Source: an uncultured Alphaproteobacteria bacterium
GTDB taxonomy: Bacteria; Pseudomonadota; Alphaproteobacteria; Rhizobiales; Xanthobacteraceae
Length of the DNA: 64,000 nucleotides
Assembly (NCBI GenBank): GCA_963727325.1
Contig: CAVSFV010000033.1
Span: forward strand, 148,687 to 212,686
Direction: 5' to 3'
The translations under genes were made by a program, and so were the position numbers. The notes beneath the pieces were generated by a model. The model did not search any database. It saw only the letters and a program-made list of their open reading frames with translations, and was not told where the DNA came from. Below, in pieces: positions 1 to 64,000 of the stretch. Positions within the stretch are counted from its first letter, which is position 1, and each line of letters opens with the position of its first letter.

Positions 1-2757
1 CGCGTTTCGTGTCCGGTTATCTCATTCAATTGCGGCCGGATATCAAACCGCTGGAAGGTGCGGCTGGCGCCGCTCACGACTTCACCGACCTGCACGCCTG
101 GACCGAGGTTTATCTGCCGGGTGCCGGCTGGGTCGGACTCGATCCCACCTCGGGACTGCTCTGCGGCGAAGGCCATCTGCCGGTCGCCGCAACCCCGCAT
201 TTTCGCTCTGCCGCACCGCTCAGCGGGCTCGTTGAACCAAGCGAAGTCCGTTTCTCGTTCGACATGAACGTCACGCGCATCGCCGAACAGCCGCGCGTAA
301 CTGCGCCGTTTTCCGAAGAAGCCTGGGTTGCGCTCGATGCACTGGGTGACAAGGTCGACGCGGACCTCATAGCGCACGATGTCCGCCTGACCATGGGTGG
401 CGAACCAACCTTCGTGTCGGTTGACGATTACCAGGCGGCGGAATGGAACACCGCCGCAGTCGGGCCGATGAAACGCGTGCGCGCCGACGAGCTAATTCGG
501 CGTTTGCGCGAGCGTTTCGCACCAGGCGGCCTGCTGCACTACGGCCAAGGCAAATGGTACCCGGGCGAACCGCTGCCGCGCTGGGCATTCGCGCTCTACT
601 GGCGCCGCGACGGCGTGCCGATCTGGCGCGATGAGAATCTGATCGCCCGCGAGGCGGTAGATCACAAGCCGACCCCCGACGATTCACAGCGCTTCGCCGA
701 GGGGATTGCCGCGCGCGTTGGAATCACGGCGGACTACGTCCAACCCGCCTACGAGGACCCGGCCGACCGGATGCTCAAGCAAGGCCTGATCCCGGAGAAC
801 ATTGATCCGAGCGATCCCAAGATCGACGATCCTCGCGAGCGCGCCCGCATTCTGAGCCTGTTCGATAATTATGCCGGCAAGCCCGCCGGATATGTGCTGC
901 CGCTGCAGCGCTGGACCGCACAAGCAAAACCGGGCTGGCTGAGCGAAGTGTGGCAAACGCGGCGTGGGCGGTTATTTCTGATGCCAGGAGACTCGTCGCT
1001 CGGATTTCGCCTGCCACTGCAATCGTTGCCCGATGTCGACCCGGTGGATTATCCGCATCTTGTACCGGCCGACCCTTTCGCTGAGCGTACGCCGCTACCC
1101 GATCCGCGCGTCACTCATCCAATCGGCGCCAAGGTCTTCCAGGCTGCACATGGCGAAGAACCTTCGCCACCGCTCGCCCCGGAGACTTTGGCCGTACAGC
1201 AAGCGCCGGCAAGAAGCACCGCGAAAACCGGCGCCGCCAGGCCGGTGCGCACCGCTCTCACCGTCGAAGTCCGTGACGGCCGCTTGTGTGTGTTCATACC
1301 GCCGGTCGAGACACTCGCCGACTATCTCGAACTGCTCGCGGTCGTCGAGACGACGGCGGCCGACCTCGCACTGCCGGTGCATGTCGAAGGCTATGAGCCG
1401 CCGCCCGATCCGCGGCTTGCCGTCATCAAGGTGACGCCGGACCCCGGTGTGATCGAGGTCAACATCCACCCGTCGGCAGCCTGGCGGGAAGCGGTGAAGA
1501 TCACGAAAGGCCTTTATGAGGAGGCGCATCTTTCGCGGCTCGGCGCCGACAAGTTCATGATCGACGGCCGGCATAGCGGCACGGGCGGCGGCAATCATGT
1601 GGTACTCGGCGGACGTACTCCCGCCGACAGTCCGTTCCTGCGGCGACCCGATTTGCTCAAAAGCCTGGTGCTGTACTGGAACCGGCGGCCGTCGCTGTCT
1701 TATTTCTTTTCCGGCCTGTTTGTCGGGCCGACGAGCCAGGCGCCGCGGATCGACGAAGCGCGCCAGGACATGCTCTACGAACTGGAAATCGCGCTCGGCA
1801 AAGTGCCCGCGCCTGACGGCGTGAACAAAGTGCCGCCGTGGCTGGTCGATCGGCTGTTCCGCAACATCCTGGTCGATGTCACCGGCAACACCCACCGCAC
1901 CGAGATCTGCATCGACAAACTGTTTTCACCCGACGGCCCGACCGGCCGTCTCGGTTTGGTGGAATTCCGATCGTTCGAGATGCCGCCCGACGCGCGCATG
2001 AGTCTCTGCTCAACAATTGTTGTTACGCGCGCTGATTGCCTGGTTCTGGCGCTCTCCGCTCGACGGCAAGCCGGTGCGCTGGGGCACAGCGTTGCACGAC
2101 CGTTACATGCTCGAACATTTTGTCTGGAACGATTTTCTCGAAGTGCTGGAGGACCTGGAGCGCGCCGGGTACGTATTCGATCCCGCGTGGTTCGAAGCGC
2201 AGCGGCAGTTTCGTTTTCCGGTCTGCGGCTCGGTGCGGCACGCTGGCGTGCGGCTTGAACTGCGCCAGGCCATCGAGCCCTGGTATGTCCTGGGCGAGGA
2301 AGGCGTTGCCGGCCGGACCGCGCGCCTCGTTGATTCCTCGATCGAGCGGCTGCAGGTCAGAGTCGAGGGCCTGAACGCGGACCGCCATGTGGTGACCTGC
2401 AATGGCGCCCGCGTGCCGCTGACATCAACCGGCCGCAGCGGCGAATACGTAGCCGGCGTCCGCTTCAAGGCCTGGGATCTGGCGTCGGGCCTGCATCCGA
2501 CCATTGGCGTCCAGGCGCCGTTGACGTTTGACATCGTCGATACCTGGAGCCGGCGGTCGCTCGGCGGCTGCGTCTACCATGTCGCCCATCCCGGCGGACG
2601 CAATTACGAGACCTATCCGGTTAACTCGTATGAGGCCGAGGCGCGCCGCCGCGCGCGTTTTGAAGAGATCGGTCACACCGGCGGCCCGATCGATGTTCCA
2701 GCACTCGAAATCTCGCTCGAATATCCGACGACGCTAGATCTGCGGCGCCCGGTCTAA
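1..2757 (+). pseudogene. Large transglutaminase-family protein (DUF2126-type). The 5' end lies outside the window. The gene is interrupted by a frameshift near 2001-2010.
   Basis: Frame 3 (ORF 9..2258) reads through the transglutaminase core motif ([23 protein letters not shown]) and a long conserved body up to ...[14 protein letters not shown], then turns into Arg/Ala-rich junk. ORF 2017..2757 in the next frame continues with family-like sequence (AQQ)[11 protein letters not shown]...[16 protein letters not shown]... to a stop at 2757. Confidence 0.8.
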
Positions 2758-2763
2758 CCAAAA

Positions 2764-5271
2764 TTGCCGATGTCACTCAAACTCGACACGCTTGTCGAAA
2801 AAGACACCGCAAGCCTCGCCCAATTCGTTGCGGGTTACCGGCCGCTGCCCGGGATTTTCGATGAGATGATGGATGGCGACGGGCGCGTGCGCGAGCACTG
2901 GCAGCCCTTCCTCACCATGCTGGCCGGACTCGGCGCCGACCAAATCAATCGGCGTTTCGCCGCAGCCGACCGTTATCTGCGCGGCTCAGGCGTTTTCTAT
3001 CGCGTGTACGAAGATGCCGCCGGCATCGAACGCCCGTGGCCGCTCAGCCATGTGCCGCTCATCATCGAACCTGGCGAATGGAAGCACCTCGAAGCCGGCC
3101 TGATCCAGCGCGCCGAGCTCCTCGAAGCGGTGCTCGCTGATGCCTATGGTCCGGCGCTGCTCAGCCGCGATGGCCGCTTGCCCGCCGCGCTGATCGCGGG
3201 AAATCCTGAATTCTTGCGTCCGATGGTCGGCGTGCCGCCGCCAGGCGGCGCGCACTTGCGCTTTTACGCCGTTGATGTCGGCCGCGGCGCCGACGGCCGC
3301 TGGTGGGCGCTGGGCGATCGTGCGCAGGCGCCCTCGGGCGCCGGTTACGCCATCGAGAACCGGCTCGCGCTGTCGCGGGCCATCCCCGACATTTATCGCA
3401 CCACGCGCGTCGAGCGCGTCGCGCCGTTCTTTCAGGCGCTGCAGGCCGAACTTTTGGCGCTCAGCAAGCAGGACGATCCGCAAATTTGTTTGCTCACGCC
3501 GGGGCCGCTGAGCGAAACCTATTTCGAGCATGCCTACCTCGCGCGCTATCTCGGGCTGCTGCTGGTCGAGGGCGAGGACCTGACCGTCCGCGGCGATGGC
3601 GTTTTCGTCCGGACCGTTTCCGGCTTGCGGCGCACCGAAGTCCTGCTGCGGCGAATCGATGCCGACTTTGCCGACCCGCTCGAACTCAATGCCGCTTCTC
3701 GCCTCGGCGTTCCGGGACTGTTGCAGGCCGTCCGCGACGGCAAAATCGTCATCGTCAACGCGCTGGGCGCCGGCTTGGTGGAAGCGCGGGCCATGCTGGC
3801 GTTCCTGCCGGCGCTGGCGCCGAACGTACTCGGCGCCGATCTGGCGATACCGAATGTCGCCACCTGGTGGCTCGGTCGCGCCGACATGCGCGAGGAAATG
3901 ATCGAGAACCTCGATCGCATGGTGATCGCATCAGCGTTTGAGTCTCAGACTGACGGCAGCAGCAACCACGAAGTGCTGGGCGCAAAACTCGACGACGCGC
4001 AACGCCAGGCTCTGATCCGTTCGATCCGCGATCGCGGCGTGGACTATGTGGCGCAGGAAGCGGTGACACTTTCAAGCATGCCGGTGTGGCGCGATGGCCA
4101 TTTGCAGCCGCGTCCTTTCACGCTGCGACTGTTCCTCGCCAAGATCGGCGAGCGCTGGCAGGTGATGCCCGCCGGATTTGTGCGTATCGCCGACAGCGCC
4201 GACGCGCGTGCGGTGAGTTTGCAACGCGGCGCCGCAACCGCCGACGCTTGGGTACTCGCGCGCGGCCCGGTCGCTGAAACCACGCTGCTGCCGTCGCCGG
4301 AGCGCATTCAGGTCCAGCGGGCGACCGGCCTGTTGCCAAGTCGCGCCGCCGATAATCTGTTCTGGGTTGGGCGTTACGTCGAACGCGCCGAAGCAACGCT
4401 GCGGCTGGTGCGCGCCATGATCAACCGCGCCGCCGAGGCCGACGAAACCGCTGCGCCGGTGATCGCGGGCATCGTGTCGTTGCTTGAGGCCTGGGACGCG
4501 GCGCCAAAACAGACGTCGGCAGCGTCGGCCGGCTTCATCAGTCGCGCTGTCCTGACCCGCTCAGACTTAAGCGGATCGCTGCCTGCTCTGGCCGGCGCCG
4601 CGCGGTCGGCAGCTTCCGTCATCCGCGATCGCTTCTCGCCGGATGCCTGGCGGGCACTCAACGATCTCGCCACCATGATCACGACGCCGCTGCCCATCGG
4701 TCCCGCGGAAACCGCCATCATCGAGCGCGTCGAAGCGGCTCTTCGGATCATTTCATCGCTCTCGGGGTTGGCGCAAGAGAACATGACGCAGCTCGCCGGC
4801 TGGCGCTTTCTCGAACTCGGCCGCCGTATCGAGCGCGCCATCCTGACCGGCCGGCTGGTGCGCTGCTTCGCGCTTGCCGGCGCGCCGGATGGTGGCCTTG
4901 AATTGCTGCTGGAACTGGCCGACAGCCAAATCACCTACCGGCAACGCTACGTGATGGTCGCGGCGCGCGCGCCGGTGATCGATCTTGTCATGCTCGATCC
5001 GAACAACCCGCGTTCGGTTGCGTTTCAGCTCGACCGCATCGAGACGCACCTGTCCGCGTTGCCGGGACGAAGCGCGACCGGCCGCCTGTCGCCCGTGCAG
5101 CAGATCGTCGCCTCGATGGCAACGCGATTGAGAACCGCCGAAGCCGCCGCCGTCGACGAGGACCTCATTGTCGATTTCGAGCAATCGCTGATGAAGCTTT
5201 CCGATGCGATCAGCGCGTCCTATCTGAGCAACAACGAACGCTCCGAAACCGTCTGGGAGGCGCTGGCGTGA
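2764..5271 (+). CDS. Circularly permuted type-2 ATP-grasp domain fused to an alpha-E domain (COG2308/COG2307-like). An alternative ATG start is at 2770.
   Basis: 835-aa ORF. The N-terminal half carries RRIDADFADPLELNAASRLGVPGLLQAVRDGKIVIVNALGAGL, typical of circularly permuted ATP-grasp proteins. The C-terminal half carries ADNLFWVGRYVERAEATLRLVR and ...GRRIERA..., typical of the alpha-E domain. Confidence 0.85.
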   Translation: MPMSLKLDTLVEKDTASLAQFVAGYRPLPGIFDEMMDGDGRVREHWQPFLTMLAGLGADQINRRFAAADRYLRGSGVFYRVYEDAAGIERPWPLSHVPLIIEPGEWKHLEAGLIQRAELLEAVLADAYGPALLSRDGRLPAALIAGNPEFLRPMVGVPPPGGAHLRFYAVDVGRGADGRWWALGDRAQAPSGAGYAIENRLALSRAIPDIYRTTRVERVAPFFQALQAELLALSKQDDPQICLLTPGPLSETYFEHAYLARYLGLLLVEGEDLTVRGDGVFVRTVSGLRRTEVLLRRIDADFADPLELNAASRLGVPGLLQAVRDGKIVIVNALGAGLVEARAMLAFLPALAPNVLGADLAIPNVATWWLGRADMREEMIENLDRMVIASAFESQTDGSSNHEVLGAKLDDAQRQALIRSIRDRGVDYVAQEAVTLSSMPVWRDGHLQPRPFTLRLFLAKIGERWQVMPAGFVRIADSADARAVSLQRGAATADAWVLARGPVAETTLLPSPERIQVQRATGLLPSRAADNLFWVGRYVERAEATLRLVRAMINRAAEADETAAPVIAGIVSLLEAWDAAPKQTSAASAGFISRAVLTRSDLSGSLPALAGAARSAASVIRDRFSPDAWRALNDLATMITTPLPIGPAETAIIERVEAALRIISSLSGLAQENMTQLAGWRFLELGRRIERAILTGRLVRCFALAGAPDGGLELLLELADSQITYRQRYVMVAARAPVIDLVMLDPNNPRSVAFQLDRIETHLSALPGRSATGRLSPVQQIVASMATRLRTAEAAAVDEDLIVDFEQSLMKLSDAISASYLSNNERSETVWEALA

Positions 5272-6146
5272 TCTATGACGTGCGCCAGACGACGACATGC
5301 GCTTATGCTTCGCCGGTCGCGCATGCACGCCACGTTCTGCGCCTGACTCCGATCCCCCGCCCCGGCCAACGTGTGCATCTCGCCGCGTTGCAGATCATGC
5401 CCGAACCCGTGCTCCGGCGGGAAGGGCAGGATTTTTTTGGCAATCGCCTGACCTGGATCGAAATCGAAGAGCCGCACCGGCTGCTTACGGTGAAACTTGC
5501 GGCGCGTGTCGCCGTCGACGCTGCAGCCGAACTCGATGCGCCGGCAACACCCGCCTGGGAGGCAGTCCGCGAGGACGGGTTCGCCGCGAGCGACATCGGA
5601 CCATACTCGCCGGCGCACTTCCTGTTTCCGAGCCGCATGGTCTCACTTGATCCGGAAATCCGTGATTATACCTCCGAGAGTTTCCCGGCCGGACGGCCGG
5701 TGCTCGAGGCCGCCATCGAACTAATGAATCGTCTCAAAGCCGACATCACTTACGAAATCGGGGCGACCACCGTCACGACCACACCGCCGATGTCGTTTGC
5801 ACTGCGGCGCGGCGTTTGTCAGGACTTCGCCCACATCATGATCTCCGGCTTGCGCGGCATCGGCTTGCCCGCCGCTTATGTGAGCGGCTATCTGCGGACG
5901 ATGCCGCGAACCGACCCCACGCGATTGCAGGGCGCCGACGCAATGCACGCATGGGTCTTGGTCTGGTGCGGCGCTGAAACCGGCTGGATCGGGCTCGATC
6001 CAACCAACGCTGTCATTGCCTCCGACCAGCATGTGGTTTTGGCGGTCGGCCGCGATTATACCGACGTCGCGCCGATGGACGGGGTCATTGTTGGTTCGGG
6101 TGGGCAACAAATCGATGTGGCCGTGAACGTCACGCCGGCCGGATAA
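5268..6146 (+). CDS. Small transglutaminase family protein (bacterial transglutaminase-like N-terminal region plus core).
   Basis: 292-aa ORF. Its GTG start overlaps the upstream stop (GTGA). Begins MIYDVRQTTTCAYASPV...; contains GVCQDFAHIMISGLRGIGLPAAYVSGY and DAMHAWVLVWCG...GWIGLDPTN (Cys-His-Asp core pattern). Confidence 0.85.
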   Translation: MIYDVRQTTTCAYASPVAHARHVLRLTPIPRPGQRVHLAALQIMPEPVLRREGQDFFGNRLTWIEIEEPHRLLTVKLAARVAVDAAAELDAPATPAWEAVREDGFAASDIGPYSPAHFLFPSRMVSLDPEIRDYTSESFPAGRPVLEAAIELMNRLKADITYEIGATTVTTTPPMSFALRRGVCQDFAHIMISGLRGIGLPAAYVSGYLRTMPRTDPTRLQGADAMHAWVLVWCGAETGWIGLDPTNAVIASDQHVVLAVGRDYTDVAPMDGVIVGSGGQQIDVAVNVTPAG

Positions 6147-6174
6147 ACGAGCCGCGAAGCGGGGAGCACAAAGC

Positions 6175-7191
6175 ATGCGTGCCTATCAACTGCCGAAAGG
6201 CGGCGCCGGGATCGACGCGCTCACGTTGGTCGATCGGCCGATGCCGAAACCGCTATACCGGCAAGTGTTGGTCAAAGTCGCCGCGTGTTCGCTCAATTTC
6301 CGCGACTACGGCATCGTCCGCGGCAGCTACCGCATGCCTGTGCGCGAAAATGTGATTCCGCTATCCGATGGCGCCGGCGAAGTCGTCGAGACCGGCCCGG
6401 GCGTCACCCGCGTAAAACCCGGCGACAAGGTGGCCGGCTGCTTCTTCCAGCGCTGGCCGGCCGGCGAGCCGGATCCGCATGTGCACGCATCTGCGCTCGG
6501 CGGCAGCCTTGACGGCATGCTCACCGAATATGTGGTGCTGGAGGAGAACGGTGTCGTCAAAATTCCGCAGCATCTATCCGTGGAAGAGGCTGCGACCCTG
6601 CCGTGCGCGGCGGTGACGGCATGGCATGCGATGATCCTGCACGCCGGACTGATCGCCGGCCAGACCGTGTTGTTGCAGGGCACCGGCGGCGTTTCGATCT
6701 TCGGGTTGCAATTCGCGCACGTGATGGGAATCGTGCCGATCATCACGTCGTCGAGCGATCAGAAACTCGCTCACGCCAAAGCGCTCGGCGCCGCTTGCGG
6801 CATCAACTATAAGACCACGCCGGAATGGGACAAAGAGGCCATCGCTTTTAACGGCGGCCGCGGGGTCGATCACGTGCTGGAAGTCGGCGGCGCAAATACG
6901 CTTACCCGCTCGTTCGGCGCCATCCGGGTCGGCGGCAAAATCAGCATCATCGGCGGGTTGAGCGGTGGAGCGACCGAGCTCAATCCCGGTTTGATCTTCT
7001 CCAAACGCGCCAATGTGCAGGGCATCTCCGTGGGCTCAACGGAGTCGTTCGAGCAGATGAACGCCGCAATCTCGGCCACGAAGCTGAAGCCGGTGATCGA
7101 CCGCGTATTCGGCTTCGATGAAGTCAAAACCGCCTTCCATCATATGGGGGCGGGAGCGCATTTCGGCAAAATCGTCATCCGGGTCGCGTAA
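6175..7191 (+). CDS. NAD(P)-dependent alcohol dehydrogenase / quinone oxidoreductase (MDR superfamily).
   Basis: 338-aa ORF with a GGGGAG Shine-Dalgarno 8 nt upstream. MDR-like pattern: VLVKVAACSLNFRD, GQTVLLQGTGGVS Rossmann motif, C-terminal HFGKIVI. Confidence 0.85.
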   Translation: MRAYQLPKGGAGIDALTLVDRPMPKPLYRQVLVKVAACSLNFRDYGIVRGSYRMPVRENVIPLSDGAGEVVETGPGVTRVKPGDKVAGCFFQRWPAGEPDPHVHASALGGSLDGMLTEYVVLEENGVVKIPQHLSVEEAATLPCAAVTAWHAMILHAGLIAGQTVLLQGTGGVSIFGLQFAHVMGIVPIITSSSDQKLAHAKALGAACGINYKTTPEWDKEAIAFNGGRGVDHVLEVGGANTLTRSFGAIRVGGKISIIGGLSGGATELNPGLIFSKRANVQGISVGSTESFEQMNAAISATKLKPVIDRVFGFDEVKTAFHHMGAGAHFGKIVIRVA

Positions 7192-7210
7192 CAGGCGGTG
7201 CCGCCAATCG

Positions 7211-8632
7211 TTATTGCGCGACCATCCGCGTCGGCGGAAATGCGACCTCAATGAGCGTGCCGGCATTTGGCGCGCTCTTGATGCTGAAATGGGCGCGGTT
7301 GGCCTCTGCCAGCGCCTTGGTCAGCGGCAAGCCGAGACCGGTCCCGCCCGAGCCCCAGGTACCGGCGGTGGCCGTCTGGCGAAACGGTTCGAGCGCGGCC
7401 TCGACGTCCTTTTCGCTCATGCCGACGCCGGTATCGCGCACGCGCAGCACCGCCTCGCCGTTGTCGGCGCATGCGGTCGATACGATCACCTGGCCACCTG
7501 GGCCGGTGAACTTGATCGAATTCGACAGGAGGTTGAGCACGATTTGGCGCAGTGACCGCTCATCAGCCACGACCTGGGGCAATCCCGGCGTGAGCGAAGT
7601 GCGGATGATGATCCGCGCGCGGCTCGCCTGCGGCTGCATGATCCCGACGCATTGCTGCGTGAGCTCGTTGAGGCTGACGTTGCCGAAGCTGAGAGTGAGC
7701 TGGCCACTCTCGATTTTGGAGAGGTCGAGAAGGTCGTTCAACAGCGCAACGATGTGCATGCCGGCCGCGTGCACATCGTTGAGATAGTCGCGGTAGCGCT
7801 CGTTGCCGATCGGGCCGAAGCGCTCCGCCATAATCACTTCAGTGAAGCCGACAATGGCATTAAGCGGCGTGCGAATCTCGTGACTGACTTTACCGACGAA
7901 CTCCGCTTTCGCCGCCGCCGCTCTTTGCGCTTCACGCGTGGCGGCCCGCAACTGGTCCTCGCTTTTCTTGGCGGCTTCGAGCTTGCTGGCAAGGTCGCGG
8001 ATTTCGGCCTCGGCGAGGCGCAGTGAAAGCGCGCTCGCCTGCTGGTCGGCGATTTCGCGGTCGGTCAGAATGAGAGTGAGCGCTGAAGCATCTTCCCAGG
8101 GAACCTCGAACAACCGCGCCTCGATCTCGCGGCGTTCCCCGTTGAATGTCGCAAGCGATAGCTTGCTCGGGGCTCCGCCAACCGAAAGCGTGCCGGCGTC
8201 GGTTTCGGCGACAAGGCCTTTCAACCACCCGGCCGCCGTTAATGCTCCCAAACTCTGATAGCCGGTCAATTCAAGGAAACGACGATTGGCGTAAAGAACC
8301 GAGTCGTTTCGGTAGAACAGCACGCCGAGCGGAAGGCGGTCGAGCAACACCGGCTCGAAGGCGGGCGCGGCTTGCCGTTGAACTTCGATCTCTGACCTTC
8401 GCTCCTGGTCAGAAGCTTGCACTTTGGCAGCATCCACCTCGGCGACAACAGGACTTTCCGCCGCTTGTTGCACCGTTGCACTCACAAGCGCCGAGCTGAC
8501 TTCGGCAGCTGCAGGAGCAGCATCAGCAAGTTCAGGTGCAATCGGTTCCGCATTTGGCGGTGTCAGCGAGGTCTCGGCAGATTCAGCCGGAACTCCCGCC
8601 GCCGGCAGAGTGTTCGCCGATGCTGTCGGCAA
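7211..8632 (-). CDS. Sensor histidine kinase portion (PAS + HisKA + HATPase_c), PleC/DivJ/PdhS-like. Probably the C-terminal part of one larger gene together with 8583..10187.
   Basis: H-box FVGKVSHEIRTPLNAIVGFTEVI, ERFGPIGNERYRDYLNDVH, N/G boxes (LLSNSIKFT, RDTGVGM, GGTGLGLPLTKAL). The start is a weak TTG, and the frame stays open upstream of it. Confidence 0.8.
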   Translation of the reverse strand: MPTASANTLPAAGVPAESAETSLTPPNAEPIAPELADAAPAAAEVSSALVSATVQQAAESPVVAEVDAAKVQASDQERRSEIEVQRQAAPAFEPVLLDRLPLGVLFYRNDSVLYANRRFLELTGYQSLGALTAAGWLKGLVAETDAGTLSVGGAPSKLSLATFNGERREIEARLFEVPWEDASALTLILTDREIADQQASALSLRLAEAEIRDLASKLEAAKKSEDQLRAATREAQRAAAAKAEFVGKVSHEIRTPLNAIVGFTEVIMAERFGPIGNERYRDYLNDVHAAGMHIVALLNDLLDLSKIESGQLTLSFGNVSLNELTQQCVGIMQPQASRARIIIRTSLTPGLPQVVADERSLRQIVLNLLSNSIKFTGPGGQVIVSTACADNGEAVLRVRDTGVGMSEKDVEAALEPFRQTATAGTWGSGGTGLGLPLTKALAEANRAHFSIKSAPNAGTLIEVAFPPTRMVAQ

Positions 8633-10187
8633 CCGAATGGTCCCGCCCGCCCTGCAAACGAGCCGTCAGCTCCTGAGCCAATTCACGGAAAGCCCGACGC
8701 TCCACGGGGCTCAGACTGGGCGTTTTCGGTTCGGACATCCCTGGTCGAAACAGCACAACATTGGCGGCGGGTGCGGCGCCCAGCGGCGGGCGCTGCGGCG
8801 GTCGCACACCCTGCGCTTCTTCTGCGGATGGCGATGGGGACACCGCGGCTTTGGTGTCAGCGGCCGTCGCCTCTACCGGACCTGGATGAGCCAGAGCGCC
8901 ACCGTTGCTGGTAGCGGGCGGTTCGGGCCGCGCCATGAAGCCGATCGGGCGCTCGCGGCGCGCGTGGGCGAGTTCGTTGATGCGAGCGATGTCGCGACAG
9001 ACGCCGAAACCCCGGTAGCCGCGAAAGTGCCGCTCGCGATCGAACACCGGCAGTCCCGACAGTTCGACCGCAAGTCGCGTGTCGCCATCGTCAACTGGCC
9101 AGGAGACGGTGATGCCGCTCCAGGTTTCGCGCGTGGCCACGGCACGCGCCACCTGCTGGTCCGGATCGAGCTTCAGTTCCGCGGCGATCTCGCTCCACAA
9201 CCGGCCGAACGCGGCCGTGGTTTGCGGCCCAGTCAATTCGATGAACTCGTCCGAACCCACGACGAAGCGCCCATCGGCGTCCATTTGCCAGACGAAGCGC
9301 AACGGATGACGCCGCTCTACAACTGGCTCCGCCGGCGAAGGACTGCTTACCGGGCTCGATTCTGATTCTAATTCCGACTCTGATGGCGTGGCGGCAGAAG
9401 CTTTTGGCTCAGCCGCCGGCGGAAGTACTGGCGGCTGGGTACGCATCAGTCCCAACTCCGGCTCTGGCGTCGGTGCCGGCTCTACTCGCGGTGAAGCACT
9501 CTCCACGGCGCTAACGCTGCTCAATTCATCGCCGAACGTCGCCAGCAGGACAGCCGACGCGCCGCTACCGAGGCGCCGCAGGGTAACGGGGCCATGATTT
9601 GTTGTTGCGTCAGCGCCGCCAGCCGCAAGGGCTTGAGCGGCGGTCGCGGTCAGCCCAAACGCGGACAACGTTGGGGTTCCGGCAAATCGCTTCTGCGCCT
9701 CCGCAGTGGCGGCGAGCAGCGTGCCATCCGGTGCGAACGCCGCCTGCGCCTCGGATTGGTCTGAGAACAGACGCTTGACCCTCTCGCCAAGCGGCAGCGC
9801 TGGTCCCGCGGGCTCGTTGGCGACGACCAGTACCGCCGGCGAGCCGTTGGGCAACGAGAAACGCGAGCAGACGCACGTAAGCGTGTGACCAAAGCTGGCG
9901 CCGAAGCCCCGCAGTCTTTCAAGTCGTGCTTGCCCGGTCGATGGCAGCGTTTCAGCGAGGCGGACAATTGCCACGGCCGCGGGTTGTTTTGCCTCGAAGC
10001 GCCGACCGGTGAGTGCGGTGGTATTCGCAGCGCCGAAGATCGCCGCGCCGACCGCATTGGCCCAGAGAATCCGGGAGCCGTCGGCACTCCACAGCCACGC
10101 AGGCGATGGGCTCGTCGCGTGATCGACGAACTGAGCCCAGAGTCGCGGGTCGCGCGACAGGGCAAATTCTGACTCCGCGATCGGCAT
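8583..10187 (-). CDS. PAS-domain sensory protein without an output domain. Likely the N-terminal part of the downstream kinase.
   Basis: 534-aa ORF with an ATG start at 10187. PAS-like segments (WLWSADGSRILWANAVGAAIFG; RFVWQMDADGRFVVGSDEFIELTG) and Ala/Pro-rich linkers. Overlaps the kinase ORF by 50 nt in another frame. Confidence 0.6.
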   Translation of the reverse strand: MPIAESEFALSRDPRLWAQFVDHATSPSPAWLWSADGSRILWANAVGAAIFGAANTTALTGRRFEAKQPAAVAIVRLAETLPSTGQARLERLRGFGASFGHTLTCVCSRFSLPNGSPAVLVVANEPAGPALPLGERVKRLFSDQSEAQAAFAPDGTLLAATAEAQKRFAGTPTLSAFGLTATAAQALAAGGADATTNHGPVTLRRLGSGASAVLLATFGDELSSVSAVESASPRVEPAPTPEPELGLMRTQPPVLPPAAEPKASAATPSESELESESSPVSSPSPAEPVVERRHPLRFVWQMDADGRFVVGSDEFIELTGPQTTAAFGRLWSEIAAELKLDPDQQVARAVATRETWSGITVSWPVDDGDTRLAVELSGLPVFDRERHFRGYRGFGVCRDIARINELAHARRERPIGFMARPEPPATSNGGALAHPGPVEATAADTKAAVSPSPSAEEAQGVRPPQRPPLGAAPAANVVLFRPGMSEPKTPSLSPVERRAFRELAQELTARLQGGRDHSVADSIGEHSAGGGSSG

Positions 10188-10405
10188 GCGACAGACTCAT
10201 CGCCGTAAAGAGATTGTTAATAATGCGGGCCGCCCGCGTCGTCCATCGCGGGCCCTCGACTCCCATTGAACAAGGTAGGATAACCTTAATCACGCCATGG
10301 ACTTCCGTGGACTTGGCCCCGGGCGAGAAGACCGGGTGCAGACCAAAGGTTAATTGGCTTAGGATGACGGTTTAGGACGACGATTGTCGGGCGAGGAGTT
10401 TGAGG

Positions 10406-10792
10406 ATGGCCAAGGAACCGTTCGAAGAATTTGCAATGCCCAATGAGGTTCGCGCTTTCGTCGAGCAAAGCGTTTCCCAGGCGAGGACGGCCTTCGATGG
10501 TATCGTCCAGGCGGCCAACCAAGCGGTTGCGCAGTGGCAGGGGCAGGCCGAGGCGGCGCGCGCCGGCGCCAGCGAAATCGCACACAAATCGATGGGTTAT
10601 GTCGAGCAGAACATGGCGTCGACTTTCGAGTTTGCTCAAAAGCTGATGCAGGCCAAGGATCCAACCGAGGTCGTCCGGCTGCAGTCTGAGTACCTTGCAA
10701 ACCAAATGAAAACGCTGTCGACCCAGGCGCAAGATCTTGGACAAAGTGCTGCCAAAATAGTCATGGATTCTGCGAAACCTAAAAAGCCGTGA
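10406..10792 (+). CDS. phaP: Phasin family protein (PHB granule-associated).
   Basis: ATG at 10406 preceded by GAGGAG. MAKEPFEEFAMPNEVRAFVEQSVSQARTAFDG... and ...AKDPTEVVRLQSEYLANQMKTL are typical alphaproteobacterial phasin sequence. Confidence 0.85.
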   Translation: MAKEPFEEFAMPNEVRAFVEQSVSQARTAFDGIVQAANQAVAQWQGQAEAARAGASEIAHKSMGYVEQNMASTFEFAQKLMQAKDPTEVVRLQSEYLANQMKTLSTQAQDLGQSAAKIVMDSAKPKKP

Positions 10793-10850
10793 GACCGCGA
10801 AGGCTCGCTGCTAAATAAATTAACAATATCAGATATTTAATGAAATTTTG

Positions 10851-10879
10851 TGCAATGCAATATAGTCTATTGCAATGCA
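10851..10879. promoter_or_regulatory. Two direct copies of TGCAATGCA spaced 20 bp start to start, in the AT-rich spacer upstream of the second phasin gene. Candidate PhaR-type operator.
   Basis: tgcaatgca at 10851-10859 and again at 10871-10879, inside an unusually AT-rich intergenic stretch (10793-11047). Confidence 0.3.
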
Positions 10880-11047
10880 TCAAATTGCCTGCTATATACG
10901 CCCAGTGGAAGACCCGGGCTTGAGTAGTGCTGCGTTCTGCCGCGGGCTCGATGAAATGAAATGTGATGGCTCGCGAGATGGGCGGCGAGCCCAGGAGCAT
11001 TCTCCAGGTAAACGGCCCAAAGACTCCAACGAGCAAGGACGAGTGTC

Positions 11048-11545
11048 ATGGCAGAAGCTGCAACTACTGCCCCCAAAGCAAAGCCCGCCAAACCGGCAAT
11101 GGCTGCGTTTGAAATGCCGAAGTTCGAGATGCCCAAGTTCGACATGCCGAAGGTAGAGATGCCTGCGGCTTTCCGCGAAATGGCGGAACGCGGTGTCGCT
11201 CAGGCCAAAGATACCTACGAGAAAATGAAGGCCGCCGCCGAAGAGGCGACCGACGTTCTCGAGACCACCTATTCGACCGCCACCAAGGGCGCCTCCGACT
11301 ATGGCCTCAAGGTCATTGAAGCCGCCCGCGCCAACACCAATGCCGCGTTCGATTTTGCCGGCGAGGTCATGGCGGCAAAGACGCTGGCGGAAGTCGTCGA
11401 ACTGACCAACGCGCACGCCCGCAAGCAGTTCGAGTCGCTGACGCAGCAGGGCAAGGAACTCGGTGCACTGGCACAGAAGGTTGCGACCGAGACCGCCGAG
11501 CCGATCAAGAGCGGAATGAACAAGGCCTTTACGAAGGTCGCCTGA
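11048..11545 (+). CDS. phaP: Phasin family protein with an N-terminal (F/V)(E/D)MPK pentapeptide repeat.
   Basis: 165-aa ORF. AFREMAERGVAQAKDTYEKMKAAAEEATDVLETTYSTATKGASDYGLKVIEAARANTNAAFDFA... is canonical phasin sequence. Confidence 0.85.
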   Translation: MAEAATTAPKAKPAKPAMAAFEMPKFEMPKFDMPKVEMPAAFREMAERGVAQAKDTYEKMKAAAEEATDVLETTYSTATKGASDYGLKVIEAARANTNAAFDFAGEVMAAKTLAEVVELTNAHARKQFESLTQQGKELGALAQKVATETAEPIKSGMNKAFTKVA

Positions 11546-11591
11546 TCGACCTTCGATCGCGCTTTCGATTACCCCCGGTCGCATGACGGGG

Positions 11592-11618
11592 AAAAGCCCG
11601 GGCTTGACCCGGGCTTTT
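11592..11618 (+). terminator. Rho-independent terminator after the second phasin gene.
   Basis: GCCCGGG (11596-11602), loop CTTGA, CCCGGGC (11608-11614), then TTTT (11615-11618). An A-run precedes it, so it could act bidirectionally. Confidence 0.7.
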
Positions 11619-11694
11619 GCTTATCTGCGCTTGCTTATCGGCTTGCCAAAACGGGACGTTCCCCCTAGCTTTCGCGCACTTACCGACCGCGCGT

Positions 11695-11771
11695 GCAGCT
11701 GTAGCTCAGTTGGTTAGAGCGCCTGACTGTGGATCAGGAGGTCGGTGGTTCGAGTCCACCCAGCTGTACCA
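11695..11771 (+). tRNA. tRNA-His (anticodon GUG), CCA encoded, discriminator A73, no G-1:C73.
   Basis: Hand-folded cloverleaf: acceptor GCAGCTG/CAGCTGT (G1-U72 wobble), D arm GCTC-AGTTGGTTA-GAGC, anticodon arm CCTGA-CTGTGGA-TCAGG, variable loop AGGTC, T arm GGTGG-TTCGAGT-CCACC, then A-CCA. Confidence 0.95.
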
Positions 11772-11953
11772 GTTTTATCTTCCACAAAGGTCGCGGCCGC
11801 TCTGCCCCTTCATGCTTGTGGTCAGCCCGCGGCGATTCATTCACGCAACAATTCACGCCCGCTTTACCTTAACGCCACCGGGCGACGCGACGGCGAGGCA
11901 ACCTTAGCTATTCTCGCCTATCAGGCGCCGATGCGCCTCCATCCATCGCTTAA

Positions 11954-13199
11954 ATGCCCGTGAACCGCGCGACGACATTGACGGCGTTCAGGAACGCACC
12001 CGCGCTGCCGGACTTAAGCCGCGCGGCAGCAGCGCCAAGCGTTGAGCGCCTGCGCGAAACGCCGGCGAAACTGAATTTCCACATCTACGGCGATTTGACC
12101 GCAATCGAGAGCGATTGGCGGCGCTTCGAGCGAAAAGCCGATTGCACCGCGTTCCAGACTTTCGATTGGCTCTCGGCGTGGCATCGAAATATCGGGCTGC
12201 GCCAGGGCGTCCACCTGGCGATCATCGTCGGCCGCTACAGCGACGATGAAATCGCTTTCATCATGCCGTTCTGCGTAGAGCCGGAACGGCTGGCACGACG
12301 GTTATGCTGGCTCGGACAGAAGCTGAGCGACTACAACGGACCGCTGCTGGCGCCCGACTTCTCGCAACGCGTCCCGCGCGAAAGCTTTCTCGCTCTCTGG
12401 CGGGAGCTGAAGGCGCAGATGCAATGCGATCCGCTGTTGCGTTATGACTGGATCGAGTTTGAGAAGATGCCGGAAACGATCGGCACTCAAATCAATCCAT
12501 TCACCTTTCTCCGGGTCGCACTGAATGCCAGCGGCGCACATCTGACGCATCTCGCCGATGACTGGGAAAAATTCTACACCGCCAAGCGCTCGTCCGCGAC
12601 ACGCCGCCGCGACCGCGCCAAGCGCCGGCATATGTCAGAATTCGGCGAGGTCCGCTTCGTGACCGCAGCCGGGCGCGGACGATACCCGGCGCACGCTCGA
12701 AACGCTGCTCGAACAAAAAAGCCGGTCGCTCGCGCGCCGGGGAATTGCCAACATCTTTGCCCCGCCCGGACACCGCGAGTTTTTTCTCGACCTCGCATCA
12801 AATCCGCAAAGCCGGCATCTGTTTCACATCAGCCGAATTGATGTTGGCAAATCGTGCGCGGCTGCGAACTTCGGCATCATGTTCGGCGATCGCTACTACC
12901 ACGTGGTCGCCAGTTACGACGACGGCGATATCGCGCACTACGGACCTGGCGCGCTTCATTTGCGCGAACTCATGGCTGAAGCGATCAGAATGAGGCTGAA
13001 ACGCTTCGATTTCACGATCGGCGACGAGCCGTACAAACTGGAATGGTCCGATACCACTCTCAACTTGTACGACTTCGCGGCCGCCGCGACTTGGCGTGGC
13101 TTACCCGCGCGAACCGCTTCAGCGGTGCGACGCCGGATTAAACGCTTCATCAAACAAACCCCATGGGCATGGCGCTTGGCTTCTCGTGCGCGGTCCGCG
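11954..13199 (+). pseudogene. CelD/BcsL (FemAB-like) GNAT acetyltransferase-fold protein, frameshifted near 12663-12675. The 3' boundary is uncertain because no stop codon occurs before the ATP-grasp module.
   Basis: ORF 11954..12841 is family-like up to ...EVRFVTAA, then becomes junk. The frame of ORF 12879.. is open from 12663 and reads ADDTRRTLETLLEQKSRSLARRGIANIFAPPGHREFFLDLASNPQSRHLFHISRIDVGKSCAAANFGIMFGDRYYHVVASYDDGDIAHYGPGALHLRELM...DFTIGDEPYKLEW. Confidence 0.65.
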
Positions 13200-14454
13200 A
13201 TGGGCCCGCTGTCGCGGCCGAAATTCCTGTCTCGATCACATGCCCACGAAGCAGCCCGTTTACGCGGCGCGGCGACTACACAAGCGGTCGCCTGCGTCAT
13301 GGGTGATATGGATCTATTGCGGCCGCTGGTCCTGGCCGGCGTTCCTTGCGCCGTCGTGACGCGGCCGGGTGTCCCCTCGCTCTACTCCCGATACGCACAA
13401 TCTCATCTGGTCTGGGATGATTATTCGAAGGACACCGAGGTCCTGGTCGACGCGTTGGTGCGCTTCGGCAAGGCGCAGCCCGAGCGCCCGGTTCTGTTCT
13501 ATGAAGAAGACAGCCAAATTCTTCTGATCTCGCGGTTTCGCGAACGCTTGAAAGAGGCTTTCCGCTTCGTCATTGCCGAAGCCAAGCTCGTCGACGATCT
13601 TCTCGATAAAGGACGCTTTCAGCTCCTCGCGGAGCGCCATGGTTTCGCGGTGCCGGTGGGACGGCGTTTCGACCCCGCGAGCCCTCGAAGCTGAGAATCT
13701 CGGGCTTGCGTTCCCGCTGATCGTTAAGCCGCTGACCCGGCTCAAGCTCTGGACCGACACTTTCGGACTGAACAAGGCCATTAACGTCGAAAACGCTGAG
13801 GCGTTGCGAAGCTTGTGGCCGCAATTGCGCACAATTGGCCTCAAACTTTTGGCTCAGGAATTCATCCCCGGCGGAGAAGGCCGGATCGAAAGCTACCACT
13901 GCTACGTGGATCAACGCGGCGAAATTGCCGGCGAATTCACCGGTCGAAAGATCCGCACTTATCCGGTGTGTTACGGCCACACCAGTGCGCTGGAGATCAC
14001 CGATGCCGACGATGTGCGCCAAAATGGACGCGCTGTCGTTGAGGCACTGGCGCTCACCGGAGTGGCCAAACTCGACTTCAAGCGCGACCCGCGCGGCAAT
14101 CTGCGTCTTTTGGAAATCAATCCTCGCTTCAATCTGTGGCATCACGCCGGAGCCGTTGCCGGCGTGAACATTCCGGCGCTGGTTTACGCCGACTTGGTCG
14201 GCATCCCGCGACCACCGGCCGCGCAAACCCGCGCCGGCGTCCGCTGGTGCCGGATGTGGAAGGATCTCCCGGCCGCGCGCTCCGCCGGGATGCCGCTGAG
14301 AGCGTGGCTGCCCTGGGCGTTCACCTGCGAAGCCAAGTCGACTTTGTCGTGGGACGATCCGATGCCGTTTTTGCGATCGACACTGCATCGCGCGGCCGGC
14401 CATTACCTCGGACGCGAGCAAGCAGGCGCCTGGCACCGGCAGAATTGTGGCTGA
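13200..14454 (+). pseudogene. ATP-grasp domain protein, frameshifted near 13670-13690. It is in frame with the upstream GNAT module with no intervening stop.
   Basis: The N-terminal part (frame of 12879..13694) reads ...VACVMGDMDLLRPLVLAGVPCAVVTRPGVPSLYSRY...FQLLAERHGFAVP. The C-terminal part (ORF 13573..14454) reads LEAENLGLAFPLIVKPLTR...LLAQEFIPGGEGRIESYHCYVDQRGEIAGEFTGRKIRTYP...VAKLDFKRDPRGNLRLLEINPRFNLWH (ATP-grasp fold motifs). Confidence 0.65.
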
Positions 14455-14580
14455 GTCTGGCGTCGGGCCGTATTGGCTGACACCGCGCTTCTTCCCACGG
14501 CACCGCGGGACGCGCTAAACAATGATGGTGCGCCGTCCGACATTGCCATCCGGCGCGCGGCGCAACCGTTGAACACCGTG

Positions 14581-15504
14581 ATGAACACCAATTCGTTCTG
14601 GCCGGACCTGCCGCTGACGGCGTGGTCCGATACCTGCGAGACCCTGCATCGCTGGACGCAGGTCGCAGGCAAGGTGCGGCTCAAGTCGACCCCGCTGGTC
14701 AATCATTGGTGGAATGTGACGTTCCATCTGAATTCGCGCGGCCTGGTCGCACCGGCGAATATTTATAATGGGCGCAGCTTCGATATTGTCTTCGACTTCG
14801 TCGATCATCTCCTTCGTGTTGCGACCAGCGACGGCAGGGTCGAAAGCTTCGCGCTTGCGCCGATGTCGGTTGCCGATTTCTATGCGGAGTTCATGGCGCG
14901 TTTGCGCCGCCTCGACATCGACATCCACATCTGGACGATGCCCAGCGAAATCGAAAATGCGGTGCCGTTCGAACAGGATCGCGCGCACGCCCAATACGAT
15001 CCGGAATATGTGTCGCGCTTTCAACGAATCGTCGTTCAGAGCGCCCGCGTGATGAACGAATTCCGCGCCCGCTTTATCGGCAAAGTCAGCCCGGTGCATT
15101 TCTTCTGGGGCAGTTTCGATCTCGCGGTCACGCGGTTTTCCGGCCGCACCGCACCACCGCCTCGAAGCGTCACGCCGAACGTCGCCGGCTGGGTCATGGC
15201 GGAAGCGTATTCGCACGAGGTTTCGAGCTGCGGTTTTTGGCCGGGCAACGGCGGTTACGGCCGCGCTGCATTCTATGTCTACGCTTACCCGGAGCCGTCG
15301 GGTTACGGCGACACGCAATTGCGGACGCCAGAGGCTTTCTACGATAAAAACCTGGGCCAATTCATTTTGCCGTACGACGTTGTTAGACAGTCGCGCGATC
15401 CCGATGCGCTATTGCTCGGTTTTCTGCAAGAAACCTACGAGGCCGCGGCTAACCTTGCCGACTGGGATCGCAAAAGCCTCGAACGCGGGGCTGCGCGCCA
15501 ATAA
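14581..15504 (+). CDS. DUF5996 family protein. The ORF is open from 14473; the ATG at 14581 fits the usual family N-terminus.
   Basis: NSFWPDLPLTAWSDTCETLHRWTQVAGKVRL...NHWWNVTFHLNSRGL...FFWGSFDLAVTRFSGR match the pattern I associate with DUF5996. Confidence 0.75.
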   Translation: MNTNSFWPDLPLTAWSDTCETLHRWTQVAGKVRLKSTPLVNHWWNVTFHLNSRGLVAPANIYNGRSFDIVFDFVDHLLRVATSDGRVESFALAPMSVADFYAEFMARLRRLDIDIHIWTMPSEIENAVPFEQDRAHAQYDPEYVSRFQRIVVQSARVMNEFRARFIGKVSPVHFFWGSFDLAVTRFSGRTAPPPRSVTPNVAGWVMAEAYSHEVSSCGFWPGNGGYGRAAFYVYAYPEPSGYGDTQLRTPEAFYDKNLGQFILPYDVVRQSRDPDALLLGFLQETYEAAANLADWDRKSLERGAARQ

Positions 15505-15528
15505 TTTTGGGGTGGATCGGCAACCGTT

Positions 15529-17583
15529 ATGCGCATCGGCATCCGCCTCGCGATTTCCAGTCTGGTGCTGGCGTCGATCATCGTCAGCGCGATCGGCGTG
15601 CACCTGTTGTGGTGGCGAACCGCTGAGGCGAACAGCCGCGCGCTGGCGACGACGATCGACGAGCAGATCGTCTCGGCGGTGCAGAAAGAACTCAACACCA
15701 TCACGACCCAGGCTACGGCCGCGCACACCGCGATTCGCACTCTGTTCGTGCAGAATGTGCTCGGCGCGCGCGAAGCCGACAAACGCGAATTCGTCTTTCT
15801 GTCGCAGCTGCAATCGCAGCCAAGCATTTCGTGGGTCGCATTCGGGTTTCCGAACGGAGATTTCTTCGCAGCGCACAAGCTCGGCGATCTGAGCCTGGAA
15901 ATGATGGAGATCGCGCGCGTCGACGGCGTGATCAAACGGCGCGTCGACGCTTATCAGGTGGTCGTTGGCGACATTCAATTCGAGAAACGCCGGTTCGAAG
16001 ACACCAACTACGTTGTTACCGATCAGGAATGGTACCGCAAAGCCATCAAGAACGACGATCCGGCATGGTTCGAAGTCTCTGACCTGCCGGTGGGGTTGCG
16101 TCCATCGATCGTCTATGCCGGCCCGATCGACGTCTACCAAAAGCGGCAGGGCGTGCTTGCGGTCATCATCGAAAACACCCGGCTCGCACAATTCCTCTCG
16201 CAACTCTCCGTCGGCAAGACCGGCGCGGCTTTCATCCTGGGCCGCGACGGGACCGTTATCGCCGGCCCCGACCCCGATGCCGACGAACTCAAAATGCAGC
16301 GCTCGAATCAGCCATTGCTGCCGATCGCCCAAGGGGCGATGAAGGCGGCCGGCAGTTCGTACAGCAGCACCGGCAAGGTGGCGCACCCCATGCGTTTCGT
16401 CGCCGATGCGAACGCCTACGCGGTAACTTTAACACCGCTCGATTTTCCGGGCTGGACGCTTGCGACCGTCATTCCGGAAGCGGAGTTTTTAGGGCCGATC
16501 GAAACGACGATCCGTTATTTGGTCATCGGCCTGGCGCTTCTCATTGTTGTTGCCGGCATTTTTTCAGCATGGCTGGCCCGACGGATCATTGCAGGCCCTT
16601 TAATTACGGTGGTTGACGAGATCAAACACGTCGAGCGCTTTGAGCTCGACCAGGTGCGCCGACATCCATCGCGCGTTGCCGAACTCGAGAACCTGTCGAA
16701 CGCGATTGCCGATATGGCGGGCGGCCTTGCCGCCTTTCGCAAGTACATACCTGCGGATCTGGTAAGGATGCTGCTGCGCGAGGGCGTCGAGCCGCGACCC
16801 GGCGGCTCAGTACGGACCCTCACGGTGATGTTCACCGATATTGCCGGCTTTACCGGCCTGTCCGAGCGGCTCGGCGACCAGATCATCCCGCTGTTGTCCG
16901 GCTACCTCGATGTCATGTCGCGCGAGGTGAACTCCCATGGCGGTACAATCGACAAATTTATCGGCGACGCGGTGATGGCGTTCTGGGGCGCACCGATGAC
17001 CAACGCCGATCACGCCGTCGACGCGTGCCGTGCGGCACTGGCCTGCCAGCGGTCGCTTCAAGCGTCCGGGCTGACCGACGACGGCGGCCGGCCGCTCAAA
17101 GCACGGATTGGCGTCAATTCCGGCGATATGCTGGTCGGCAACATCGGATCCGAGTTCCGCCTCAACTACACCGTCATCGGTGATGCCGTGAATGTCGCGA
17201 GCCGCCTTGAGGGCGCCAACAAGGAGTACGGCACCGATATCATCATCGGCGAAGAAACGCGGCGGTTGGCGGGAGATCGTATCCACGTCCGCGAGCTTGA
17301 TCGGCTCATGGTGTACGGCCGCGCCGGCGGCCTCGCCATCTATGAATTGCTCGACGTCGCCGAACACGGAGCCGGGCCGCCTGGTTGGGTTGCACTCTAC
17401 GACTCTGGTCTGGCGGCCTACCGCGCGGGCGATTTTGCCGGCGGCATGATTTTCTTCCAGAAGCTTTTGGCCGAGCGGCCGTCTGACCCACCGGCTCGCA
17501 TCATGCTCGAACGATGCAAACAATTTGCCGCCTGCCCCCCGGGAAAGGAGTGGGAAGCGACGAACGCGATGAAAGTGAAGTAA
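15529..17583 (+). CDS. Membrane adenylate/guanylate cyclase with a periplasmic Cache-like sensor, HAMP and class III cyclase domain.
   Basis: 684-aa ORF with an N-terminal TM segment, a roughly 280-aa extracytoplasmic region, a second TM segment and a HAMP-like linker. Cyclase core: LTVMFTDIAGFTGLSE...GGTIDKFIGDAVMAFWGAP...RIGVNSGDMLVGNIGS..RLNYTVIGDAVNVASRLEG. Confidence 0.9.
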   Translation: MRIGIRLAISSLVLASIIVSAIGVHLLWWRTAEANSRALATTIDEQIVSAVQKELNTITTQATAAHTAIRTLFVQNVLGAREADKREFVFLSQLQSQPSISWVAFGFPNGDFFAAHKLGDLSLEMMEIARVDGVIKRRVDAYQVVVGDIQFEKRRFEDTNYVVTDQEWYRKAIKNDDPAWFEVSDLPVGLRPSIVYAGPIDVYQKRQGVLAVIIENTRLAQFLSQLSVGKTGAAFILGRDGTVIAGPDPDADELKMQRSNQPLLPIAQGAMKAAGSSYSSTGKVAHPMRFVADANAYAVTLTPLDFPGWTLATVIPEAEFLGPIETTIRYLVIGLALLIVVAGIFSAWLARRIIAGPLITVVDEIKHVERFELDQVRRHPSRVAELENLSNAIADMAGGLAAFRKYIPADLVRMLLREGVEPRPGGSVRTLTVMFTDIAGFTGLSERLGDQIIPLLSGYLDVMSREVNSHGGTIDKFIGDAVMAFWGAPMTNADHAVDACRAALACQRSLQASGLTDDGGRPLKARIGVNSGDMLVGNIGSEFRLNYTVIGDAVNVASRLEGANKEYGTDIIIGEETRRLAGDRIHVRELDRLMVYGRAGGLAIYELLDVAEHGAGPPGWVALYDSGLAAYRAGDFAGGMIFFQKLLAERPSDPPARIMLERCKQFAACPPGKEWEATNAMKVK

Positions 17584-17700
17584 AGACGCAACCGGTTATT
17601 ATCCCGCCCTTCACTTTTGCCGCGAACCGGGCGACACAATTGTGCTATGAAATAGGCGTTTCCTCGGCTTCGACAGCCGAAGTTTCGGAAGGGATCGCCC

Positions 17701-18018
17701 GTGAATACAAAAAACATGACTGCAAAAAGCGCGCTGGCCGCCGCTATCGCCAGTTCCTTTGCCACGGCGCTCGCCATAATCGCCACGCCGGCACATTCAG
17801 CTCCGAAGCCGCCGCAACCGACGATGGACAAATGCTTCGGCATCGCTTTGAAGGGCGACAATGACTGCGCCGCCGGCCCTGGCACCACATGCGCGGGCAC
17901 GGCCGCTGCCGATTACCAGAGCAATGCCTGGAAGTACGTGCCGAAGGGAACGTGTGCGACCGTGGTGACCCCTAAGGGTAAAGGCTCGCTTGAGCCGAAC
18001 AAATCCGACCCGTCATAG
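17701..18018 (+). CDS. bufA: DUF2282 family secreted Cys-containing peptide (BufA1-type bufferin RiPP precursor).
   Basis: 105-aa ORF with GGAAGGGA upstream of the GTG start. Sec signal peptide ...[13 protein letters not shown]. Core [47 protein letters not shown] has four Cys. Confidence 0.85.
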
Positions 18019-18025
18019 ACGTTCC

Positions 18026-18883
18026 GTGTCTGACGCTTCGCACTTGCCAGCGCGCGCCGGCGTCGGCTTCAAGCCTCAGCATTTTCGCGACATCATCGCA
18101 GCACCGCAACCGATCGGTTTCTTCGAGGTTCACGCCGAGAATTACATGGGCGCGGGAGGACCGCCGCATGCGCGGCTCGGCGTCTTGCGCGAGCGCTACG
18201 CGCTCTCGATCCACGGCGTCGGGCTTTCGATCGGCTCAATGCAGCCGCTCGACCGCGCTCATCTCGCGCGCCTCAAAATCCTCTGCGATCGCTATCAGCC
18301 GGAAAGCTTTTCCGAACACCTCGCCTGGTCGTCGCACGACGGCGTCTATCTCAACGATCTCCTGCCGTTGCCATACACCGCGGAAACTTTGGCCCGCTTG
18401 GTGGAGCATATCGACGAGGTGCAGACAACGCTGGGGCGAACAATGTTGCTCGAAAATCCGTCCCGCTACGTGCGCCTTGCTGAAAGCACAATGCCGGAGG
18501 TCGAGTTCCTCGCCGACGTATCGAGCCGGACCGGGTGTGGGTTATTGCTTGACGTCAACAACGTTTTCGTTTCGGCCAAGAACAGCGGCGCAACGCCACT
18601 GTCGTATCTGGATTCGTTTCCATTCGATCGGGTTCGGGAGATCCACCTCGGCGGACATCATGAGGAAACCGATGAGGCCGGAGCGCCGCTGCTGATCGAT
18701 GATCATGGTTCGCCGGTCGCGAACGCTGTCTGGATGCTTTATAAACACGTCATCAATCGGGTCGGCCCGATCGCAACTTTGATCGAATGGGATAACGACA
18801 TTCCGGACTGGCCGACATTACGCGACCAGGCCGCGGTGGCCGGCAAGATCCTGACCGCGGCGTCGCGAGCGTCGGCCGCGTGA
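18026..18883 (+). CDS. bufB: DUF692/UPF0276 multinuclear non-heme iron oxidase (MNIO, MbnB-like; BufB). The ORF is open from a TTG at 17990; the GTG at 18026 avoids overlap with bufA.
   Basis: [13 protein letters not shown]...[19 protein letters not shown]...[12 protein letters not shown]...FSEHLAWS...LLENPS.Y...[13 protein letters not shown]...EIHLGGH are hallmarks of the DUF692 TIM-barrel family. Confidence 0.9.
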
Positions 18884-19653
18884 CCGCGAACGTACCCGCG
18901 TCGTTCGAAGGTTGTTTTGCGCGCGCACTGCTTGACCCGTTGGAGCCGGTCCCTCGCAGCATCACCACCGAACGCGCCGGATCGCCGACGCGGCGCTTTG
19001 CAATCCACCGCAACAATGTGGTCGTGAGCCTGATCAAAACGCTGCGGGCGCGGTTTCCCGTGGTCGAGCGAATTGTCGGCGCAGAGTTTTTCGTCATGAT
19101 GGCGCGGGCTTTCGTTGCGAAGAGACCGCCGCGCACGCCGATCCTGACGACTTATGGCGATGAGTTTCCCGACTTCATTGCTGCATTCGAGCCGGCGCGC
19201 CAGGTCGCTTATCTCGCCGATGTCGCGCGCCTCGAAGCTGCGCGCTCCCGCGCCTATCACGCAGCCGATGCCGTGCCGGCCGACCCAAGCGCTTTTGCTG
19301 TGCTCGATCCCGAGACTGTAAGTGAAATACGGGTCACACTGCACCCTTCCGCCGAAATCGTTCGGTCGCCACATCCGATTGTCACCATCTGGGCGATGAA
19401 TTCGGGCGAGCACGAGCTTGCCGCAATCGAGGATTGGCGCGGTGAAGACGCGCTGGTGGTGCGCCCGCATCTCGAAGTGGAGGTGCGCTTGTTGCCGCCG
19501 GCAGGCGCTATGTTTCTGCTTGCGCTAGGCTCGGGGCGTACGATCCGCGAAGCGGCAGAGGCTGGATTTGCCGATCACCCCGAATTTGATCTCAGTCGCA
19601 GTCTGGCCGGACTGATGGGGTCGGGCGTCGCGGTCGAGATCGTCGCGCCGTAG
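18880..19653 (+). CDS. bufC: DUF2063 domain protein (MbnC-like partner of the MNIO; BufC).
   Basis: The GTG start overlaps the bufB stop (GTGA). [38 protein letters not shown]...PP..P.L..YG..FPDFI fits the DUF2063 N-terminal pattern. Confidence 0.85.
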
Positions 19654-20725
19654 CGGCGTTAGCCCTTGCCGGGTTTCCGACCGACGCCGTTCGCCCCGCT
19701 CGGCCGCCTTCGATTTCGCGCCGCACCAGCGCCGCGCCCTCGGCCATGGCCTTAATCTTGGCGAAGGCGACCACACGCGGCAGGTATTTCATGCCGCAAT
19801 CCGGCGCTACGACGATGCGCTCCGCAGGCGCAAAAGGCAGAGCGCGACGGATCCGGTCGGCAACGGTCTGCGGCGTCTCCACATTCATGTCGGCGAGATC
19901 AATGACGCCAAGAATGATCGTCTTCGACGGCAACGCTTGCAAGACTTTCAGATCGAGTTTGGGCTGGGCCGATTCGATCGATATTTGTTGCGCCTTGCAG
20001 TTTTCCAGTTCCGCGAGGAATGAATATCCTGAAGGCTTGCCTCGCACCAGCGCGGCGTAGCCGAAGCACAGATGCACCGCGACCGTGCCGGTCACGCCTT
20101 GCAGCGCCCGATCGAGAGCCTTGAGGCCGTAGCGCCGCGCGTCATCCGGGTGCTGCTGCATCCACGGCTCGTCGAGCTGCACGATATCGGCGCCAGCAGC
20201 GAACAGATCGGCGATCTCGGCGTTGACGGCGGCGGCATAGTCCATCGCCATTGCTTCAGCGTCACCGTAGAACTCATCTTGAGCCTGCTTACTCATCGTA
20301 AACGGTCCCGGCAGGGTCGCTTTAATCGTGCGGTCGGTGTTGGCGCGCAGCACTTTGAGGTCACGCACCTCGACCGGGCGCGTCCGCCGAATCGGAGCGA
20401 CTACGCGCGGCACCGGAATCGGCTGTCCGGTCCGGTTGATCGTTGTGCCGGGATTGTCGGCGTCGATACCTTCGAGCGCCGTGGCAAAACGGTTTGAATA
20501 GCTTTCGCGCCGCTGCTCGCCGTCGGTGATGATATCCAGCCCGGCACGCTCCTGATCGCGGATCGCGAGGATCGTGGCGTCGTCCTGCGCGGCTTCAAGT
20601 CTACCGGGGGCGACCAGCCAAAGATCGTCGGCGCGTGCCCGCGGCACCTGCTTTGAAAGCTTGCCGCGGTCGATGAGCCATTCCGGCTGCGGATAGGAGC
20701 CGACGAGCGAAGTCGGTAGCAGCAT
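19592..20725 (-). CDS. Cobalamin-independent methionine synthase II family protein (MetE C-terminal-domain-like). The 3' end is suspect.
   Basis: MLLPTSLVGSYPQPEWL...DIITDGEQRRESY...VQLDEPW...HLCFGY...VAPDCGMKYLPR are typical of the MetE-like/UROD-fold family. The last ~36 codons are Arg/Pro-rich and overlap bufC by 62 nt. Confidence 0.8.
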   Translation of the reverse strand: MLLPTSLVGSYPQPEWLIDRGKLSKQVPRARADDLWLVAPGRLEAAQDDATILAIRDQERAGLDIITDGEQRRESYSNRFATALEGIDADNPGTTINRTGQPIPVPRVVAPIRRTRPVEVRDLKVLRANTDRTIKATLPGPFTMSKQAQDEFYGDAEAMAMDYAAAVNAEIADLFAAGADIVQLDEPWMQQHPDDARRYGLKALDRALQGVTGTVAVHLCFGYAALVRGKPSGYSFLAELENCKAQQISIESAQPKLDLKVLQALPSKTIILGVIDLADMNVETPQTVADRIRRALPFAPAERIVVAPDCGMKYLPRVVAFAKIKAMAEGAALVRREIEGGRAGRTASVGNPARANAATARRSRPRRPTPSVRPDCD

Positions 20726-20751
20726 AGGTCCTCTGAAATTCCCTCGCGAGG

Positions 20752-22029
20752 CTACTTCGCCTTCGCATAAGGGTAAATCAGGTCGCCGGTTCTCTGGTCG
20801 GCTGGACTGAGCACGGTCTGATTACTCATGCCTCGCCACGTTTCGAGGTTCGCGGCGTCGGTGATGTCGTGATACTGCACCTGCAGCGATCGTGAGCCGA
20901 CCCATTCGCCATATTGTCCGAACCTGATGTTGTCGGCCATGATGGTTGTGAACGCATGGGTATGCATGTATTCGGCCAACTTTTCATCGTTGAGCGTCTT
21001 GGCGCCTTCGACCGCTTCCCCCAGCAACTGGAAATAGGCGTAGCCCCAACCGCCCAGATAATATCCCAGCGGATCGATGCCTTCGGCCTTGGCGCGCTCC
21101 TGATAGATTTTGAAGAAGGCGGCGGCCGGCGCCATTAGTTTCGGCGACGGCACCCAGGTCTCGTAATTCACCACACCATTGAGCTTGGTCTTGAGCTTTT
21201 CCTTGAACACGGTCGATTGCAGTCCGACCATGGCGCCGCCAAGCATCTTCGGCGTGAAATTGAGCTCATTCGCCGACTGCAGGATGCCAACAGAGCTCAA
21301 CGGATAGGAACAAACAACAACAAGATCGGCATTAGCGGCCTGCACCGCGCGGATAACCGGCGAGAAGTCAGTCGTGCCCGGCGGGAAAGTTTTGTCGTAG
21401 ATAATGTTGAAGCCGTAGATTTTCGAGTTTTCACGAGCGCCCTCGCAGGCGTTGCGAGCGAACTCGGCATCCTCGGCGACGAGCGCAACCGTTTGCGGCT
21501 TTGGCTTTTGCTCGGCAGCGGCCTGAAAGTAGCCGTCCGTGAACGATCTGCTTGGATTCTGGCCAGCCGAAATCATCGAGAAGTAGCGCGAATAGTGAAA
21601 CTCGTGATTGCCATCGAGCGCGAACAGGCCGATCAAAACCTTGCCTTTCTGCATAACGACGGGAATCGCCGGCGCCACCAGATTGGTTCCATAAGGTCCG
21701 TTGAGAAGGTCGACCTTGTCGACGTCGAGAAGCTTCGTGTAGATGCCGGGTATATTCGCGGCATTGGACTGATCGTCGTAATTGACGAACTCGACCTTGC
21801 GGCCAAGCAATCCGCCCTTGGCGTTGATTTCCTCCTGCCAGATTTTGGCCCCGAGCAGCGCCTGTTTGCCGTTCGGCGCCAGCGGACCGGTGAGCGCAAG
21901 TGAAAAACCGATCTTGATTGGCTGGTTGCTCTGCGCGGAAACCGGAGCGGGCGTGAGAGCAAAACCGGCAGCGGCAACGATGGCCGCGATCGCGGTGGCA
22001 ACAAACTCCCGTCCTAAACGATGAGCCAT
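20752..22029 (-). CDS. ABC transporter substrate-binding protein, Leu/Ile/Val-binding (type I PBP) family.
   Basis: ATG at 22029 preceded by GGAGG. Signal peptide ...ALTPAPVSAQ, then IKIGFSLALTGPLAPNGKQALLGAKIWQEEINAKGGLLGRKVEFVNYDDQSN. Confidence 0.9.
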   Translation of the reverse strand: MAHRLGREFVATAIAAIVAAAGFALTPAPVSAQSNQPIKIGFSLALTGPLAPNGKQALLGAKIWQEEINAKGGLLGRKVEFVNYDDQSNAANIPGIYTKLLDVDKVDLLNGPYGTNLVAPAIPVVMQKGKVLIGLFALDGNHEFHYSRYFSMISAGQNPSRSFTDGYFQAAAEQKPKPQTVALVAEDAEFARNACEGARENSKIYGFNIIYDKTFPPGTTDFSPVIRAVQAANADLVVVCSYPLSSVGILQSANELNFTPKMLGGAMVGLQSTVFKEKLKTKLNGVVNYETWVPSPKLMAPAAAFFKIYQERAKAEGIDPLGYYLGGWGYAYFQLLGEAVEGAKTLNDEKLAEYMHTHAFTTIMADNIRFGQYGEWVGSRSLQVQYHDITDAANLETWRGMSNQTVLSPADQRTGDLIYPYAKAK

Positions 22030-22163
22030 AATTTCCTCCCCATTTTTTCTGTTTACGCCGGCCTGCTTCGCGACGACGTGACAGTGTTGCACCTACAATG
22101 CACCGCTTCAAAGCGCATGAAAAGACCAGAGGGCCCGACCGTAAACGCGGGAATAGAATCAAA

Positions 22164-22191
22164 CGGGGCGCGAACCAAAGGTCACGCCCCG
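22164..22191 (-). terminator. Hairpin between the two binding-protein genes; possible weak terminator on the minus strand.
   Basis: CGGGGCG (22164-22170) pairs with CGCCCCG (22185-22191) across a 14-nt loop. On the minus strand it is followed by TTTGATT. Confidence 0.4.
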
Positions 22192-22221
22192 CAATGGAGT
22201 GCTGATGAGACTTAGAGGGAG

Positions 22222-23505
22222 CTATTTCGCTTTTTCGTAGGGGTAGATGAGGTCGCCCGTTTTCTGCTCGGCCGGGCTCACGACAGTCTGATAGCCCATG
22301 CCGCGCCAGGTCTCCAGGTTCGCAGCATCAGTGATACCGTGATACTGCACCTGCAGCATGCCGGACTTGGTCCACTCGCCATTCTTTCCGAACCTGATGT
22401 TGCCCATGATGGTATGGAACTCATGGCTGCGCAGGTAGTCGGCGAGCTGCTCGTCCTTGACGCTTTTCGCGCCATTAATCGCCTCGCCGATCAACTGGAA
22501 GTCGGCATACCCCCACCCCCCAAGATAATAACCAAGCGGATCGACGCCGGCGGTCTTGGCGCGCTCTTGGTATTTCTCAAAGAATGCTTTGGCCGGGGCC
22601 ATCAACTTCGGCGAAGGGACCCAGGTTTCATAGTTGACGATGCCATTGAGCTTGGATTTGAGCCTGTCCTTGAACACGGTTGCTTGCAGACCGACCATAG
22701 CGCCGCCGAACATCTTCGGTTTGAGCCCGAGTTCATTCGCGGATTGCACGAGACCAACTGAGCTCAGCGGATACGAACACGCGACGACGAGGTCGGCGTT
22801 GGCAGCCTGCAACGCGCGGATGACCGGCGAGAAGTCGGTCGTGCCCGGCGGGAAGGTCTTGTCATAGATGATCTTGAAACCGTAGGTCTTGACGTTTTCG
22901 CGAGCGCCATCGCATGCGTTGCGCGCGAACTCAGCGTCCTCAGACACCAGCGCCACCGTTTGCGGCTTGGGTTTCTGCGCGGCCGCCGCCTGGAAGTACC
23001 CTTCGGTAAACGCTTCCCGCGGCTTTTCGCCGGTGGGCAGCATCGAGAAGTATCGCGGGTAGTGAAATTCGGCATTTATATCGAGCGCAAAAAAGCCGAC
23101 GAACACTTTGTTCTTTTGCATGACAACCGGCATGGCCGGCGCGTTCAGGTTGGTCCCATAAGGGCCCATCACAATGTCGACTTTGTCTACATCGAGCAGC
23201 TTCGTGTAAATGCCGGGAACGTTCGCCGGATTGGATTGGTCGTCGTAATGAACCAATTCGATCTTTCGGCCGAGCAGCCCGCCCTTGGCGTTGACTTCCT
23301 CTTGCCAGATCTCTGCGCCAAGCAGCGCCTGTTTGCCGTTCGGCGCCAGCGGACCGGTGAGTGCCATACTGAAGCCGATTTTGATCGGCTCGCCGCTCTG
23401 CGCGGTCGCGATGCCGGGCGCCAGAGCAATTCCGGCGGCTAACACCACCGCCCCAATTCCTCCGGCAACATCGCGTCTTGTCACGCGATCATTGCGATAA
23501 CCCAT
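22222..23505 (-). CDS. ABC transporter substrate-binding protein, Leu/Ile/Val-binding family (tandem paralog of 20752..22029).
   Basis: ATG at 23505 preceded by GGAGGAAAGG. Signal peptide ...APGIATAQ. Collinear with the neighbouring paralog over its whole length; roughly three quarters of residues are identical by eye. Confidence 0.9.
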   Translation of the reverse strand: MGYRNDRVTRRDVAGGIGAVVLAAGIALAPGIATAQSGEPIKIGFSMALTGPLAPNGKQALLGAEIWQEEVNAKGGLLGRKIELVHYDDQSNPANVPGIYTKLLDVDKVDIVMGPYGTNLNAPAMPVVMQKNKVFVGFFALDINAEFHYPRYFSMLPTGEKPREAFTEGYFQAAAAQKPKPQTVALVSEDAEFARNACDGARENVKTYGFKIIYDKTFPPGTTDFSPVIRALQAANADLVVACSYPLSSVGLVQSANELGLKPKMFGGAMVGLQATVFKDRLKSKLNGIVNYETWVPSPKLMAPAKAFFEKYQERAKTAGVDPLGYYLGGWGYADFQLIGEAINGAKSVKDEQLADYLRSHEFHTIMGNIRFGKNGEWTKSGMLQVQYHGITDAANLETWRGMGYQTVVSPAEQKTGDLIYPYEKAK

Positions 23506-23799
23506 GGCCTTTCCTCCTGAGTAGCTTTTTCGATTTTTACGTACCCTGGCGGGCCGCCCGTTTTCGGGCTTTGCGCGACAGTGTCGCGCAGGACAATGCC
23601 CTGCTTCCGGGGTCATGAAAAGGGCGCAAACGGGGGAGCGTGGCAATCTGCCCCGGCTAAGTCAGGCGTTGCAAGCCTAACGGCTTAACACTAGCGGCGT
23701 GCCCGTTTGTTGAGCATTGCGCATTTGCATTTCGCTTCGCATCGCAAGCCGCTACAATTAACTTCCTGGACGAGACAGGCGCGGGCATACGCACCAAAC

Positions 23800-24252
23800 A
23801 TGCAGGCACTCTCTGTTAACGGAAATCATTACGAGGTCGACGTGGAGCCCGACACACCCTTACTGTGGGTGCTGCGCGATACGATCGGGCTCACCGGCAC
23901 GAAATACGGCTGCGGCATTGCCCAGTGCGGCGCTTGCACCGTGCACATCGATGGCGTCGCCGCGCGCTCTTGTCAGATTCAGGTCGGCAGCCTGGGCGGC
24001 AAAAAGGTGACCACGGTCGAGGCCCTGGCGCAGAATGGCGAACTCCACCCGCTGCAAAAAGCGTGGGTGGAACACGACGTGCCACAATGCGGCTACTGTC
24101 AGAGCGGTATGCTGATGACGGCCGCTGCCCTGCTGACGCAAAAGCCCAAGCCGACAGATGCCGACATCGACGCAGCGCTCACGAATATCTGCCGCTGCGG
24201 AACCTATCAGCGCATTCGCGCCGCGATCCATGCGGCGGCGAGCGAGTCCTAG
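23800..24252 (+). CDS. (2Fe-2S)-binding small subunit of the aldehyde/isoquinoline oxidoreductase (xanthine dehydrogenase) family.
   Basis: [52 protein letters not shown]...[10 protein letters not shown]...[10 protein letters not shown] are the two canonical 2Fe-2S Cys clusters. Confidence 0.9.
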
Positions 24253-24275
24253 CAACTGCGAGTTATAGCGACTGC

Positions 24276-25034
24276 ATGAAGTCTGTACGCGCCGCCGCAA
24301 CTATTCTGTTTCTGATCTGCGCCGGCATGGTGCTCGTTCCGGCCACGGTGCCGGCCGCTGAGCAAGTCGACCTTCTGCTGATATTGGCGGCCGATGTGTC
24401 GCGCAGTGTCGATAGCGCGAAATTCCAGCTGCAACGCGAGGGTTATGCCGCCGCGATCTCCGATCCGCGCGTGCTCGACGCCATTCGCTCAGGCCGCAAT
24501 AGCCGCATCGGGTTATCCTTCGTCGAATGGTCCGGCGTCGGCGCACAGCGGGTCGTGATCGATTGGGCGACGATCGGCGACGCAGTATCGGCAAAAGGCT
24601 TCGGCGATCGGCTACTGGAGGCGCCGCGCTCGTTCGCGGATCGCACTTCGATTTCCGGGGCAATCGAATTCTCGATGGCGCAGTTTGCCCGCGCGCCTTA
24701 TGACGCGCCGCGCCGGACCATCGACATCTCCGGCGATGGCACCAACAATGCCGGCCGCGACGTGGTTTCGGCACGTGATGAAGCGCTGGCGCAGGGGGTA
24801 ATTATCAACGGCCTCGTCATCCTCAGCGAAACGCCTCTGGCATGGAATCCGGACCACACCAATCCGCCTGGCGGCCTCGACAATTATTATCGCAACAATG
24901 TCGTGGGCGGTCCGGGCGCCTTTGTGCAGGTGGCGCAAGATTTCAATTCGTTCGGCCAAGCCATCGTCAAGAAGATGATCGCGGAAGTCGCGAATGTGCC
25001 AACAAGCCAAAGGCTTCGTACTTCGCAGCGATAA
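24276..25034 (+). CDS. DUF1194 domain protein (vWA-like, secreted).
   Basis: ATG at 24276. Signal peptide MKSVRAAATILFLICAGMVLVPATVPAA, then VDLLLILAADVSRSVD...IDISGDGTNN...INGLVIL...LDNYYRNNVVGGPGAFV, the DUF1194 pattern as I recall it. Confidence 0.8.
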   Translation: MKSVRAAATILFLICAGMVLVPATVPAAEQVDLLLILAADVSRSVDSAKFQLQREGYAAAISDPRVLDAIRSGRNSRIGLSFVEWSGVGAQRVVIDWATIGDAVSAKGFGDRLLEAPRSFADRTSISGAIEFSMAQFARAPYDAPRRTIDISGDGTNNAGRDVVSARDEALAQGVIINGLVILSETPLAWNPDHTNPPGGLDNYYRNNVVGGPGAFVQVAQDFNSFGQAIVKKMIAEVANVPTSQRLRTSQR

Positions 25035-25241
25035 CCAAATCGCAGTCGTCAACTGCCTATGGCGGTTCGCGGCGCGTTCCGGCATTGATTGCCCACGACC
25101 GGCGCGGTTTTGCCCTTATAAAGCAACTGTTTGGACGCAGCCCCGGCCACGAAAGCGACACAGATGCCAGGCAGGATTGCAGCTTAGCCGTCAAACCGTA
25201 TTATTCGGCCACTTAACCGAACCACTCGGAACACACCTCCC

Positions 25242-27162
25242 GTGACCGCAGCTACTGGCTTGAAGCGCCTTGCGATTGCCGTTGCTGCCGTGATCGCGGC
25301 AGTTTTCGTAACATTGGTAGGTCTGTCCTTTCTCATTCCGGCTGCCTCGGTCCGGGACGCAGTTGCTCGGGAGATCCACGCCGTCACCGGGCTCGACCCG
25401 GTGCTGCGCGGCAGCGTCTCGGTGTCGCTCTTCCCTTCCGGGACGGTAAGTTTCCACGATGTTTTGCTCGGCGACGACCGTACCGGTCAGCCAGCCGTGC
25501 TCGCTGAAGAGCTGACCGCTCACCTGCGCTATTTCCCGCTGCTCGCGGGTCGAATCGAAATCGCGGACGTAACGCTGGTGCGGCCTGCCATCACAGTGAC
25601 TTTCCAGCCAAACGGCCAGTCAAATTGGTCGGGCTTAACCCAATCGCTGGCACACGCGCTCGAGCCCAATCCCAGCCGCATAACATCGTTCTCAGAGATC
25701 GGCATTCGTGACGGCGTCGTCCTCGTCCACAGTTTTCGCGGCGGGAAGGAAACCACCGACCGCCTCGAAGGCGTGGAATTCCAGCTCGCTTGGCCGTCGA
25801 TTTCTCGCAGTTTCGGCGCCAACGGCCATTTTGTCTGGCACGAAGAGCCGGTCGAAGCGAGCCTGACGCTGAGCGACTTTCTCGCCGCACTCAATGGCGA
25901 TCGTTCGGGCGTCAAGCTTCGCCTGACTGGGGCGCCGCTAAAGGTCGCTTTCGACGGTTCGGCGAGCGACCAGCCGACGTTGAAGGTCGACGGAACGCTG
26001 AGCGTGGAATCTGCCTCGCTGCGTGACGCGCTGCGTTGGGCGCACACGGGCGAGCTTCCATTCGGCGGCTTCGGGCGCTTCGCGTTGCGGGCACAAAGCA
26101 GCCTCGCCGCCGGGGTCGCTTCGCTATCCGGAGTCAACGTCGAACTTGACGGCAACAGTGCGGAAGGCGTGATGACGCTGTCGGCTGATCAGCGCACGGT
26201 CCAGGGCACACTCGCGGCCGACGCGCTTGATCTAACGCCATACGTGTCCGGCATTCACATCCTGGCGGCGAACGAACGCGCGTGGGATCATCTGCCCATT
26301 GCGCTTGACGGCATGGCCGACTTTGACCTCGATCTTCGCGTTTCGGCCGCCACCGTCAAAATAGCAAGCGCGCAATTGGGGCGAACGGCCGCCGCCGCCA
26401 CGGTGCGCAACGGCAAGCTCGATGTGGCCATTGGAGAAGCACAAGCCTTCGGCGGCATCGCCAAGGGCTCGCTTGGGCTCGCCAATACCGCCGGCGGCGT
26501 TGCCGTGACCTCGCACGTGCAGTTTGTCGACGTCGATCTCGAAAGCTGCCTTGACCAGATATTCGGCATTCGCAAGCTCGAGGGCCGAGGCAACATGACA
26601 CTCAATGTCGAGGGTTTCGGCGCGTCCGTTTTGGCGGTGACCAATACGCTCCACGGCACCGCGAATCTCACCGCCCACAACGGTGCAGTCGCCGGGATCA
26701 ATGTCGAGCAATTGTTGCGCCGGCTTGAGCGCAGGCCGCTGTCTGGCAACGGAGACTTCCGCACTGGCCGCACGCCTTTCGACAAGTTCGCCCTCGGCCT
26801 CAAAATCGAGCAAGGCCAGGTGTCGGTCGACGACATGCGCCTGGACGGGCCGTCGGTGCGCCTCGCAGTCAATGGCCAAGTCTCGGTTCCCACCCGCGAT
26901 CTTGACCTCAAGGGCGTAGCCACACTCGTTTCCAGCGCCGACCGCCAACCAGTTCGATTTGCCGTTCGTCGTCCAGGGCCAGTGGGACGATCCGATCATG
27001 CTGCCGGACGCGCAAAGTCTGATCCGCCGTTCCGGCGCCGCCGCCCCGCTCCTCGACGCCATCAAGACTCACAACGCCGGCGCCGCCGTGCGCTCGGTGA
27101 TCGACAAGCTGCTCGCCTCTCCAAACGGCTCGGCGCCTTCGGCAGCTAAAAATCGAGATTAA
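25242..27162 (+). pseudogene. AsmA family outer-membrane biogenesis protein, frameshifted near 26925-26958.
   Basis: ORF 25242..27149 is AsmA-like (N-terminal TM anchor, long beta-rich body) up to ...LDLKGVATLVS, then Arg-rich junk. ORF 26959..27162 in another frame gives the conserved AsmA C-terminus (F)DLPFVVQGQWDDPIMLPDAQSLIRRSGAAAPLL. Confidence 0.8.
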
Positions 27163-27191
27163 ATTTTTTGCGGTTTGAGATGCGCGATTGA

Positions 27192-27989
27192 TCAGGTCAC
27201 GCTTGCACCTCTGCCGCCGGTGACCTTGGCAAGCAGCGAAGCGGCAATCACCGCGACGCCAACAACCGCCACCATGATACTACAAACGGCGTTCATCTCC
27301 GGCTTCACGCCGAGGCGTACCTCCGAATAGATCCGGATCGGCAGCGTCGTCGCGCCTGGACCGGTGGTGAAGCTCGCGATCACCAAATCGTCGAGCGACA
27401 GCGCGAATGCGAGCATCCAGGCGGCAGCGATGGCCGGCAAAATCAACGGGAAGGTCACGGACGTAAAGGTGCGCAGAGGTGTGGCTCCCAAATCCATCGC
27501 CGCCTCCTCGAGGCTCAAATCGAAATCGACAAGCCGCGACTGTACGATGACGGTCACAAAGCACATCGCCATCGTGGTGTGGGCAATGGCGACGGTCCAA
27601 AAGCCGCGGTTGACCGCGACGGCTACGAAAAGCAAGAGCAGCGACAAACCTGTGATCACTTCCGGCATGACCAGCGGCGCGTAGATCATTGCAGCAAACG
27701 GAAGCCGGCCGCGAAAACGTCCGAAGCGCACCAGCGCCAGCGCGGCAAGCGTTCCCAGGATGGTCGCAGCGCTGGCCGAAACGAGTGCCAGGCGGAAGCT
27801 GATGAAGGCCGCTTCGAGGAGCGGTGCATCGTTGAAGAGTTCGGTGTACCAATGGGTCGACCAACCGCCCCAGACCGTCACAAGACGGGAGGCGTTGAAA
27901 GAATAGATCACCAAAATCGCGATCGGCAGATAGAGGAAGCCGATCCCGACCAGAACGGCTCCGAGGTTGAAAGCGGAAAGCCTCCGCAT
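27192..27989 (-). CDS. ABC transporter permease (PotC/PotI-like, polyamine-type).
   Basis: ATG at 27989. MRRLSAFNLGAVLVGIGFLYLPIAILVIYSFN... and the EAA-type loop LEEAAMDLGATPLRTF. The longer 404-aa ORF overlaps the upstream permease in another frame. Confidence 0.9.
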   Translation of the reverse strand: MRRLSAFNLGAVLVGIGFLYLPIAILVIYSFNASRLVTVWGGWSTHWYTELFNDAPLLEAAFISFRLALVSASAATILGTLAALALVRFGRFRGRLPFAAMIYAPLVMPEVITGLSLLLLFVAVAVNRGFWTVAIAHTTMAMCFVTVIVQSRLVDFDLSLEEAAMDLGATPLRTFTSVTFPLILPAIAAAWMLAFALSLDDLVIASFTTGPGATTLPIRIYSEVRLGVKPEMNAVCSIMVAVVGVAVIAASLLAKVTGGRGASVT

Positions 27990-27991
27990 CT

Positions 27992-28903
27992 TCAATCGCG
28001 CTCCACTGCGCGCATCGCTTGGTTCTGGTAAACCACGATCGGCGTCACCAGCAGGCAAACGAGCACAACCGCGACCGCGGAGGCCGCAGGCCAGTCCTTG
28101 TTGCCAAAAAATTCCATCCAGATGGTCTGCCCGATCATCGGCGATTGCGAACCGCCGAGCAGATCGGGAATGACGAACTCGCCAACAATAGGGATGAAGC
28201 ACAGAAGCACGCCGGCAATGACTCCGGACATCGACAGGGGCAGCGTCACCAGCCAGAAAACCTTCCAGCGCGGGGCGCCAAGATCGGCGGCCGCTTCCAG
28301 CAACGACTCGTCCAGCTTCTCCAGCGTGGCGTAGAGCGGCAAGACCATGAACGGCAGGTAGGAATAGACGATCCCGATATAGACGGCGGTGTCGGTTGAG
28401 AGCCACACCGGCGGCTCCCGGACAAGCGAAAGCGCCATCAGGACCTCATTGAGCGGCCCGTCGCGCTGCAAGATGTTCATCCACGCATAGATGCGGATGA
28501 GCAGCGATGTCCAGAACGGCAGCACGGTGAGGACGACAAGGATCGCTTGCCATCGCCGCGGCGTCCGCGCGATCCCGTAAGCAATCGGAAAGCCGACGGC
28601 AAGGAGGATAAGCGTGGAGATCGCGGCAATCTCCAGGCTCTTGACGTAAGACAAGAGATAAAGCGGATCGGAGCCGAGCAGTACATAATTGTCGAATGAC
28701 AGCCCCGTGAAGAAGGCGATGAGGCCGTTCCAGCCGGCCGCAAAGTCGAGCACCGGCGTATAGGGCGGCTGGGCGATCGCCGTCTGCGACAGGCTGATCT
28801 TGAGCACGATCAGAAAAGGCAACAGAAAAAACGCGAGCAACCAAATGTACGGAATGCGCACGATAAGCTTGTGCGCGAGAGAGGCCCCCTGCTTCGAGCT
28901 CAT
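27992..28903 (-). CDS. ABC transporter permease (PotB/PotH-like).
   Basis: 303-aa ORF. IPYIWLLAFFLLPFLIVLKISL... and LLEAAADLGAPRWKVFWLVTLPLS. Confidence 0.9.
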   Translation of the reverse strand: MSSKQGASLAHKLIVRIPYIWLLAFFLLPFLIVLKISLSQTAIAQPPYTPVLDFAAGWNGLIAFFTGLSFDNYVLLGSDPLYLLSYVKSLEIAAISTLILLAVGFPIAYGIARTPRRWQAILVVLTVLPFWTSLLIRIYAWMNILQRDGPLNEVLMALSLVREPPVWLSTDTAVYIGIVYSYLPFMVLPLYATLEKLDESLLEAAADLGAPRWKVFWLVTLPLSMSGVIAGVLLCFIPIVGEFVIPDLLGGSQSPMIGQTIWMEFFGNKDWPAASAVAVVLVCLLVTPIVVYQNQAMRAVERD

Positions 28904-28919
28904 GACGCTGTTTCGCCCC

Positions 28920-30050
28920 TCATCGCGTCAGCAGCATTGCATTCTCCGGGGGCCAGGTCAGCCAAACGTCCTCACCGGAGGTCCACGCATGCGCGGCGCG
29001 GCCACCCACGTTGGCGATCGCCGCCTTCATTACGGAGCCGTCGCGAAGCCGCAGCTTATAGATTGAGGTATCCCCGAGATAACCGATATCGACGATCGTG
29101 CCGGCGACGCCACCGTCCGCGCCCGGCAATGGCGGCTCGCGGGTGATGCGGACCTTCTCAGGCCGCACGGCCACCCACACGGTCGCGCCGGGCGCGACGT
29201 CCGCCTTCGCGGCCACGCGCAGATTGCCTGCCGCCGTCCCCTCGACACTGAAACCATCGGCCCCGAGGCGGCCCTCAAACACATTGACATCGCCGATGAA
29301 GTCGGCGACCCAGCGTGAGTTCGGCTGCTCATAGATCGCAGCGGGCGGCGCGACCTGCATCAGCTGGCCGCTATCCATCACGGCGATGCGGTCGGCGACT
29401 GTCATTGCTTCGCTCTGGTCGTGGGTGACGATGATGAACGTGAGCCCAAGCTTGCGCTGCAGTTCCATTAATTCGAATTGAGTTTCGCCGCGCAATTTCT
29501 TGTCGAGCGCCGCCATCGGCTCATCGAGCAGCAAGACGCGCGGACGCTTGACCAGCGAGCGTGCCAGCGCCACGCGCTGGCGCTGTCCGCCGGACAGCTC
29601 GTGCGGCTTGCGGCCGGCGAAGCGTTCGAGTTTGACCAGATCGAGCATGTCGGCAACGCGGCGCGAGATTTCTTCCTTGGTCAAACCCTCCTGCTTGAGG
29701 CCAAAGGTGATGTTGGCCTCCACGGTAAGGTGTGGAAACAGCGCGTAGCTTTGGAACATCATGTTGACCGGCCGCCGGTAAGGCGGCACCGGAGCGAGAT
29801 CGATCCCGTCAAGAAGCATGCGGCCCGCGTTCGGCCGCTCGAAACCCGCAATCAGGCGCAACAACGTGGTCTTGCCGCAGCCCGAGGGGCCGAGCAGAGC
29901 AAAGAACTCGCCGTCATAAATATCCAGCGACAGATGATCGACGACCGCTACGGCGCCGAACCGCTTGGTCAAAGTTTCTATGCGCAGCACCGGGCGGAGT
30001 TTGGGATCGGTCCACGGCGCAAAATCTCGCTTTGATGCAAAGCTCTGCAT
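28920..30050 (-). CDS. ABC transporter ATP-binding protein (PotA/PotG-like).
   Basis: Walker A GPSGCGKTT, signature LSGGQRQRVALAR, Walker B LLLDEP, plus a C-terminal TOBE-like regulatory domain. Confidence 0.9.
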   Translation of the reverse strand: MQSFASKRDFAPWTDPKLRPVLRIETLTKRFGAVAVVDHLSLDIYDGEFFALLGPSGCGKTTLLRLIAGFERPNAGRMLLDGIDLAPVPPYRRPVNMMFQSYALFPHLTVEANITFGLKQEGLTKEEISRRVADMLDLVKLERFAGRKPHELSGGQRQRVALARSLVKRPRVLLLDEPMAALDKKLRGETQFELMELQRKLGLTFIIVTHDQSEAMTVADRIAVMDSGQLMQVAPPAAIYEQPNSRWVADFIGDVNVFEGRLGADGFSVEGTAAGNLRVAAKADVAPGATVWVAVRPEKVRITREPPLPGADGGVAGTIVDIGYLGDTSIYKLRLRDGSVMKAAIANVGGRAAHAWTSGEDVWLTWPPENAMLLTR

Positions 30051-30161
30051 GTCCCCAAACAGCCGCAGCAGCTGGAAAACTGCAAGAGATTTTGTGGGTT
30101 GTTAAGCAGATCGAGAAGTCGCAGCGGCCGGTTCTTTCCCGCCAGCGTTCGCTCGCCGCCG

Positions 30162-30701
30162 TCAGTCCGCTACCGGATCGGCAAGCGATGTAAGCAGGTC
30201 GGCGTCGTCGCCGCCTTCGACGGCCAGCTTGCGCGGCTCCGGACCGTAATAGTCGCCGAGCTGCACCAAAGGCCGCGGCTGCGTGACGATCGAAACCAGC
30301 CGGTCATAGATCGACTTCGCCGAAACCGGCTTAACCAGATACTCGTTGACGCCAAGCTTCACGGCTTCAACCACGCGCCAGCGCTCACCGTGCCCGCTGA
30401 GCATGATGATCGGCACGTCCGGAACGGGAAAAACGCCGGGCGAACGCACGATGCGCACGAGTTCGGCGCCGCTCAACAGCGGCATCTCCCAGTCGAGGAT
30501 TACAACGTCGGGACCCACGGTGCGAATCGTGTCGAGCGCAGAAATTCCGTCGGACGCCTCGTAGATGTCCTTGATGCCGCAATTGACCAAGAGATTGCGG
30601 ACCGTCTTGCGCATGTACTGGTTATCATCGACGACCAGAATGCAGAGCCCGGCAATCAGGTCCCCAATCTCTTTCTTGGACATTTTTGAATCAGAGGACA
30701 T
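30162..30701 (-). CDS. Single-domain response regulator (CheY-like receiver with a short C-terminal tail).
   Basis: ILVVDDNQYMRKTVRNLL...DVVILDWEMP..SG.ELV...PIIMLSGH...GVNEYLVKP. Confidence 0.85.
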   Translation of the reverse strand: MSSDSKMSKKEIGDLIAGLCILVVDDNQYMRKTVRNLLVNCGIKDIYEASDGISALDTIRTVGPDVVILDWEMPLLSGAELVRIVRSPGVFPVPDVPIIMLSGHGERWRVVEAVKLGVNEYLVKPVSAKSIYDRLVSIVTQPRPLVQLGDYYGPEPRKLAVEGGDDADLLTSLADPVAD

Positions 30702-30887
30702 CGCTGACTGCCTCGGCGGTCTTGCGGCGAAGAGCCGGCGCCGGATGCATCAAATCACGGGGCGTCTTGCGGGTTGGTAAAAGCATCCCCGGCCCTTAGT
30801 ACAGCCTGGGTATTGATGTGCCGCACTTCTCCGACGTGGTGAGCGTTCCGTTAATACGGCGCGCTATCTCCGCTGATGCGCGCCGCG

Positions 30888-32372
30888 TCAGCTTTGCGGC
30901 TGCGCCATGAAACGTTCGAGCGCGTTTCGTTCAGTTTCTGAAAAATGCAGGCCAAGCTTGGAGCGGCGCCATAGCACGTCGTCGGCCGTCCGCGCCCATT
31001 CCCTGGTCATCAGATAACGCACCTCCGCGGCGGTGAGATCGGCGCCGAAACAGATACCGAGATCGTCGAGCGTCGTAGCGGCTTTGAGTACGTTTGCAAC
31101 GCGCGTGCCGTAGGCAGCGACGAGGCGGCGTGCATGATCATCCGTCAGAAACGGCCATTGCCGCTGCGTGCGCGCAATCAACGCCGCAGCGCCGTCATAA
31201 ACGAAATCGCCGCCCGGCAATGAACTCTTCGCGGTCCAGGGCCGCGAACGCGGAAAAAAATGCGACAGCCGGTCAAGCGCGTCCTCCGCGAGGCGCCGGT
31301 AGGTGGTGAGCTTGCCGCCATAGACCGTCAGCAGCGGCGCCCGACCAACGCTTTTGTCGAGGATAAGCGCGTAGTCGCGCCCAATATCCTGCGGCTTGCG
31401 CGCGCCGTCGTCGTAGAGCGAACGCACGCCCGCATAGGCCCACACTACGTCCGCAGCCCCAATCGCCGAGCGGAAATATTCATTGATGACACCGCAGAGG
31501 TAATCGATCTCCTCTTTCGATGGCGCGACCGCCGCCGGATCGCCGGAAAAACTCTGATCGGTCGTGCCGATCAGCGTGTAATCGCGCTGAAACGGAATCG
31601 CGAACACGACCCTGCCGTCGGCCGCCTGTAAGATGTAGGCGCGGTCATGATCGTAGAGGCGGCGCACCACGATATGGCTGCCTTTGTCGAGCCGTAGACG
31701 CCTTGACGACGGCTGTTGCAGCACCGTCTCCGCTACCGTCTCTACCCAGGCGCCCGCTGCGTTGACCAGCACCCGGGCGGTCACGACATCACGCACGCCG
31801 CGCGCGTTGAGACTGAGCCGCCATTCGTCGCCACGCTCGGCGCGCGCGCAAAGCGTTCGGGTGCGGATCGTTGCCCCGCGTTCGGCGGCGTCGATCGCAT
31901 TGACCACGACGAGGCGCGCATCGTCGGCAAAGCAATCGGAATATTCGTAGCCATAATGGAAGCAGCGCTTGAGCGGCTGGCCGACTTCGCCAGTGGCAAG
32001 ATCGACCGGATTCGTGCCTGGTAAGATCGCCCTATGACCGATCAGGTCATAAACAAACAGACCGAGCCGCAACACAATCGGTGAGCGGCTCGCCGCATCA
32101 AGCGGCAACACAAAGCGCAGCGGGCGAATGAGATGCGGCGCCATCCGCAACAACACCTCGCGTTCGCTGAGCGCGGCGCGCACCAGCCGCAGCGCGCCAT
32201 GTTCCAGATAGCGCAGACCCCCGTGGATCAGCTTTGAGGACGCTGACGAAGTCCCCGAGGCCAGGTCGTTCTGCTCACAAAGCAGGACTTTCAAACCGCG
32301 ACCGGCGGCATCGCGAGCGATGCCGACGCCGTTGATGCCGCCACCGATGATGGCAAGATCGAAATCGGCCAC
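30888..32372 (-). CDS. glpD: FAD-dependent glycerol-3-phosphate dehydrogenase.
   Basis: GTG at 32372 preceded by GGGGAG. DLAIIGGGINGVGIARDAAGRGLKVLLCEQNDLASGTSSASSKLIHGGLRYLE is the canonical GlpD N-terminus. Confidence 0.9.
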   Translation of the reverse strand: MADFDLAIIGGGINGVGIARDAAGRGLKVLLCEQNDLASGTSSASSKLIHGGLRYLEHGALRLVRAALSEREVLLRMAPHLIRPLRFVLPLDAASRSPIVLRLGLFVYDLIGHRAILPGTNPVDLATGEVGQPLKRCFHYGYEYSDCFADDARLVVVNAIDAAERGATIRTRTLCARAERGDEWRLSLNARGVRDVVTARVLVNAAGAWVETVAETVLQQPSSRRLRLDKGSHIVVRRLYDHDRAYILQAADGRVVFAIPFQRDYTLIGTTDQSFSGDPAAVAPSKEEIDYLCGVINEYFRSAIGAADVVWAYAGVRSLYDDGARKPQDIGRDYALILDKSVGRAPLLTVYGGKLTTYRRLAEDALDRLSHFFPRSRPWTAKSSLPGGDFVYDGAAALIARTQRQWPFLTDDHARRLVAAYGTRVANVLKAATTLDDLGICFGADLTAAEVRYLMTREWARTADDVLWRRSKLGLHFSETERNALERFMAQPQS

Positions 32373-32495
32373 TGATTCTCCCCTAACGGCACAGTAGCAA
32401 ATCCGCCGTTCTGTTGATCGCCGACGCGATGGTTCTTGTCTTGATCCGCGGATCGACGATGATGCCGACCCGGGCACACTTCAGGGAGCGGCGCT

Positions 32496-33194
32496 ATGGA
32501 TTTTCGCAATCGGCACATCGTGATCACCGGCGGTGCCGGCGCGTTAGGCACCGCCGTGGTCGAAGCGCTCATCGCAGGCGGCGCGATGTGCCATGTACCG
32601 TGCATGGACGAAGCCGAGGCAAAGCGTTTCCGCCTGCGCGACCACAAGCAGGTCGCACTGACAATCACCGGCAACCTCGCCGATGAGAAAGGCGTTAGCC
32701 GGCTCTACGATGGCGCCGGGCCGCTCTGGGCTTCGATCCACATCGCCGGCGGTTTTGCCGCCGGACCGCTGCGAGAAGCAAGCGTTGCGACGCTACGACA
32801 GCAGATCGACATGAACTTCGTCAGCTGCCTGTTGTGCTGTCGGGCCGCGATCAACGCCATGATCACCACCGAGGGCGGGCGCATCGTCAATGTCGCCGCC
32901 CGGCCCGGCCTCGAATGGCGAACGGGCGCCGGGATGGCGGCCTACGCCGCGAGCAAGGCCGCCGTGGCTGCGTTGACCGCAGCGCTTGCCGAGGAGGTGG
33001 TGAAGGACGGCATTCTCGTCAACGCCATCGCGCCGTCGACCATGGACACACCGGCCAATCGAGCCGCTATGCCCAAAGCCGATTACAGCCTATGGCCGAA
33101 GGTCGAAGAAGTAGCAGCAACGATTTTGTTTCTCGCTTCTCCGGAAAACCGCGTCACCCGCGGCGGCGTCGTGCCGGTGTACGGCAAATCTTAG
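32496..33194 (+). CDS. SDR family oxidoreductase.
   Basis: ITGGAGALGTAV dinucleotide motif and YAASKAAV catalytic motif; 232 aa. Confidence 0.9.
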   Translation: MDFRNRHIVITGGAGALGTAVVEALIAGGAMCHVPCMDEAEAKRFRLRDHKQVALTITGNLADEKGVSRLYDGAGPLWASIHIAGGFAAGPLREASVATLRQQIDMNFVSCLLCCRAAINAMITTEGGRIVNVAARPGLEWRTGAGMAAYAASKAAVAALTAALAEEVVKDGILVNAIAPSTMDTPANRAAMPKADYSLWPKVEEVAATILFLASPENRVTRGGVVPVYGKS

Positions 33195-33234
33195 CAACGA
33201 TCACCCTCAAGCCGGCGATGAGCGGTTTGAGTTG

Positions 33235-33648
33235 CTAATATCCGGGCCACAAACCGGGCGTCGCCAGTTCGAGCACGTGCCCGTCCGGATCGTGGAAGTA
33301 AATGCTCTCACCGCCGCGCGGCCATTTGATGCGGCCTTCGATTGCGATGTTGGCGTCCGCAAACCGCTCTTCCCACGCGGCAAGTTCATCAGCGGCGATT
33401 GAGAAGGCCATATGCACGGGCCCATGACCGTCATGTGGCGGGAGCGTGCCGCCGGGTAGTTGCACGGCCTCCAGCGAACCGCCGCGCAAGAACAAGAGCA
33501 GCACGCCGCGACCGCCAACGTCGTAAGCGCACAGCCGCTGATCGCGGAAGATGCTGTTGAGCCCGAGTATCTGCTCGTAGAACGGACAAGCGCGTTCGAA
33601 CGTGTCGACGTACAGCGAAGTTTCCAGAACGCCGAGCAGGTTGGGCAT
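33235..33648 (-). CDS. VOC (glyoxalase/bleomycin-resistance/dioxygenase) family protein.
   Basis: ATG at 33648. MPNLLGVLETSLYVDTFERACPFYEQILGL...HMAFSI...GGESIYFHDPDGHVLEL. Confidence 0.8.
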   Translation of the reverse strand: MPNLLGVLETSLYVDTFERACPFYEQILGLNSIFRDQRLCAYDVGGRGVLLLFLRGGSLEAVQLPGGTLPPHDGHGPVHMAFSIAADELAAWEERFADANIAIEGRIKWPRGGESIYFHDPDGHVLELATPGLWPGY

Positions 33649-33663
33649 AACAGCACCTATTTC

Positions 33664-33764
33664 GTCATTCCGGGGCCGAGCGAAGCGAGGAGCCCGGAAT
33701 CCCATTGGCATAACGCCTGGATTATGGATTCCGGACCCGCCGCTGTGCGGCGATCCGGAATGAC
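33664..33764. repeat. REP/MITE-like intergenic element made of two adjacent hairpins built on ATTCCGG/CCGGAAT arms.
   Basis: 10-bp terminal inverted repeat gtcattccgg (33664-33673) / ccggaatgac (33755-33764). Internally, cattccgggg...cccggaatc and ggattccgga...tccggaatg each fold back on themselves. Confidence 0.6.
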
Positions 33765-33775
33765 CAGAACGAGAT

Positions 33776-35147
33776 TTACCCCGAAACCGCGACAATTTCG
33801 CGCGCCGGCGAGCGCACCAGCCGGGTCACGCCGGTCGAGGCGACGATCGCATGCTGCTGCGCATAAGCCTCGTGGTTTTGCTCGATGTAATCGAGATCAT
33901 AGAGGTAATTGACCATGAGGCCGTATGATTGCTCGAGCGCCCGCTCCGACGTATCGGCGATCCAGTTGAGCCGCTGCAGCCGCGCGCCATTGCCGAGATG
34001 GAAGCGAGCGACGGCGTCCAGCGGCAAGCCGCGGCGATTGCGCGCCCGCACGTAATACCAGGCGGCAGCGCGCATGATCGGCTCGCCGATGATCTCGACC
34101 AGCTCGAGCGTCGAGCCACCACTTGGGCCGGTCAAGCCCTGCGAGCGCTTCGCGATCATCCTCGGTGAGCGCAAGTGAAGCTTCGTTAGCGCGTTCGCGC
34201 TTGAGCCACTCGGCGAAATTCGGCGACGGCGACAGCGTGACGAAGGTCGAGATGCGCGGCCATTCGCGGCGGACTTCCTCCACCACCTGCTTGATCAGGA
34301 AGTGGCCGAACGTCACCCCGGCCAGTCCGCGCTGGCAATTGGTGATGGAGTAGAACACCGCCGTGGCGGCGCGCTCCGGATCGACCAGCTCGCGCTTGTC
34401 GGACAGGATCGGCGCGATCGCATCCGGTATTTCACGAGTGAGCGCCACCTCGACAAAGATCAGTGGTTCGTCGACCAGCGCCGGATGAAAGAACGCATAG
34501 CAGCGCCGGTCCGGCAGATCGATGCGCCGCCTTAAATCCTCCCAATCGCGAATCTCGTGCACCGCTTCATAGCGGATGATCTTTTCCAGAATCGAAGCCG
34601 ACGTCGACCAGTCGATGCGGCGGAGGACCAAAAAGCCGCGATTGAACCAGGATGAAAACAGATGGACGAAATCGTTATCGATGACCGCGAGATCGTCGCG
34701 ATGGTCCATGGCATCCATGAGCTGTTCGCGCATGCGCACCAGCGCGGCGGTGCCGCCGGGTGCAAGATTGAGCCGGCGAAAAAGCTCGAGCCGGCGCGGC
34801 TCGCTGGCGCGATGCAGCTCCGCCGCGTCATCGGCGGATTGCGACAGCCGCCAGGCGGCGGTCGCCGCCTCGATACGTGAATTGTCGTAGCCAAAGGTGC
34901 GCGCCAGCGACTCAAAAAACGCAATGCGCGGTCCGGTCGTCAGGGCTGCATAATCGGCCAGAATTTCGTTGGCGAGCGCCACACCAGAGGCCTCGCCCCG
35001 GCCGGAAAGGAGCGCCTCGCACAGATCGATCAGGCCATCCAGCCGCCCCCGCGTCGGCTCACGGCGCTCCCGCCGGATCAGGGCGCGGCTGCGATCGGCG
35101 ATGCTTTGCAGCATATCGCTGAAGAAAGAGGCGTTCACCGCAACCAT
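33776..35147 (-). pseudogene. Malonyl-CoA decarboxylase, frameshifted near 34105-34115.
   Basis: ORF 33897..35147 is MCD-like up to ...ALAGLDRPKWWLD, then Arg-rich junk. ORF 33776..34174 in another frame continues ...LELVEIIGEPIMRAAAWYYVRARNRRGLPLDAVARFHLGNGARLQRLNWIADTSERALEQSYGLMVNYLY (conserved MCD C-terminus). Confidence 0.8.
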
Positions 35148-35317
35148 CGGTCGATCAATCAGTCCGCGCCGGCAGAAACAGAATTAATGATCGCAGGCGG
35201 CGATGACAAGTTAGCGAAACATCCAGGTTAGCGAAACCGGTGGCCGGTAGACAAACGCGCGCCGCTTTGTCAGTTAACCGCCGCGGCGCGACCGCCGCAA
35301 AGCGGGAGGAATTGTTC

Positions 35318-36490
35318 ATGTCGGGTCCTTTGGCCGGTCTGCGCGTCCTGGAGCTTGCTCGCATCCTGGCCGGTCCTTGGGCCGGGCAAATCCTTGCCGA
35401 TCTGGGCGCTGACGTGATCAAGGTCGAGCGCAAAGGCGCCGGCGATGACACCCGCTCCTGGGGCCCGCCGTTTGTTCCCGCCGCCGACGGCACTCATCTC
35501 GGCGCCGCCTATTTTCATGGCACCAACCGCGGCAAGCGCTCCATCGAGCTCGATTTCGAGAGCGAAGAGGGCCGCCGGATCGTCAAAAAACTTGCCGCGC
35601 GTTCCGACGTGCTGATCGAGAATTTCAAGGTCGGCGGGCTCGCCAAGTTCGGCCTCGACTACAAGAGCCTCGCGCCGGAAATGCCGCGGCTGATTTATTG
35701 CTCGGTGACCGGCTTCGGCCAAGACGGACCTTACGCCAGCCGGCCCGGCTACGACCTCATGGCGCAAGGCATGGGCGGCTTCATGGATCTCACCGGAAAT
35801 GCCGACGGCGAGCCGCTGCGCGCCGGCGTGCCGGTGTCCGACATTTTTACCGGCGTGTATTCGGCGGTCGGCATTCTTGCGGCGTTGGCGCGGCGTGAGA
35901 AAACCGGCCGTGGCGGCTACGTCGATACCGCGCTGGTCAACTCGACCGTCGCCGTCCTTTCCAACCAGGCGCTCAATTATCTGGTCTCCGGCAAGGTGCC
36001 CCACCGTATGGGCAACGCGCACGCCAACATCACGCCCTATCAGGTGTTTCCGGTCGCCGACGGCCACATCATCATCGCCAGCGGCAATGACGGCCAGTTT
36101 GCCAAGCTGTGTGGCGTGCTGGGCGAACCGGACCTCCCCAAGAACCCGGACTACATCGATAACAAAGCCCGGCTCGCGCATCGCGCCGAACTGATCGGTC
36201 GTCTCTGCGCCGCCACGGCGCGCATTCCAGGCGCCGTGCTTCTTGAAAAGCTCGAAGCGGTCGGCGTGCCCGCCGGCCCGATCAACGATCTCGCGCAAGT
36301 ATTCGCCGACCCGCAGGTGATCCATCGCGGCATGAAGATCGAGCGGCCGAGCGCGGCCGCCAAGGGCGGGAAGATTCCGGGCGTGCGCACGCCAATCGTG
36401 CTCGATGGCGCACGGATGGCGGCGGAGCGTCCCTCGCCGCGGCTCGGCGAGCACACGACCGAAATTTTGCGTGAGATCGGCGAGGGATGA
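35318..36490 (+). CDS. CaiB/BaiF family (class III) CoA-transferase.
   Basis: ATG at 35318 after GGGAGGA. GPLAGLRVLELARILAGPWAGQILADLGADVIKVERKGAGDDTRSWGPPF is the family-defining N-terminus. Confidence 0.9.
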   Translation: MSGPLAGLRVLELARILAGPWAGQILADLGADVIKVERKGAGDDTRSWGPPFVPAADGTHLGAAYFHGTNRGKRSIELDFESEEGRRIVKKLAARSDVLIENFKVGGLAKFGLDYKSLAPEMPRLIYCSVTGFGQDGPYASRPGYDLMAQGMGGFMDLTGNADGEPLRAGVPVSDIFTGVYSAVGILAALARREKTGRGGYVDTALVNSTVAVLSNQALNYLVSGKVPHRMGNAHANITPYQVFPVADGHIIIASGNDGQFAKLCGVLGEPDLPKNPDYIDNKARLAHRAELIGRLCAATARIPGAVLLEKLEAVGVPAGPINDLAQVFADPQVIHRGMKIERPSAAAKGGKIPGVRTPIVLDGARMAAERPSPRLGEHTTEILREIGEG

Positions 36491-36742
36491 CGCAACGGGC
36501 GCGCATCGGGAGACGGACACGCTTCTCCAGGATCGACGGCAATACGCACACCATCACTTCTGCGCCCGACAAAAATCCCGTCGATGGCCGCGAAGGCCGC
36601 ACGATTTTTGGATTGGGAGAAAATCCGCGCTCAGTGACGACACGTCCCGCTCCTCGAAACTCAGCGGATAAACAAACTCATTCCCGCGATGCATAAACGC
36701 GGGGCGGTGATGCAAATCCGCATCGGCCTGCCTGATCTGTTC

Positions 36743-36756
36743 TTGATCTATGTCAA
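36743..36756. promoter_or_regulatory. FNR/FixK-type box TTGATCTATGTCAA (TTGA-N6-TCAA), about 140 nt upstream of the reductase gene.
   Basis: Exact string ttgatctatgtcaa at 36743-36756, inside a ~400-nt non-coding spacer. Confidence 0.35.
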
Positions 36757-36895
36757 GGAAAGACCACGCACGGTGTCAGCTAAATACCCAACAACAGTCG
36801 ACAAGCAGCACGCGGACGCAACTCGCGCTCGTTGATTGAGTTCTGATGACTTCACCTAACGCTGCGAAAGACTGGGGAAAGACGGGGGACGGGAA

Positions 36896-37846
36896 TTGCT
36901 GCAACTGAAGGTCGATCGGATCGAAGCGGCAACTGCGCGTATTCGCCGGATCGTACTCTCATCGGCAAACGGTGACGGACTGCCAGCCTTCACGCCGGGA
37001 GCTCATATCGACATCGAGCTGCCGAATGAAGAGACCCGATCTTATTCTCTGCTCAATGACTGCGCGGAGACAGATTATTACGTCGTTGGCGTGTTGCGCG
37101 AGCCCGACAGCCTCGGCGGTTCGGTTTATCTGCACGACCGGCTTGCAGTCGGGGACGTCCTCCAGGCCGCGCCGCCAAGCAACGACTTTCCGCTCTACGA
37201 GGCCGGTGAAACCAATATCTTGATCGCCGGCGGGATCGGCATCACGCCGATCATGTCGATGGCGGCACGCCTTGCCAAGGTTGGCCGAGATTATACCTTG
37301 CACTATTGCGCGCGCGCCGCGGAAGACGCAGCGTTTCTCGATGAATTGCGTGCACGGCACGGCGATCACCTCAAGACCCACTTCGACGGCGGCGATCCTG
37401 CACGAGGCCTCGATTTAAAGGCGCTGTTGCACAACCGGCGGCCGGGCGCCCACGTCTACGTTTGCGGCCCGATCGGACTCATTCGCGGCACCCTCGCCGC
37501 AACCGCCGACTGGCCGGAAGGCACGGTGCACTACGAATTGTTCAAGGGCAGTGCCGCCGATCTGACGTCCGAACACAGTGATCAGCCCTTCGACATCGTT
37601 TTGAAGAAAGCCGGCAAGACTTTCACCGTACCCGCCGACAAAAGCATCCTCGCCGTCCTCAAAGCGCAGGGTTTCAAGGTCAAAACGCTCTGCACGAGCG
37701 GCCGCTGCGGCACCTGTCGGGTCAGGTTTTTGTCCGGCAAGGTCGATCATCGCGACGAGGTGCTCGACGACGATGAAAAACAGAATTTCCTCCAAGTGTG
37801 CGTATCGCGCGCCATGCCGGGCGAGACGCTCGTGCTCGATCTGTAA
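36896..37846 (+). CDS. PDR/VanB-family oxidoreductase (flavin + NAD(P)H + C-terminal plant-type 2Fe-2S).
   Basis: 316-aa ORF. FTPGAHIDIELPNEETRSYSL, LIAGGIGITPI, C-terminal CTSGRCGTCRVRFLSGKVDH...LQVCVS. Confidence 0.9.
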   Translation: MLQLKVDRIEAATARIRRIVLSSANGDGLPAFTPGAHIDIELPNEETRSYSLLNDCAETDYYVVGVLREPDSLGGSVYLHDRLAVGDVLQAAPPSNDFPLYEAGETNILIAGGIGITPIMSMAARLAKVGRDYTLHYCARAAEDAAFLDELRARHGDHLKTHFDGGDPARGLDLKALLHNRRPGAHVYVCGPIGLIRGTLAATADWPEGTVHYELFKGSAADLTSEHSDQPFDIVLKKAGKTFTVPADKSILAVLKAQGFKVKTLCTSGRCGTCRVRFLSGKVDHRDEVLDDDEKQNFLQVCVSRAMPGETLVLDL

Positions 37847-37870
37847 CGACAACAGCCAGGGAGATCAGCG

Positions 37871-38368
37871 ATGAATATGCAATTTAAGCCGGGCGGCAAC
37901 TCACCTTGCGTCAAAACGCGATCGATCATTTGCGGCGCGCTGGTGACGACGGATTTGAAGCGCGCGCGCCGTATGCACGAAGAGGCATTCGACATGGAAT
38001 GCGTCGAGCCCTCCGAAGGGCTTATGTATGTGCGCGAGAAGGGACATCGGCCCGGCGCTGCCAAACACGACAAGCCCTACTGGGTGCTGGAGGTTCGTCA
38101 GGCCGCCAATGTCGAGGTGCCGCAGGAAATGCTCAACCATTGGGGCTTCGAGGCGCCGAGCCAGGCCGCGGTGGACGACGCCTACCAGAAGCTCAACGCC
38201 AACAAGGTGGAATACGGCATTACGCGGGTGCAGAAGCCGGCCTTTCGCAATGGCTCATATGCGCTCTATTGCGTGGACAAGGATTCCAACTGGTGGGAAG
38301 TCGAGTATCGCACCCCTGAACTCGTCTACACCGCGCTGCGCGAAAAAGGCGACCAGTTTGCCGATTGA
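37871..38368 (+). CDS. VOC-fold (glyoxalase/dioxygenase superfamily) protein.
   Basis: 165-aa ORF with a good codon pattern. NHWGFEAPSQAAVDDAYQKL...GSYALYCVDKDSNWWEVEY resembles a VOC beta-alpha-beta-beta-beta module. Confidence 0.55.
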   Translation: MNMQFKPGGNSPCVKTRSIICGALVTTDLKRARRMHEEAFDMECVEPSEGLMYVREKGHRPGAAKHDKPYWVLEVRQAANVEVPQEMLNHWGFEAPSQAAVDDAYQKLNANKVEYGITRVQKPAFRNGSYALYCVDKDSNWWEVEYRTPELVYTALREKGDQFAD

Positions 38369-38389
38369 TCCGACCCAGGGAGACAAGCA

Positions 38390-38833
38390 ATGTCAACAGC
38401 CGCACCGCTTATCAGCAATGAACTCTTTTCGCACGGCACCTATGAGTGCAGCGACATGGGCGTCACCAGAAGATTTTTGACCGACTTTCTCGGCCTCGAC
38501 ATCGTTCGACCGTTGCCGGAAGCGCAATATATGTGGAAGGGTGGACCGTGGTCCGTCATCTGCGTTCGCGTCGAGGACGGCGATGCCAAAGAACAAGGCA
38601 CGCAAAATCATTTTAAACTGTCTGTGGCTACGGACGCCGAGGTCGACGCCGCCCATGCGGCAGCGCTCGCGCACAAAGACGAATTCGGCATCAAGCGCAT
38701 CCTCGACATCGGCACCTCGGACGGGCATCGCGCGTTCAAGCTGCTTGACCTCAACAACACCTGGTGGGAGATCACCACGGTTTCGCAGGCCTATTTCGAC
38801 GACTTGTTCGCCAAAGGCGACGCGAAGCACTGA
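38390..38833 (+). CDS. VOC-fold protein, second copy of the fold and distantly related to 37871..38368.
   Basis: 147-aa ORF. FLTDFLGLDIVRP...NHFKLSVATDAEVDAAHAAAL...RAFKLLDLNNTWWEI. Confidence 0.55.
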   Translation: MSTAAPLISNELFSHGTYECSDMGVTRRFLTDFLGLDIVRPLPEAQYMWKGGPWSVICVRVEDGDAKEQGTQNHFKLSVATDAEVDAAHAAALAHKDEFGIKRILDIGTSDGHRAFKLLDLNNTWWEITTVSQAYFDDLFAKGDAKH

Positions 38834-38855
38834 CAAGCTTGCTCGGCAAGCCGGA

Positions 38856-39116
38856 TCAATCCGCCACAGAAACGTCGAGAAGGCGGCTGACGATGTCATT
38901 GACTTCATTGAAGGTGGTCAAAAACTTGCCCCGCGAAAAACCGCGCGCTTGAAAGCCGGCCTTCGTTGAATTTGACGGGGCGCCGTGGCGCCTCACGACC
39001 TTGACACCGATCGCAGCGAGCGGCGCTCGGAGTGAAGCCGCAATCTGATCGGCGGTTAAGCCAAGTTTGGCGGCTTGCGGCACATCGTCAAACACGAGGT
39101 AGCGTGGCGAGACCAT
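38856..39116 (-). CDS. Hypothetical small protein (86 aa).
   Basis: ATG at 39116 within ORF 38856..39245. I recognise no family. Its composition is coding-like, but the call is weak. Confidence 0.35.
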   Translation of the reverse strand: MVSPRYLVFDDVPQAAKLGLTADQIAASLRAPLAAIGVKVVRRHGAPSNSTKAGFQARGFSRGKFLTTFNEVNDIVSRLLDVSVAD

Positions 39117-39480
39117 AGCGGGTGACCGTCTCCTGCTCCAGACAGTCGCGAAGCGAACAGAGCCATTCACCAGACATAATGATGCAAAGTGAAAACGTCT
39201 GTCGCAATTTAAACATCGCAGACAGCTTCCATTATGCAGACGCAATTCGCTGTCCGAATTTGTACTGCGCAGTTTTTCAATTGAGCGTACCGGTGATTCT
39301 GTGATCAGCAGCGACGGCGCCGGCGTCTGAGAAACCGGCAGCGCTCACGCCCAGACAGGAGCCCACCATGGCTCGGGGCCTTTTTCTTTCTTATGTTGAT
39401 TTCGATCAGCGTTCGCCGTTGCGCGTTTCGGCATTGGGCCTAGGCCGGGCAAACAGCGCCGCCGAGCCGAGAATACGAAC

Positions 39481-39687
39481 ATGCTGTCCCGCAAACTGAC
39501 AAATCAGGAATTGGAGGTGTTGGGCCATGTGGCTCAAGGGAGAACGTCCGGGCAGATCGCGGAATTGTTGGGCATTACCCACCGAACGGCGGAGATCCAC
39601 ACTCACGTCATTGCCGGGAAATTTGGCGTCGCCGGCATGCCACAGGCGGTTGCCATCGCCGTTCGTGATGGCATAATCAAGCCCTGA
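39481..39687 (+). CDS. LuxR/GerE-type HTH-only protein (68 aa, no receiver or autoinducer domain).
   Basis: LTNQELEVLGHVAQGRTSGQIAELLGITHRTAEIHTHVIAGKFGV is the LuxR C-terminal HTH signature. Confidence 0.75.
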   Translation: MLSRKLTNQELEVLGHVAQGRTSGQIAELLGITHRTAEIHTHVIAGKFGVAGMPQAVAIAVRDGIIKP

Positions 39688-39763
39688 GGCGATGGGCGCC
39701 GTGGCTTTCCGGGATTCTTGATCCAGCGCCGCGCGGGTATCAGCCTTTTGGGGCGCTGGGTTG

Positions 39764-39970
39764 ATGCCGCGATATTTTTTTGATCTTCGCTTTCCCGACC
39801 GAACTGACGAGGATTCAGCGGGGACCGTTTTGTCGAATGACGGGGCGGCTCTCATCTACGCCAACCGCATCATCGGAGAACTGAAGGAGGCGGGCGGTTA
39901 CGATGAGCCCGGCCTCGTGATCATCATCCGAAAAGACGGCAGCGCGACCGAAACCTTGCTGCCGTTCTGA
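39764..39970 (+). CDS. DUF6894 family protein.
   Basis: MPRYFFDLRFPDRTDEDSAGTVLSNDGAALIYANRIIGEL... is the typical MPRYFF start of this small family. Confidence 0.65.
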   Translation: MPRYFFDLRFPDRTDEDSAGTVLSNDGAALIYANRIIGELKEAGGYDEPGLVIIIRKDGSATETLLPF

Positions 39971-40058
39971 TCTGGCCGCAGCAAGTTCGTGAAATCGAAG
40001 GGTAGTGATATTTGTACACTGCCTCGGAGTCCGATGTCGAAGTACTACCGAATGCCTC

Positions 40059-40868
40059 TTACTCGGTAGCGCGCCGGCTGCTTCGACGCGAGCGTCTTCG
40101 CACCGGCGACCGCTCCGAGGAGGACCGGTCGGCCAGCAGCACGGTCAATAGCGAGGAATGAACTTCGAGGCTGCCGTTGTAAGCGATGAAGCCAAGAGTA
40201 CGGAATTTGTTCATAAAGAAATTGACGTGCGATCGGGTCGTGCCGACCATTTCAGCCAGCATCACCTGATTGACGCCTCTGACAATCGGTTCCGGCCTGC
40301 CTTCCTGACCGAAATTGGCCAACAACAGCAGCACCCGCGCCAGCCGCTTCTCGGTCGAATTGAAGAGATGATCGATCAGATCCTCTTCCATACGGGCGCT
40401 TCGGGCTAAAATATGCGCGACAAACATATCTGAAAATGAGGGCTCGTCGTGAAGCAAGCGCATCATCTCGACCTTTTCGACCCGCATCGTCTCGCATTCC
40501 GTCATGGCGGTCATGGTCGACAAGCGTAGCGGCTGTCCGATCAGGCATCCTTCGCCGAAAAATTGGTCTGCCTTAAGGACTGCGACAACGGCTTCCTTGC
40601 CGAGGTCGGAAAAGACGGTGATTTTGATCTTGCCCCTTCTGATGTAGAAGACGGCATCTGCATCATCGCCTTGCGTATAAACTATTTCGCGCGGTGGATA
40701 TGTTGAGATGATCCGCCCTTTGGCGGTTGTCTCGAGAAACCGCGCAGGGAGGAACCCCGACGATTTCCTTACACTATAGGTCAGCGATCCCATCGGCGGC
40801 CATGCGTACGGTGTCGTACAGACTAAAGCACGAGCACCGCAACCCGGATGTGCCAAAGTGAACATCAA
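40059..40868 (-). CDS. Crp/Fnr family transcriptional regulator (cNMP-binding domain + HTH). The true start may be the internal Met at 40793.
   Basis: IVYTQGDDADAVFYIRRGKIKI...FFGEGCL...RLARVLLLL... and the HTH MLAEMVGTTRSHVNFFMNKFRTLGFI. The gene is about 45-50% GC in my hand counts, against about 64% for its surroundings. Confidence 0.85.
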   Translation of the reverse strand: MMFTLAHPGCGARALVCTTPYAWPPMGSLTYSVRKSSGFLPARFLETTAKGRIISTYPPREIVYTQGDDADAVFYIRRGKIKITVFSDLGKEAVVAVLKADQFFGEGCLIGQPLRLSTMTAMTECETMRVEKVEMMRLLHDEPSFSDMFVAHILARSARMEEDLIDHLFNSTEKRLARVLLLLANFGQEGRPEPIVRGVNQVMLAEMVGTTRSHVNFFMNKFRTLGFIAYNGSLEVHSSLLTVLLADRSSSERSPVRRRSRRSSRRATE

Positions 40869-40971
40869 TTGGAGTTTATTCGCTTCTAGCGACTGAGCCC
40901 GCGCGCGTCTGCGGCCTCGGCCGATTGGAACAAGGCCGCCACTTACGGAACAAGTGAAAGCAGCTAAAAAG

Positions 40972-40999
40972 AAAGAGCCCCGGTGGGTCGGGGCTCTTT
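40972..40999 (-). terminator. Strong rho-independent terminator (11-bp perfect stem); a T-run follows on the minus strand.
   Basis: aaagagccccg (40972-40982), loop gtgggt, cggggctcttt (40989-40999). The minus strand reads ...CGGGGCTCTTTCTTTTTAGC. Confidence 0.7.
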
Positions 41000-41180
41000 A
41001 CGCGGACGCATACATCACACCGGCGGATGCCAGGACCGGACGGTCTTGGCCGGGCCAGGATGCTCGGGGCACACTCGCTCCGGGGTCGGGAGGAACATCC
41101 CAGCGTTGCTCAAACTGGACGGATGCTCATCACGCGTCAGTGCCCTTTTGCACACCAATCGTCTAAAAATGTACACCCTG

Positions 41181-41196
41181 TGTACGAATTCGTACA
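41181..41196. promoter_or_regulatory. Perfect 16-bp palindrome TGTACGAATTCGTACA (TGTA-N8-TACA); candidate CRP-family operator.
   Basis: The exact string at 41181-41196 is its own reverse complement. It is flanked by a further GTAC at 41171-41174 and by CCCTG/CAGGG arms. Confidence 0.4.
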
Positions 41197-41329
41197 GGGC
41201 AACGGATTGCGCCTGTGGAGTGAGCTTCGGTATCCCGCTTCGCTGCAGACAGAGCAAAAATTGACCCTTTTGATTGCAGCAGAAAAGCGCGTTCTGCCGC
41301 GGCCGGATCGGCCCAATTCGAAGCCGGAA

Positions 41330-42463
41330 TCAATCAGGCCGACTATTCTTGCGGCCTCGTTCCTCAGACGATCCAGCCCATTCGGCTACGCAGCGATCGA
41401 GATCTTTGAGATTGTTGTGCATCTGCTCAAGGGCAAATCCAAGGGCGAAGAAGCTTTCTGCCGCGTCGCTGGAGAGACTTCGCGTCAGACCATCCCTCCG
41501 CAGAGCAGAGAGCTCGGTGTCATAACCAGCAAGTGCCGTTTCCACGGCACCGAGCGACGGGGGCAAGCGAGCCGCCCGCAACGCGGCGCCGCTCGCGCGC
41601 AAGTAATCGGCCAAGGCTGCGCCGACGTGTCGCAGCGGCGTTTCGAGGCGCGTCTTCAAGTTTTCAGGCAGCGGATTGGTTGCCGCTCGGCCAATCATCA
41701 CCAGGTCATGGCGCAATCGCAGCAGCGTGCGCAACAGCGGCCCGGTGTCAGGGCCTTCGGCGAGGCGCGTCGATCGCTCGTGCTCGGCCTCGCTCCCCGT
41801 CGCATACAATTGCTGCAAGGCCTGACCAATGCCGTCCTGAATACGATGGAGCGAATTTACGTCGAGACCAACCGTCAATCCCGCCAGCAGCTGGCCAAGA
41901 ATGCGCGCCATCTCATCAAGCGTGCGCGCCGCCGCCACGGCGACCAGCCGATGGGCGTTGGCCGGCAGCAGCAGAAACGACACAACGAGACCGGTGACGC
42001 CGCCGAGCGCCACCTCAATGACGCGATCAAGCGCCGAAGCGATCGGACTGACATGAGTCATGATCGGTATCAGCAGCACAATGATGGCGGTGACCGGCGC
42101 AGTGGAAAATCTGGGGTTTATCGCGGCGATGAAAGCGAGCGGGGCCATGGCAAGGGCGAGAACCAACAGCAGCGCGATTTCGCTCTCGTGCGGAATCAGT
42201 ACAGCGATGGCGCCGCCGTAGATGGCGCCGCCGAGCGTCCCCAAAAGGTAATCGACCGTTGCTTTCAACGACCGGCCGACGCTCATCTGCGTCACGATGA
42301 TGGCCGTCAGGACCGCCCACAACGGCAAGGGAAGCTGCAACAATTGCGCGAGCGCGAGAGCGACGAGGGCGGCAATCGTCACCCGGAGCGAAAGCGCCAA
42401 CTGCGCCCGGCGGTAACGCACGAAGGCGCGTAGTCTGGTCCAAAGTCTTTTAGTGCCCCTCAC
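41330..42463 (-). CDS. FUSC (fusaric acid resistance / aromatic acid exporter-like) family membrane protein.
   Basis: 377-aa ORF with a GTG start. LSLRVTIAALVALALAQLLQLPLPLWAVLTAIIVTQMSVGRSL...DRVIEVALGGVTGLVVSFLL, followed by a cytoplasmic helical domain. Confidence 0.85.
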   Translation of the reverse strand: MRGTKRLWTRLRAFVRYRRAQLALSLRVTIAALVALALAQLLQLPLPLWAVLTAIIVTQMSVGRSLKATVDYLLGTLGGAIYGGAIAVLIPHESEIALLLVLALAMAPLAFIAAINPRFSTAPVTAIIVLLIPIMTHVSPIASALDRVIEVALGGVTGLVVSFLLLPANAHRLVAVAAARTLDEMARILGQLLAGLTVGLDVNSLHRIQDGIGQALQQLYATGSEAEHERSTRLAEGPDTGPLLRTLLRLRHDLVMIGRAATNPLPENLKTRLETPLRHVGAALADYLRASGAALRAARLPPSLGAVETALAGYDTELSALRRDGLTRSLSSDAAESFFALGFALEQMHNNLKDLDRCVAEWAGSSEERGRKNSRPD

Positions 42464-42698
42464 GCTCCACAGCCCCGGTGCGGCGAATCTGGGTCAGAAG
42501 GTAATACTTTCTTCTGCCAATCAAAAATTACCTCAACGACAGGCGTCATTGGGCTGTCACTATAAAAACTGCGGGCACGCCGATTGCAGCGTCTCAAACC
42601 TAAAGCCGGCTCGGCAGATACTTTCCGCTCACTCCCGTTCGATTGTTTTATTTTTTGTGACCGGCAACCTCACGAGCGGATATCATTTCATTCGTCGT

Positions 42699-44159
42699 TT
42701 AACCCTTCTGGCCGCCTGCGCGTGCCAACAGGTATGCTTGCGAAGCGCGGACTTCGGCCTCGACGCGCGCCGTATCGACGCCGACGAGACGGCCGTCCCG
42801 CTTCATCACGTTGCCAGCCACGATGACCGTGTCGACATTGGCCGGGTTCATGCCCTGCACCACGGCGCCGATCGGATCGTTGATTGGCATCACATTGAAG
42901 CGGTCGGTGCGCAACAGGATGATGTCGGCCTGCTTGCCAGGTTCCAGACTGCCGATTTTGTCGCCGAGGCCATTCGTGCGCGCGCCCTCGATCGTGGCGA
43001 ACTCGAGCACCTGGCGCGAAGTCAGAAGCGGCGGCACCTCGGATTCTCCTCGCGCCATGCGATCGAAGACCATGCCGCGCTGAACCGCCATGGCGGTGCG
43101 CATCTGCGTGAAAAAATCGCCAGGCAGCGAGGTCTCGACGTCGACGCTGAGGCTCGGCTTGATGCCATGCTCCAGCGCCGCCTGCGTCGCTGGAACGCCA
43201 TGACCCATGTACATCTCGACCAGCGGCGAAACCGACACCGTGCCGCCGGAATCCGCGATCATCTTCCACTCGGTTTCGGAGAGGAAGTTGCAGTGGATAT
43301 AGGTCGCGGGAATGTTGAGAGCTCCGGCGCGGCCCAGCGGTTCCAGCTTGCCGATCGAGGCGCGCCCAACTCCCAGATGGGTGCTGACGCGGACCCCGAC
43401 CTCTCGTGCGATCTGCCATTCGCGCAGCGCCACCTCTTCGGTGCCGAAGTTCGGACCGGAAGCGGCCAACGCCAGAGTTAAGAGCTGATCGTCGGTGGCA
43501 AAATATTGCGTACGCAAACGCCTCAAATCCTGAGGGTAACTGTGCGAATTGTCGTTCCACCAACGCTTGCCGGCGATTTGGGCGCCGCCATAGCCGAACA
43601 CCGCGCGGATGCCGCTGTCGCGCAGGGCCTGGATTGCCGCATCGGTGTGTTGCGGCGTGTTCTGGATGTGAGACCAATCCAAGACGGTCGTCACGCCGGC
43701 ATCGAGCGCGCCAAGCGCGGACACCAGGTTGCCGGCGTGGACGTCCTGCGGGCGAAACAAGGGGCCGAAGCGGCCCAGAATGATCTTGAGGTAGTCGCCC
43801 AGCGTACCGTCGGGCAGCGCGTTGCGCAGCACGCCTTCCCAGAGGTGCCGATGCGTGTCGACGAAGCCGGGCATCACGATGGTGTTGGAGGCGTCGATCA
43901 CTTGCGCATCGGTCGCGGCCAGATCGGTTCCGACGGCCGCGATCCGGGAACCATCGATCAGAACGTCGCCCTTCGGCAACTCGCCGAAAGCAGGATGCAT
44001 GGTGAGGACTGTTCCGCCCTTGAGCAGAATCCGGCGGCTTCCGGAAGCAGCTCCCGTGTCGGCCGCGTTCGCGGCCGCAGCGAATGACGGCGCTGCGCTG
44101 AAAGCCGAAGCCAACGCTCCCACCATGGTGCTGGCTAGCAACATCCGCCGCGACATCAT
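42699..44159 (-). CDS. Amidohydrolase family (metal-dependent, cytosine/atrazine-deaminase-like) protein with a Tat-type signal peptide.
   Basis: MMSRRMLLASTMVGALASAFSAAPSFAAA (RR motif). Then ...VMPGFVDTHRHLWE... and ...HC.. / ..SVDVET... metal-ligand pattern. Confidence 0.85.
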   Translation of the reverse strand: MMSRRMLLASTMVGALASAFSAAPSFAAAANAADTGAASGSRRILLKGGTVLTMHPAFGELPKGDVLIDGSRIAAVGTDLAATDAQVIDASNTIVMPGFVDTHRHLWEGVLRNALPDGTLGDYLKIILGRFGPLFRPQDVHAGNLVSALGALDAGVTTVLDWSHIQNTPQHTDAAIQALRDSGIRAVFGYGGAQIAGKRWWNDNSHSYPQDLRRLRTQYFATDDQLLTLALAASGPNFGTEEVALREWQIAREVGVRVSTHLGVGRASIGKLEPLGRAGALNIPATYIHCNFLSETEWKMIADSGGTVSVSPLVEMYMGHGVPATQAALEHGIKPSLSVDVETSLPGDFFTQMRTAMAVQRGMVFDRMARGESEVPPLLTSRQVLEFATIEGARTNGLGDKIGSLEPGKQADIILLRTDRFNVMPINDPIGAVVQGMNPANVDTVIVAGNVMKRDGRLVGVDTARVEAEVRASQAYLLARAGGQKG

Positions 44160-44370
44160 GCTCGGGCCGGGTGAAGGCGAGCACGTGCAGCCGCCGCGGT
44201 GAATGTTACAGCCGCGCCGTCCGCGACCCGTGTTGGACAGACTATCGCTCATCCAATACCCCCCTATTTTGTGCTCGATGTGCTTACGCATCTTGTACGA
44301 GTTCTGCGCAGGCAGAAACTTTCTGCTTGCTCACATTCGGCTGTTTTCAGTTTTTTGAGAAGCGCCGATA

Positions 44371-45442
44371 TTATGCCGTCGTCGGGAGCCGATAGGTCCG
44401 CTTGGCGGCGTTGAAGAACAATTCGGCCTTGTCGGCGGCGCTGTAGCCTGCGGCGAGCTTCTTGAACGCGTTCCACATCACGCCGTAGCTGTAATAGCGC
44501 TTGTCGACCGGGAAATTGCTTTCGAACATCGCGCGCTGCGGACCGAACGCCTCGATGCACGTTTCGACGTAGGGCCGCCAGACACTGACCAGATCGTCCG
44601 ACGACGGCGGCACCGGCAACTTCTCGAAACCGAAGCCAAGGAAATGCATGCCCAGGCCGCCGAGCTTGACGACGACATTCTGGCACTTGGCGAGGTCTCG
44701 GATATTGCGCTGCCAATCCTTGAAGACTTCCTCGCGTCTGCCGGCATAGACGCCGATGCCGAGCGGACAACCAATGTGATTGAGCACAATCAGGGTATCG
44801 GAAAAGGTACGCGCGAGGTCCGTGAGTTCGGGAATTTGGGTGTGATAAAGAAGCGCGTCGAAGGAAAGCTTGTAGCGCGCAAGCCGCGCAAAGCCGGAGC
44901 GGAACTTAGAGTTCCAGCAGCAGACCCTTCGGAAAATCCATCGGCGTCGATTTGATCGATTTGTCGGCATCCCAGACCGAACAGTACCGAATGCCCTTGA
45001 AGCGCTCGCCAGCGGCGCGCAAATGCGCCTCAAGCACGGCGTCGACCTCGGCCCCCATGAAGAGGTTGGCAAAGCTGACGATGCCGGCACAGATCCGCGC
45101 CGGGCCGTAAAGACCGCTGGCGCTCATCGCCGCTATGCCGTTGACGAATTCGCTCTCGCCGATCGGCGCGAAATTCGGGTCGCCGTCGGCGCGATACATC
45201 GAATCGCACTGCACGAACACGGTGGCGCGGATGTTGTGGCCGCCGGCCTCGATGTCGCCCTTGATATCCTGGAGCAGATAGCGCGCGCCGCCGCGCTCCC
45301 ACAGATGATGATGCGGATCGATGATCGGCACGCCCAAATCGATCGGTTCTTCGCGGCGTTTGGCGAGCCAATCCTCCCTGACGTCAAACAGGACTTTCTT
45401 TTCAGTCTCGGTCTCGCCGATCTTTACGCCCAGCACCTGCAT
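44371..45442 (-). pseudogene. Amidohydrolase-2 (ACMSD/TIM-barrel metal hydrolase) family protein, frameshifted near 44905-44915.
   Basis: ORF 44906..45502 (ATG at 45442 after GGGGGGAG) reads ...VPIIDPHHHLWER...STPMDFPKGLLLEL*. ORF 44371..45090 in another frame continues ...SKFRSGFARLARYKLSFDALLYHTQIPELTDLARTFSDTLIVLNHIGCPLG...FESNFPVDK. Confidence 0.8.
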
Positions 45443-45512
45443 GACTGCAGCTCCCCCCGTAAAAACATAAAGTTCTTGTTGGTCTCGCGCATGCGCGCGC
45501 AACGGCTTGAAC

Positions 45513-47717
45513 TTAAGCCGCTGGCGCTAAGCGATCCAGGCTTATCCGGCGATTCCGGCCGCCGCCGGCGCGACGTACCGGCCTGCCGGCTTTGCCAGGA
45601 GCCCGCCCCGCCGCCTTGAACGCCGCTAACAGCGCGCGCTGCAGCGCAGCAAGATCGTAGGGTTTCCGCAGCACTTCGAAGCCCTCGCGCACCGCGTCCT
45701 GTGCGCTCGAACTATAGCCGGTCGTCAACAGCACCACGATGCGCGGCAGGCGTGAGCGCAAGAGCTTCGCCAGATCGAGCCCGTTCAGACCGCCGGGCAT
45801 CAAAATGTCGGAGAACACCAGATCGATATCGTCTTCGCGTTCGATGCGCTCGAGGCCGTCTTGTGCGCTCATCGCCTCCTTCACCTTAAAGCCGAGATCG
45901 GTGAAGTAGCCGCGCGCAACCTCAAGCACTTCGGCATTGTCTTCGACCAGCAACACTGTGCCGGCCGGCAACCCTGCCGCGATGGTGGGTGACGGTTCCG
46001 GCAACTGTTCCAGCATTTCGAAGCAGCGCGGCAAGAACAGCGTGATGGCCGTACCGCGCTTGCTGCTGCTGGCGATGCTAGCAGTGCCACCCGATTGTTT
46101 GGCGAACCCGTAGACCTGAGACAGCCCCAAGCCGGTGCCTTTGCCGACATCTTTGGTGGTGAAAAACGGTTCGAAGACCCGCGGCAGCACATCCGGCGGG
46201 ATGCCCTCCCCGGTGTCCGCGATTCTGATGGCGACGAACTCGCCGCTCAAGCCGTCCTCGGTCGCGTTACCGCGCAGTACGATGGGCTTGGTCGTGATGG
46301 TCAATGTGCCGCCTGACGGCATCGCGTCGCGCGCATTAACGGCGAGGTTGAGCAATGCAAGTTCGAGCTCGCTCGGATCTACTTTGACCAGGCATGAGCG
46401 CTTGGAGGGAACCACGCGGATATCGATATCGCCGCGCAGCGAACGGCTGAGCATTTCCTTAAGCTCCGGCAGCCAGGCGGCCAGATCGATGACGCTCGGC
46501 TGCAGCGTCTGCCGCCGCGAGAATGACAACAATTGCCGGGTCAGACTTTCGCCGCGCTGGGTGGCGGTGGTGATGGCGTCCAGGAGCCGCACCTGCTTGT
46601 CGCCGATGACATCCCGCCGCAGCCGGTGGACGCTGCCGCTAACGATCATCAGCAAATTGTTGAAGTCGTGAGCGACGCCGCCGGTCAATTGGCCGATTGC
46701 TTCGAGCCGCTGCGCCTGCCGTAGCGCGCCCTCCGCCACTTCGCGGCGGCCGGCCTCTTCATAAAGCCGCCGTGTGCGGCGCAGCGCCACCCAGAGCACG
46801 GCGAAGATCAGAAGCGTGGCCGGCAGGCCGAAGATCAAATGCACCGCCATGCTCGACAACCACTCGGTGCGCAGCGCCGCAGTGGTCACCCCGGCGAGCG
46901 CGTAGACCGGGAATCCCGGAAGCTTGCGAAAGCCGAAGCGCCGGGAAATGCCATCGATGTCCGAATTGGCGGTGTAGAGGCCGTGGTCGATGCCCTGGGC
47001 GATCGTGCTTCGGAATGTGCTTGCCGGACTAAGCCACCGCGAGCGATCGGCCAGCGCCGGAAAGCGGGCAAGGTATGCGCCGTCTTCGCGGATCAGGGCA
47101 TAGAAGCTGCCCGGCGTCCGGCCGATCAGTTGATAAAAGTCCTCGAAATAAAGCGGCCGCACCGCAACGGCAATGACGCCATTGAATGGACCGTCGGGCG
47201 ATTCCAGGCGATGCGACAGAACAAAGAAATCGCCGCCCATGCCGGGCAGCCCTGGCTCGCGCACATCACTGACATAAGTTCCAGGATCTTCATCGCGCTG
47301 AACCCGGAAATAATTGCGGTCGCTGAAGCCCCTGTCGGCGGGCACGGCAGCGAGCGCGCTCGACACCAACGGCCAGCCGTGACGATCGAGTATCGTAATA
47401 CCCTGCAGCTGCGGCATCGTTGCGACGATGCCGGCGAGGCGTTCGTGCAACCGCGGCTGATCGACGCGAATGTCGTCGTCGGACATGCCGCGCGCGATCT
47501 CGTTGACTTCGGCGAAGGTCCGATCGACCGTTTGCAGAACCTTGAGCGCTTGCTCCTGCATCACGTCGAGCGAACGAACAATACGCTCGTCGGCGACGCC
47601 GTGAATGTCGCGGTAGCCGATCCAGCAGGCGTAAGCGAACATCGCCGCCGGCAAGACCACCGCGGCGACCATCATCGATTGCAGCAAGCGAGTGGCCGAG
47701 TCCCGTGCGCTGCTCAT
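45513..47717 (-). CDS. Hybrid sensor histidine kinase/response regulator with a periplasmic Cache-like domain.
   Basis: ATG at 47717. A TM segment, a ~280-aa sensor region and a second TM segment. H-box LTGGVAHDFNNLL; HATPase (NLAVNARDAMP..GGTLTI, DTGEGI, GTGLGLSQVYGF); C-terminal receiver VLLVEDN...DLVFSDILMPG...LRKPY. Confidence 0.9.
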   Translation of the reverse strand: MSSARDSATRLLQSMMVAAVVLPAAMFAYACWIGYRDIHGVADERIVRSLDVMQEQALKVLQTVDRTFAEVNEIARGMSDDDIRVDQPRLHERLAGIVATMPQLQGITILDRHGWPLVSSALAAVPADRGFSDRNYFRVQRDEDPGTYVSDVREPGLPGMGGDFFVLSHRLESPDGPFNGVIAVAVRPLYFEDFYQLIGRTPGSFYALIREDGAYLARFPALADRSRWLSPASTFRSTIAQGIDHGLYTANSDIDGISRRFGFRKLPGFPVYALAGVTTAALRTEWLSSMAVHLIFGLPATLLIFAVLWVALRRTRRLYEEAGRREVAEGALRQAQRLEAIGQLTGGVAHDFNNLLMIVSGSVHRLRRDVIGDKQVRLLDAITTATQRGESLTRQLLSFSRRQTLQPSVIDLAAWLPELKEMLSRSLRGDIDIRVVPSKRSCLVKVDPSELELALLNLAVNARDAMPSGGTLTITTKPIVLRGNATEDGLSGEFVAIRIADTGEGIPPDVLPRVFEPFFTTKDVGKGTGLGLSQVYGFAKQSGGTASIASSSKRGTAITLFLPRCFEMLEQLPEPSPTIAAGLPAGTVLLVEDNAEVLEVARGYFTDLGFKVKEAMSAQDGLERIEREDDIDLVFSDILMPGGLNGLDLAKLLRSRLPRIVVLLTTGYSSSAQDAVREGFEVLRKPYDLAALQRALLAAFKAAGRAPGKAGRPVRRAGGGRNRRISLDRLAPAA

Positions 47718-48048
47718 CAACTGCCAAGCCCCGGGTGGTTGAGCCAAACTCCGGCGATTTAGCGGTATCGGAGTGTTCCACAGTTTGACGGGATGAACGA
47801 GGCATGAATTTGCCGCGCGCGATTGCAATTTCGTGAGGGCATTGCCACGCCGAGGCCCGAAAACGGCCGTATTTACGGTCCGGTGAGGCGGGCGCGCTTG
47901 GTCTTATCCGTCTCCGCATTGCTCTGGCACCCGCGGCTGGATGCCGATTTGGCGCACCGCTGGCTGCTCGGGTACGTTCGGGGGGTTTGCGCGGAGCACC
48001 TCGTTCTGTCGCATCAGCCCGCTTGATGGCGACTGGCCGGCGCGGCGC

Positions 48049-48468
48049 TCACTCCGGCTTGAAGTTCATCGCCACGCCGTTGATGCAATAGCGCAGATGC
48101 GTCGGCGGCGGCCCGTCGTCGAAGACGTGACCGAGATGACTGCCGCAGCGGCTGCAATGCACCTCGATGCGGACCATGCCGTAGCTGTCGTCGCTCGAGG
48201 TTTCGACCGCGCCCGGCTCCGGATCGTTGAAGCTCGGCCAGCCGGTGCCGCTCTCGAACTTCTTTTTGGAAGCGAACAGTTCTTGCCCGCAGCCGGCGCA
48301 GTAAAATGTACCGGCACGCTTCTCGTAATTCAGCGCACAACTTCCCGGCGCCTCGGTGCCATGCGCGCGCATGACGCGGAACTGTTCCGGCGTCAAAATC
48401 TTGCGCCATTCCGCGTCGGTGTGGGTGACCGGATATCGTTTGGTGTCCGCTACCGTCTTGGTGTCCAT
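48049..48468 (-). CDS. msrB: Peptide-methionine (R)-S-oxide reductase.
   Basis: YCAGCGQELFASKKKFESGTGWPSF...IEVHCSRCGSHLGHVFDDGPPPT.LRYCIN are canonical MsrB motifs with both CxxC pairs. Confidence 0.95.
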   Translation of the reverse strand: MDTKTVADTKRYPVTHTDAEWRKILTPEQFRVMRAHGTEAPGSCALNYEKRAGTFYCAGCGQELFASKKKFESGTGWPSFNDPEPGAVETSSDDSYGMVRIEVHCSRCGSHLGHVFDDGPPPTHLRYCINGVAMNFKPE

Positions 48469-48774
48469 AGCTGCGCCGCCTGTTCGCTGATGATCGTCAC
48501 ATCAGCACGGTGAAATAATGACGATGATACGCTCGTGCCAAGCGTCACACACCAGAGGTCCAAGCAAATCACTGTGAATTTTTGCGATATTCTCGTCATG
48601 CGGCGACGCCCGCCGGCAGAAAATCGACCAGTCTGGGAGCATCGGGCGAGACCATCGAACTAGTTTATGGGCGGACAGTGCGCGCCGGCGTGTTGAGCAT
48701 CAGTGCCACCGCCCAACATGAGGCCTGCCGATCACGCCCGCGGCTTAAGCCCCGCCAGCCGGAATGGGAACCCG

Positions 48775-49311
48775 TCACGGCAGCTTGTCGAAACCCTCGC
48801 CGAAGCCCTTCAAGCTCATCGGGAAGCCGATGCCTTCCTCCGGCGTCTGGAAAATGATGAAGGTCGAGGTCTGGCCGTTGCGCAACTGATCGATCAGCTT
48901 GTCGTCCATGACCACCTCGGCTACGCAGCCGTTCGGCAGGCAGCGCACGAAGCCGGCACGGCCGACATCGTTGTTGTCGATCTTCAGGCCCAGACCCGAC
49001 GGCAGCAACACGCCGAGCGGGGCGACCACCCGCATCAGCCGGCTCTTCTGGTCGGTGGTCTTGAGCACGATCACGGTCAGTCCGACGTTCGGCCGGTCCT
49101 CCGCCGTGACGCTTTGCATCAGCGCGCATTGCTCGCTCTGCGCCCCCGGCGGCGTGTCGCAGCGGATTTGCCAATCGCCATGAACCGCGCGGACGGCGCC
49201 TTGCGCGTGCGCTTGGCTCACCCCCGCCGAGAGCAACAGCGTTGCGATAGCGGCGCCGCCGAACGCCGTGGCCATTGGCCGCAGCGCGCGTTCGACAATG
49301 CGAAAGGCCAT
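48775..49311 (-). CDS. Invasion-associated locus B (IalB) family protein.
   Basis: Signal peptide, then GDWQIRCDTPPGAQSEQCALMQSV...RCLPNGCVAEV, the IalB pattern. Confidence 0.85.
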   Translation of the reverse strand: MAFRIVERALRPMATAFGGAAIATLLLSAGVSQAHAQGAVRAVHGDWQIRCDTPPGAQSEQCALMQSVTAEDRPNVGLTVIVLKTTDQKSRLMRVVAPLGVLLPSGLGLKIDNNDVGRAGFVRCLPNGCVAEVVMDDKLIDQLRNGQTSTFIIFQTPEEGIGFPMSLKGFGEGFDKLP

Positions 49312-49773
49312 GATCGTCTTCCCTTGCCTGCCCTCGGCCGCACCGCCCCGCTGCCGGCCTCGTCATTCGGCACGAATCAGTGAGCCCGCGCCGGTTGCCG
49401 CGCGGGCCTGCCTACATGGCGAGCCTACGCTGTCAAGGTCGATGGAAACCAAGCCATTGTGGCCGCGCGAAGGAAGCGAAATTGCCACGCCCGGTGGCCT
49501 TCGGATGCGCTGCGGATAGACCCGCGCGGATGATGAAGAGTGCATTGCGGTACAGCGCGATTTGTGGTTTGAGGGGTTTGACCCCCGCCGATGCCCGTCA
49601 AGGACCAGACCGTGGCACAAACCAGTCGGCAGCAGGCAGCGTCGGGCCGGCGCCGTCGCGCTGCAGACACGCATTTCTTGCATGTTTCGGATCGCGCGGC
49701 GCCGCTTGGCGAAGCCCGATAACGAGACGCGACTGAACGAGACCTGACTGAAGGACGAGGAGCCGAGAAGCAG

Positions 49774-50622
49774 ATGCCGCAGTTCTCACGCCTGAGTGCC
49801 ATCGCGTTGACCCTGGGCGCCGTCCTGGCGAGCGTGGGATCAGCGCTCGCCGGTGTCGGCCAGCCCTCGCCGTGGCAGCTTGGCCTGCAGGAAGCCTCCT
49901 CCCCCGTCATGGTCGACATTGTGTGGTTTCACGACTTCCTGCTCTGGATCATCAGCGCCATTGCCCTGTTCATTCTGGTTCTGCTGGCGATCGTGGTGCT
50001 GCGTTTCAATGCGCGCGCCAATCCGACGCCGTCCCGCACCACGCACAATTCGCTGCTTGAAGTCGCCTGGACTATCGTACCGGTCGTCATCCTTGTGGCG
50101 ATTGCGGTTCCCTCGTTCCGGCTCCTGTTTCTGGAGCTCGACGAGCCGACCGCGGACCTGACCGTGAAGGCTACCGGGAAGCAATGGTTCTGGAGCTACA
50201 GTTATCCGGATAACGGCGACTTCGAGTTCGACTCGCTGCTGGTGGCCGATAAGGACCTCAAGCCCGGCCAGCCGCGGCTCCTCACCGTCGACAATGAATT
50301 GGTCGTGCCGGTTAATAAGGTCGTCCATGTGCTGGTCACCGGCGCCGACGTCATCCACTCCTTCGCGGTGCCGTCGTTCGGCATCAAGATCGACGCGGTT
50401 CCGGGCCGTCTCAACGACACCTGGTTCAAGGCGACGAGCGAGGGCCTGTTTCACGGCCAGTGCTCCGAGCTGTGCGGCAAGGACCACGCCTTCATGCCGA
50501 TCACGGTCAAGGTCGTGAGCGAGACCGAGTTCAACGACTGGGTCGCCAAGGAGAAGAAGAGCGCCGGTCTCGACCGCGCGCCGCCAACCGCACTCGCGGC
50601 GAGCGGCGCACCGCCGCGATAG
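49774..50622 (+). CDS. coxB: aa3-type cytochrome c oxidase subunit II.
   Basis: Two TM helices and the CuA site VIHSFAVPSFGIKIDAVPGRLN...GQCSELCGKDHAFMP. Confidence 0.95.
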   Translation: MPQFSRLSAIALTLGAVLASVGSALAGVGQPSPWQLGLQEASSPVMVDIVWFHDFLLWIISAIALFILVLLAIVVLRFNARANPTPSRTTHNSLLEVAWTIVPVVILVAIAVPSFRLLFLELDEPTADLTVKATGKQWFWSYSYPDNGDFEFDSLLVADKDLKPGQPRLLTVDNELVVPVNKVVHVLVTGADVIHSFAVPSFGIKIDAVPGRLNDTWFKATSEGLFHGQCSELCGKDHAFMPITVKVVSETEFNDWVAKEKKSAGLDRAPPTALAASGAPPR

Positions 50623-50635
50623 ACTCACGCGATAA

Positions 50636-53195
<2,560 letters not shown>

Positions 53196-53199
<4 letters not shown>

Positions 53200-53378
53200 T
53201 GACGGGCGCAGTTATGAATGAAGAGACGCCGGAACCCGGCATCAGATTGACGGAACAGCAATTGCGCGCCCGGCGCGCCCGCTCGATCGCGATCGCGGTC
53301 TCGCTTGGCGTGCTGGTGGTGCTGTTCTACATCGTGACGCTGGTGAAAGGACCGGGAGTGCTGGTCCGTCCGCTATGA
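53196..53378 (+). CDS. Small membrane protein of the cox cluster (CoxF-like).
   Basis: 60-aa ORF, translationally coupled at both ends (ATGA overlaps), with one predicted TM helix ([20 protein letters not shown]). Its position matches the small ORF found in Bradyrhizobium-type cox clusters. Confidence 0.6.
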
Positions 53379-53995
53379 ACAAACAGGCGATGAGCACTGA
53401 AACACCGCAGACGTCGCCGAAGCTCCGCCGCGACGTGATCGTCGCGTTCTGCTGCGGCGGACTGGTGGCGTCGATGGTTGGGCTGTCGTTCGCAGCGGTG
53501 CCGTTCTATTCATGGTTTTGCCGCACCACCGGCTACGGCGGCACAACCCAGGTGGCCAAGGCCGCGCCGGCGCAAACTTCCGACCGGACTATCACGGTGC
53601 GCTTCGACTCCAATGTCGCCGCCGGCCTGCCGTGGCGATTCGATCCCGAACGCAGAACCATTGACGTCAAGCTTGGCCAAGTCGTCACGGTCTACTATGC
53701 CGTCACCAACGAGGCCGCACGCGTTACCGCGGGGCAGGCTGGTTACAACGTCAGTCCGTCGACCACCGGCGCCTACTTCGAGAAGATCAACTGTTTCTGT
53801 TTCACCGAACAGACCATGAAGCCGGGTGAGAAGCGCGACATGGCGGTGGTGTTTTACGTGGATCCGAAGCTCGCCGACGATGCCGAGCTGGATAGTGTCA
53901 AACTCATCACGCTCTCCTATACCTTCTATCCGGTGCGCGTGCCGGATCAGGCGGCGGCGGAGGGGGAAACACCGGCAAAGTCCGGCCGTATCTAG
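53375..53995 (+). CDS. ctaG: Cytochrome c oxidase assembly protein CtaG/Cox11.
   Basis: [21 protein letters not shown]...[13 protein letters not shown] are Cox11 hallmarks. Confidence 0.9.
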
Positions 53996-54051
53996 AGGCA
54001 ACAAAGCGGCGCGGCCCTTCTTCGGGTCGCGCCAACGTGGAGAAGACGACG

Positions 54052-54903
54052 ATGGCCGATGCCGCACACGCCAAACCGCACCACGACTACCACCTGGTCA
54101 ATCCCAGTCCGTGGCCGGCGGTGGGCGCCACTTCGGCATTCATCACCGCCTTCGGGCTGATCTTGTGGATGCATCATATCGTCGCTTACGCACCGATTAT
54201 TCTCGGCGTCGGTGGCATCGGCGTCGCCTATACCATGATCGGCTGGTGGCGTGACGTCATCTACGAAGCCGAAGTCGAGCATGACCACACCCGCGTGGTG
54301 CAGATCTCGCACCGCTACGGGATGATCCTGTTCATCGCTTCTGAAGTCATGTTCTTCGTCGCCTGGTTCTGGGCTTACTTCAACACCGCCCTGTTCCCGG
54401 CGGAGCTGAAAGACGTGGCGCGGACCGCGTTCCTCGGCGGCGTGTGGCCGCCAAAAGACATTCACACTTTTGATCCGTGGCACTTGCCGCTTCTGAACAC
54501 GCTGATCCTGCTCACCTCCGGTACGACGGTGACCTGGGCGCATCACGCGCTGCTCGAGAACAACCGCAAGGGGCTGATCTGGGGCCTCATCTGCACCATC
54601 GCGCTCGGCCTGACCTTCAGCTGCGTGCAGGCTTACGAGTACGCGCATGCCGCGTTCCACTATTCGGGCAACATCTATGGCGCCACGTTCTTCATGGCCA
54701 CCGGATTTCATGGCGCGCACGTCATCATCGGCTCAATCTTCCTGATCGTCTGCCTGTTCCGCGCGATCGCCGGCCAATTCACGCCGACCCAACACCTCGG
54801 CTTTGAATTCGCGGCCTGGTACTGGCACTTCGTCGACGTAGTGTGGCTGTTTCTGTTCGCCTGTATCTACGTCTGGGGCTCCGGCGTACCGTTGCCGGAA
54901 TAG
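54052..54903 (+). CDS. coxC: Cytochrome c oxidase subunit III.
   Basis: ATG at 54052 after [60 protein letters not shown]. Confidence 0.95.
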
Positions 54904-54930
54904 CGCCGCAGGTAACGATTCGTCCGCACA

Positions 54931-54994
54931 TTCCCGCCTAAGCGGGAATAAAAAGCGGAAGATTAAAGACTGAGTTCCCCGCTGAAGCGGGGAA
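54931..54994. repeat. Two related short stem-loops, TTCCCGC-CTAA-GCGGGAA and TTCCCCGC-TGAA-GCGGGGAA, downstream of coxC. A third GCCGG/CCGGC hairpin follows.
   Basis: Stems at 54931-54937/54942-54948 and 54975-54982/54987-54994, each with a 4-nt loop. Confidence 0.5.
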
Positions 54995-55032
54995 GAGCGG
55001 CCGGGCGAAAGCAAACCGGCCGGAAAGCGCCT

Positions 55033-55419
55033 ATGACCGAAAAGACGATCGACACGCTACCAGGATCGGTCCTCGCCGGATTGCTGTGCGCCTGTCCGCG
55101 TTGCGGCAAGGGCAAGCTGTTCAGCGGATTTTTGACCTTGCGGCCGCGCTGCGAGGTTTGCGGCCTTGACTACGGCTTCGCCGATGCCGGCGACGGGCCC
55201 GCCGTCTTCATTATCCTCTTTGCCGGCTTCGTCGTCGTCGTCGCCGCACTGATCACCGAGGTTGTCTACCGACCGCCGTTCTGGGTGCACGCAGCGCTGT
55301 GGCTGCCGCTCATTCTCATTGTCACGCTTGGTCCGCTGCGGTCGATGAAAGGACTTCTGATCGCCCTGCAATACCATCACAAGGCCGCTGAGAGCCGCTT
55401 CGGCGCCGGCGAACCGTGA
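55033..55419 (+). CDS. DUF983 domain protein.
   Basis: CPRCGKGKLFSGFLTLRPRCEVCGLDY zinc-ribbon-like motif followed by TM helices. Confidence 0.8.
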   Translation: MTEKTIDTLPGSVLAGLLCACPRCGKGKLFSGFLTLRPRCEVCGLDYGFADAGDGPAVFIILFAGFVVVVAALITEVVYRPPFWVHAALWLPLILIVTLGPLRSMKGLLIALQYHHKAAESRFGAGEP

Positions 55420-56204
55420 GCGCGCCAACAGTAACGAAAATAAAAGCGCGGCGTTCGTGGCGGAGCCTGCTGGTTCCGGCGGTGCTCGCCTTCGCCGTTC
55501 TGGTTGCACTCGGCACCTGGCAAATCCAGCGCAAAGCCTGGAAAGAACAATTGATCGCGACGCTGACCGAGCGGCTGCAAGCGCCACCGATACCGTTGCC
55601 ACCTTCCGCGACCTGGCCGGCCCTCGATCAGGCTGACAACGAATACCGGCGCGTGGCATTCAAAGCCGAGTTCGAGACCGCCAAAGAGGCGCTCATCTTC
55701 GCGGCCGCATCCGCCTTTCGCCCGGACGTAAAAGGTCAGGGCTTTTGGATATTCACCCCAGCCCGGCTTGTCGACGGCCGTGTCGTCGTCGTGAACCGCG
55801 GCTTTGCGCCGGTTTCGGAGGCAAAGGCGCTGCCGAGCCGGCCGAACCCGGGGATCGTCGAGATCGCAGGGACAATACGTTGGCCGGAAGCATCGCATTG
55901 GTTCACGCCCAAGGCCAACCCGGCTGAAAACCTTTGGTTCGTTCGCGACCCGGCACAAATCGCAGCCGTGAAGGGCTGGGGCCCCGTTGCTCCGTTCTAT
56001 GTGGAACAGGAATCGCCGGTGCCGCCTGGGGGATGGCCGCAGCCCGGCAAGCTCGTCCCAAGCCTGCCGGACAACCACCTGCAATACGCCGTGACCTGGT
56101 ACGGCCTGGCGCTCGTCCTAGCCGTCTTCTTCGTCGTCTGGGTGGTAAAATCCCGCGGCGAGGCCGGCGTGGCGGGTCGGGCCGACGGCAGGACGCGGCC
56201 TTAA
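55416..56204 (+). CDS. SURF1 family cytochrome oxidase biogenesis protein.
   Basis: LGTWQIQRKAWKEQLI..., ...VVVVNRGFAP..., NHLQYAVTWYGLALVL. Confidence 0.9.
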   Translation: MSAPTVTKIKARRSWRSLLVPAVLAFAVLVALGTWQIQRKAWKEQLIATLTERLQAPPIPLPPSATWPALDQADNEYRRVAFKAEFETAKEALIFAAASAFRPDVKGQGFWIFTPARLVDGRVVVVNRGFAPVSEAKALPSRPNPGIVEIAGTIRWPEASHWFTPKANPAENLWFVRDPAQIAAVKGWGPVAPFYVEQESPVPPGGWPQPGKLVPSLPDNHLQYAVTWYGLALVLAVFFVVWVVKSRGEAGVAGRADGRTRP

Positions 56205-56361
56205 TAACGACCTTTCGTCTTCCTTGTGAAACACACTACCCTTCTATAATTGTGGCCTTGGTCCGGGACGGGCGGCGGCGTGCTTCCTGTAGAAAATATC
56301 TCGGAAAATCAATCAATTAAGCGCGTTTCGAGCGGCTCGGGACGTCAAAGGAAGCTGTCGG

Positions 56362-57777
56362 TTGCGTTATATCTCGACCAGGGGCGAGGCCCCGGCACTT
56401 GGATTTGCCGAAGCGATGCTCGCGGGCCTTGCCCGCGACGGCGGTCTTTATGTGCCGGAAACCTGGCCGCAGCTCGATCAGGCATCCATCCTTGGCTTCG
56501 CCGGCCGGCCGTATGCTGAAGTCGCGGTGGAGGTAATCCGGCCGTTTACCGGCGATTCGATCCACGACGCCGATCTCGCCCGGATGGCGCGCGAAGCCTA
56601 CGGCAGTTTCCGCCATCCCGCGGTCGCACCGCTCACCCAACTCGGCGTCAACACCTTCGCACTGGAACTGTTTCACGGCCCGACGCTCGCGTTCAAAGAC
56701 ATTGCGATGCAATTGCTGGCGCGGCTGATGGATCACGCACTGGCCGCACGCGGCGAGCGGCGGACCATCGTGGTCGCTACCTCGGGCGACACCGGCGGCG
56801 CCGCCGTCGAAGCCTTTCGCGATCGCAGTCAGGTTGACTTGATCGTGCTGTTTCCGCAGGGACGGATTTCCGCCGTCCAGCGGCGGATGATGACGACGGC
56901 AGCGGCCGCCAATATCCATACGATCGCCATCGACGGCACCTTCGACGATTGCCAGGCCATCGTGAAAGGCTTGTTCAATCATTCCGCTTTTCGCGACCGG
57001 GTGCGTCTGTCCGGCGTCAACTCGATCAACTGGGCACGCATCGTCGCGCAGGCGGTCTATTATTTCACCGCCGCAGTGGCGCTCGGCGCGCCCCATCGCA
57101 AAGTCGCGTTCACCGTTCCGACCGGAAATTTTGGCGACATCTATGCCGGCTATGTCGCGCAGCGCATGGGATTGCCGATCGAACGGCTGGTGATCGCCAC
57201 CAACGTCAACGACATCCTGGCGCGGACGCTTGCCACTGGAACTTATGAACCGCGCGACGTGGTCCCGACGACGTCGCCGTCGATGGATATCCAGGTGGCG
57301 TCCAACTTCGAACGCTTGCTGTTCGATGCATATGACCGCGACAGCAACACCGTACGCGCGCTGATGGGATCGCTCGCGCAATCGCGGCGGTTCACTCTGT
57401 CGGCGCGGGCGTTGTCACAGATTTGCGCACTGTTTACGGCCGATCGCGCCGGCGAGGAAGAAGTCGCCGCGACCATGCGTACGGTCAAGCGTGAGACCGG
57501 CAATTTCGTCGACCCGCACACTGCGGTCGGCATTGCGGTTGCCGAAAAGGAGCCGCGCAATCCCACCGTACCGATGGTGGTGCTGGCGACCGCCCATCCG
57601 GCCAAATTTCCCGAGGCAGTCGAAGCGGTCTGCGGTCAGCGGCCGCCACTGCCGGAATGGCTTTCAGATCTTAGTCAACGGCCGGAGCGCGTCACGGTGC
57701 TGCCGGCGGATCAGTCTGCGGTCGAGCGTTTTGTCCTCACGACAAGTCGTGCCGCACAGGAAGGAGCGGCGGCATGA
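56362..57777 (+). CDS. thrC: Threonine synthase.
   Basis: TTG start. MRYISTRGEAPALGFAEAMLAGLARDGGLYVP...FHGPTLAFKDIAMQ (PLP lysine)...ATSGDTGGAA. Confidence 0.95.
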   Translation: MRYISTRGEAPALGFAEAMLAGLARDGGLYVPETWPQLDQASILGFAGRPYAEVAVEVIRPFTGDSIHDADLARMAREAYGSFRHPAVAPLTQLGVNTFALELFHGPTLAFKDIAMQLLARLMDHALAARGERRTIVVATSGDTGGAAVEAFRDRSQVDLIVLFPQGRISAVQRRMMTTAAAANIHTIAIDGTFDDCQAIVKGLFNHSAFRDRVRLSGVNSINWARIVAQAVYYFTAAVALGAPHRKVAFTVPTGNFGDIYAGYVAQRMGLPIERLVIATNVNDILARTLATGTYEPRDVVPTTSPSMDIQVASNFERLLFDAYDRDSNTVRALMGSLAQSRRFTLSARALSQICALFTADRAGEEEVAATMRTVKRETGNFVDPHTAVGIAVAEKEPRNPTVPMVVLATAHPAKFPEAVEAVCGQRPPLPEWLSDLSQRPERVTVLPADQSAVERFVLTTSRAAQEGAAA

Positions 57778-59045
57778 GCGTAGCGGTGACGACCTTGAAA
57801 TCAGGCATCAATGTGGTGACTGATACGATGCCGCATCTCGAGACCGCTTCGCTGGGGGTATGGGTCAATACCGGCAGCCGCAGTGAACGGCACGACGAAC
57901 ACGGTATCTCGCATTTCCTCGAACACATGGCGTTCAAAGGCACGCGGCGACGCACGGCGCGGCAGATCGCCGAGGAAATCGAGGCCGTCGGCGGCGACCT
58001 CAACGCGGCAACGAGCGCCGAGAGCACCGCCTATTACGCGCGCGTGCTCAAGGCCGACGTGCCGCTCGCGCTCGACGTACTGGCCGACATTCTCTCCGAA
58101 CCGGCCTTCGCCCGCGACGAACTCACGCTCGAGCAGAACGTCATCGTCCAGGAGATCGGCGCCGTCGCGGATACGCCTGACGATCTTATTTTCGAGCATT
58201 TGCAGGCCATCGCGTTTCCTGACCAACCGCTCGGCCGCTCGATACTCGGAACGGCGAAGACCGTGCGTTCATTCGACGGTTCTAAATTGCGCAACTACCT
58301 CACCCGGCATTATCGCGGCCCTGATATTGTGATCGCGGCCGCTGGCGCGGTCGATCATGCAGCCGTTGTCGCCGAGGCGGAAAAGCACTTCGCGAGCTTC
58401 AACGGACCCGCCGGCCCTTCGCCAAGTCAGGCGCGGTTTGGCGGCGGCGCTCATGTCGAGAAGCGCGAGCTTGAACAGGTCCACATCGCTCTCGCGCTTC
58501 CCGGCGTGCCCCAGACTGACCCGTCGCTGTACAGCCTGCAGACCTTCAGCAACATTCTCGGCGGCGGCATGTCGTCCCGGCTGTTCCAGGAGGCGCGCGA
58601 AAAGCGCGGTCTTTGCTACTCGATCTATTCGTTTCACGCGCCCTACTCCGATGTCGGCATGTTCGGGCTTTATGCTGGCACCGACGCGGCCGACACCTCG
58701 GAGCTGATGCGGCTTATTGTCGAAGAGATAGCCAAAGCCGCTGATACGATCTCCGAAGCGGAGATTGCTCGTTCCAAGGCGCAGATGAAAGCCGGACTGC
58801 TGATGGCGCTGGAAAGCTCGGGTGAGCGAATCGGACAACTGGCGCGGCAGATGATGGTATGGGGCCGGCCGATCCCGCTCCACGAAGTGGTGCAGAAGGT
58901 CGAGGCGGTGACCGTCGAGAGCGCACGCGCAGCCGGGCGCGCTCTAATCGCGCGGGGCAAGCCCGCGATAGCAGTGTTGGGACTGGGGTCAGGGCTTGAA
59001 AGCGCGGCGGCCATCGCCGAGACTCTGACCCGCCGGGCCGCATGA
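57774..59045 (+). CDS. M16 family (pitrilysin-like) metallopeptidase.
   Basis: HGISHFLEHMAFKGT (HxxEH zinc motif). The start overlaps the thrC stop. Confidence 0.9.
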   Translation: MSVAVTTLKSGINVVTDTMPHLETASLGVWVNTGSRSERHDEHGISHFLEHMAFKGTRRRTARQIAEEIEAVGGDLNAATSAESTAYYARVLKADVPLALDVLADILSEPAFARDELTLEQNVIVQEIGAVADTPDDLIFEHLQAIAFPDQPLGRSILGTAKTVRSFDGSKLRNYLTRHYRGPDIVIAAAGAVDHAAVVAEAEKHFASFNGPAGPSPSQARFGGGAHVEKRELEQVHIALALPGVPQTDPSLYSLQTFSNILGGGMSSRLFQEAREKRGLCYSIYSFHAPYSDVGMFGLYAGTDAADTSELMRLIVEEIAKAADTISEAEIARSKAQMKAGLLMALESSGERIGQLARQMMVWGRPIPLHEVVQKVEAVTVESARAAGRALIARGKPAIAVLGLGSGLESAAAIAETLTRRAA

Positions 59046-59052
59046 TGCCACG

Positions 59053-59637
59053 ATGGCCTTCTTCCGCACCATCAACTTCGCCGAGCCGCTGCCGTCCATC
59101 GTCGGCGAGGGTGTCGTCCTGCGCATGGCACAAGTCACCGACTATGGCGACTGGGCAGCCCTGCGGGAGCAAAGTCGCGAGTTTCTGACACCGTGGGAGC
59201 CAACCTGGCCGGCCGACGATTTGAGCCGGAGCGCCTTTCGCCGCCGAATCAGGCGCTATGCCGAAGATCTCCGAACCGACCAGGGTTATGCCTTCCTGAT
59301 CTTCCGCAGTTCCGACAACGTCCTGGTTGGCGGATTGACCCTCGCCAACATCCGCCGCGGCGTGGCGCAAGCCGGCAGCCTCGGCTACTGGATGGGCCAG
59401 CCGTTCGTGCGTCATGGCTACATGACCGCGGCCGTGCGCGCCCTCATCCCGTTCGCCTTTGCCACGCTGCGGCTGCATCGGCTGGAAGCGGCTTGTATCC
59501 CGACCAACAATGGCTCGATCCGGCTGTTGGAAAACACCGGCTTTGTGCGCGAGGGCTATGCGCGGGAATACCTCTGCATCAACGGCATCTGGCAGGATCA
59601 CCTGCTTTACGCGCGGTTGAAAGATTCGAAACCTTAG
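59053..59637 (+). CDS. GNAT family N-acetyltransferase (RimJ/RimL-like).
   Basis: LGYWMGQPFVRHGYMTAAVRALIPFAF..LRLHRLEAACIPTNNGSIRLLENTGFVREG. Confidence 0.9.
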   Translation: MAFFRTINFAEPLPSIVGEGVVLRMAQVTDYGDWAALREQSREFLTPWEPTWPADDLSRSAFRRRIRRYAEDLRTDQGYAFLIFRSSDNVLVGGLTLANIRRGVAQAGSLGYWMGQPFVRHGYMTAAVRALIPFAFATLRLHRLEAACIPTNNGSIRLLENTGFVREGYAREYLCINGIWQDHLLYARLKDSKP

Positions 59638-59745
59638 GCACGCAAAGTCTTGACCGGACGCGGAGCGAAAATCAGTCTTAACCACCCAGTCGACACCCGC
59701 CTTGGGATGGCCACGGTTCGCTTGATATAACAAAGGCATCGGTGG

Positions 59746-60498
59746 GTGTTGGCAAAGAGTGTCGGGGGAATGCCGGGGACTAACCGTCGATCGCCATGGC
59801 ACACCCGCGCTTTGATCGCGGGCTCGCTTTTGTTTGGCCTTTTCTCGGGTGGATGCTCCAGCGGCGGAGGTCTTGGCCTGCCCAACGCCGCGCCCGCAGA
59901 GAGGCCGAACGGTTTCAAGGGATCGGGTTCAATATCCGACTTCTTCACCGGCACGTCGGCAAAGGATCGGCAAGCCGCTACCGGCGGGCAGCCCGATATC
60001 AACTGCCCGCACGTTGAAGTCCGCCAGGGCGCGTCCACGCTGACCATCGGCGGGGACGGAAACAAGTCGGCGATGGCCCTGAAGTATCAGGGTGAATTTA
60101 CGCGCGAAGCACGCGATTGCGCTGTGGTCGGCGGCAATCTGGTGATGCGGATCGGTGTCCAAGGACGGGTCATCGTCGGACCCCTTGGCGGACCTGGCCA
60201 GGTCGACGTGCCGCTGCGCATAGCCATCGTGCAGGAAACACCGGGAGGAGCGCGGCCGATCGCGACCAAGTTTATTCGCATTCCAGTCGCGGTTGGCGGC
60301 AATGAGGGTGGACTGTTCACGCACGTTGAGGAGGGCATGAGTTTTCCACTGCCGACGCCGATGTCATACCTCGACGATTACGTTGCCTATGTCGGCTTCG
60401 ACCCGCTATCTGCCCAAGCACAGGACAAGCCAAAAGAACGTCCGGCACCGCGGGCTCGCAGCAAGCCCAAGCGTGAGCCGTCGGCCAGCGCGAACTGA
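59746..60498 (+). CDS. Putative lipoprotein of unknown function. The start is uncertain; an alternative Met is at 59770.
   Basis: Lipobox-like LFGLFSGGC. Coding-like composition with a Lys/Pro-rich C-terminal tail. Confidence 0.55.
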   Translation: MLAKSVGGMPGTNRRSPWHTRALIAGSLLFGLFSGGCSSGGGLGLPNAAPAERPNGFKGSGSISDFFTGTSAKDRQAATGGQPDINCPHVEVRQGASTLTIGGDGNKSAMALKYQGEFTREARDCAVVGGNLVMRIGVQGRVIVGPLGGPGQVDVPLRIAIVQETPGGARPIATKFIRIPVAVGGNEGGLFTHVEEGMSFPLPTPMSYLDDYVAYVGFDPLSAQAQDKPKERPAPRARSKPKREPSASAN

Positions 60499-60550
60499 CC
60501 GGATTGCTTTTTACTTCCGGCTCCCCGCTTCGTTGGCGCCGGACTGACGA

Positions 60551-61231
60551 TTACCATCCTCGCAGTTCGTTGACAGCGCTCTTCAAGTCGCGCAGGTCGA
60601 CGATCACGGTGCGAGCACCGGCAGCCAGCAGGTCACGGGCGACCCTGTCCTCAGGATTGCCGCGTCCGAGGAAGCCGATCGGTTTCATGCCCGCCGCCTT
60701 AGCCGCAGCAACGCCGACGACCGAATCCTCAACGACAATGCACTCCGCCGGGTCGGCCTGAAGGCGCTCGGCCGCGAGCAGGAAAAGGTCGGGCGCAGGT
60801 TTTCCTTTGCTGACGAAATCCGCCGAGAACAGCCGCAGCTCGAAAAACCTCAGAAGATCGGCGACTTCCAGGCTCAAGCGGATGCGATCGAGCGCGGATG
60901 ATGATGCCACGGCCTTTGGCCCGCGGATCCAGGTCAGCGCGTGGGCGGCATGCGGAACGGCGCGCAATTCGGTGCGCAAACGCTCGCGCATCGCCGCCGC
61001 AACTGTCGTCGCGAAATCTGACGGCAGCTTCACTTTTGTGGCGGCTTCAACGACGGCGCAAACGTCCGCAAGTCGGCGCCCGTGAAACCGGCGCAACAGA
61101 ATATCTGCGGTCACGGTCACGCCGGCCTGCCCGAACGCCTCGGCCAGCACGGCGTTGGCAATCGGCTCGCTGTCAACAAGCACGCCATTGCAATCGAAGA
61201 TGATCACAGGACCCTCCGATGCACCGGCCAT
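60551..61231 (-). CDS. HAD family hydrolase (beta-phosphoglucomutase/phosphatase subfamily).
   Basis: IIFDCNGVLVDSE (DxDG/DxNG motif I), ...VASSS..., GKPAPDLF, VVEDSVVGVAAAKAAGM. Confidence 0.85.
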   Translation of the reverse strand: MAGASEGPVIIFDCNGVLVDSEPIANAVLAEAFGQAGVTVTADILLRRFHGRRLADVCAVVEAATKVKLPSDFATTVAAAMRERLRTELRAVPHAAHALTWIRGPKAVASSSALDRIRLSLEVADLLRFFELRLFSADFVSKGKPAPDLFLLAAERLQADPAECIVVEDSVVGVAAAKAAGMKPIGFLGRGNPEDRVARDLLAAGARTVIVDLRDLKSAVNELRGW

Positions 61232-61440
61232 AATGGAATTGGCCGTCGTGCCGTCCTGATCGAATCACCCGAAGCAACATACGCCGCGGCGAAGACAAGC
61301 AAAGACTGGCAACGCCCTACTCCCAAGATTATTCACAAAAGTGTCGCCTGCCGGCGCAACCGGCGCCAGCGACGGCTCATCAGTGGGTCGAGGGGGTATT
61401 CCAAAGTTGGGTCGCGCCCGACTGGGCGGACCGGCAGAGC

Positions 61441-61923
61441 TCAGTTGAACTTCGTTTTCACATCCTCGATGCCGCGGGCAAGCAAGTCCGCGGCGACGCT
61501 GCCCTTGCTTGCGGCAGTGAGAATTTTCTCGGCGGCAGCCACCGCCGTATCGGCGGCCGCGGCGCGGACATCGGCAAGCGCCTGTGCCTCGGCTTGCGCG
61601 ATCTTGGCCTCCGCCATCTTGGTCCGGCGCACGACGAAATCTTCCATCCTCGCCTTGGCCTCGACAGTTAGTCGCTCCGCCTCGGCCTTGGCGCCGGCGA
61701 TAATGGACGCGGCTTCGGTTTCGGCGTCGCGTCCCTTGCGCTCGAATTCAGCCAGCACGGCTTGGGCCTCCTGCCGCAGCCGCACCGCTTCATCGAGCTC
61801 CGATTTGATCCGGGCTTGCCGCGCGTCGATGCCGTCAATCACCCGGCGGTGCGCCCCCAAGTAAACCAGCAGGCCGAGGAAGATGACGAAGGCGATGGCA
61901 ACCCAGGTTTCGGCTTCAGGCAT
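61441..61923 (-). CDS. atpF: F0F1 ATP synthase subunit b.
   Basis: An N-terminal TM helix, then a long Ala/Glu/Arg-rich coiled coil. Sits after b' in the F0 operon. Confidence 0.9.
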
Positions 61924-61930
61924 GGCGGAC

Positions 61931-62464
61931 CTATCGCTTGCTGACGTCGCTCACGGCGGCGGCGACGTCTTGCGCATTCGGCGCGGTTCCGATCAGCCGC
62001 TCGACAATGGCCGCGGCGGTTTCCGTAGCGATGGCGCCGACGTTCTGCATCGCGGCTGAACGCGTCCCGGCAATCGACTGCTCAGCGGCAGCAAGCTTGT
62101 CGTGGAGCTGCGCCTCAAGCCGTTTATTGGCCGCGGCAGCTTCGGCCGCCTGCTGTTCGCGTGTCTCACCGGCAATCGCCTGCGCGCGGCCGCGGGCATC
62201 GGCGAGTTGCTTCTGGTAGGCGGCGCTGGCCGCTTCCGATTGCTCCTTGAACCGATTGGCCGCCGCAAGATCATCGGAGATCCGTTTGCTCCGCTCGGCG
62301 AAAATCGAGCCGATGCGCGGCAGCGCAATCCGCGACATCAGCGCATAGAGCAAGAGGAAGGTCAGCACCAACCACAGCAGCTGCGAGGGAAAATGCTGCG
62401 ACTGGAACGGTGGAAAGGCGTGATCTTCCGCGGGCGCCTCGGTATGGGCAGTCGGCTCGGCCAT
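61931..62464 (-). CDS. atpF2: F0F1 ATP synthase subunit b'.
   Basis: [42 protein letters not shown] is the typical alphaproteobacterial b' start. Confidence 0.9.
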
Positions 62465-62471
62465 GCGGACG

Positions 62472-62699
62472 TCAGAGCCCGAACAGCAGCAGAAGCGCGA
62501 TCAACAGCGAGAAAATGCCAAGCGCTTCGGTGATGGCAAACCCGAAAATCAGATTGCCGAACTGACCTTGCGCCGCCGAGGGATTGCGCAGTGCCGCGGC
62601 CAGATAATTACCGAAGATGATGCCCACGCCGACGCCGGCGCCGCCCATGCCGATGCAGGCAATACCCGCGCCAATGTATTTTGCGGCAGTCGGATCCAT
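62472..62699 (-). CDS. atpE: F0F1 ATP synthase subunit c.
   Basis: 75 aa. [17 protein letters not shown]...RNP...[13 protein letters not shown]. Confidence 0.95.
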
Positions 62700-62735
62700 A
62701 ACAAAGCTCCTTTTCGAGGTTACCGGTCAGGGCCG

Positions 62736-63482
62736 TTAGTGGCCCGGGTGTATCGCATCGTTGAGATAGATGCAGGTGAGAATGGCGAATACGTAGGCCT
62801 GCAGGAACGCGACCAGAAACTCCAGCGCGGTGAGCATGATGACGAGGATCAGCGGCAGCGCCGCGCCGAACCAGCCGGCGACGCCGAAACCCGCGAGCAT
62901 GATGATGAAGCCGGCGAAAACCTGAAGCGTGATGTGGCCGGCGAGCATGTTGGCGAATAACCGGACGCTGTGGGAGATCGGCCGCGACACGAACGAGAGC
63001 ACTTCAATGACCACGATCGCCGGCAAGATGTAGATCGGAACGCCCTTGGGCACGAACAGCTTGAGGAAACCAAGCCCGTTCCGCCAAAACCCGTAGATAA
63101 CGACGATGAAGAAGACCGCGAGCGCCAGCGTCGCCGTGACGATCAGCTGGCTCGTCACCGTGAAGGAATAGGGAATGAGTCCGATGATGTTGGCGAACAG
63201 GACGAACATGAACAGTGTAAACACAAAGGGAAAGAACTTCATTCCCTCGGTGCCGGCCGAGCTGCGCACAGTATTGGCGACAAATTCATAAGACATTTCC
63301 GCCACCGACTGCAGCCGGCCCGGAATCAATGCGCGCGGTGTCGCAATCAACAGTGCCGAAACCAACAGAACGATGATCAGCATGAACACCGCGGAGTTGG
63401 TGAAATAGATCTGATGACCGCCGATGGAAAACAACGGCGCAATATTGTGAATCTGGAACTGGTGGATCGGATCAACCGTCAT
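62736..63482 (-). CDS. atpB: F0F1 ATP synthase subunit a.
   Basis: DPIHQFQI..., [35 protein letters not shown]. Confidence 0.95.
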
Positions 63483-63513
63483 GATCGCATCACCGCCGCG
63501 CGCAAACTAGCCG

Positions 63514-63906
63514 TCACTGTTTCCGGTCTCCCGAGGCACCGTTACCGGGTGTTGGCCCGGGGACGACTCCGGCGGAGCGCATCACATTGAGCACGCCCGC
63601 GACGAAGCCGAGCAAAAGAAATACGATAAACCCCCAAGGCGAGATGCCGAGCAACCGGTCGATCAGCCAACCGAGGCCGGCGCCGACCAGCACGCCTCCA
63701 ACGAGTTCGCTCGAGAGCCGGAAGCCCCTGGCGTAGCCCGATGCAGTCGCGGCCCGATCTCCACCAGGACCATCCGAAGACTTAGGCCCTGCACGCCCGC
63801 GTGCCTGGCCTAGACCTTCGCCGAGACGCTGGAGTCTCGCGGAGAGGGCGGCTTCATCGTTGTGCGCCTGCTCGTGGTTGCCATTCTCGCGCGTGCCGTC
63901 GCTCAT
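63514..63906 (-). CDS. atpI: AtpI/AtpZ family F0 assembly protein.
   Basis: Lies upstream of atpB. Two C-terminal TM helices (ELVGGVLVGAGLGWLIDRLLGISPWGFIVFLLLGFVAGVLNV). Confidence 0.75.
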   Translation of the reverse strand: MSDGTRENGNHEQAHNDEAALSARLQRLGEGLGQARGRAGPKSSDGPGGDRAATASGYARGFRLSSELVGGVLVGAGLGWLIDRLLGISPWGFIVFLLLGFVAGVLNVMRSAGVVPGPTPGNGASGDRKQ

Positions 63907-64000
63907 CTTTCGACACTCGCGGCTTGCCGACAATCGAGACAGGCCCGCCCCCTGAAGCCGCGCGGACCTTACTGATTGGGTTCCGCCAAGTCAAGAAACG

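Follow-up and report, generated by a model that had tools for sequence, protein, structure and literature searches.

A copy of the Rv2566/Rv2567/Rv2569c-type ligase and transglutaminase cluster from an uncultured soil bacterium of the Xanthobacteraceae, and its putative link to nitrogen limitation

Positions 1-6146 of the window (the whole 64,000-nucleotide stretch of DNA analysed here) hold a copy, intact in design, of the Rv2566/Rv2567/Rv2569c-type cluster in the genome of an uncultured soil bacterium of the Xanthobacteraceae. This triad is an ordinary representative of a widespread and already known bacterial cluster, made of two predicted ATP-dependent amide-bond ligases and two transglutaminase-fold cysteine enzymes. 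The cluster type was described through comparative genomics in 2008-2009, and the first-pass annotation had correctly attributed it to work on amidoligases (Iyer et al. 2008, PMC2588565; Iyer et al. 2009, as credited for the ATP-grasp/alpha-E/transglutaminase neighbourhood in the Anbu structure papers PMC6376114 and PMC5666114). Taken as a whole, our account is that of a known cluster with an artefactual frameshift, which would be regulated by nitrogen and would encode a small-molecule pathway with two ligases; a probability of about 0.5 is assigned to it.

Composition and distribution of the triad

The cluster type considered was the Rv2566-Rv2569c-type amidoligase/transglutaminase cluster (COG4196 + COG2308/COG2307 + COG1305). 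As had been described from the sequence, three co-oriented and tightly packed genes were present on the forward strand, coding for a DUF2126-type protein, an ATP-grasp/alpha-E fusion and a small transglutaminase, with a spacing of 12 nt followed by a 4-nt overlap. Pfam searches on the three products recovered the domains that had been named (DUF2126, CP_ATPgrasp, Alpha-E and Transglut_core), and for none of them was a model available in NCBIfam or PADLOC. Terminator-like sites occurred in the window at a frequency not above chance, none of them between the triad genes, and dN/dS values across all parts of the triad ranged from 0.03 to 0.13.

The large gene is distributed over two stretches of the forward strand, 1-2007 in frame 3 and 2011-2757 in frame 1, the latter ending with a TAA stop at 2755-2757. 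Window positions 3-2012 covered positions 2-581 of the Pfam DUF2126 profile (PF09899, E 1e-265), together with a Transglut_core tail, and positions 2002-2757 covered profile positions 581-826 (E 2e-119): both pieces are one gene, truncated by the window start at about residue 206 of approximately 1115 and split by a single frameshift. The first part was 94% identical to an intact homologue of 1115 aa (P0003), which shares with another intact relative (L054) the full architecture Bact_transglu_N + Transglut_core + DUF2126. Two residues of the Cys-His-Asp triad in the N-terminal transglutaminase, His and Asp, lie at window positions ~93 and ~141, respectively, the Cys falling upstream of the window. 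The initial description of this product as a DUF2126-type transglutaminase protein was right as to its domains but incomplete, the C-terminal DUF2126 part of about 840 aa being also predicted to be a GS/GCS2-like ligase. When the AF2 model (pLDDT 87) was submitted to Foldseek, the transglutaminase domain matched 3ISR (E 1e-13), and repeated matches to glutamine synthetase, YbdK/GCS2 (1R8G) and GmaS were obtained with probabilities of 0.8-0.98 and weak E-values (0.014-0.1); comparison of the sequence profile with the PDB returned transglutaminases only and no glutamine synthetase-type match. These structural matches agree with a published assignment of the Rv2566 family, whose members join a transglutaminase at the N-terminus to a carboxylate-amine ligase at the C-terminus (Iyer et al. 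2008, PMC2588565). In the family alignment, residues E783, E832, E956 and D908 were invariant, and near-invariant arginines were also present. Since the DUF2126 part is itself a predicted ligase, the number of ligases in the triad would come to two, alongside two transglutaminase-fold domains.

The second gene (2770-5271, forward strand) encodes the fusion of a circularly permuted (CP) ATP-grasp domain (~3055-4191) with an alpha-E domain (~4333-5226). The mechanical ORF begins with a TTG at 2764 and yields the 835 aa originally reported (2764-5271); comparison with relatives and the presence of an ATG suggest that the true start is at 2770, which gives 833 aa. Pfam matches were to CP_ATPgrasp_2 (PF14403, E 5e-136), CP_ATPgrasp_1 (PF04174, E 1e-92) and Alpha-E (PF04168, E 2.4e-69, residues 524-821). 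The alpha-E domain displays two ER motifs, GRYVERAE at 4369 and GRRIERA at 4819. Among 63 sequences sharing 36-41% identity with the window protein, the R, Y, E and R of the former and the G, first R and E of the latter were invariant, the other two R of the latter being at least 90% conserved. By sequence, the PDB match was 3N6X (E 5.5e-75). In the AF2 model (pLDDT 82.8), the ATP-grasp half matched 3N6X (Foldseek E 2e-31, TM 0.86), a match followed exclusively by small-molecule ligases, i.e. glutathione/homoglutathione, glutathionylspermidine and trypanothione synthetases, the E-64 ligase Cp1B and YjfC; for the glutathione synthetases 2HGS, 8FBZ, 3KAL and 1M0W, E-values were 1e-10 to 2e-11 and target TM values 0.59-0.67. 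This half thus models as a glutathione-synthetase-like fold. With an identity of only 11-14% to the glutathione synthetase family, it may be said to work like glutathione synthetase, membership of that family not being claimed. No structural neighbour of the alpha-E domain was found in the PDB by Foldseek.

The third gene (5268-6146, forward strand) encodes a small transglutaminase-fold protein of 292 aa (Bact_transglu_N + Transglut_core by Pfam), and its GTG start shares bases with the TGA that ends the fusion gene (GTGA), an overlap that had been noticed earlier. A Cys-His-Asp triad was located at Cys184 (5817), His227 (5946) and Asp244 (5997). The protein matched 3ISR (E 3e-8) and TgpA (6G49) in the PDB, and dN/dS for this gene was 0.075-0.094.

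The DUF2126 family comprises 2,950 clusters at 50% identity (E<=1e-30). Where distant DUF2126 loci (37-47% identity) had sufficient flanking sequence, DUF2126 was adjoined by CP_ATPgrasp, Alpha-E and a small transglutaminase in seven out of seven cases. The fused triad was found with the gene order of the window in three distant loci (L082, L084 and L090), and a split layout, in which ATP-grasp and alpha-E are encoded separately and the large gene closes the cluster, in two others (L088 and L089). In the split-type clusters L086-L089, the small transglutaminase formed a fusion protein with a class-II glutamine amidotransferase (Ntn hydrolase) domain. The same three architectures as in the window occur in M. 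tuberculosis Rv2566/Rv2567/Rv2569c, where we take Rv2567 to be the fused CP ATP-grasp and alpha-E protein and Rv2569c the homologue of the small transglutaminase. In B. cenocepacia H111, a single cluster (I35_5080-83, BCAM1233-1236) contains the same four domain families but differs from the window in its separate ATP-grasp and alpha-E genes and its large protein in last position, a layout like that of L088 and L089. The Anbu operon (P. putida PP_2685-88, Y. bercovieri) shares the CP ATP-grasp, the alpha-E and the small transglutaminase with the triad, and is induced under nitrogen limitation. It differs by the presence of the proteasome-like Anbu gene, the absence of DUF2126 and the separation of ATP-grasp and alpha-E; the window, by contrast, has no Anbu, a fused ATP-grasp/alpha-E and a DUF2126 gene.

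As previously stated, no proteasome or Anbu family match was detected by Pfam among the plausible genes of at least 200 aa in the window. It had been supposed that such a gene could sit upstream, but none was found within the 6.6 kb preceding the triad in the two relatives that were scanned (L054 and L006), where DUF992, aminotransferase, GT87, GST and MFS transporter genes were present. On the other side, a Zn-dependent alcohol dehydrogenase/quinone-oxidoreductase-like gene (6175-7191, forward strand; Pfam ADH_N and ADH_zinc_N, NCBIfam matches all under cut-off) follows the triad after 28 nt and is probably co-transcribed with it here. It was parted from the triad by other genes in L004, L016 and L017 and was missing from the distant clusters; on this comparison, it is not a conserved member of the cluster.

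Origin of the frameshift in the large gene

The largest component is indeed frameshifted, as first reported, by a single inserted base. In an alignment with 79 relatives, the window reads ATGAGTCT[C]TGCTCAA against the consensus ATGAGTCT-CGCTCAA. The shift site spans 2000-2010 on the forward strand, with a GAGTC (GANTC motif) at 2000-2004 and the extra base at about 2008-2010 (GAGTCT[C]TGC), 3-4 nt past that motif. A single frame was read straight through this site by 75 of the 79 relatives. Three related metagenome-assembled genomes (MAGs L002, L003 and L007) carried one-base insertions in or beside the same GAGTC, which differed in base and position; these insertions were therefore not inherited.

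Two observations, the presence of the shift in the given sequence and the breakage of three related MAGs at the same codon pair, could point to a true pseudogene, in which the +1 insertion would be real and the large protein would be truncated past residue ~874, leaving an inactive or decaying system. This is unlikely in view of the non-identical insertions among relatives and of their restriction to long-read assemblies, the shift at the GAGTC site never being present in short-read ones. Over all loci, 19 frameshifts per 330 kb were counted in 49 long-read loci vs 1 per 197 kb in 31 short-read loci, an excess of about 11-fold, and GANTC or GANNTC was found at 10 of the 19 long-read junctions vs 4.2 expected (P=0.0025). 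The first 15 kb of the window contain at least four +1 shifts in coding sequence, although only one of the window's four coding frameshifts has a GANTC within 10 nt; a histidine kinase gene and a GNAT/ATP-grasp gene (the latter twice) are also broken, and both are uninterrupted ORFs in several relatives. Among near-identical proteins, P0001 and P0002 were broken at different places and P0003 was intact. Furthermore, dN/dS of the second part of the gene (0.03-0.10 vs the closest relatives L001-L005 and L054) was equal to that upstream of the shift, and all of the 91 family-conserved residues were retained (91/91). The suggestion that the system may be inactive was not sustained by this pattern.

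That the window and three relatives change frame at one and the same site could also evoke transcriptional slippage or a programmed +1 frameshift at GAGTCT, leading to two protein forms. This is scarcely credible, given that the 75 relatives mentioned above use a single frame, that the shifted sequences are unlike one another, that a slippery run and a conserved stimulatory element are absent and that short-read assemblies are free of the shift. A long-read consensus error at or near a GANTC methylation motif is the most likely origin of the frameshift, and for this reason the large gene is probably functional in the cell. More generally, seeming pseudogenes in long-read alphaproteobacterial MAGs can be GANTC-site insertion errors and call for caution.

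Upstream motif and putative nitrogen regulation

Upstream of the triad, all of the 73 relatives displayed the motif CGGCCCGGAA[A/C]TTGCATG (GG-N10-GC, with TTGCA invariant), at a distance of 51-173 nt from the ATG (mode 63). This sigma-54-type motif was seen in relatives, its own position falling outside the window. It has two mismatches to the sigma-54 consensus, a level reached in the window at chance density (11 found vs 13.8 expected), so that the promoter call rests on position and conservation only. In several relatives, an apparent hairpin followed by a T-run was noticed by eye between the upstream gene and the motif. In relatives, the triad can be regarded, from these sequence features, as a putative transcription unit of its own behind a sigma-54-type promoter.

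The conserved sigma-54-type motif ahead of the triad is new here and fits the published NtrC/sigma-54 control of homologues. In B. cenocepacia, I35_5080-83 (DUF404/407, DUF403, transglutaminase-like and large transglutaminase-like) were 6-9 fold down in an ntrC mutant, and their expression was sigma-54-dependent (PMC5491218), which matches the motif found upstream of the triad in relatives of the window. In P. putida, PP_2686-88 were 11-37 fold up under nitrogen limitation (PMC7801951). Since homologous clusters are under NtrC/sigma-54 control, we infer by analogy that the triad is switched on by nitrogen limitation via NtrC/sigma-54.

Such control, together with the conserved motif, would also suit a catabolic role in nitrogen scavenging, in which the ligases would spend ATP to activate an amine, amide or peptide of external origin, much as gamma-glutamylation does in the pathways of Puu and GmaS, and ammonia or amino acids would be freed from it by the cysteine hydrolase domains. 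The Foldseek matches of DUF2126 to GmaS and glutamine synthetases, with their weak E-values, and the glutamine amidotransferase domain of clusters L086-L089 point in the same direction. However, no transporter or substrate-binding protein was conserved with the cluster across distant loci, and two separate ligases exceed the need of known gamma-glutamylation pathways; this role is therefore considered quite improbable.

Candidate functions of the two predicted ligases

No defined or demonstrated function of the triad was found in the literature, and to this extent the earlier statement that no biochemical function had been shown holds. It needs slight qualification as regards homologues, for which activities were reported: the homologous ATP-grasp protein of the Anbu operon released phosphate from ATP (PMC6376114) and Rv2569c acted in vitro as a protease, reported as surface serine-type (PMC11081392). 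The latter report is a poor fit to a cytoplasmic Cys-His-Asp protein such as that of the window. Rv2567 was assayed for GABA-trehalose synthesis with a negative result (bioRxiv 10.64898/2026.04.15.718621).

In the proposed small-molecule pathway, the two ATP-dependent ligases would work in sequence, like GshA and GshB in glutathione synthesis, and, by way of acyl-phosphate intermediates, would produce a small peptide or conjugate with an amide linkage, probably of the gamma-glutamyl type. The papain-like transglutaminase-fold domains would be the matching amidases or transpeptidases, hydrolysing or transferring the amide bond on the model of the amidase domain of glutathionylspermidine synthetase/amidase, and alpha-E would be an accessory domain of the ATP-grasp enzyme. 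GshA and GshB likewise pair a GS/GCS-superfamily ligase with a circularly permuted ATP-grasp enzyme of glutathione-synthetase fold, and in glutathionylspermidine synthetase/amidase a ligase is fused to a papain-like cysteine amidase, a logic comparable to that of the triad. The likeness is limited to fold and logic (10-14% identity), alpha-E having no counterpart in these systems, and would be an analogy of mechanism, not family membership. The negative GABA-trehalose assay of Rv2567 and the failure to detect stable complexes among Anbu-operon proteins tell against the pathway. Stated in full, this reading is a pathway induced by nitrogen starvation (NtrC/sigma-54), in which DUF2126 GS/GCS-like and glutathione-synthetase-like ATP-grasp ligases would make a novel gamma-glutamyl-type product, and transglutaminase-fold domains would transfer or recycle it; in this specific form it is proposed tentatively. 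It is also conceivable, as a part of this reading, that the structurally unprecedented alpha-E domain guides the ATP-grasp enzyme.

Protein tagging is another possibility, albeit a doubtful one. According to this proposal, made by Iyer et al. in 2009 as cited in PMC6376114 and PMC5666114, the ligases would add an amino acid or a short peptide to target-protein carboxylates and the transglutaminase-fold proteins would remove or cross-link the tag, with the proteasome-like hydrolase acting downstream in Anbu-containing versions; RimK, tubulin tyrosine ligase with vasohibin, and pupylation are analogues. Proteins are the classical targets of transglutaminase-fold enzymes, DUF2126 was placed in the carboxylate-amine ligase superfamily of the Pup ligase PafA (PMC2588565), and one distant cluster (L082) has a gene of the proteasome family at a distance of 4 kb. 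On the other hand, a small conserved tag ORF is absent from the triad, where genes are 12 nt apart or overlapping, as was likewise noted by Iyer et al. in 2008 (PMC2588565), and PafA/Dop systems differ from the triad, which lacks a Pup-like ORF and a proteasome and shows no similarity to them at the level of sequence. Moreover, all characterised structural neighbours of the ATP-grasp half use small molecules, the triad occurs here without an Anbu gene, and Anbu-operon proteins gave no detected stable complexes.

The window copy, which comes from an uncultured soil bacterium, offers nothing beyond what cultured homologues offer. The family itself is large and reaches pathogens (M. tuberculosis, Burkholderia), and its functional assignment would be worthwhile. 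The conserved sigma-54-type promoter motif would link the fused triad to the nitrogen-stress regulon, and the pairing of ligase folds, similar to that of GshA and GshB, points to concrete assays. If the nitrogen-starvation pathway with two ligases is true, it would represent a new small-molecule or tagging chemistry in thousands of bacteria, including M. tuberculosis.

Domain content and predicted folds of the triad

The window begins inside the largest of three packed genes, and the tail of a Transglut_core domain (Pfam) lies at its start. The DUF2126 region follows in two frames, the first part (3-2012, frame 3) matching positions 2-581 of the Pfam DUF2126 profile (E 1e-265) and the second (2002-2757, frame 1) positions 581-826 (E 2e-119). 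The ATP-grasp/alpha-E gene (2764-5271, 835 aa from a TTG) likely starts at the ATG at 2770 rather than at the TTG at 2764, and matches CP_ATPgrasp_2 (E 5e-136), CP_ATPgrasp_1 (E 1e-92) and Alpha-E (E 2.4e-69), both ER motifs being present in the alpha-E domain. Spacing is 12 nt between the first two genes, followed by a 4-nt overlap in which the GTG start of the small transglutaminase gene (5268-6146, 292 aa; Bact_transglu_N and Transglut_core) meets the TGA stop of the preceding gene. The catalytic residues Cys184, His227 and Asp244 are present in the small transglutaminase, and a Zn-ADH-like gene lies 28 nt 3' of the triad. These Pfam matches and ORF coordinates bear out the first-pass annotation, which had described three packed genes of this content; its ATP-grasp and alpha-E assignments were confirmed by the domain searches, and its interpretation was, overall, largely right.

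No signal peptide was recognisable at the start of any of the three proteins when the sequences were judged directly. NCBIfam (June 2026) and PADLOC had no models or matches for any of them, so the cluster has not been named by curators and does not figure among catalogued defence systems.

Folds were assessed on AF2 models. That of P0003, a homologous large protein (pLDDT 87, pTM 0.85), matched the transglutaminase-like cysteine protease 3ISR (E 1e-13) and TgpA over its N-terminus. Over the rest of the model, matches were weak but consistent (probability 0.8-0.98, E 0.014-0.1) and pointed to glutamine synthetases, YbdK/GCS2 and gamma-glutamylmethylamide synthetase, in agreement with the placement in 2008 of the family of Rv2566, a mycobacterial homologue, in the carboxylate-amine ligase superfamily (PMC2588565). 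The DUF2126 sequence profile searched against PDB sequences returned transglutaminases only, and no glutamine synthetase or GCS2-type protein. In the model of the 833-aa window protein (pLDDT 82.8), the first ~500 residues matched 3N6X (E 2e-31, TM 0.86), followed by eukaryotic-type glutathione and homoglutathione synthetases (E ~1e-10 to 1e-11) and further by the E-64 ligase Cp1B, YjfC, and the synthetases of glutathionylspermidine and trypanothione; every one of these named matches after 3N6X is a small-molecule carboxylate-amine ligase. The alpha-E half (4333-5226) is all-helical, was modelled with moderate to high confidence and had no significant PDB neighbour (best Foldseek E 0.09, probability <0.35).

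The frameshift in the DUF2126 gene

Comparison was made with 80 related loci from species-representative genomes, all soil or peat Xanthobacteraceae-type MAGs, across which the ATP-grasp protein is 73-93% identical. Alignment revealed one extra base in the window, ATGAGTCT[C]TGCTCAA as against the relatives' ATGAGTCT-CGCTCAA, located 3-4 nt 3' of a GAGTC at 2000-2004. A true pseudogene would require this +1 shift to be a real, possibly very recent, mutation, and several observations argue against it. At least four coding +1 shifts relative to relatives were found in the first 15 kb of the window: in the DUF2126 gene, in a PAS histidine kinase (~8624) and at two sites of an 831-aa GNAT/ATP-grasp gene (~12668 and ~13681). 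Frameshifts in triad genes were concentrated in long-read loci (19 in 330 kb, n=49) as compared with short-read loci (1 in 197 kb, n=31), the long-read class being assigned by Flye-style contig names. Three long-read MAGs are shifted at the very site affected in the window, each differently (GAAGTC, L002:9231-9248; GAGTTC, L007:9226-9245; TCTCCGC, L003:9230-9248), so the lesions were not inherited. Likewise, the near-identical large proteins P0001 and P0002, from two long contigs, are broken at different places, and P0003, from a JGI metagenome, is an intact protein of 1115 aa that shares 94% identity with that of the window.

In Alphaproteobacteria CcrM methylates GANTC, and nanopore reads are known to carry systematic errors at methylated motifs. 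GANTC or GANNTC was over-represented at the long-read junctions (10 of 19, against 4.2 +/- 1.7 expected; P=0.0025), which also speaks against a pseudogene. Conversion of GANTC to GANNTC by a one-base insertion in long-read MAGs was also seen in L027, L031, L034, L040 and L068, and one-base insertions recur at the same GAGTC of the DUF2126 gene across different genomes. These recurrent insertions look like systematic basecalling error at the CcrM motif, giving rise to false pseudogenes. As a cause of all frameshifts of the window the motif was ruled out, since of the four shifts only that in DUF2126 has a GANTC no more than 10 nt away.

The DUF2126 gene is under purifying selection on both sides of the shift, with dN/dS values against the closest relatives (L001-L005 and L054) of 0.03-0.10 downstream and 0.06-0.08 upstream. 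Once one base is removed, the window also keeps all 91 of the family-conserved positions that it covers; both results again disfavour a pseudogene, which we consider improbable. A programmed frameshift was also considered and then rejected as most implausible. The shift is most likely a sequencing or assembly artefact. The earlier suggestion that the system may be inactive is probably wrong, in view of the conserved residues, the dN/dS values and the excess of frameshifts among long-read loci.

Gene neighbourhood and distribution of the cluster

In L054 and L006, the two relatives whose upstream ORFs were scanned, the large gene is present in full (Bact_transglu_N, Transglut_core and DUF2126; 1116 aa) and is preceded by genes for DUF992, an aminotransferase, GT87, GST and an MFS/BT1 transporter; no Anbu gene, encoding the proteasome-like peptidase, was present among these ORFs. 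The statement that the window itself holds no Anbu-like gene agreed with Pfam, which gave no proteasome/Anbu match among the plausible genes of at least 200 aa, and the proposed Anbu link is inapplicable to the fused layout of the triad.

The remainder of the window is ordinary chromosome, with cytochrome c oxidase genes, thrC, an M16 peptidase and atpB. The PAS, HisKA and HATPase histidine kinase gene (7211-10187, minus strand; 473-aa and 534-aa ORFs) is one uninterrupted ORF of ~890-1080 aa in most relatives checked. The ~831-aa gene (11954-14454, plus strand, three frames), found 5.8 kb beyond the 3' end of the triad and kept in synteny by close relatives, combines a FemAB-like GNAT domain (Acetyltransf_6) with ATPgrasp_Ter and is predicted to encode another amidoligase. 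A DUF5996 protein (E 1.5e-132) and a Cache-domain adenylate/guanylate cyclase follow (14473-17583, plus strand). Further on, a RiPP cluster (17701-19653, plus strand) that we take to be of 'bufferin' type comprises a DUF2282 protein (105 aa, signal peptide, 4 Cys; E 1.6e-23), an MbnB/TglH/ChrH-family enzyme (PF05114, E 4.5e-103) and a DUF2063 protein.

The DUF2126 family comprises 2,950 clusters at 50% identity (E<=1e-30). Contigs were obtained for nine distant representatives (37-47% identity), two of which (L081 and L083) were too short to inform. Genes for CP_ATPgrasp, Alpha-E and the small transglutaminase adjoin DUF2126 in all seven distant loci with enough flank. Four of them (L086-L089) show a split layout in the order ATP-grasp, Alpha-E, GATase_4-transglutaminase, DUF2126, which is the gene order reported for B. 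cenocepacia BCAM1233-36. The other three (L082, L084 and L090) contain the fused triad in the order of the window, with DUF2126, ATP-grasp-Alpha-E and a ~292-aa transglutaminase; unlike in the window, an extra split pair precedes it, and a second DUF2126 paralogue is present in two. Split and fused ATP-grasp/alpha-E sets occur together in L082 and L084, and DUF2126 paralogues are in tandem at L082:6753-13255, L084:3625-10087 and L083:14-5754.

A proteasome-family gene was found 4 kb from one distant cluster. In the split layouts, GATase_4, a class-II glutamine amidotransferase domain, is N-terminal to the small transglutaminase (L086:888-2618, L087:2555-4504, L088:5202-6998, L089:4998-6809); this Ntn hydrolase domain may take the place of Anbu, itself an Ntn hydrolase. 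Given conserved linkage in seven of seven loci, the association of the four domain families is ancient and functional, in agreement with the inference of Iyer et al. The lineage of the window has the minimal fused triad.

Putative regulation and chemistry

All 73 relatives whose sequence reaches far enough carry CGGCCCGGAA[A/C]TTGCATG upstream of the large gene, 51-173 nt (mode 63) from its ATG. The site is at ~6575-6595 in L054, with equivalent positions in the 72 others, and falls upstream of where the window starts. GGCC, AA and TTGCA are invariant and the flanks diverge; the spacing is GG-N10-GC, with two mismatches to the sigma-54 consensus TGGCACG-N4-TTGCW. The motif emerged only after alignment of the relatives' upstream regions. 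A strict sigma-54 regular expression had no match upstream of the triad in relatives, matches to the consensus with 2 mismatches occurred at chance density in the window, a promoter/terminator scan of 1-7600 remained at chance level, and distant clusters yielded one candidate sigma-54/NtrC site only (TGGCACGGTGAGTGCA, before the fused gene in L084). Since matches of this quality occur at chance density, the call of a putative sigma-54-type promoter preceding the triad, outside the window, is based on position, orientation and conservation.

A small palindrome 3' of the motif seems to covary (GGAAAT..ATTTCC vs GGTTAT..ATAATT), and GCGTAACGCGTAACAGC is conserved immediately 5' of the DUF2126 ATG in relatives. 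A hairpin followed by a T-run was seen by eye between the upstream transporter gene and the motif in several relatives; should these act as a terminator, the triad would be transcribed as a separate unit.

The motif is consistent with published transcriptomics. In B. cenocepacia H111, I35_5080-83 encode DUF404/407 (CP ATP-grasp), DUF403 (alpha-E), transglutaminase-like and large transglutaminase-like proteins; an ntrC mutant expresses them 6-9 fold less, and during nitrogen limitation they depend on sigma-54 (PMC5491218). Nitrogen limitation raised PP_2686-88 of the P. putida Anbu operon 11-37 fold, and these genes are among the listed NtrBC targets (PMC7801951).

The literature gives no defined function for the triad, and the window carries an unremarkable representative of a cluster that is known but still orphan. 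Rv2569c of M. tuberculosis is presumably a homologue of the small transglutaminase, in keeping with a published remark on a cysteine-protease domain. It reportedly degraded both casein and E-cadherin, with the inhibitor profile of a serine protease (PMC11081392). Rv2567 made no GABA-trehalose, as a negative control candidate only (bioRxiv 10.64898/2026.04.15.718621). The homologous ATP-grasp protein of the Anbu operon frees phosphate from ATP, and proteins of this operon formed no stable complexes (PMC6376114).

We infer that the cluster encodes one GS/GCS-type and one glutathione-synthetase-type ligase, the same pairing as GshA then GshB in glutathione synthesis, together with two papain-like Cys-His-Asp domains. 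One papain-like domain would be fused to a ligase, in the large protein, as in glutathionylspermidine synthetase/amidase. Protein tagging, the original proposal, is a possible but rather doubtful function of the triad. An ATP-dependent catabolic route for nitrogen scavenging would accord with the GATase_4 fusions and the GmaS-like structural matches, and is nevertheless unlikely. We tentatively favour two-ligase chemistry, at a probability of roughly 0.35: with nitrogen stress setting the context, both ligases would act through acyl-phosphate intermediates to build an amide-linked small peptide or conjugate, probably of gamma-glutamyl type, which the transglutaminase-fold domains would then hydrolyse or transfer.

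Follow-up and report, generated by a model that had tools for sequence, protein, structure and literature searches.

The three genes at positions 17701-19653 (plus strand) of the 64,000-nucleotide stretch of DNA analyzed here, which we refer to as the window, very probably constitute an intact and functional Buf1-type bufferin operon, bufA1-bufB1-bufC1, whose product buffers copper. The evidence for this reading consists of the identities of the genes, the register of the cysteines, the fold of BufC, the architecture of the operon, and purifying selection. What weighs against it is that a single model organism is the source for thiooxazole formation, for export and for copper binding; we infer the thiooxazole chemistry and the copper binding at this locus from the characterized C. 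vibrioides system. Also on this side are the low confidence of the BufA model, the failure of scans to find a canonical sigma-70 promoter, a sigmaF-type promoter or a terminator, the lack of copper-resistance genes in the vicinity, and the split bufC of two sister assemblies. The locus is an ordinary member of the bufferin family, whose ribosomally made peptides are already known to bind copper in the periplasm, and it brings nothing new to bufferin chemistry. The RiPP class to which Buf1-type bufferins belong is also called captophorins. The description of bufferins dates from 2024 and presented them as a bacterial defence against copper that is very common and had long been overlooked.

By analogy with the characterized system, BufA would be made as a 105-aa precursor, and the multinuclear non-haem iron oxidase BufB and its partner BufC would turn its residues Cys56 and Cys64 (Cys23 and Cys31 of the core) into 5-thiooxazoles in the cytoplasm. 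The peptide would be exported by the Sec pathway and cut after Ser33 by signal peptidase I, the outer cysteines Cys45 and Cys85 would pair as a disulfide, and the folded peptide of 72 residues would bind Cu(I)/Cu(II) in the periplasm, thereby buffering an excess of copper.

A first-pass annotation had already proposed a bufferin-type bufA-bufB-bufC cassette, and our results agree: all three ORFs are present on the plus strand where it had placed them, they match the DUF2282 (PF10048), DUF692 (PF05114) and DUF2063 (PF09836) models with scores above the curated family cut-offs, and the cysteine register and the BufC fold point in the same direction. It had also called several details of the locus unusual. 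The details themselves are correct, but not their supposed rarity, since the absence of DoxX and of NrsF is common among published clusters.

Identification of the bufferin genes

The first gene, bufA (17701-18018, plus strand), starts with GTG and encodes a protein of 105 aa that matches PF10048 (DUF2282/BufA1) with an E-value of 1.6e-23 and 82.9 bits (cut-off 22.4), covering profile positions 1-51 of 53. Close relatives are named 'BufA1 family periplasmic...' or 'DUF2282 domain-containing protein' in UniRef and NCBI. Public gene calls start bufA at ATG 17716, giving a protein of 100 aa. The 105-aa form is reasonable because the start ATG of the relatives aligns with GTG 17701, and because this GTG is preceded by a Shine-Dalgarno-like sequence, GGAAGGGA (17687-17694, plus strand; read from the sequence), at a distance of 6 nt. 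According to the alignments, a Shine-Dalgarno element of the GGAAAGGA type is kept at the same position in relatives.

The hydropathy profile and the family alignment assign residues 1-33 (17701-17799, plus strand) to a predicted signal peptide. By sequence rules, the n-region of this peptide contains Lys, its hydrophobic core spans 18 residues and its cleavage site, AHS/A, aligns with AFA/G of the relatives, and the Sec signal peptide of the first-pass annotation is thereby borne out; no lipobox Cys is present in the signal region. The remaining 72 aa plus stop (17800-18018, plus strand) form the core peptide, as supported by PF10048 and the invariant cysteines. It contains the four cysteines noted before, at codons 45 (CysI, 17833-17835), 56 (CysII, 17866-17868), 64 (CysIII, 17890-17892) and 85 (CysIV, 17953-17955), all on the plus strand; thiooxazoles are predicted on CysII and CysIII, and a disulfide between CysI and CysIV. 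Counted from the predicted cleavage site, they occupy core positions 12/23/31/52, in register with the characterized BufA1, and Trp44 also matches the published peptide. The resulting spacing of 11-8-21, identical to that of C. vibrioides BufA1, is found in 58 of 58 BufA homologues, and both the four cysteines and the motif GxNDCxAGxGTTCAGT are invariant in the family alignment. In C. vibrioides Buf1, it is Cys23 and Cys31 that carry modifications of -4.03 Da, with Cys12 and Cys52 unmodified. The AlphaFold model of BufA is of low confidence (pLDDT 56.7), and we therefore used its secondary-structure register alone: strands at core positions 9-13 and 44-48 and a short helix with CysIV are predicted, and published Buf1 has strands and a CysIV-bearing short helix at the corresponding positions. 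A PDB sequence search with BufA gave a chance match only (E = 0.17).

The second gene, bufB (18026-18883, plus strand), lies 7 nt downstream of bufA, starts with GTG and encodes an MNIO (DUF692) bufferin maturase of 285 aa. Its family and its position directly after bufA had been recognized in the first-pass annotation, but not its start: the TTG at 17990 listed there would give 297 aa, whereas GTG 18026 is kept in relatives and in public calls. BufB scores 381.2 bits against the NCBIfam equivalog NF050167 (MNIO_BufB, 'MNIO family bufferin maturase'; cut-off 310) and 344.5 bits against PF05114, and it matches PDB entry 3BWW with an E-value of 1.9e-38. All the invariant His/Asp/Glu/Asn columns of the family are kept, namely H36, E38, N39, H63, E97, H98, E143 and N144, and further D176, N178, N179, H207, D225, H227, E254 and D256.

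The third gene, bufC (18880-19653, plus strand), encodes the DUF2063 partner of the MNIO (257 aa, PME type 1). As had been noted, it is coupled to bufB through a GTGA overlap with the bufB stop codon, and it matches PF09836 over residues 12-100 (86.1 bits, cut-off 27.2). PDB searches with the single sequence and with a 43-sequence profile returned nothing for BufC; because such searches gave no usable solved bufferin structure, a fold comparison was needed. The AlphaFold2 model of BufC has two domains (pLDDT 84, pTM 0.79), and its best Foldseek matches in the PDB are to TglI (8HCI_A, E = 7e-6; 8HI7_A, E = 5e-5), with 256 aligned columns. NGO1945 (3DEE) matches with an E-value of 3e-4; like TglI, it covers the full length of BufC, and weak matches to the RRE protein TbiB1 were also obtained. 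The model thus suggests that BufC has the fold of MNIO partner proteins, with a second, RRE-like domain. In one related locus (L057), about 1.1 kb of extra DNA, without Pfam match, is present between bufB and bufC.

These results also bear on an older reading found in databases, in which DUF2282 is an integral membrane protein, DUF2063 a DNA-binding regulator, and no peptide is modified. It is backed by the Pfam texts 'Predicted integral membrane protein' and 'Putative DNA-binding domain', and by similar JGI names. Nevertheless, BufA has no hydrophobic stretch besides its N-terminal signal sequence, which is predicted to be cleaved off, TglI, an MNIO partner, is matched by the BufC model, and BufB and BufC were required and sufficient to modify BufA1 in a published in vitro reconstitution. 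For the family, the older reading has been refuted (PMC11626156), and there is hardly any chance that it applies to the window.

All three genes, as well as the gene upstream of them, are under purifying selection, with dN/dS values between 0.05 and 0.27. Compared with four to five related species, and including pairs within the subclade to which the window belongs and which lacks DoxX, dN/dS is 0.05-0.14 for bufA, 0.11-0.19 for bufB and 0.17-0.27 for bufC.

Comparison with known bufferin and related systems

The closest characterized counterpart is buf1 of C. vibrioides (bufA1B1C1D1, CCNA_03363-03366; PMC11626156). The order of the three core families is identical in buf1 and in the window, and the two also share the Sec signal peptide, the core cysteines 12/23/31/52, Trp44 and the predicted positions of secondary structure. 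The window differs in that it lacks bufD (DoxX), a nearby sigF-nrsF pair and a GTAACC-N16-CGAA promoter, in that a dCache adenylate cyclase gene lies directly upstream, and in that the core is 72 rather than 68 aa long. The buf2 operon of C. vibrioides (Buf2 / BUF_6/12Cys) resembles the window in having three genes, no DoxX, an MNIO with a DUF2063 protein and a Sec-exported precursor (PMC11626156); however, the Buf2 precursor has six cysteines and belongs to another family, whereas the precursor in the window is a DUF2282 protein with four.

More distant systems share part of this organization. HvfABC/oxazolin, fontiphorin and gonophorin also combine an MNIO with a DUF2063 protein and form copper-binding heterocycles derived from cysteines (PMC11252979, PMC13097082). 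HvfABC-type captophorin precursors carry EGKCG repeats, however, and no EGKCG motif is present in BufA of the window. BufB scores 226.8 bits against the HvfB model, for which 360 are required, and this type was rejected. In the methanobactin system MbnABC, an MNIO and its partner likewise act on cysteines of a ribosomal peptide to give a copper chelator; unlike bufferins, its precursor has a leader peptide and no Sec signal, its heterocycle is an oxazolone/thioamide, and its product is a secreted chalkophore, bufferins being kept in the periplasm. This type was also rejected, as BufB scores only 49.9 bits against MbnB (cut-off 325).

The gig operons of Cupriavidus metallidurans and Legionella pneumophila share the DUF2282-DUF692-DUF2063 core of the window; they are linked to metal stress and are now recognized as bufferin clusters (PMC12452194, PMC5413113). 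They have DoxX and are induced by gold and copper, whereas in the window neither DoxX nor known metal-responsive control was found. Such systems raise the question of whether the modified peptide might serve another role, against gold, mercury, cadmium, chromium, or redox or sulfur stress. Gold, chromium and cadmium are the metals to which the homologous gig and sigF regulons respond (PMC3511200, PMC12452194), MerC-bufferin fusions exist, and no copper-resistance or copper-homeostasis genes and no copper-responsive regulator were found in the window. On the other hand, the loop that would bear the thiooxazoles is nearly identical to that of copper-binding relatives, and copper is the only metal for which an affinity has been measured in this family (KD of about 6e-15 M with Cu2+ and about 7e-20 M with Cu+). 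We therefore regard a role other than copper buffering as improbable.

Absence of DoxX and integrity of the operon

No DoxX ORF was found in the 64-kb window with an iterated DoxX HMM, as the first-pass annotation had stated. DoxX is present in 71 of the 77 assessable loci with the closest BufB proteins, and four of the six loci that lack it belong to the subclade of the window. Among more than 24,000 published MNIO-partner clusters, by contrast, DoxX is present in 67.8% and absent in about 32% (PMC13097082 Table S1). The absence of DoxX from the window is a lineage-specific loss. In C. vibrioides, neither the modification of Buf1 nor the protection against copper requires DoxX (PMC11626156). 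This genetic result agrees with our finding that, in several soil species, purifying selection maintains a minimal bufABC operon without DoxX.

Downstream of bufC lies a convergent gene (19592-20725, minus strand) for a MetE-C-terminal-like methyltransferase (Meth_synt_2; Pfam 124.1 bits, residues 3-331), which falls outside the bufferin system and is absent from the related loci L011, L013 and L014. Its overlap with bufC, remarked upon before, is real and amounts to 62 nt; however, it is not a design feature, because it is caused by a single stop-loss substitution in the convergent gene. At 19700-19702 the window has CGA where the related loci L006 and L012 have TGA, which adds 36 unconserved residues.

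It could be argued that the operon is a decaying remnant, unexpressed or useless since it lost DoxX and its operator. In line with this, DoxX and the palindromic operator (see below) are gone, the neighboring gene now runs into bufC through its stop-loss, and bufC is frameshifted in two sister assemblies. These last cases are splits caused by 1-nt indels and could be long-read errors or, alternatively, could indicate that some members of the population do without bufC. Yet several lines of evidence argue against decay. Firstly, all three ORFs in the window are intact. Secondly, at least five species-level genomes keep the arrangement without DoxX, and their dN/dS values are far below 1. Thirdly, conservation extends to the start codon, the Shine-Dalgarno element and the promoter block. 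Finally, five further loci in which the absence of DoxX arose independently retain bufABC. Decay is therefore very unlikely, and the reading as an intact operon is preferred.

Transcription of the operon

Little is known about the regulation of bufferin operons outside Caulobacter, and the main interest of the locus lies in two leads on this subject: the palindrome described in this section, strongly enriched upstream of bufA in several alphaproteobacterial orders, and a sensor adenylate cyclase gene that is kept beside the operon in an abundant soil clade.

Alignments delimit a conserved block, GACACAATTGTGCTATGAA (17633-17651, plus strand), that is a putative promoter. It contains a -10-like element, TGCTATGAA (17643-17651, plus strand), which is invariant in 9 of 9 aligned sequences. 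Transcription of bufA probably starts from the TGCTATGAA element or is due to read-through from the cyclase gene. A promoter scan found no canonical sigma-70 promoter, and a terminator scan gave a single terminator-like site, located inside bufC, which is below chance expectation. The fold of the 5' UTR (17640-17720) is not significant (z = -1.23), and we therefore do not claim the small hairpin before the Shine-Dalgarno element as a feature. An Rfam scan of 15000-21000 gave no match at E <= 1, and hence no known riboswitch or leader RNA.

In relatives, bufA promoters are marked by the palindrome TCAC-N6-GTGA, which is hugely enriched upstream of bufA and occurs at fixed spacings, 54 versus 40-43 nt, that are about one helical turn apart. 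In sister lineages it lies further upstream of TGCTATGAA, and the alignments place a gap of about 55-66 nt here in the subclade of the window. The lineage of the window has lost this upstream palindromic operator. What is left is a degenerate remnant, GACACAATTGTG (17633-17644, plus strand), whose PWM score of 2.1 is equalled by 77 positions of the window, and we therefore do not claim it to be functional. We considered whether the losses of DoxX and of the palindrome were coupled, and rejected this because five loci without DoxX keep the palindrome. Inspection by eye of the 117-nt intergenic region between the cyclase gene and bufA showed that E. coli-type CRP and rhizobial Clr boxes are absent from it.

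The first-pass annotation had also pointed to the lack of sigma/anti-sigma genes and of a metal-responsive regulator. This holds for the window: a search that tolerated one mismatch found no sigmaF-type GTAACC-N16-CGAA sequence in front of bufA, and HMMs built from buf-linked sequences detected no ORF for a SigF-type sigma factor or NrsF anywhere in it. However, the situation is not unusual. Adjacent sigF-nrsF genes are present in 41 of the 80 loci that we sampled, about half being without them, and NrsF is found in only about 14% of published MNIO-partner clusters (PMC13097082 Table S1). The operon may be controlled by a sigma factor encoded elsewhere in the genome.

The upstream adenylate cyclase

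The gene directly upstream (15529-17583, plus strand) encodes a membrane sensor adenylate cyclase of 684 aa and ends 117 nt before GTG 17701, as had been noted earlier, when it was mentioned merely as a neighbor. From the N-terminus onward, the protein comprises a TM helix, a periplasmic dCache_1 domain (53.4 bits in Pfam), another TM helix and a linker, followed by a class III cyclase domain (Guanylate_cyc, PF00211; 75.2 bits) and a TPR-like tail. The first-pass annotation had named a HAMP domain as well; for residues 330-430, Pfam gave no HAMP match at E <= 1, and a weak match to the NarQ TM2-HAMP region was obtained (E = 0.008). Its best solved relative is the catalytic domain of P. aeruginosa CyaB (3R5G, E = 2.8e-33), and the motifs FTDIAGFT, TIDKFIGD and NYTVIGDAVNVASRLE are kept in the alignment to it. 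If residue roles are assigned as is established for class III cyclases, the protein retains the full catalytic set of a class IIIb adenylate cyclase, including the metal-binding Asp pair, the substrate-specifying Lys plus Asp/Thr and the transition-state Asn/Arg. CyaB, which is of class IIIb, thus resembles the cyclase of the window in its Lys...Thr substrate pair and in its metal and transition-state motifs. The two proteins differ in their sensors, which is MASE2, in the membrane, for CyaB and a periplasmic dCache_1 domain for the cyclase of the window. We know of no link between CyaB and bufferins.

The cyclase gene has a dN/dS of 0.07-0.16. Twelve species-level genome loci (the window, L011-L014, L016-L020, L024 and L042), and also the MAG loci L007 and L008, have it directly upstream of bufA and in the same orientation. 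The cyc-bufABC(D) block is flanked by differing genes in at least seven genomic contexts. Among metagenomic orthologues (76-91% identity), bufA follows the cyclase within 119-298 nt in 70 of the 74 assessable loci, and none of the cyclase-linked genome loci has adjacent sigF-nrsF genes. By synteny, the cyclase is thus a feature conserved together with the operon in the clade of the window; the cyclase homologue search returned only proteins that are at least 80% identical and so does not reach the boundary of this linkage.

This conservation made us consider whether the same bufferin operon is part of a signaling module of four or five genes, including the cyclase gene, in which a periplasmic cue would raise cAMP and cAMP would drive buf transcription. 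Candidate cues for the dCache domain would be copper, copper-loaded bufferin or a redox signal, and a dimeric CRP-like activator would act at TCAC-N6-GTGA, the module standing in for SigF-NrsF control in this clade. Several observations are compatible with such a module: the recurrence of the cyclase upstream of bufA in the genome and metagenome loci and across the different contexts, the lack of adjacent sigF-nrsF in the cyclase-linked loci compared with its presence in about half of the loci overall, the intact catalytic residues and low dN/dS of the cyclase, the helical-turn spacing of the enriched palindrome, which has the geometry of class I activator sites, and the presence in the window of a Crp-family gene (40059-40868).

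Other observations argue against it. First, the synteny comes from a single clade (BufB at least 71% identical), and one ancestral juxtaposition could therefore explain the linkage. Second, the pairing is broken in four loci: L025 has no cyclase, L015 only a cyclase remnant, and L115 and L141 a cyclase without buf genes. Third, seven loci that lack the cyclase also carry the palindrome, whose half-site differs from those of E. coli CRP and rhizobial Clr. Fourth, the subclade of the window itself has lost the palindrome, so that the model in that form is inapplicable to the window. Fifth, many cyclase-linked loci carry a GTAAC (sigmaF-type) -35-like element, which hints at continued control by SigF in trans. 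Finally, cyclases are not among the entries of the published co-occurrence tables. On balance, we consider it unlikely that the operon forms part of such a module, and our preferred reading remains that of a bufferin operon beside which a cyclase gene has been conserved.

A related proposal concerns the widespread soil Xanthobacteraceae-like clade as a whole, in which the bufferin operon would be wired to cAMP instead of SigF-NrsF, with the dCache cyclase, which almost all members have retained beside bufA, reporting copper or bufferin status and a putative dimeric activator binding at TCAC-N6-GTGA. We hold this to be doubtful, somewhat more so than the module itself. Under this proposal, a distance of about 75 or 64 nt would separate the activator site from the start downstream of it, and the sub-lineage of the window would have been simplified further by deletion of the operator spacing and of DoxX.

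Identity of the bufABC locus

Three open reading frames follow one another on the + strand of the window (17701-19653), as the first-pass annotation had observed, and its proposal of a bufferin-type cassette is borne out by profile searches that placed each of them in the expected family. Firstly, the precursor gene bufA (17701-18018, +; GTG start, 105 aa) matches Pfam PF10048 (DUF2282, now BufA1) with 82.9 bits against a cut-off of 22.4 (E = 1.6e-23). Secondly, the maturase gene bufB (GTG start at 18026, +; 285 aa) matches PF05114 (MbnB_TglH_ChrH; 344.5 bits) and the curated NCBIfam equivalog NF050167, "MNIO family bufferin maturase", with 381.2 bits, above its cut-off of 310; against the models for HvfB, ApyH, MbnB and ChrH it scores under each cut-off. 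Thirdly, the partner gene bufC (18880-19653, +), joined to bufB by a GTGA overlap, matches PF09836 (DUF2063/HvfC_N; 86.1 bits).

Public gene calls start bufB at GTG 18026 (285 aa) and bufA at ATG 17716 (100 aa). Compared with all relatives, the window has a 15-nt insertion (17716-17730) in the signal-peptide n-region of bufA, and it is due to this insertion that gene callers picked an in-frame ATG. Because the ATG start of the relatives' bufA aligns with GTG 17701, which is preceded by the ribosome-binding site GGAAGGGA, the 105-aa form seems a reasonable choice. Likewise, bufB probably starts at 18026, 7 nt past the bufA stop, since the alignment with its relatives begins at residue 1 of the 285-aa form. 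Several soil metagenome assemblies hold identical or near-identical copies of the locus, whose nearest named records are Xanthobacteraceae MAGs. In the sister assemblies L004 and L005, single-base indels (around window 19302-19304) split bufC into two ORFs; this could stem from errors in long-read assembly or from a pseudogene carried by part of the population.

An n-region with Lys, a hydrophobic core of 18 residues and an AHS/A cleavage site make up the N-terminus of BufA, and inspection of its sequence revealed no lipobox. Cutting at this site leaves a 72-residue core with cysteines at 12, 23, 31 and 52 and a tryptophan at 44, a numbering identical to that of Caulobacter vibrioides Buf1 (Cys12, Cys23, Cys31, Cys52 and Trp44; PMC11626156), so that the register with a characterised BufA1 holds. 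In that peptide, CysI (Cys12) and CysIV (Cys52) are unmodified and joined by a disulfide, CysII (Cys23) and CysIII (Cys31) are each converted into a thiooxazole (-4.03 Da each), and Trp44 is located on a β-strand facing the metal site (PMC11626156). The cysteine spacing 11-8-21 is present in all 58 homologues extracted, and in two alignments neither the four cysteines nor the motif GxNDCxAGxGTTCAGT varies. The AlphaFold2 model of the precursor, which is of low confidence (pLDDT 56.7), still shows the elements published for C. vibrioides Buf1, namely two strands (core residues 9-13 and 44-48) and a short helix at CysIV.

In an alignment of BufB with the MNIO structure 3BWW (E = 1.9e-38), the family motifs are conserved, and BufB keeps all His/Asp/Glu/Asn columns that are invariant among 28 diverse BufB sequences. 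PDB searches with BufC, by sequence and by profile, gave no match. Its AlphaFold2 model is good (pLDDT 84, pTM 0.79), and the best structural matches are to TglI, the partner of the MNIO TglH (8HCI_A and 8HI7_A; E = 7e-6 and 5e-5), followed by NGO1945, the founding DUF2063 structure (3DEE, E = 3e-4); matches to the RRE protein TbiB1 are weak. Based on the precursor register and the evidence for BufB and BufC, the trio shows every sequence- and predicted fold-level hallmark of a Buf1 cluster, its chemistry being assigned by analogy. The locus is a Buf1 bufferin (captophorin) operon, of a class already known and with relatives already annotated as such in public databases, and we consider it very probable that it is functional and acts as in C. 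vibrioides.

Features of the operon and its neighbourhood

The first-pass annotation had flagged several details as unusual, namely the lack of the accessory gene bufD (DoxX), the lack of a regulator and the overlapping convergent neighbour; these turn out to be common in the class or incidental. An iterated DoxX HMM confirmed that the 64-kb window contains no DoxX gene. For comparison, 80 species-level genome loci were chosen for having the closest BufB sequences (58-82% identity); DoxX follows bufC in 71 of the 77 that could be assessed, and is missing only in L011-L014, L015 and L078. L011-L014, which are closest to the window (BufB 79-82%), have the same wider synteny, so the absence is a lineage-specific loss kept through several speciations. 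Of the metagenome loci selected through the cyclase, 43 could be assessed and six have no DoxX either; as five of the six are from a different sub-lineage, the loss has recurred. The dN/dS values between the window and related species are 0.05-0.14 for bufA, 0.11-0.19 for bufB and 0.17-0.27 for bufC, and the DoxX-less operon is maintained by selection. In C. vibrioides, DoxX is dispensable for both modification and copper protection, and the buf2 cluster does without it (PMC11626156); in addition, only 67.8% of >24,000 published MNIO-partner clusters contain DoxX (PMC13097082 Table S1). Thus, few of the nearest relatives lack DoxX, but for the class as a whole such a lack is unremarkable.

In four loci (L057, at 10811-11990, L071, L082 and L087; hosts Paraburkholderia, Ancylobacter, Pseudomonas citronellolis and a Rhizobiaceae MAG), bufB and bufC are about 1.1 kb apart. 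The ORFs in the gap of L057, the one checked, have no Pfam match.

Downstream of bufC lies a gene encoding only the catalytic domain of MetE (19592-20725, -), which is present in part of the subclade only. The window has CGA where the relatives L006 and L012 have the stop codon TGA (G at 19702 on the + strand), and this single stop-loss substitution adds a tail of 36 unconserved residues (19592-19702, -) and thereby generates the 62-nt overlap with bufC. The overlap is real and incidental.

Regulators were surveyed by clustering the flanking ORFs of the 80 genome loci, followed by Pfam checks. A SigF-type ECF sigma factor gene is next to bufA in 41 of the 80 and NrsF in 40, mostly divergent, and a GTAAC-N17-CG(A/T)A promoter, resembling the C. 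crescentus sigmaF motif, is present in 22 of the 36 loci of the SigF flanking-ORF cluster. The window has no SigF or NrsF gene in its whole 64 kb, no sigmaF-type promoter motif was found for its operon, and called-gene annotation of sister contigs gave no cop/cus/cueR-type gene across it. The claimed absence of these regulators was thus correct, and its unusualness was not: adjacent sigF-nrsF is missing from about half of the 80 sampled loci, and no more than 14.1% of the published MNIO-partner clusters contain NrsF (PMC13097082 Table S1). According to sister-contig annotation, a PAS histidine kinase gene is located 7-10 kb upstream, and some 20 kb separate the cyclase-buf block from a Crp/Fnr-family regulator gene (40059-40868, -; cNMP_binding and HTH_Crp_2). 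An aa3-type cytochrome c oxidase operon (~49.7-56 kb, +; COX2, COX1, CtaB, CtaG_Cox11-COX3, SURF1), encoding copper-requiring enzymes, is present in the same window; this is probably a coincidence.

A conserved cyclase gene upstream of bufA

The product of the gene preceding bufA (cyc; 15529-17583, +) is a membrane protein that combines dCache_1, on the periplasmic side, with a class III cyclase domain; Pfam gave no HAMP match. Among solved structures, Pseudomonas aeruginosa CyaB (3R5G, E = 2.8e-33) is closest to the catalytic domain, and the alignment shows FTDIAGFT, TIDKFIGD and NYTVIGDAVNVASRLE intact, the Lys...Thr signature of class IIIb adenylate cyclases.

An orthologue (74-90% identical) is located directly upstream of bufA, on the same strand, both in operons without DoxX (the window and L011-L014) and in operons with it (L016-L020, L024, L042 and the MAG loci L007 and L008), and outside the cyc-bufABC(D) block there are at least seven unrelated gene contexts. 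Moreover, among metagenomic orthologues of the cyclase (76-91% identical), 70 of the 74 that could be assessed have bufA 119-298 nt downstream. L115 and L141, without buf genes, and L167, where a bufC fragment directly follows the cyclase, clearly deviate; L112 is borderline. None of the cyclase-linked loci has adjacent sigF-nrsF, and a cyclase is mentioned in neither of the two landscape papers on these clusters. Together with the palindrome described below, this partnership is the new element here, a modest lead on bufferin regulation drawn from comparative evidence. There is good evidence from gene order that cyc-buf is a conserved gene module within one clade. Since this synteny belongs to one clade, a functional link, with cAMP controlling buf or the Cache domain sensing copper or bufferin, is hypothetical, and we regard it as rather unlikely.

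A palindrome in the cyclase-bufA intergenic region

The region upstream of bufA is strongly enriched in the palindrome TCAC-N6-GTGA, in extended form (c/g)cATCAC-N6-GTGAcg. The genome loci (1.47 Mb) contain 26 exact occurrences, of which 18 precede bufA by 400 nt or less. Of the 74 in the metagenome loci selected through the cyclase (534 kb), 66 fall between cyc and bufA, and a copy is present there in 66 of the 70 metagenome loci (among L094-L173) in which the cyclase is linked to bufA. The genome loci with the palindrome upstream of bufA are L007, L015-L020, L024, L025, L042, L039, L050, L052, L069, L077, L080 and L083; seven palindrome-bearing genome loci have no cyclase. Within the cyclase-linked clade, L015, with only a C-terminal cyclase remnant (~9280-9380), and L025, with no cyclase upstream of 9555, have kept the palindrome and a TGCTAT element despite having no intact cyclase. 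To our knowledge, the half-site is not that of Escherichia coli CRP or rhizobial Clr.

The palindrome is followed either by the -10-like element TGCTATGAA, at 54 nt or at 40-43 nt (about one helical turn less), or by a sigmaF-type, -35-like GTAAC element 33-34 nt downstream. Both promoter types occur in the cyclase-bufA intergenic regions of one clade (L094-L173, L011-L042), which suggests that the promoter was swapped and the operator kept in place. Given these fixed spacings, the palindrome centre, ~75 or 64 nt upstream of the presumed start, has the geometry of a class I activator site.

The window itself contains no intact TCAC-N6-GTGA. In the window and its subclade (L011-L014, L094-L096), the intergenic region is shorter (115-132 nt), with a gap of ~55-66 nt compared with sister lineages. 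A degenerate palindrome remnant, GACACAATTGTG (17633-17644, +), abuts TGCTATGAA (17643-17651, +), which is invariant in the alignment with relatives. Locus comparison shows that the losses of DoxX and of the palindrome were independent events. A promoter/terminator scan found no terminator, and we infer that transcription of the window's operon begins at TGCTATGAA or, given this lack of a terminator, reads through from the cyclase gene. An ATP-grasp/acetyltransferase-like gene, a DUF5996 gene (14473-15504) and the cyclase gene share one strand in the window's subclade, with short gaps (window 11954-17583, +), 24 nt between the latter two, and together with bufABC they may form one long transcription unit.
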